DNA of 23,430 nucleotides, taken from positions 1-23,430 of IMG/VR virus record IMGVR_UViG_2675903330_000005; one strand, 5' to 3'. This document shows, one piece after another, positions 1-23,430 of the stretch; the stretch's first letter is position 1; every line of letters starts with the position of its first letter. The stretch comes from a virus. Its lineage: Duplodnaviria; Heunggongvirae; Uroviricota; Caudoviricetes. The position numbers and the translations under genes are program-made. The notes below the pieces were generated by a model. That model searched no databases. It saw only the letters and a list, made by a program, of their open reading frames with translations, and was not told the DNA's origin.

Positions 1-1017
1 TCACACTTCTAGCGTTGCGAGGGGGTTGAATCTCAGAGCCGTCTCAAGATGATCGGGTGCTAAATGGGCATAGCGCATAGTCATTTTTATATCGTGATGT
101 CCGAGGATTTTTTGCAAAGCAAGGATATTTCCACCCGACATCATGAAGTGCGCCGCAAACGTATGGCGCAGAACGTGTGTCAGTTGACCGCGAGGGAGCA
201 CGATAGACGTTTTTTCCATCACGGATAAAAATTGAAAATAGCAGTCTGTAAAGAAATTGAACCCATCAAGCGCCATGATCTCTTCGTAAAGCTCTTTACT
301 GATAGGGATGCTTCTGTTTTTCTTCCCCTTCGTTCTTACAAAGGTAATTCGGTATTTGGTCACTTGCGAGCGGGTAAGATTTATTGCTTCTCGCCAGCGT
401 GCGCCTGTGCTTAGGCATATCTTGACTACCAGTGCCAGAATTGGGTCCTGACGTTTGCAATCAGCCAGCAGTTCAACAATCTGCTCATGGGTAAGCCATG
501 CCATCTCTTTTTCTGCGATGGTGAATTTTCGCATGTTCTCCAGTGGGTTCGGATACGACCATTCGCCCAGGCGGGATAGTTCGCTAAAAACACTACTTAG
601 ATAGCTTTGCTCCAGGTTAATGGTGACCGGGCTTGCTCCTTTCTTCCATTTCTCGCTGAAGTAGATCTCACCTGTCAGGCGTTTATCTCGATAGTGGGCA
701 AACATTTTAGAGGTTAGATCAGTTGCAAGGGGATTGCCCAGAGCGTCAACCATCAACAGCAGTTTGTCATAGACATGCTGCCCAGCTGTCAGAGATTTAC
801 CATGTAGTTTGAACCATAGCTCAATCACGTCTTTCAATGTCCGACGATCCACTGATTCGCCCAGCCAGGGCTTTGCTTCGGTTTCTTCCATCGTGTGACG
901 CTCAAAAGCCAGAGCTTCGCCTTTGGTGGCGAATTGTTTACGCACACGACGTCCACTACGTCCGGCGGGGTAACATTCGCAAAGCCATTTTCCTGTGGTG
1001 AGTTTTCGTACTGCCAT
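1..1017 (-). CDS. int: Phage integrase, tyrosine recombinase (P2 Int-like); likely start at the internal ATG (Met27 of the track ORF), about 338 aa
   Basis: Translated ORF has the P2-integrase-like C-terminal catalytic region (..LSTGARWREA.., ..HVLRHTFAAHFMMSGGNILALQKILGH.., ..MTMRYAHL..); N-terminus MAVRKLTTGKW matches the P2 Int start pattern; stop codon at window position 1-3. Confidence 0.9.
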   Translation of the reverse strand: MAVRKLTTGKWLCECYPAGRSGRRVRKQFATKGEALAFERHTMEETEAKPWLGESVDRRTLKDVIELWFKLHGKSLTAGQHVYDKLLLMVDALGNPLATDLTSKMFAHYRDKRLTGEIYFSEKWKKGASPVTINLEQSYLSSVFSELSRLGEWSYPNPLENMRKFTIAEKEMAWLTHEQIVELLADCKRQDPILALVVKICLSTGARWREAINLTRSQVTKYRITFVRTKGKKNRSIPISKELYEEIMALDGFNFFTDCYFQFLSVMEKTSIVLPRGQLTHVLRHTFAAHFMMSGGNILALQKILGHHDIKMTMRYAHLAPDHLETALRFNPLATLEV

Positions 1018-1203
1018 AAAAAATGCCCTCCAGTAGAGAGCATTTTTACTGTATGTATAACCAGTGTCAATGTATGAAATCCTGCGACCATACATCTCAC
1101 TGAAGCCATAATGAAGTTAGCTATTTTTTGCTATGTGAGTATGTGACTTTTGCGGTTAGCCTGCGGCTCATTGTTATATTAGGCGCAGATATAAAAGCAA
1201 AAT

Positions 1204-1395
1204 TTATCGCGAGTTTTTAGTACAGATTTTTTTTGATTTACTAATAGTTCCATCATTGCAAACGAACTTTCCATCGGAGGTACAGTGAGAGACACCTCCC
1301 TTTTTCCCAGAACAAGGATAATTTTTAGCATAGGTAGTTAGTGGGTTTAATAACAAAGAGCATGATAAAACCACAAAAAATACCTTACCAAGCAT
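1204..1395 (-). CDS. Small secreted cysteine-rich peptide (63 aa, predicted signal peptide, 4 Cys in mature part); function unknown, moron-like
   Basis: Hydrophobic N-terminus [23 protein letters not shown] followed by a Lys/Cys-rich approx 40-aa region; strong SD GGGAGGA 5 nt upstream of ATG; sits 16 bp downstream of cI on the same strand. Confidence 0.45.
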
Positions 1396-1410
1396 AGTTT
1401 CCTCCCGGTA

Positions 1411-1986
1411 TTACCTAACGTACTTAATTGTTAAACTTATAATTTTCCCAATTATTTCAACATCTTCTATCTTGCACTCGAAGGCTCTGTTTCCACCCTC
1501 GACGAAGATTCTTCCACCGGGTAAACGAGTAATGTCACGGATCGTTATTTCGCCATCAATACTTATTACCCATTTACCATCACGTATATCATCAAATTCC
1601 TTATCACAAATAAATTCAGAATTATTATCTGTGATTACAAAAAGATTCTTGAATGCCGACGGTAGAAATTCTCTATCGAAAATATAAAAACCGTCTTCAC
1701 ACAAGGCCCCATCAGATAATACATATTTAGCAACTTCCATAGTATTTGTATTACCTGAAGTTTGCTTTGAACCATGCCCGGTTGTGAGCCAATTAAGCGA
1801 GGTGCCTGTTTCAAGGGCGCACTGGATTACCCATTCTGCTGGGAATGAGTCACGCATGTAGCGTGTGGCGAGTGTACTTTTAGAGATTCCTAAATGATCG
1901 CACAACGCCTGTCGAGTCTTGAATCCATAAGCTTCTACCATGCGCTCTATAGCGCCTCGTCCGCCTTTCTCCAAATTCATGGTCAC
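1411..1986 (-). CDS. cI: Immunity repressor, phage 186 CI-type
   Basis: N-terminal region ..IERMVEAYGF..HLGISKSTLATRYMR..CALETGTSLNWLTTGHG matches the 186 CI HTH-domain pattern as I recall it; about 190 aa; located between int and divergently transcribed apl/cII. Confidence 0.85.
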   Translation of the reverse strand: MTMNLEKGGRGAIERMVEAYGFKTRQALCDHLGISKSTLATRYMRDSFPAEWVIQCALETGTSLNWLTTGHGSKQTSGNTNTMEVAKYVLSDGALCEDGFYIFDREFLPSAFKNLFVITDNNSEFICDKEFDDIRDGKWVISIDGEITIRDITRLPGGRIFVEGGNRAFECKIEDVEIIGKIISLTIKYVR

Positions 1987-2004
1987 TCCAAGTGAACTTT
2001 TATC

Positions 2005-2033
2005 TTGACGATTTCACTGTGCGATCGTATGTT
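2005..2033 (+). promoter_or_regulatory. Candidate rightward lytic promoter (pR-like): -35 TTGACG, 17-bp spacer, -10 TATGTT
   Basis: Sigma70-like hexamers with optimal spacing in the cI/apl intergenic switch region, about 70 bp upstream of the apl ATG. Confidence 0.4.
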
Positions 2034-2105
2034 TATGGTGTTCACAAAATACAAACGATCCGTATTCGTCCTGATTAATCATCATTAAACGAGGAATGTT
2101 GCATC

Positions 2106-2327
2106 ATGAGACCTAACATTTCAATCACTCTTACCACCCCTCATGTGACTATTGAACGCTATAGCGAGCTGACAGGGCTATCCATCGATACCATCAATGA
2201 CATGTTGGCTGATGGACGCCTTATCCGTCACCGACTGCGCAAAGATAAAAAACGCGAAAAAGTGATGATCAACATAGCAGCAATGACCGTTGATGCGCTT
2301 TCAGAATGCAATCTAAACCTTAATTAG
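2106..2327 (+). CDS. apl: Apl/Cox-type excisionase and transcriptional regulator (small HTH protein)
   Basis: 73-aa protein, first gene of the rightward operon opposite cI; HTH-like segment [23 protein letters not shown]; positional equivalent of 186 apl / P2 cox. Confidence 0.6.
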
Positions 2328-2359
2328 TTCGATTCTGAAATACATCAGAGGCATTGACC

Positions 2360-2869
2360 ATGTTTGATTACCAAGTTTCCAAACATCCACATTTTGATGA
2401 AGCCTGTCGTGCATTCGCATTGCGCCACAACCTGGTGCAACTGGCAGAACGTGCTGGCATGAATGTGCAGATTCTGCGGAACAAGTTGAACCCAGCGCAA
2501 CCTCATTTATTAACCGCACCAGAAATCTGGCTGCTTACCGATCTGACTGAAGATTCAACGCTGGTAGATGGTTTTCTGGCTCAGATTCACTGCCTGCCAT
2601 GCGTACCGATTAATGAGGTGGCAAAAGAGAAACTGCCACATTACGTCATGAGTGCAACCGCAGAGATCGGGCGTGTTGCTGCAGGTGCGGTATCTGGCGA
2701 TGTAAAAACCAGTGCAGGTCGTCGTGATGCTATCAGCAGCATTAACTCTGTAACACGACTGATGGCGTTGGCTGCTGTTTCATTGCAGGCCCGTTTACAG
2801 GCTAACCCTGCGATGGCGAGTGCAGTTGATACCGTGACTGGCCTCGGTGCTTCATTCGGTTTGCTGTGA
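2360..2869 (+). CDS. cII: CII-type lysogeny establishment activator (phage 186 CII-like)
   Basis: Sequence [72 protein letters not shown] closely matches the 186 CII protein as I recall it; ATG at 2360 preceded by an AGAGG SD. Confidence 0.85.
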
Positions 2870-2876
2870 GGTGCTT

Positions 2877-3077
2877 ATGCTGACGAAAGAACCATCATTT
2901 GCATCGCTGCTGGTAAAGCAAAGCCCGGCAATGCACTACGGTCACGGCTGGATCATGGGTGAGGATGGAAAACGCTGGCATCCGTGCCGTTCACAAGATG
3001 AATTGCTGGCAGAACTATCTACGAAAAAACGGGGGAACAAATGGCTATTGAAGGCGCTGCGGCGACTGTTCCATTAA
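2877..3077 (+). CDS. Small early protein (positional equivalent of 186 fil); function not assignable
   Basis: ATG at 2877 with GAGGTG SD immediately after the cII stop; 66 aa. Confidence 0.4.
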   Translation: MLTKEPSFASLLVKQSPAMHYGHGWIMGEDGKRWHPCRSQDELLAELSTKKRGNKWLLKALRRLFH

Positions 3078-3382
3078 GACCCGGTGAACGCCTGAATGGA
3101 CTTAATCATATTGCGGAGTTAAGGGCGAAAGTTTTTGGTTTGAATATTGAGTCAGAGCTTGAGCGGTTTATTAAAGATATGCGTGATCCACGGGATATCA
3201 ATAATGAACAAAATAAACGGGCACTGGCTGCCATATTCTTTATGGCAAAAATTCCAGCTGAACGTCATAGCATCAGCATTAATGAGCTGACCACTGACGA
3301 AAAGCGGGAGTTGATTAAAGCAATGAATCATTTTCGTGCAGTGGTGAGCTTATTTCCCAGACGGCTAACCATGCCGAACTAA
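3041..3382 (+). CDS. Hypothetical early-region protein, 113 aa
   Basis: ORF with a GGGGGA SD-like sequence upstream; overlaps the 3' end of the preceding ORF; no recognisable motif. Confidence 0.4.
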   Translation: MAIEGAAATVPLRPGERLNGLNHIAELRAKVFGLNIESELERFIKDMRDPRDINNEQNKRALAAIFFMAKIPAERHSISINELTTDEKRELIKAMNHFRAVVSLFPRRLTMPN

Positions 3383-3449
3383 CCAACTAATGAAATTAAT
3401 GGCGTAAACCCGCCGGGCATCCCTTTATCTAAATTCAGGAGAATTGCTT

Positions 3450-3683
3450 ATGCGTAATATTGAAACCCTCACGACCAAAACCGGACCGGATGATGCAGGT
3501 CTTAATCTTTTACTGACAGAGGCTCGTCTGGAAGAACGCCGGGCAAGGGCTGAAGCAATGGCTGCTCGCCTCGATAGCCTGGCGTGTCATATCACCTCCC
3601 GCCAGCTAAACCACGTCGAAGCGGCAGAACTGCTGCGTGTGACTGCTGAAGCAATCCAGAACGAAGCGCAGGAGATCCACTGA
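3450..3683 (+). CDS. Hypothetical early-region protein, 77 aa, predicted coiled-coil/helical
   Basis: ATG at 3450 with AGGAGA SD 7 nt upstream; its stop overlaps the next gene's start (TGATG). Confidence 0.45.
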   Translation: MRNIETLTTKTGPDDAGLNLLLTEARLEERRARAEAMAARLDSLACHITSRQLNHVEAAELLRVTAEAIQNEAQEIH

Positions 3684-3910
3684 TGGCTGATGCAATGGAT
3701 CTCGTACAGCAGCGCGTTGAAGAAGAACGCCAACGCCATATCCGTGCTGCCCGTGCCAAAACGCCGGGCGTGTCCCGCGTGCTTTGCGTTGAGTGTGAAG
3801 CGCCAATTCCGCCAGCACGCCGCCGTGCCATTCCTGGAGTGCAGCTTTGCATTACCTGCCAGGAAATCGCAGAGCTGAAAGGCAAACATTACAACGGAGG
3901 TGCTGTATGA
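3683..3910 (+). CDS. TraR/DksA-family C4 zinc-finger protein (P2 orf82-like)
   Basis: CxxC...CxxC arrangement (..LCVECEAPIP..LCITCQE..) in a 75-aa protein; typical position in the P2-like early operon. Confidence 0.7.
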   Translation: MADAMDLVQQRVEEERQRHIRAARAKTPGVSRVLCVECEAPIPPARRRAIPGVQLCITCQEIAELKGKHYNGGAV

Positions 3911-4764
3911 GCACCATCCTGAAATGGGCGGGTAATAAAACCGCCATTATGTCCGAACTGAAAAAATACCTTCCTGCTGGCCCGCGACTGGTTGAACCTT
4001 TCGCGGGTTCTTGTGCTGTGATGATGGCGACGGATTACCCCAGCTATCTGGTTGCGGATATTAATCCTGATTTAATCAACCTCTATAAAAAGATTGCCGC
4101 TGATTGCGAAGCGTTTATATCTCGTGCCAAAGTTTTATTTGAGGAAGCAAACAGTGAGCTGGCTTATTACAACATAAGACAGGAGTTTAATTACTCAACT
4201 GAAATTACTGATTTCATGAAGGCGATATATTTCCTGTATCTCAATCGTCACGGTTACCGTGGTTTATGTCGCTATAACAAGAGCGGGTATTTCAACATTC
4301 CCTACGGTAATTATAAAAATCCGTATTTCCCTGAAAAAGAAATTCGCGCATTTGCAGAGAAAGCCCAGCGGGCAACGTTTATCTGCGCGAGCTTTGATGA
4401 AACGCTGGCGATGCTGCAGGTGGGGGATGTGGTGTATTGCGATCCGCCGTATGACGGTACGTTTTCCGGCTATCACACTGATGGTTTCACTGAAGATGAC
4501 CAGTATCACCTGGCATCCATTCTTGAACATCGGTCATCAGAAGGACATCCGGTCATTGTTTCTAACAATGACACATCCCTGATTCGTTCGCTGTATCGCA
4601 ATTTTACTCACCACTATATCAAGGCAAAACGCAGCATCGGCGTGTCAGCTGGCGAGGGTAAATCTGCAACAGAAATCATTGCTGTTTCCGGGCCGAGCTG
4701 CTGGTTGGGATTTGATCCTTCGCGTGGCGTGGATAGTTCTGCCGTGTACGGAGTGTGTGTATGA
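3907..4764 (+). CDS. dam: DNA adenine methyltransferase (Dam-like, GATC N6-adenine MTase)
   Basis: N-terminal LKWAGNK and FAGSCAV (AdoMet-binding) motifs plus catalytic DPPY motif (..[11 protein letters not shown]..); start ATGA-overlaps the upstream stop. Confidence 0.9.
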
Positions 4765-7175
4765 GTCATGACGATATGAACAATTGCAGCGGCTTTAACG
4801 AGGCCGCCGCAGCATTTTCATGGAACGGCTCGAAAAAGGCCATTAACCCTTATCTGGACCCGGCGGAAGTTGCGCCGGAGTCTGCACTTTCAAACCTGAT
4901 CACTCTGTACGCTGCCGATAACGAGCAGGAACAACTGCGCCGCGAGGCACTGAGTGAGCAGGTCTGGGAGCGTTATTTCTTTAATGAATCCCGTGATCCT
5001 GTCCAGCGCGAAATGGAGCAGGATAAGCTCATTAGCCGGGCAAAGCTGGCGCATGAGCAGCAGCGTTTTAATCCGGACATGGTCATTCTGGCGGACGTAA
5101 ACGCCCAGCCTTCCCATATCAGCAAGCCGCTGATGCAACGTATTGAATACTTCAGCAGCCTGGGCAGGCCAAAGGCTTATTCCCGCTATTTGCGTGAGAC
5201 GATTAAGCCATGTCTGGAGCGACTGGATTGTGTACGTGACAGTCAGCTATCTGTTTCTTTCCGTTTTATGGCAAGCCATCAAGGGCTGGAGGGTCTGCTG
5301 ATCCTGCCTGAAATGAGCCAGGATCAGGTGAAACGCCTGTCCACCCTGGTAGCAGCGCATATGAGCATGTGTCTTGAGGACGCTTGTGGTGATTTGTATG
5401 CCACCGATGACGTTAAGCCAGAAGAAATCCGCAAGACATGGGAAAAGGTGGCAGCGGAAACCCTGCGTCTGGATGTTATCCCGCCTGCGTTTGAGAAACT
5501 TCGTCGGAAAAGAAACCGCCGCAAACCAGTGCCCTATGAACTCATCCCGGGTTCGCTGGCGCGTATGTTGTGTGCCGACTGGTGGTATCGGAAATTATGG
5601 AAGATGCGTTGCGAATGGCGGGAAGAGCAGTTGCGTGCTGTCTGCCTGGTCAGCAAAAAAGCATCCCCCTATGTCAGCTATGAAGCCGTGATGCATAAAC
5701 GTGAGCAGCGCCGTAAGTCGCTGGAGTTTTTTCGTTCTCATGAACTGGTGAACGAAGACGGCGACACGCTGGATATGGAAGATGTGGTAAACGCCAGCAG
5801 CAGCAACCCGGCGCATCGCCGCAATGAGATGATGGCCTGTGTTAAAGGTCTGGAGCTTATCGCGGAAATGCGCAGTGACTGTGCCGTTTTCTACACTATC
5901 ACCTGTCCGTCGCGTTTCCATTCCACGCTCAATAACGGCAGACCAAACCCGACCTGGACAAACGCGACGGTAAGACAAAGTAGCGATTATCTGGTCGGCA
6001 TGTTTGCTGCATTTCGTAAGGCTATGCATAAAGCCGAGTTGCGCTGGTATGGCGTGCGGGTAGCTGAGCCGCATCATGACGGTACTGTGCACTGGCATCT
6101 CATGTGTTTCATGCGTAAAAAAGACCGCCGCGCCATCACTGCATTACTGCGTAAGTTTGCCATCCGTGAAGACCGCGAGGAGCTGGGCAATAACACGGGA
6201 CCACGCTTTAAGTCTGAGCTGATAAACCCGCGCAAAGGTACGCCAACAAGCTATATCGCGAAATACATCAGTAAGAACATTGACGGGCGTGGTCTGGCTG
6301 GGGAGATCAGCAAGGAAACGGGTAAATCCCTGCGTGATAACGCTGAATACGTTAATGCCTGGGCGTCTCTGCATCGTGTTCAGCAATTCCGCTTCTTTGG
6401 CATTCCGGGGCGTCAGGCTTACCGTGAACTGCGATTGCTGGCTGGTCAGGCGGCAAGGCAACAGGGTGACAAAAAAGCAGGTGCGCCGGTACTGGATAAC
6501 CCGCGCCTTGATGCAATCCTGGCTGCTGCTGATGCTGGTTGTTTTGCCACCTACATCATGAAGCAGGGCGGCGTACTGGTTCCCCGCAAATATCACCTCA
6601 TCAGAACTGCTTATGAAATCAACGAAGAACCGACCGCATATGGCGATCACGGTATTCGTATTTATGGCATCTGGTCACCCATTGCAGAGGGCAAGATCTG
6701 CACTCATGCGGTGAAGTGGAAAATGGTTCGTAAGGCCGTTGACGTTCAGGAGGCGGCAGCCGACCAGGGCGCTTGCGCCCCTTGGACTCGTGGCAATAAC
6801 TGTCCCCTTGCTGAAAATTTGAACCAACAGGAGAAAGATAAATCAACAGATGGGGATCCCAGAACTGACATTACCTGTATGGATGACAAGGAGTTGCACG
6901 ATTACCTGCACAGTATGAGCAAAAAAGAGCGCCAGGAACTGGCAGCAAGATTACGCCTGATGAAACCGAAACGGCGTAAAGACTACAAACAGCGAATTAC
7001 AGAGTATCAGCGTCAGCAGCTCGTCTATGAACTGAAGTCAAGAGGATTTGATGGCAGCGAGAAAGAGGTCGATTTGCTCCTTCGCGGTGGCAGTATTCCG
7101 TCAGGAGCAGGCCTGCGTATCTTCTATCGGAACCAGCGTTTGCAGGAAGATGATAAGTGGCGGAACCTGTATTAA
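4761..7175 (+). CDS. A: Replication initiation endonuclease gpA (HUH rolling-circle initiator)
   Basis: About 804 aa; HUH motif ..[10 protein letters not shown].. and tyrosine pair ..[10 protein letters not shown].. characteristic of P2 gpA; start overlaps dam stop (ATGA). Confidence 0.9.
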
Positions 7176-7266
7176 TCACGTGGGTTAACAATTCGTGCTC
7201 TTAATAATACCAGGCATATCAGGCTGATGAACGTAAAAAACGTTTTACATCAGTAAGATTATTATA

Positions 7267-7286
7267 TACTGTAAATATAAACAGTG
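7267..7286. promoter_or_regulatory. Candidate LexA (SOS) box: TACTGTAAATATAAACAGTG (CTGT-N8-ACAG)
   Basis: Match to the LexA consensus TACTGT(AT)4ACAGTA core, overlapping a -10-like TATAAA/TATACT region about 45 bp upstream of a small ORF with a consensus SD. Confidence 0.55.
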
Positions 7287-7327
7287 GTTGTGCATACAGT
7301 GTTGCTTGTGGTGTCATAGGAGGAAAG

Positions 7328-7498
7328 ATGCAGGACTATTTTTTGGAGTCTTTGAAGCTCCAGCGCATTGATTTTTTTCTTAAGCTTGTGGCGGCTAGTG
7401 AGTGTAGTGATGAAGAGAAGGGGCTGGCTCTGCAGTGGGTTTCTGAGTTGACTGATGAGCTGATGGCGAGAATTCGCGCTCATGAATACAACCACTAG
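7328..7498 (+). CDS. Small 56-aa ORF downstream of the LexA box; candidate SOS-inducible Tum-like antirepressor or small regulator
   Basis: ATG preceded by a perfect AGGAGG SD at optimal spacing; not in the supplied ORF track (under 60 aa); translates to MQDYFLESLKLQRIDFFLKLVAASECSDEEKGLALQWVSELTDELMARIRAHEYNH. Confidence 0.35.
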   Translation: MQDYFLESLKLQRIDFFLKLVAASECSDEEKGLALQWVSELTDELMARIRAHEYNH

Positions 7499-7671
7499 AT
7501 GGATCTTCCCAGTAGTTTTTCGAAACTGAAAACAACCGAGTGAAAGTTACGACACTTGAGATTTTCACTTGGGTTATAATCAGAATACTTGTTTTCGTCC
7601 ACAAATGTACATGCCATGCATTAATGTGGTGATAGCTTTCAATTTTTACTAAATGGTTTCAATTGCTTCTT

Positions 7672-8217
7672 ATGAATCATGTAATGTTAGATATAGAAAC
7701 ATTGGATGTTGAAAAAACAGCTTATATCCTTTCAGTTGGTGCGGCTTTTTTCGTGCCGGAGACTGGCGAGATTGGTCCGGGTTTCTATCAAGTTATTTCG
7801 CTTGATCATGAACAAGCAGGCAGAACCATTGCCCCCTCTACTGTAAAGTGGTGGATGAATCAAAGTACTGAAGCTAAAAACGAAAATTTTGATGGCACTA
7901 AGGACCTTTTAGAGGTTCTGAATGAATTTGTGGCATTTATTCTTCATAATCGTACTGGCCGAGTAAAAGTGTGGGGAAACGGGAAAGAGTTTGACTGCAC
8001 GATCATGCATCATGCCCTGTTACAGGCGGGTCTGGATTGCCCATGGTCATTCAGAGATACTCTTGACGTTAGAACCATCTTAGCACTTGGTGAAAGCAAA
8101 GGAATTTTTTCTCATGCTGATAAAAATTTCACTGGCATTAGGCACACAGCATTCGATGATGTTTTATTTCAGATCGCACAGGTTTCTCACATCTATATGA
8201 ATTTAAATAAAAAATAA
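7672..8217 (+). CDS. DEDDh-type 3'-5' exonuclease (DnaQ-like fold), about 181 aa
   Basis: Exo I motif VMLDIETLD, Exo II-like ..VWGNGKEFDCTIM.., Exo III motif ..HTAFDDVLFQI..; first gene of the AT-rich cargo cassette; start codon uncertain (7663 TTG / 7672 ATG / 7684 ATG). Confidence 0.7.
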   Translation: MNHVMLDIETLDVEKTAYILSVGAAFFVPETGEIGPGFYQVISLDHEQAGRTIAPSTVKWWMNQSTEAKNENFDGTKDLLEVLNEFVAFILHNRTGRVKVWGNGKEFDCTIMHHALLQAGLDCPWSFRDTLDVRTILALGESKGIFSHADKNFTGIRHTAFDDVLFQIAQVSHIYMNLNKK

Positions 8218-8232
8218 ATATAGGACTTAGCT

Positions 8233-9144
8233 ATGGATTGCTTAGATGTAACCTATTGGACTGAGCTAGATGTTTTCGCACAGTATCCTGTTGGTGCTCG
8301 CTCTAAGGCATTGGTTATTTCCCCTGATGTTGCCCCCCATGGTATCAAAGCATCGTGGCCGTATCTTTTTAAGAGAAGCATTAAAAAATACCCAGATCAA
8401 TTTTGGTGTGAGATCGTTGCCTACAGGATTGGATTGCAGCTTGGTTTTAATGTCCCCAAAGCAGTTCCTTCGTTAAAGACTAATGATTTGGGGCATACGT
8501 TTTGCGGGGCCCTCATTGAGTGGTTTCATCATAAAGATTATGAGAAATTTGCTCCCGCTGGTGATTACTTTGTTCGAAGAGATCCAAATTTTGATCGTGA
8601 GAAAGGAGCTAAGCATTCCATTGAAGGGCTGAGGATTATCGCGAAAGCTCTTAAAGTTGACTATGTTGAGTGGTTGGAGAATATGGCTCTCTTTGACGCA
8701 GTAATAGGTAATACAGATAGACATCAAGAAAACTGGGGGTTTATCTTCTCACCTTTAACCAGCGAGTGTCAGCTTGCACCATTTTTCGATAATGGTACGA
8801 GCTTATGCTACGAACGTTTTCCGGAACATGTTGCTGATTGGACCGATCATAGACTCAGGGAGCATGTTAGCCGGGGAAAGCATCATTTGCGTAAGACTCT
8901 GGGCAAAGATGAGTATCAGAGATTAGGTCATTTAGAGTTAATCAAAGAACTTTGTGATAAAAAAGAAGAATTAAAACAGCGGGTAGCTGAAAGACTGGCT
9001 CGTTTGAACCATGACTTTTGGGACTCAACTTTTGCGGAGTTGACGGAAATAAACTGCCCTGTTCCGCTGACTAGAGAACGTGCTGCATGGATTGTTCGTG
9101 TAACAAACATGCGTATTGAACTGATTAAAGGTGTTACTTCATGA
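8233..9144 (+). CDS. HipA-family serine/threonine kinase, short HipT-like form lacking the HipA N-terminal subdomain
   Basis: P-loop-like ..VGARSKALVIS.. (cf. HipA VAGAQEKTAL), ..WCEIVAYRIGLQLGFNVP.. (cf. HipA YCLLLAKELGLNVP), catalytic loop ..VIGNTDRHQENWGF.. (cf. HipA IGATDGHAKNFS) and Mg-binding ..LAPFFDNGTS.. (cf. HipA LTPFYDIIS); 303 aa. Confidence 0.8.
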   Translation: MDCLDVTYWTELDVFAQYPVGARSKALVISPDVAPHGIKASWPYLFKRSIKKYPDQFWCEIVAYRIGLQLGFNVPKAVPSLKTNDLGHTFCGALIEWFHHKDYEKFAPAGDYFVRRDPNFDREKGAKHSIEGLRIIAKALKVDYVEWLENMALFDAVIGNTDRHQENWGFIFSPLTSECQLAPFFDNGTSLCYERFPEHVADWTDHRLREHVSRGKHHLRKTLGKDEYQRLGHLELIKELCDKKEELKQRVAERLARLNHDFWDSTFAELTEINCPVPLTRERAAWIVRVTNMRIELIKGVTS

Positions 9145-9845
9145 CTATCTTAATAGAAAAAATTCCCATGCCAAGTAGGCTCTTACTGACATGGCAACCG
9201 ACCGACGGCGGCTCTCGCTATGTCGTTGGTGAACTTCTTCAAGATGAGTCTGAAGGCTACGAGTTTAATTATCTTACGGATAGCAAAGATTTTGCTAAAG
9301 CTGTGGATAAAGGCTTTCACGGTTTTCCTGCTTTTGACATAAAAGTTACGACTCATCGCAAAGACGTTATGCAAACCTTTTCAAGAAGGTTACCCTCTAG
9401 GAAAAGAGAAGATTTTGCCGATTACTTGCTGACGTTTCGTCTTCCTGCTGATTTTAGAGAGAATGACTTCGTTTTGCTCGCTTGTACTGGCGGAAAAGTG
9501 GCTAGTGATGGTTTTTATTTTGTCCCAGACTTGTCTTCTATTCGGCCACCTTTTGATTATGTCATGGAGGTCGCCGGAACGAGACACATGATTAAGGAAG
9601 GGCGTCTAGCTCTTGACGAGATATCAATTGGTGATGAAGTCATATTGCGCAATGAAGATACCAATACTGTTGATCCGCTGGCCATATTAGTAACGAAAAA
9701 CGACAATCATCTAGGATATGTCAACAAGGCATTGTGCGCCGCATTACGAGATCTTGGTAAAAACCATGATATCAGTGGAGTGGTCGTACGTAAAAATGGC
9801 TCTTCGGATAGGCCTTTGATTTATGCAAAAGTATCTGTTAGATGA
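9141..9845 (+). CDS. Two-domain protein: N-terminal HipA-N-subdomain-like (HipS-like) region fused to a C-terminal HIRAN-like domain
   Basis: N-term ..LLLTWQPTDGGSRYVVGELLQDESEGYEFNY.. resembles the HipA N-terminus (..LVTWMNNQRVGELTKLANGAHTFKY..); C-term ..DEVILRNEDTNTVDPLAILVTKNDNHLGYVNKALCAAL.. fits the HIRAN pattern; start ATGA-overlaps the kinase stop. Confidence 0.55.
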   Translation: MTILIEKIPMPSRLLLTWQPTDGGSRYVVGELLQDESEGYEFNYLTDSKDFAKAVDKGFHGFPAFDIKVTTHRKDVMQTFSRRLPSRKREDFADYLLTFRLPADFRENDFVLLACTGGKVASDGFYFVPDLSSIRPPFDYVMEVAGTRHMIKEGRLALDEISIGDEVILRNEDTNTVDPLAILVTKNDNHLGYVNKALCAALRDLGKNHDISGVVVRKNGSSDRPLIYAKVSVR

Positions 9846-10013
9846 TGCATGTTTATTCATGCTTGCTAGTGATACTGCATTTATAGAGTCTGTCAACTAT
9901 GGAGATTTTTTCGTCTCATGCAACTACATTAAATTACCATTAAGTGGGTTGACGTTGCGGGGGAAGCATTACACGTCAGTATTGGTGCGTCTGAAGTGTC
10001 ATGCCGAAAAGGT

Positions 10014-10121
10014 ATGAAAAAGCCGCTTGGTAACATAACTATTCGCAATGATGTTGTAGGAAGCGAACTGGAAATGATAGCAATGGATGCTGTTGATGTA
10101 GTGTATGTCTATGCTGCATGA
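10014..10121 (+). CDS. Possible 35-aa micro-ORF (MKKPLGNITIRNDVVGSELEMIAMDAVDVVYVYAA) at the 3' end of the cassette
   Basis: ATG with an AAAGG SD-like sequence upstream; ends about 35 bp before the intrinsic terminator; weak support. Confidence 0.2.
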   Translation: MKKPLGNITIRNDVVGSELEMIAMDAVDVVYVYAA

Positions 10122-10155
10122 GTTTGCATGAACGTTTGAGGCTCGTTTTTGTTAA

Positions 10156-10181
10156 GGCCCGCCAGAACTGGCGGGCTTTTG
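10156..10181 (+). terminator. Rho-independent terminator closing the cargo cassette
   Basis: GC-rich inverted repeat GCCCGCC-agaact-GGCGGGC followed by TTTTG. Confidence 0.6.
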
Positions 10182-10225
10182 CTCATGTCATGCAGGTGCA
10201 TGAAAACCACTACATAAAGCGGGCA

Positions 10226-10244
10226 GGCGTGGCGGGGATACGAG
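10226..10244. other. Candidate cos site (19-nt cohesive end): GGCGTGGCGGGGATACGAG followed by CGCGCGC
   Basis: Matches the P2 cohesive end GGCGAGGCGGGGAAAGCAC at 14 of 19 positions and the 186 sequence as I recall it at about 15 of 19; lies between the post-gpA cargo region and gene Q, where cos sits in P2. Confidence 0.6.
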
Positions 10245-10305
10245 CGCGCGCAAACATGTTTACTTGCAATTAATGTAGATATATTCTGAAATTGATAACT
10301 TACAC

Positions 10306-10515
10306 ATGAAAGGAGACGTGAGAGTGGCAAAATATACACCGGGCCAGAAAGTAAAACATGCAACAGGACATGGTCCAATCATGGTAATTGATCACTACCA
10401 ATCGGCTACAATGGCAGTTTGTACGTGGTTTATTGGTGCTAAGAACCAGCGCGGAGTTTTTCATGAAGATACTCTAGTTTTATTTGTTCCAAAAGCTGAG
10501 AGTGATGATGAATGA
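10306..10515 (+). CDS. YodC/DUF2158-like small protein; start may be GTG at 10324 (63 aa)
   Basis: ..KYTPGQKVKHATGHGPIMVI....GVFHEDTLV.. resembles E. coli YodC (..GGPRMIV....EAFHETELV..); AGGAG SD 8 nt upstream of GTG 10324. Confidence 0.55.
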   Translation: MKGDVRVAKYTPGQKVKHATGHGPIMVIDHYQSATMAVCTWFIGAKNQRGVFHEDTLVLFVPKAESDDE

Positions 10516-10774
10516 TTCTCTGATAAAAATAGTTGACTGGATGGTTAATACCACTCGTTCTAATGGTGTGTTGTATCAGTCCGAGGTTGTTGAATTTCTA
10601 ATCAATGACTTTGGGGACGAGTTCATCAAAACTAATGAGAATGGTAATTACGCTATAAGCAGTACTGTGCTAGCAAATTTTAGAAAGGCTAGCAAAGACG
10701 ATATAGTTTGGGATCGTGAACAGTTAGCTTGGCGTTTACGCAATGAAAGCGATTTACCCGGACGGATGCAGTAG
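10508..10774 (+). CDS. Hypothetical 89-aa protein, overlapping the upstream small gene's stop
   Basis: ORF whose ATG (10505/10508) overlaps the stop of the YodC-like gene; no recognisable motif. Confidence 0.4.
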   Translation: MNDSLIKIVDWMVNTTRSNGVLYQSEVVEFLINDFGDEFIKTNENGNYAISSTVLANFRKASKDDIVWDREQLAWRLRNESDLPGRMQ

Positions 10775-10790
10775 AGATAATACAGAGAAT

Positions 10791-10831
10791 AGTGAACAAG
10801 CTGATAATTTCAACTTGTTCACTTCTTTTTT
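10791..10831. terminator. Hairpin terminator between the convergent small-gene pair and gene Q (possibly bidirectional)
   Basis: Perfect 10-bp inverted repeat AGTGAACAAG...CTTGTTCACT with 13-nt loop, followed by TCTTTTTT on the + strand. Confidence 0.5.
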
Positions 10832-11873
10832 ATGACTGATTATTTTCTAAGCCATAATATTCAAATTTGACTACCTCTTCATCTAACCATTCATTAATTT
10901 CGGCAATGCGTTTTTGTAAAGGCATCAGTTCATTCCGAACAAATACCCGGCTGGCTTTCTCCACATCCCCAAACCCCCCTACATTATTAGGCATAATCCC
11001 CATCATCTGCGGCGGCACTCGGTGTGCTGCCATCATGTCGTCCCGGCTCACGTTCTTGATATTCAGAAACTCATCCTTCGCCGCGACTTCTGACAACGGG
11101 ATGATCTGAAGCCCGTCCTTTTTGCCGTTAGGCGAGTACATAAACAGATTGCGGAAGTTACCTGGTCCTTTGGCGCTTTTCATCGCATTGCGGAGGTTGT
11201 TCACATCCTCCTGGTTTTGCGCGGCATCGGTCATGTACATGATGAAGCCTGCATGACTGCCGTTAATGTAATACTTTCGACGGAACAGCGTGGCGGACTC
11301 GTTGAGCAGGGCAGACGGAATGGCAGAAAGATAACCGGGCAGGCCGTAGATCTCCTGATTAATATCCGGTTCCATTAGATGAAAAATGCTGCCTTTCGTG
11401 AACTGATACGGCTGGGTTGTCATACCGTATTGCACAAACCAGTAGGTATCCAGGTCTAACCCGCGTCGGGTGTATTTTGCCAGCGCAGGCTCAAGGGCGA
11501 TAACTTCACCGAATCGGTTCGTGCGTTTCTCCAGGTAGGCGTTACCAAATACCAGATAGTCCTGCACAAAACGCGAAAAAGCCTGCTGGCTGAGCAGCGG
11601 GTGAGGGATATAGGTGCTGGTCAGAATGTTGCACTTTACTGCAATCGGTGAGCTGTGGTGAACGGCGGCGCGGAATGTTCGCGCCAGTCCGTCAAAACTT
11701 ACGGGTGGCTCATACCAGCGATCCGTCTGTACGCATTCCACATAGTCCAGCAGTTCGCGGCGGTCAAGTACTGGAATGGGATCACCGAAGCTGAATGCTT
11801 CGGCTGAAGTTTGGCTTTTATGCTTGAGCTGATTCGTCGCCGCAGCGCGGTTTTTCTTACTCTTTCCCATCAA
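10830..11873 (-). CDS. Q: Capsid portal protein gpQ
   Basis: 347 aa, leftward, ATGA-coupled to P; position and size match P2 Q. Confidence 0.9.
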   Translation of the reverse strand: MMGKSKKNRAAATNQLKHKSQTSAEAFSFGDPIPVLDRRELLDYVECVQTDRWYEPPVSFDGLARTFRAAVHHSSPIAVKCNILTSTYIPHPLLSQQAFSRFVQDYLVFGNAYLEKRTNRFGEVIALEPALAKYTRRGLDLDTYWFVQYGMTTQPYQFTKGSIFHLMEPDINQEIYGLPGYLSAIPSALLNESATLFRRKYYINGSHAGFIMYMTDAAQNQEDVNNLRNAMKSAKGPGNFRNLFMYSPNGKKDGLQIIPLSEVAAKDEFLNIKNVSRDDMMAAHRVPPQMMGIMPNNVGGFGDVEKASRVFVRNELMPLQKRIAEINEWLDEEVVKFEYYGLENNQS

Positions 11874-13636
11874 AAAATCTCCACAATATTGCTGGTATTG
11901 GCGGACTCGCCCTGCAGCGGTTCGTTAAACAGTGCGTGCATCGTTGCCCAGGCCAGATCGGCGTGGCTGGCTTCTTCGCTGCGGCTGGCTTCATAGGTCG
12001 GGCGGTTGCCACTGGCGGTGGTGGCGCGACGGATTGCCATAAATGACTGCGCTATGTCGGTGTGTCCGGCGTCAAACTCCAGACGACGGTGACTGATAAT
12101 GTCGTAGGCTTTGAGTACCAGGGCGTTTTTAACGTTGGGGTTGTAGACAAACTCCCGGACGGCAGGAAAGAACGCTTTCACGTTCTCGTAAACCCCGTGA
12201 CCGACACCTGTCGAGTCGATGCCGATATAGGTCACGTTGTACTGTTCGGTCAGTTTTTTGATGGCGTCAGCCTGGGCGCGGAAGTCCATCCCGCGCCACT
12301 GGTGACGCTCAAGAATGCGAAACTTACCGCCTGGCACGGCTGGCGGTGCCACCACCACGCATCCGGCGCTGTCGCCGTTCTGCGTACCTTTTGCCGGGTC
12401 ATAACCGATCCACACCTCGCGCCAGCCAAACGGGCGCAGGGCCAGTGCATGAAAGTCGGTCCAGACTTCCCAACTGTCCACCATGCACGCCTGCAGTTCG
12501 CTGAGCGGGAACACGGACGCGAGATCGTCCACGAACTCGCACATCAGCAGGTTCTGGTATTCGTCCGGGCTGTACTCCATGCGTAGCTGGTCGAGGTCGA
12601 ACAGGTTACAGCCGCCGCGCACCGCATCTTCCACGGTGACTATCTGGCGGTATTGCCCGTCTGCGCACAGCAGGCCGGGGGCCAGATTGCTGTGGGACAG
12701 GTCGATGTCCACCTTGTCGGCTTTGTTGCGTCCACGGTTGAACAGCGCACCGGACCAGAACGGATAAGCACTGTGTGTCAGGCTGGATGGCGTGGAAAAA
12801 TAGGTTTGTCGCCATTTTTTGTGAATAGCCATACCGGAAGCCACTTTGCGCAGCTCCTGAAATTTCGGTATCCAGAAATATTCATCCAGATACAGGTTGC
12901 CGTGATAACTCTGGGCAGTGCGGGCATTGGTGCCGAGGAAGTAAAGCGTGGCACCGTTAGGAAGCACCATCGGATCACCTTTCAGCTCCACCTCCACTTC
13001 TTTGGCGAAGTCGATGATGTACTGCTTAAAGACGTGGGCCTGTGCCTTGCTGGCGGAAAGGAAAATCTGGTTACGTCCGGTCAGCAGGGCGTCAATCAGG
13101 GCTTCACGGGCAAAATAGAAGGTTGCGCCGATCTGGCGTGACTTCAGCAGGTTGCGGATGCGGTTGGTTTTTCCGGCTTCCCACCAGTGGCGCTGGTAGT
13201 TGAACATGGAGGAATGGAAGATTTCTTCCAGCTTCTCAATCTGTTCATCGGTGAAAACATTCTTTTCCGGCTGACGGCGTGGGCCTTTGTTGCGGTTGGC
13301 GACGTTAGGGTTTAAGTCGGCTTCGTTGCCGCCATTGTTAAACTTGCCGATCCGCGCGTGGCGCTCCGACTGGCGCGCCAGCAGGTCAATCTCTTTGAAA
13401 TCTTTCCCTTCTTTGTGCTCCTTCATAATGAGCTGGCAGTAGCGTGCGGCGGTGGTGAGCTGCATCTGATCCAGCGGCCCATAGTCACCCCACTTGTCGC
13501 GTTTTTTCCAGCTGTGAACGGTTGCAACTTTCTCGCCCAGCATTTCAGCAATGCGGGCGACGCGGTATCCCTGAAAGTACAGCAGCATGGCCTGCCGACG
13601 GGGATCGAGATCTGCGGGTGTCAGTGTGGTGTTCAT
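11870..13636 (-). CDS. P: Terminase large (ATPase) subunit gpP
   Basis: 588 aa (P2 P is about 590 aa); divergent from the O-N-M-L operon as in P2. Confidence 0.9.
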   Translation of the reverse strand: MNTTLTPADLDPRRQAMLLYFQGYRVARIAEMLGEKVATVHSWKKRDKWGDYGPLDQMQLTTAARYCQLIMKEHKEGKDFKEIDLLARQSERHARIGKFNNGGNEADLNPNVANRNKGPRRQPEKNVFTDEQIEKLEEIFHSSMFNYQRHWWEAGKTNRIRNLLKSRQIGATFYFAREALIDALLTGRNQIFLSASKAQAHVFKQYIIDFAKEVEVELKGDPMVLPNGATLYFLGTNARTAQSYHGNLYLDEYFWIPKFQELRKVASGMAIHKKWRQTYFSTPSSLTHSAYPFWSGALFNRGRNKADKVDIDLSHSNLAPGLLCADGQYRQIVTVEDAVRGGCNLFDLDQLRMEYSPDEYQNLLMCEFVDDLASVFPLSELQACMVDSWEVWTDFHALALRPFGWREVWIGYDPAKGTQNGDSAGCVVVAPPAVPGGKFRILERHQWRGMDFRAQADAIKKLTEQYNVTYIGIDSTGVGHGVYENVKAFFPAVREFVYNPNVKNALVLKAYDIISHRRLEFDAGHTDIAQSFMAIRRATTASGNRPTYEASRSEEASHADLAWATMHALFNEPLQGESANTSNIVEIF

Positions 13637-13682
13637 GGCACAAACCTACAGCCTTGAATGAAGGCTTTCCCCGCCTGCGGTT

Positions 13683-13700
13683 TGTGTGGTTGTCGGTACA
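13683..13700. promoter_or_regulatory. Candidate Ogr-dependent late promoter element (TGT-N12-ACA) in the P/O divergent region
   Basis: TGTGTGGTTGTCGGTACA fits the TGT-N12-ACA dyad bound by Ogr/Delta-type activators, about 80-95 bp upstream of the O start. Confidence 0.45.
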
Positions 13701-13778
13701 AATACCGCGCATTGTTTCACTGCCCCCATCACCGCAACCATAAGGCTCCAGTAAGTTTTTTCTAACGGAGCACGGCTC

Positions 13779-14612
13779 ATGACAGTGAAAGCAAAGCGTT
13801 TTCGCATCGGGGTGGAAGGTGCCACCACCGACGGACGCGAAATCCAGCGTGAATGGCTGGAACAGATGGCAGCCAGCTACAACCCGGCGGTGTATACCGC
13901 GCTGATTAACCTTGAGCACATCAAGTCTTATCTGCCGGACAGCACCTTTAACCGCTACGGCAAGGTGACGGCGCTGTTTGCTGAAGAAATCACGGAAGGT
14001 CCGTTGGCAGGCAAGATGGCGCTGTATGCCGACGTTGAGCCAACGGAATCCCTGGTGGAACTGGTGAAAAAAGGCCAGAAATTATTCACCTCTATGGAAG
14101 TCAGCCCGAAGTTTGCTGATACGGGCAAAGCCTACCTGGTCGGCCTGGCTGCCACTGATGACCCTGCCAGTCTGGGCACTGAAATGCTGACATTCAGCGC
14201 CAGTGCAGCCCATAACCCGCTGGCAAACCGCAAGCAGAATCCCGCCAATCTCTTTACCGCCGCAGAGGAAACGGTGATCGAACTGGAAGAAATCCAGGAG
14301 GACAAGCCGTCCCTGTTTGCCCGCGTCACGGCGCTGTTCACCAAAAAAGAGCAGTCCGACGATGCCCGGTTCTCTGATGTGCATAAGGCCGTGGAGCTGG
14401 TCGCCACTGAGCAGCAAAACCTGAGCGCACGCACCGAAAAATCCCTGTCTGAGCAGGAAGAACGTCTGTCTGAGCTGGAGACTGCCCTGCAGGCACAGCA
14501 GACCGCCTTTAACGAACTGGTGAATAAGCTGAGTCATGAAGACAGCCGCCAGGACTACCGCCAGCGTGCAACAGGCGGTAACGCCCCCGCTGACACTCTG
14601 ACCAATTGCTGA
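13779..14612 (+). CDS. O: Capsid scaffolding protein gpO
   Basis: 277 aa; ..FRIGVEGATTDGREI..INLEHI..YLVGLAATDDPASLGTE.. matches the P2 O pattern. Confidence 0.85.
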   Translation: MTVKAKRFRIGVEGATTDGREIQREWLEQMAASYNPAVYTALINLEHIKSYLPDSTFNRYGKVTALFAEEITEGPLAGKMALYADVEPTESLVELVKKGQKLFTSMEVSPKFADTGKAYLVGLAATDDPASLGTEMLTFSASAAHNPLANRKQNPANLFTAAEETVIELEEIQEDKPSLFARVTALFTKKEQSDDARFSDVHKAVELVATEQQNLSARTEKSLSEQEERLSELETALQAQQTAFNELVNKLSHEDSRQDYRQRATGGNAPADTLTNC

Positions 14613-14628
14613 TGGAGCACAAAACCCG

Positions 14629-15687
14629 ATGAAGAAGAATACCCGCTTTGCTTTTAACGCTTACCTGCAGCAGCTGGCGCGTCTGAACGGTGTGGCCGTT
14701 GAAGAACTGTCCAGCAAGTTCACTGTAGAGCCGTCTGTGCAGCAGACGCTGGAAGATCAGATCCAGCAGTCCGCCGCATTCCTGACGCTGATTAACGTCA
14801 CGCCAGTGACTGAGCAGTCTGGTCAGTTGCTGGGGCTGGGTGTTGGCAGCACCATTGCCGGAACCACTGATACCACAGCTAAAGAGCGTGAGCCTGTCGA
14901 TCCGACGCTGATGGTCGATGTGGAATATAAATGCGAGCAGACTAACTTTGACACGGTGCTGACCTACGCGAAGCTGGACCTGTGGGCGAAGTTTCAGGAT
15001 TTCCAGGTGCGTATCCGTGACGCCATCGTAAAACGTCAGGCACTGGACCGCATCATGATCGGCTTTAACGGCGTGAAGCGTGCGAAAACCTCCAACCGTA
15101 GCGAAAGCCCGCTGCTGCAGGATGTGAACAAAGGCTGGCTGCAGAAAATCCGTGAAGATGCACCGGATCACGTCATGGGCAGCACCACCACGGGCGGTGA
15201 AACCACACCGGGTGCGGTGAAAGTCGGTAAAGGTGGCGAATATGCCAACCTGGACGCCGTGGTGATGGATGCCGTCAATGAGCTTATCGACGTGGTCTAC
15301 CAGGACGATGACGATCTGGTGGTGATTTGCGGTCGTGAACTGCTGTCTGACAAGTATTTCCCACTGGTCAACAAAGAGCAGGAAAACAGTGAAAAACTGG
15401 CTGCCGATATGATCATCAGCCAGAAACGCATGGGTGGCCTGCAGGCCGTGCGTGCGCCGTTCTTCCCGCCGAATGCGCTGCTGATCACCCGTCTGGATAA
15501 CCTGTCCATCTACTGGCAGGAAGACACCCGCCGCCGTTCAGTTATCGACAACCCGAAACGTGACCGGATTGAAAACTTTGAATCCGTTAACGAAGCCTAT
15601 GTGGTTGAGGATTACCGCTGCGCCGCACTGGTGGAAAACATCCAGATTGGCGATTTCAGCGCCGCTGCAGCAGAAGCCGGAGCGTAA
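14629..15687 (+). CDS. N: Major capsid protein gpN
   Basis: 352 aa; N-terminus ..TRFAFNAYLQQLARLNGV.. matches the P2 N start pattern; follows O. Confidence 0.9.
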   Translation: MKKNTRFAFNAYLQQLARLNGVAVEELSSKFTVEPSVQQTLEDQIQQSAAFLTLINVTPVTEQSGQLLGLGVGSTIAGTTDTTAKEREPVDPTLMVDVEYKCEQTNFDTVLTYAKLDLWAKFQDFQVRIRDAIVKRQALDRIMIGFNGVKRAKTSNRSESPLLQDVNKGWLQKIREDAPDHVMGSTTTGGETTPGAVKVGKGGEYANLDAVVMDAVNELIDVVYQDDDDLVVICGRELLSDKYFPLVNKEQENSEKLAADMIISQKRMGGLQAVRAPFFPPNALLITRLDNLSIYWQEDTRRRSVIDNPKRDRIENFESVNEAYVVEDYRCAALVENIQIGDFSAAAAEAGA

Positions 15688-15690
15688 CCC

Positions 15691-16341
15691 ATGAGCCTGA
15701 GTCCCGCACGGCAGCATCGCCTGCGCGTTCAGGCTGAACAGGCCGCCCGCGAGGGCGGCAGCGTTCGCCACGCGTCGGGCTATGACCTGATGCTGCTGCA
15801 ACTGGCGGAAGACCGCCGCCGTCTCAAGGGCGTTCAGTCCACGGTCAAAAAAGCGGAAATTAAGGTGGAACTGCTGCCGAAGTACGCCGCCTGGGCAGAG
15901 GGTGTCCTGACTGCCGGAGGCGCACAGCAGGATGACGTGCTGATGTACGTGATGCTGTGGCGCATTGATGCCGGAGATTATGCCGGGGCGCTGGAGATCG
16001 GGCGTCACGCCCTGCGTCATGGCTGGGTGATGCCGTTGGGTAACCGCAACGTGCAGACCGTGCTGGCAGAGGAAATGGCAGATGCAGCCCAGAGCGCAAT
16101 GCTTGCCGCCACCGGCTTTGATGCCGATCTGTTGCTGCAGACGCTGGAGCTGACAGACGGTATGGATATGCCGGACCAGTCACGGGCGCGTCTGCATAAA
16201 GCGATTGGCGCTGTTCTGAGTGAAAACAATCCGGCGTTCGCCCTTAATCATCTCAACCATGCGCTACAGCTCGATCCCCGCTGTGGCGTGAAAAAAGACA
16301 AACAGCAGCTGGAGCGCAGACTGCGCAATGACAGCCGCTGA
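15691..16341 (+). CDS. M: Terminase small (endonuclease) subunit gpM
   Basis: 216 aa, immediately after N as in P2. Confidence 0.8.
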   Translation: MSLSPARQHRLRVQAEQAAREGGSVRHASGYDLMLLQLAEDRRRLKGVQSTVKKAEIKVELLPKYAAWAEGVLTAGGAQQDDVLMYVMLWRIDAGDYAGALEIGRHALRHGWVMPLGNRNVQTVLAEEMADAAQSAMLAATGFDADLLLQTLELTDGMDMPDQSRARLHKAIGAVLSENNPAFALNHLNHALQLDPRCGVKKDKQQLERRLRNDSR

Positions 16342-16436
16342 CAGAACGTGCCCCCGCGCACGGGCGGCACGGGGTGGCGAAAGGCACTGCCACATCAAAA
16401 CCCCGTCCACCGCCCTCTATTTCAGGAGAAAGCAGC

Positions 16437-16901
16437 ATGAAGTTTGTTGCGCCAGAACAGGCACCGGAACAGGCGGAAATCATCAGGAATACGCCGTTCT
16501 GGCCTGATGTGGACCTGTCGGAGTTTCGCAGTGTCATGCGCACTGACGGCACGGTGACGCAGCCGCGTTTAAAGCAGGTTGCGCTGTCGGCAATTTCGGA
16601 GGTCAACGCAGAGCTGTATGAGTTTCGCAGACGTCAGCAGATGCTGGGGTATGCGTCGCTGGCTGAGATTCCGGCGGAACATCTGGACGGGAAAAGTGAG
16701 CGCATTCAGCACTATTTCAACGCGGTTTACTGCTGGGCACGCGCCATGCTCAACGAACGATACCAGGACTATGACGCCACGGCATCCGGTGTGAAGCGAG
16801 GCGAGGAACTGGCGGAATCCAGCGGTGATTTGTGGCGTGACGCCCGCTGGGCCATCAGCCGGGTGCAGGATGCGCCGCACTGCACAGTGGAGCTTATCTG
16901 A
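16437..16901 (+). CDS. L: Head completion/stabilisation protein gpL (start at internal ATG with CAGGAG SD)
   Basis: Position after M; stop overlaps X start; the track ORF's N-terminal extension lacks an SD. Confidence 0.75.
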   Translation: MKFVAPEQAPEQAEIIRNTPFWPDVDLSEFRSVMRTDGTVTQPRLKQVALSAISEVNAELYEFRRRQQMLGYASLAEIPAEHLDGKSERIQHYFNAVYCWARAMLNERYQDYDATASGVKRGEELAESSGDLWRDARWAISRVQDAPHCTVELI

Positions 16902-17104
16902 TGAAAGTGCGTGCGCATCAGTATGACACGGTGGACGCGCTTTGCTGGCGTCATTACGGGCGCACGCAGGGTGTCACGGAGCAGGTACTGAAGGCAAATC
17001 CGGGGCTTGCCGAATATGGCCCCTTTTTACCTCACGGGCTGCAGGTGGAGCTGCCGGACATTCCGACCACCACCACCGTGCAGACCGTCCAGCTATGGGA
17101 CTGA
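16901..17104 (+). CDS. X: Tail protein gpX (LysM-like)
   Basis: 67 aa, same length as P2 X; ..VDALCWRHYG.. motif. Confidence 0.85.
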   Translation: MKVRAHQYDTVDALCWRHYGRTQGVTEQVLKANPGLAEYGPFLPHGLQVELPDIPTTTTVQTVQLWD

Positions 17105-17107
17105 ATT

Positions 17108-17323
17108 ATGACGCTTGAGCGAATCAGCGCCTTTATCACGTACTGCATCGCCGTTGTGCTGGCCTGGCTGGGCGATTTGTCCATCAAGGATGCCTCAACG
17201 CTGGGCGGCCTGATGATTGGTGTGCTGATGCTGGCTATCAACTGGTACTACAAACACAAAGCCTACCAGCTTCTGCGCGACGGGCAGATCTCGCGGGAGG
17301 ACTATGAATCCATCAATCGTTAA
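17108..17323 (+). CDS. Y: Holin (P2 gpY position), 71 aa with two hydrophobic segments
   Basis: Membrane-spanning segments ..ISAFITYCIAVVLAWLG.. and ..LGGLMIGVLMLAINWYY.. and a charged C-terminus, directly upstream of the lysozyme. Confidence 0.65.
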   Translation: MTLERISAFITYCIAVVLAWLGDLSIKDASTLGGLMIGVLMLAINWYYKHKAYQLLRDGQISREDYESINR

Positions 17324-17930
17324 ACGCTGCCTTGTCGGGGCCGTGCTGGCTATTGCTGCCACGCTGCCGGGTTTTCAGCAGCTTCACACCTCCGTGGAGG
17401 GGCTGAAACTGATTGCCGATTACGAAGGCTGTCGTCTGCAGCCGTATCAGTGCAGCGCGGGTGTCTGGACCGACGGCATTGGTAATACATCTGGCGTCAT
17501 TCCAGGCAAAACCATTACGGAACGACAGGCAGCGGAAGGGCTGATCTCCAACGTGCTACGTGTGGAGCGGGCGCTGGAAAGATGTGTGAAGCAACAGCCG
17601 CCACAAAAGGTGTATGACTCGGTGGTGTCGTTTGCCTTCAACGTGGGAACGGGCAATGCCTGCAGTTCCACGCTGGTGAAATTACTCAATCAGCGGCGCT
17701 GGGCGGATGCGTGCCGACAGTTGCCGCGCTGGGTTTATGTAAAAGGTGTGTTTAATCAGGGGCTGGATAGGTGCTCTGCTCAGTCCGATAGGTCTTGTGG
17801 TTACTGCACTGGCGGGCGTGGCGCTGGTTGTCTGGAAATACTGGCAACCCATCACCGCATTTCTCGGTGGCGTGGTGGAAGGATTCAAAGCGGCGGCAGG
17901 TCCCATCAGTGCAGCGTTCGAACCGCTTAA
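17304..17930 (+). pseudogene. K: Endolysin gpK (lysozyme family), 3'-truncated at a deletion junction near 17760; ORF continues out of register into tape-measure DNA
   Basis: N-terminal roughly 150 aa look like a phage lysozyme (..EGLKLIADYEGCRLQPYQCSAGVWTDGIGNT..); the distal roughly 55 aa are low-complexity read-through overlapping the T fragment in another frame. Confidence 0.7.
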
Positions 17931-18687
17931 GCCCGTGTTCCAGTGGATTGGCGACAAAGTGCAGGCGCTGTGGGGCTGGTTTACTGATCTGCTGACGCCC
18001 GTTAAGTCGACCTCTGCCGAACTGCAGAGCGCAGCGGCAATGGGGCGGCGATTCGGGGAGGCACTGGCGGAAGGGCTGAATATGGTCATGCATCCGCTGG
18101 ACTCCCTGAAATCCGGCGTTTCCTGGTTGCTGGAGAAGCTCGGCATTGTCAGTAAAGAGGCCGCAAAGGCAAAACTGCCGGAAAGCGTGACGCGTCAGCA
18201 ACCTGCGACGGTGAATGCAGACGGTAAAGTGATGATGCCATCGGGTGGTTTTCCATCATGGGGATATGGCTTTGCGGGGATGTATGACAGCGGCGGGTAT
18301 ATCCCGCGCGGGCAGTTTGGCATCGTCGGTGAAAACGGGCCGGAAATTGTTAACGGCCCGGCAAATGTGACCAGCCGGAGAAATACAGCTGCACTGGCTG
18401 CCGTTGTTGCCGGAATGATGGGCGTTGCTGCCGCGCCAGCAGAGCTTCCACCGTTGCACCCTTTGGCACTTCCCGCGAAAGGTGGAGAAGCAATTGTGAG
18501 TCGCGCAGCCACTGTGCCGCTCGTTCAACGGATTGAGGCACCGACGCAGATCATCATTCAGACGCAGCCAGGACAAAGTGCGCAGGATATTGCGCGGGAG
18601 GTGGCACGCCAGCTTGATGAACGTGAACGCAGGCTGAAGGCAAAAGCCAGGAGTAACTACAGCGATCAGGGGGGATACGACGCATGA
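17746..18687 (+). pseudogene. T: Tape-measure protein gpT, C-terminal fragment only (about 310 of about 800 aa); 5' part removed by the deletion
   Basis: Hydrophobic TMP-like segment GWIGALLSPIGLVVTALAGVALVVW and C-terminal ..GGYIPRGQFGIVGENGPEIVNGP..; stop overlaps the U start; no credible start or SD. Confidence 0.8.
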
Positions 18688-19169
18688 TGATGGTGCTGGG
18701 ATTGTACGTGTTTATGCTGCGCACCGTTCCGTATCAGGAACTGCAGTATCAACGCAGCTGGCGACATGCGGCAAACAGTCGGGTAAACCGACGTCCGTCC
18801 ACGCAGTTTCTGGGACCGGAAAACGACATGCTGACGCTTTCCGGTGTTCTTATGCCGGAAATAACAGGCGGCAGGCTGTCGTTGCTGGCACTGGAGCAGA
18901 TGGCAGAACAGGGGAAAGCATGGCCCCTGATTGAAGGCAGCGGCACGATTTACGGCATGTATGTGATTGAGGGACTGAATCAGACTAAAACGGAGTTTTT
19001 CCGCGATGGTATGCCGCGCCGGATTGAGTTCACCCTGTCGCTCAAACGGGTGGATGAATCCCTGTCCGATATGTTCGGTGATCTCAGTGCGCAGCTGAAT
19101 AATTTGCAGGATACGACAACGTCTGCCTTAAGCGATATCAGTAAAACGGTGGGAGGGCTGCTGTCGTGA
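18684..19169 (+). CDS. U: Tail protein gpU
   Basis: 161 aa (P2 U is about 159 aa), between T and D. Confidence 0.85.
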   Translation: MMMVLGLYVFMLRTVPYQELQYQRSWRHAANSRVNRRPSTQFLGPENDMLTLSGVLMPEITGGRLSLLALEQMAEQGKAWPLIEGSGTIYGMYVIEGLNQTKTEFFRDGMPRRIEFTLSLKRVDESLSDMFGDLSAQLNNLQDTTTSALSDISKTVGGLLS

Positions 19170-20266
19170 ATTTCAGCTCTGAACTGCTTAACAAAGGCAA
19201 CAAAACTCCGGCATTCAGCATCAGTATTGAGGGTAAGGATATCACCACTGTGCTGGATAACCGCCTGATGAGTCTGACGCTGACGGACAATCGGGGCTTT
19301 GAAGCGGACCAGCTTGATCTGGAGCTGGATGACGCCGACGGAAAAATCGTGCTGCCGCGCCGTGGTGCGGTCATTACGCTGGCGTTGGGCTGGAAGGGGC
19401 AGTCGCTTTTCCCGAAAGGAGCATTCACGGTGGACGAGATTGAACACACTGGCGCACCGGACCGCCTGACTATCCGGGCGCGAAGTGCTGATTTTCGTGA
19501 AACCCTGAATACCCGCCGTGAAAAATCGTGGCACAAGACCACCGTTGGGGAAGTGGTGAAGGAAATAGCTGCGCGGCACAAACTGAAGATGGCATTGGGT
19601 GAAGACCTGTCGGATAAACCTGTGGAGCATATAGACCAGACCAATGAGAGTGACGGCAGTTTTCTGATGCGGCTGGCGCGCCAGTACGGTGCTATTGCGT
19701 CGGTGAAAAATGGCAATCTGTTATTCATCCGGCAGGGACAGGGTAAAAGCGCCAGCGGTAAACCACTACCGGTTATCACTATCACACGTAAGGACGGCGA
19801 CAGTCACCGCTTTACCCTGGCAGATCGCGGAGCCTACACGGGCGTAATTGCCAGCTGGTTGCATACCCGCGAACCCGCGAAGAAAGAAAGCACCACGGTG
19901 AAGCGTAAGCGCAGGACTAAGAAGCAGAAGAAAGAGCCGGAAGCGAAGCAGGGCGATTACCTGGTGGGTACAGATGAAAACGTGCTGGTACTTAATCGCA
20001 CCTATGCCAACCGGAGCAACGCCGAACGGGCGGCGAAAATGCAGTGGGAACGCCTGCAACGTGGCGTTGCGTCATTCTCGCTACAACTGGCAGAAGGTCG
20101 GGCGGATCTCTACACGGAAATGCCAGTGAAAGTCAGAGGCTTTAAACAGCCGATAGATGATGCGGAATGGACTATTACCACCCTGACGCATACTGTCAAT
20201 CCGGATAACGGTTTTACGACCAGTCTGGAGCTTGAAGTGAAGATTAATGATTTCGAAATGGAATGA
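19166..20266 (+). CDS. D: Tail protein gpD (late control gene D)
   Basis: 366 aa; GTG start with GGGAGGG SD; follows U and precedes ogr as in P2. Confidence 0.85.
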   Translation: MNFSSELLNKGNKTPAFSISIEGKDITTVLDNRLMSLTLTDNRGFEADQLDLELDDADGKIVLPRRGAVITLALGWKGQSLFPKGAFTVDEIEHTGAPDRLTIRARSADFRETLNTRREKSWHKTTVGEVVKEIAARHKLKMALGEDLSDKPVEHIDQTNESDGSFLMRLARQYGAIASVKNGNLLFIRQGQGKSASGKPLPVITITRKDGDSHRFTLADRGAYTGVIASWLHTREPAKKESTTVKRKRRTKKQKKEPEAKQGDYLVGTDENVLVLNRTYANRSNAERAAKMQWERLQRGVASFSLQLAEGRADLYTEMPVKVRGFKQPIDDAEWTITTLTHTVNPDNGFTTSLELEVKINDFEME

Positions 20267-20356
20267 TTCTTCGTAATAGAGAACTTTTAAGTTTTCAAAA
20301 TGGAATAATGCGGTATCATTATTGTGAATTTAGCAAAAATGGGGAGAACTCGAAAA

Positions 20357-20575
20357 ATGATGATTTGCCCACTGTGTGGAAGTGCCGCCCATACTCGCAG
20401 CAGTTTTCAGGTATCTTCATTGACCAAAGAGCGTTACAACCAGTGCCAGAACATTAACTGCAGCCATACTTTTGTTACCCATGAAACTTTTGTTCGTTCG
20501 ATTGCAACGCCAAAAGAGTCAAATCCGGTTCAGCCGCATCCAATGAAATCAGGACAGGTGGCGCTCTCTCTTTGA
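20357..20575 (+). CDS. ogr: Ogr/Delta-family zinc-finger late-gene transcription activator
   Basis: ..MICPLCGSAAHTRSS....KERYNQCQNINCSHTF.. matches the P2 Ogr CxxC-N22-CxxxxC zinc-finger pattern. Confidence 0.85.
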   Translation: MMICPLCGSAAHTRSSFQVSSLTKERYNQCQNINCSHTFVTHETFVRSIATPKESNPVQPHPMKSGQVALSL

Positions 20576-20652
20576 CTCTGCCGCCAATTTGTCGCCATCG
20601 TTAAAAAAAAGTGCTTCTAACATCATGATTTTAAACGGCATAAATTTCAGGC

Positions 20653-20698
20653 AACAAAAAACCCATCAACCTTGAACCGAAATGGCGGGGTTGATGGG
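20653..20698 (-). terminator. Rho-independent terminator read on the minus strand (likely the ybjL terminator)
   Basis: Perfect 10-bp inverted repeat CCCATCAACC / GGTTGATGGG with 17-nt loop, preceded on + by AACAAAAAA (a U-run on the minus strand). Confidence 0.5.
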
Positions 20699-20810
20699 CT
20701 CCACAAAATGGGGACATCAAAGAAAAGCAGTGGCACTAATTAAGACTGATGCCCTGCGGAAAAGTTCTGCGGTTGTGCAAAAAAATTTCATTTTCAGGGC
20801 AACTTCAGTT

Positions 20811-22496
20811 TTATCCTAATCCTGGCCATACCATGACGATGATTGTCCCTGCCAGCGTCAGCAGGACGTTGGCGATTGCATAGGTGCCCGCATAGCCCAG
20901 CGCCGGGATGTTACTGCGAGCTGTATCACTGATGATCTCCATTGCCGGCGCGCAGGTACGTGCGCCCATCATTGCGCCGAACAACAGCGCGCGGTTCATT
21001 CGCAATACATAAGCACCGAACAAGAAACAGATAACCACGGGCACCAGACTGACAATCAATCCGGCAATCAACATCTGACCGCCAATCGCGCCCAGGCCGT
21101 TATTAATACCGCTACCGGCGCTCAGACCAACGCCTGCCATAAACACCATCAAGCCGAACTCTTTCACCATGCTTAATGCACCCTGCGGAATGTAACCGAA
21201 GGTCGGGTGGTTAGCACGCATAAAGCCCAGCATAATTCCGGCGAATAACAACCCGGCAGCGTTCCCCATGCCGAAACTGAATGTGCTGAACTGGAAGGTG
21301 ATCATCCCGATCATCAGCCCAATAACAAAGAAGGCGCAGAATGCCAGCAGGTCAGTGACCTGGCTGTGAATCGAGATAAAGCCGATGCGATCGGCGATGG
21401 TTTTTACGCGGCGGGCATCGCCGCTGACTTGTAAAACGTCACCTTTGTTAAGCACGACGTTGTCATCTATCGGCATCTCAATCTGGCTACGAATGACGCG
21501 GTTAAGGAAGCAACCGTGATCGGTCAACTTCAGTTGTGCGAGACGTTTACCTACAGCGTTATGGTTTTTAACGACCACTTCTTCAGTGACGATACGCATG
21601 TCGAGAAGGTCACGATCGAAAACTTCTTTACCGTTACGGAAGCTGGGATCGAGTCGGGCATGGGCGTCGGGATAGCCTACCAACGCTATTTCATCGCCCA
21701 TTTGTAGCACGGCATCACCGTCTGGATTTGCCAGAATCCCGTTACGTCGAATACGTTCAATGTAGCAGCCGGTTTGTCGATAAATACCCAGTTCACGCAG
21801 ATTTTTGCCGTCGGTCCAGGCCACCAGTTCCGGGCCGACGCGATAGGCGCGGATCACCGGTAAATAAACCTTACGGTTGGCATCAGTGTCCAGGCCACGT
21901 TCGCGGGCGATTTGCTGGGCGCTGGTCTGTAAGTCCTGATGCTGCAATTTCGGCAAGTAACGCGCACCAACAATCAAACTCACCAGACCGATTAAATAGG
22001 TTAAGGCATACCCGAGGCTCAGATTATCCAGTGCCAGTGAGAGCTGCCTGCTTTCCATGCCGGAATGACGCAGTGTATCGCCAGCACCGACCAGAACCGG
22101 TGTCGACGTCATAGAGCCTGCTAACATACCGGCCGTCAGGCCAATATCCCAGCCAAACAGCTTACCTAACCCTAAGGCGATCACCAGCGCACTGCCAACC
22201 ATCACCAGTGCTAACATTAGGTAATTTTTCCCATCGCGAAAAAAAATGGAAAAAAAGTTCGGTCCGGCTTCGACCCCGACGCAGAAAATAAACAGCATAA
22301 AGCCAAGATTAAGCGCATCGGTGTTAATGCTGAAATGTTGTTGGCCTAATAACAGCGATACGACTAAAACGCCAATGGAATTACCCAGTTGGATCGAACC
22401 AAGTCGTAACTTTCCGAGACATAGCCCAAGCGCGAGGACCACAAATAATAACAGAATGTAATTCCCATTTAACAATTCGGCGACGTTTATATTCAC
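20811..22496 (-). CDS. ybjL: Putative transport protein YbjL (AAE-family transporter with central TrkA-C/RCK_C-like domains)
   Basis: 561-aa polytopic membrane protein with the duplicated-transporter architecture of E. coli YbjL; conserved neighbourhood with ybjM and grxA. Confidence 0.9.
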
Positions 22497-22765
22497 GGAG
22501 GCTAACTTCTTGTTTACTAGTAAGCTGTTGAAAGAAATGGTAATTTACGATAATGTTTTTTACCAGAATTCAGGGCGCAGATTCATTCAGCGCACCTAAA
22601 CGATAGTAAAGCAACAATATATTTTACTAGTGTAATCACATTAGGTATCAACGGCTATATGAATTGCGTTGGCCTATATTAGCATGGAATGCGAAGCGGC
22701 TTTATCTTACTGAACGCCACACTGGCGAAAAATGTGTTCGATAGACGCAGTGTCAGGAGGAACGA

Positions 22766-23143
22766 GTGAAACATAAACAACGTTGGGCGGGGGCAATCTG
22801 CTGTTTTGTCCTCTTCATTGTGGTGTGCCTTTTTCTGGCGACGCACATGAAAGGCGCTTTTCGGGCTGCCGGGCATCCTGAAATCGGCTTGCTATTTTTC
22901 ATTCTTCCTGGAGCAGTCGCCAGCTTCTTTTCACAGCGTAGAGAAGTCCTGAAACCTCTGTTTGGCGCAATGCTGGCGGCACCCTGTTCGATGCTCATTA
23001 TGCGGCTGTTTTTTTCACCGACGCGCTCATTCTGGCAAGAGCTGGCATGGTTACTAAGCGCGGTGTTCTGGTGTGCGCTGGGGGCACTGTGTTTCTTATT
23101 TATCAGTAGTTTGTTTAAACCACAGCACAGAAAAAATCAGTAA
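22766..23143 (+). CDS. ybjM: Inner membrane protein YbjM
   Basis: 125-aa hydrophobic protein between ybjL and grxA, as in E. coli K-12. Confidence 0.85.
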   Translation: MKHKQRWAGAICCFVLFIVVCLFLATHMKGAFRAAGHPEIGLLFFILPGAVASFFSQRREVLKPLFGAMLAAPCSMLIMRLFFSPTRSFWQELAWLLSAVFWCALGALCFLFISSLFKPQHRKNQ

Positions 23144-23172
23144 AGCCCTCAACGCGAGGGCTTGTCAGACGA

Positions 23173-23430
23173 TCAGGCGTCCAGATTTTCTTTCACCCAT
23201 GCAGCAAAATCGGTATAGCCGCCGATATGTTGCTGATCGACAAAAATCTGCGGCACGGTTTCTACGGGTTTACCTGCCTTTTGTTGTAGATCTTCTTTAG
23301 TGATCCCTTCCGCACGAATATCTACATACTGATACTGAAAATCATCGCGTTCATTGCTCAATTTCTCAGCCAGATCTTTTGCACGCACACAGTAAGGGCA
23401 ACCCGAACGACCAAAAATAACGGTTTGCAT
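23173..23430 (-). CDS. grxA: Glutaredoxin 1
   Basis: 85 aa with CPYC active site (MQTVIFGRSGCPYCVRAK..); start codon is the last three bases of the window. Confidence 0.95.
   Translation of the reverse strand: MQTVIFGRSGCPYCVRAKDLAEKLSNERDDFQYQYVDIRAEGITKEDLQQKAGKPVETVPQIFVDQQHIGGYTDFAAWVKENLDA

Follow-up and report, generated by a model that had tools for sequence, protein, structure and literature searches.

Within the window analysed here, that is, the whole stretch of 23,430 nt, an endolysin gene (K) appears to run directly into the 3' end of a tail tape-measure gene (T). Such an arrangement raises the question of whether the junction is genuine, how it was formed and what it leaves of the prophage that carries it. 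We consider it very probable that positions 17304-18687 are the scar of one internal deletion, joined at a TA dinucleotide, by which the tail genes, and with them most of the lysis genes, were lost and whose endpoint in T, designated R1, is used recurrently. The deletion itself is ordinary; the R1 hotspot is not.

The prophage and its chromosomal setting

The first 20,666 nt of the window correspond to a P2/186-like prophage of E. coli, extending from int to ogr and the attR core. This assignment is based on the Pfam families found along the locus and on colinearity with phage 500465-1 (NC_049342) and the prophage of E. coli strain DS26-1, the genes being arranged in the Peduoviridae order int-CI-(cox/apl)-CII...A-cargo-Q-P-O-N-M-L-X-Y-K...T-U-D-ogr. 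Integration took place between rcdA and ybjL, the left end of the element being cut off by the window edge. The 14-mer att sequence is also found after rcdA in DS26-1; the window holds attR only, with attL falling outside. At the right end of the window, the host genes ybjL, ybjM and grxA have counterparts of at least 95% identity in 5,420 of 5,426 complete E. coli genomes. The features that define this setting are the following:

1-20666, unstranded: P2/186-like prophage, colinear with the DS26-1 prophage at 96.8-99.9% identity
17108-17323, + strand: holin gene Y (HP1 family, Pfam PF16080), intact and directly 5' of the truncated K (K'), its product showing 100% amino-acid identity to that of DS26-1
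18684-19169, + strand: gpU gene (Pfam PF06995), intact, its start overlapping the T stop
19166-20266, + strand: gpD gene (Pfam PF05954), intact
20357-20575, + strand: gene of the late-gene activator ogr (Pfam PF04606), intact
20653-20666, unstranded: attR core, the 14-mer AACAAAAAACCCAT

Outside K and T the prophage is remarkably well preserved. All 28 other phage genes retain intact reading frames, with 96-100% amino-acid identity to those of DS26-1, and the two prophages align without gaps except at the K|T deletion and at an ISEc47 insertion found only in DS26-1. The prophage carries one clean lesion, the remainder being intact, which suggests that the deletion is recent. The element is at a very early stage of prophage decay and is not a small remnant.

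A single deletion joins K to T

From the sequence alone, a first-pass annotation had described lysozyme-like sequence up to about position 17760, continued in another frame by the C-terminal part of a tape-measure protein, and had explained this by a deletion of the tail/baseplate module. BLAST comparison with phage 500465-1, Klebsiella phage KP12 and the DS26-1 prophage bears out this description and places a single breakpoint at 17768/17769, where K codon 155/156 meets codon 720 of T (1025 codons in all) in a different frame. The features of the junction are:

17304-17769, + strand: K', the 5' 466 nt (155 codons) of a SAR-endolysin gene (Pfam Phage_lysozyme), colinear with K of 500465-1 and DS26-1
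17768-17769, unstranded: deletion junction, a TA common to both parents (T-side site R1), from the three-way alignment with the parental sites
17770-17930, + strand: out-of-frame tail of the K' open reading frame, 53 codons of T translated in the +2 frame, then a stop
17770-18687, + strand: T', the 3'-terminal 305 codons and stop of T (1025 codons), from identity to T 3' ends

To the left, colinearity with the phage holds through nt 466 of the 513-nt K, which loses its final 47 nt; to the right, the sequence resumes at nt 2159 of the 3078-nt tape-measure gene, so that the first 2158 nt of T (70% of the gene) are missing. The first-pass annotation had proposed that complete relatives be used to map the breakpoint and to look for microhomology, and this comparison yielded one breakpoint at which the parents have only the two nucleotides TA in common: the K parent reads GGCTGGA-TA-ACCGCC, the T parent GGTCTGT-TA-GGTGCTC and the window GGCTGGA-TA-GGTGCTC. 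Neither an IS or other mobile-element end, nor a long repeat, nor a site for a site-specific recombinase was found at the K|T junction, the 2-nt overlap standing alone, and this combination of features is that of a microhomology-mediated illegitimate deletion. A full-length K, or a downstream reading frame unrelated to the tape measure, would have spoken against the deletion; what was found is a K of 155 out of 170 codons, followed by the C-terminal 30% of T.

The missing segment amounts to 11,257 nt by comparison with DS26-1 and to 12,307 nt by comparison with phage 500465-1. The 12-13 kb initially predicted from the P2 gene order was therefore close to the measured 11.3-12.3 kb. According to the annotations of both relatives, the genes lost are the 3' end of K, lysA, lysB/lysC, R, S, V, W, J, I, H, G, FI, FII and E/E', together with tail-fibre assembly genes and, in 500465-1, an invertase gene that lies in the same interval. 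Alignment to 500465-1 and DS26-1 also confirmed the earlier claim that all genes standing between K and T in P2 are absent, and the complete P2 tail/baseplate module (R, S, V, W, J, I, H, G, FI, FII, E, E', T) is not present. As to the suggested comparison with related strains, in DS26-1 an intact prophage occupies the same rcdA/ybjL site.

The junction in independent assemblies

It could be suspected that the contig falsely links K to T and that the isolate in fact carries an intact prophage, all the more so as the junction is seen only in short-read drafts and in no complete genome searched. We regard such an assembly artefact as barely conceivable. Two common nucleotides cannot collapse a de Bruijn or overlap graph, and the same junction was recovered from at least six read sets processed by different pipelines, accompanied by different flanking SNPs and different additional deletions. 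Positions 7304-23430 of the window (16 kb compared) are 100% identical to NCBI contig CXZM01000012.1 of assembly GCA_001284305.1, and positions 7304-19501 are 100% identical to the Logan assembly of ERR134555. The exact 208-residue chimera encoded across the junction is present in three assemblies (GCA_001284305.1, Logan ERR134555 and Logan SRR6072361), a variant with 98% identity and the same junction occurs in SRR25337974, SRR8313119, SRR13318464 and ERZ27246519, and the cluster formed at 90% identity comprises six protein sequence variants. Because the exact chimera appears in unrelated sequencing runs and the junction in three haplotypes, mis-assembly is unlikely and the K|T deletion is probably real.

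The exact K|T junction was absent from the 5,426 complete E. coli genomes, from the GTDB species representatives and from IMG/VR, and we consequently regard it as rare. The small "plasmid" p13P477T-6, at first sight similar, was discarded, this being a badly assembled intact phage.

The three haplotypes that carry the K|R1 junction are clearly distinguishable. The first, that of the window, has HipA/HIRAN cargo and no other lesion; the second (SRR6072361) has KAP-NTPase cargo, a deletion of the dam::X type and a loss of 317 nt from D; the third (the SRR25337974 group) combines Cap4-nuclease cargo with a P|Y deletion. They are identical across 17736-17904, and SNPs begin 33 nt to the left and 137-280 nt to the right of the junction. 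Either K|R1 arose more than once or it moved between prophage backgrounds. One old deletion, inherited and shuffled across backgrounds by homologous recombination, would account for the identity around the scar and for the presence of all carriers at the same rcdA/ybjL site, and P2-like phages are known to be highly mosaic. This explanation is nevertheless rather unlikely in our judgement: the SNPs lie so close to the scar that very near crossovers would be demanded in each lineage, the haplotypes differ in cargo genes and extra deletions, and R1 recurs with more than 15 other left partners (see below), which makes recurrence the simpler reading.

What remains of K and T

K' retains the GH24 lysozyme domain with its catalytic region. 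Pfam Phage_lysozyme (PF00959) matches residues 39-156 with an E-value of 3.8e-36, covering profile positions 2-120 of 125, before the reading frame passes into T sequence and ends at the stop at 17928-17930. The alignment of a full-length K relative with P1 Lyz (1XJT; E-value 2.7e-25) extends through residue 168. K' ends after "GLD", and the conserved C-terminal helix "NRRAREMAWCLQG" ("RRxxE", within GLxxRRxxE...) is gone, out-of-frame sequence having taken the place of profile positions 121-125 and of the residues that align with Lyz 166-181. The absence of this helix makes loss of K' function likely.

The fragment of T is recognised by a different route. A Pfam search of T' returned no family, so it is identified by its nucleotide sequence, which agrees to 99.9% with the 3' end of the annotated KP12 tape-measure gene (97.6% with that of DS26-1). 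No credible start of its own is found at the junction, and gene callers begin the frame at a GTG at 17875, giving a 270-residue product that was deposited as CTR77178.1, "tail tape measure protein". A complete tape measure would have the PhageMin_Tail region and an N-terminus made with the E/E' chaperones. With 305 of 1025 codons left and E/E' deleted, this is not a full-length tape measure, and T' is presumably non-functional.

Consequences for the prophage

The late promoters P_V and P_F would have been lost with the deleted stretch, where we take them to lie according to the known four-operon layout of P2. In that case T', U and D would now stand at the end of the P_O (head/lysis) transcript and would be reached only by read-through. 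The element keeps int, CI, A, Q, P, O, N, M and L intact; repression, excision and replication are probably still within its reach, as are the assembly and filling of heads. It would be unable to make tails, and would be devoid of spanins, LysA and a complete endolysin. The want of tails, together with the incomplete set of lysis genes, would make it a grounded, non-infectious prophage.

The same gene content could be read in quite another way, namely as that of a functional tail-less element that, like a capsid-forming satellite, spreads with tails borrowed from a P2-like helper in the same cell. All genes for the head, the terminase, replication, integration and regulation are intact, ogr, U and D have been kept, and E. 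coli often harbours two P2-like prophages, the K/T probe matching a median of two places per genome. Several observations render this highly improbable. A satellite should present a conserved and widespread tail-less architecture, and what was found is a rare one (about nine contigs in a collection of 15 billion proteins) whose exact junction is absent from IMG/VR. Furthermore, other K|R1 carriers have lost head genes as well, the junction consists of frameshifted gene fragments and not of a tidy module, and the lysis genes are missing. For annotators, the reading of the locus as a deletion scar means that the prophage is to be treated as non-infectious and that the "glycoside hydrolase" CTR77156.1 and the "tape measure" CTR77178.1 are fragments.

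A recurrent deletion endpoint in T

A lookup of the 270-residue T' reading frame revealed many different left partners upstream, all ending at the same stop codon. Some of these rearrangements have a right breakpoint identical to that of the window, such as an O|T' fusion (SRR26063366), with its left end at DS26-1 position 19499, and a T|T' deletion that removes 518 nt from within T (SRR28887610). In DS26-1 coordinates, which are used from here on, R1 is the TA at 34574 (CTGT-TA-GGTGC), and a second site, R3, is the TA 12 nt upstream of it (GCCA-TA-TCTGG). More than 25 different deletions have R1 or R3 as their right end, and their left ends fall in CII, Q, P, O, N, M, K, lysA, V, H, FI, FII, E and T.

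This recurrence was observed both in proteins and in DNA. In intact T the +2 alternative frame is free of stops for 226 codons, and the out-of-frame T peptide was used as query against a protein collection, a search that covers one reading frame and endpoints to the left of about 34680. Some 30 distinct, individually rare E. coli fusion proteins were found to carry the out-of-frame T tail, their left partners being O, N, M, L, K, lysA, S, V, H, FII, E and T. About 12 of the tails begin at R1 and about 10 at R3, with single cases at the TAs at 34595 (R2), 34424 (R5), 34218 and 34645. All six right endpoints mapped in T between 34218 and 34645 (R1-R6) are located at a TA, and eight equally detectable TAs between 34229 and 34514 are hardly used, the one at 34424 (R5) being the sole exception.

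At the DNA level, junctions were found for FII|R1, K(5')|R1, T|R1, O|R3, V|R3 and FI|R3, and a frame-independent pattern ("not-T + TAGGTGCTC...") applied to IMG/VR retrieved Q|R1 twice and CII|R1. Two complete genomes contribute further junctions: P|R1 in strain F1005, whose prophage is integrated elsewhere in the chromosome, and H|R2 in strain AHB21. In a frame-independent IMG/VR sample of 119 loci, picked only by a 33-mer located 100 nt downstream, 19 T-truncating rearrangements were present, with the endpoint at R1 in five, at 34424 in two, and at R3 and 34218 in one each. A systematic pass over all loci gave 42 deletion junctions, of which roughly one in two lies at a TA. Sites reused as left or right partner are CII 5570, Q 16882, P 18108, O 19499, X 22413, V 25680, H 27980, FI 30582, FII 31701 and T 32361, in addition to R1-R5. 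Dozens of coincident endpoint pairs were observed, and fewer than one would be expected under uniform breakage. Several prophages hold two or three separate deletions or inversions together, and where inversions occur in such prophages their junctions are not TA-TA.

Deletions in P2-like prophages show a strong preference for R1 as their right endpoint, and dozens of independent events coincide to the nucleotide, mostly at a TA. Selection or ascertainment could partly shape the apparent hotspot, and it could be, for instance, that retaining more of T is harmful. The identity of the endpoints at the nucleotide level is explained neither by selection nor by the way in which the cases were found.

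Candidate causes of the hotspot

In the window, the TA in K codon 155/156 and the TA in T codon 720 were brought together by illegitimate joining over this 2-nt microhomology. Its origin would most likely be a recurrent break or template switch at R1, followed by joining to another TA on the left. A number of more specific causes of the hotspot were considered and are not supported. Regarding self-targeting by CRISPR, no match of spacer length (about 32 nt) was found outside T genes in the 5,426 complete E. coli genomes, the weakest match being a truncated T; this search used exact 28-mers and the best match listed per genome, so that a spacer could hide where a genome carries T. Protection of one end by Chi finds no basis in the prophage, which contains no Chi site, and a hairpin or palindrome at R1 is not indicated either, the DNA fold z-score being 0.2 and no strong inverted repeat being present. 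Neither was a second copy of the R1 sequence, for example at ori, found in the window.

Site-specific enzymes of the phage fare no better. Quasi-sites for a serine invertase of the Cin/Hin/Gin type, which would resemble TTCTC..AAACC-NN-GGTTT..GAGAA and agree in their central dinucleotide, were rejected: the natural (cix-like) sites in this family of phages are centred on TT/AA, their arms are unrelated, the K and T sites agree with the natural right half-site in no more than 3 of its 12 positions (R1, 3 of 12), and the product is without the expected ACC. Action of Int at a secondary att site was likewise dismissed, the att core being unrelated. The "TAACC" motif apparent in the first three left sites vanished as more sites were added and reflected largely codon usage (NNT-ACC), the motif search leaving only flanks rich in G+C and, against a phase-matched control, slightly more CC following the TA. 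Quinolone-poisoned gyrase prefers cleavage before G (PMC6379681), a preference that fits R2 and not R1, R3 or the left sites. Rpn nucleases have no sequence specificity (PMC5350276), and are for that reason not supported as the cause of the R1 hotspot. A literature search on TA-bounded deletions or P2 remnants returned nothing relevant.

A more general proposal is that some sequence-preferring enzyme, be it a nuclease resembling a transposase or a restriction enzyme, a topoisomerase, or a nuclease of phage or defence origin, cuts or recombines R1, R3 and other TAs, in which case the deletion would be driven by an enzyme and would not be a product of random slippage. The reuse of the same sites in many left/right combinations would be understandable on this basis, as would the position of R1-R6 at TAs when other detectable TAs are hardly used, the coexistence of two or three deletions or inversions in several prophages, and the weak CC enrichment after TA. 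Weighing against it are the want of a convincing extended motif, the uniformly unsupportive outcome for invertase sites, att core, CRISPR, Chi, hairpin, gyrase and Rpn, the inversion junctions that are not TA-TA, and the position of about half of all junctions away from TA. We consequently hold such an enzyme to be a doubtful candidate. Stated with slightly less reserve, if still tentatively, R1 and a few other TAs may be targets of a sequence-preferring break-and-rejoin process that repeatedly and independently grounds P2-like prophages in natural E. coli, with the K|T deletion, found in three haplotypes, as one recurrent product and not a single accident. Should the hotspot reflect a specific mechanism of this kind, it would provide a way, open to direct testing, in which E. 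coli disarms its P2-like prophages, and R1-type scars could serve in population genomics as a marker for counting such events.

Comparison with known systems

Prophage inactivation is usually viewed as random deletion filtered by selection, and the K|T deletion represents an everyday step in prophage decay. The closest intact relatives of the window prophage are those of DS26-1 (NZ_CP035879) and 500465-1 (NC_049342, Wadgaonvirus), which display the same gene order and 96-99.9% nucleotide identity in the regions flanking the scar, and which carry the full block from the K 3' end to T (11.3-12.3 kb) that the window lacks. DS26-1 in addition has the same integration site and the same cargo genes, and differs also by its ISEc47 insertion, which is not found in the window.

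As regards the endolysin, K' is homologous to the SAR endolysins P1 Lyz (1XJT/1XJU) and P21 R (3HDE/3HDF), with which it has in common an N-terminal hydrophobic SAR-like segment and the Cys pattern. Unlike P1 Lyz, it is deprived of the last 15 residues (NRRAREMAWCLQGAN), which match the Lyz C-terminal helix, and has 53 unrelated residues instead.

Cryptic P2 remnants provide a further parallel. Barreiro and Haggard-Ljungquist reportedly described, in 1992, an ogrK/D' remnant that occupies P2 attachment site II in K-12. In remnants of this type and in the decay of defective prophages generally, as in the window, the right-end genes beside attR (T'/U/D/ogr) survive and internal or left genes are lost; the window prophage differs from them in having one internal deletion and all else intact. 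With respect to the join itself, the deletion resembles the microhomology-mediated, RecA-independent deletions of E. coli, its junction showing no IS, long repeat or recombinase site and no more than 2 nt common to both parents. Classical slipped-mispairing hotspots involve longer, G+C-rich repeats. What sets the present case apart from ordinary microhomology deletions is that the same nucleotide of T is reused, and that the microhomology is mostly TA.

Recurrent breakpoints in the tape-measure gene and beyond

TA dinucleotides in the tape-measure gene (T) recur as the right end of over 25 independent deletions in related prophages of E. coli; the left partners, that is, the genes at the other deletion end, range from CII to T. 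One of the deletions ending at these TA sites is found in a prophage located elsewhere on the chromosome. The sites are listed below, L004 coordinates being positions in E. coli DS26-1, which carries the closest intact relative.

Window 17768-17769 (L004 34574-34575): shared right-endpoint TA in T, at the scar joining the endolysin gene K to T
L004 34562, 34595, 34218 and 34424: further shared right-endpoint TAs in T
L004 5570, 16882, 18108, 19499, 22413, 25680, 27980, 30582, 31701 and 32361: reused breakpoint sites outside these TAs

The sites of the last group recur in varied pairings, either as left or as right end, and several decayed prophages combine two to three separate deletions or inversions. 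Besides deletions, some related defective prophages carry inverted segments, involving the N-M region, the tail-fibre assembly gene and T/U (loci L018 3193-4929, L019 3906-4929, L016 3123-3295, and L027).

Alternative frame of T

Read in the +2 frame, T contains no stop over 226 codons (L004 34059-34736; window portion 17770-17930), and this frame encodes a Cys/Gly/Arg-rich peptide. Because of this, all out-of-frame fusions into that interval run to one common stop codon, and T', the 3' part of T kept right of the scar, appears in gene calls as a 270-aa ORF. At locus L143 (2323-3012, NZ_OY754353.1), a product named "oxidoreductase" in RefSeq corresponds to a truncated terminase P fragment fused to T' at the same TA as the scar; the label is an annotation error that this P|T' fusion has caused.

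Mosaicism and cargo module

The closest relatives of window 1-17769 differ from those of 17768-20666, identity to Klebsiella phage KP12 being 96.1% left of the scar and 99.9% right of it. Against DS26-1, window 1-10286 reaches 99.85% identity. Such mosaicism is usual among P2-like phages.

Window 7684-9845: cargo module between genes A and Q, a variable hotspot

Besides an Rv2179c-like 3'-5' exonuclease, the module encodes a HipA_C-like kinase and a HIRAN-domain protein, both of which match the PADLOC candidate defence system PDC-M03A/B (E ~1e-36). In DS26-1, in contrast to the window, an ISEc47 (IS66-family) insertion adjoins the module (L004 13287-15824), its flanks overlapping by 11 nt in the alignment (window 10276-10286).
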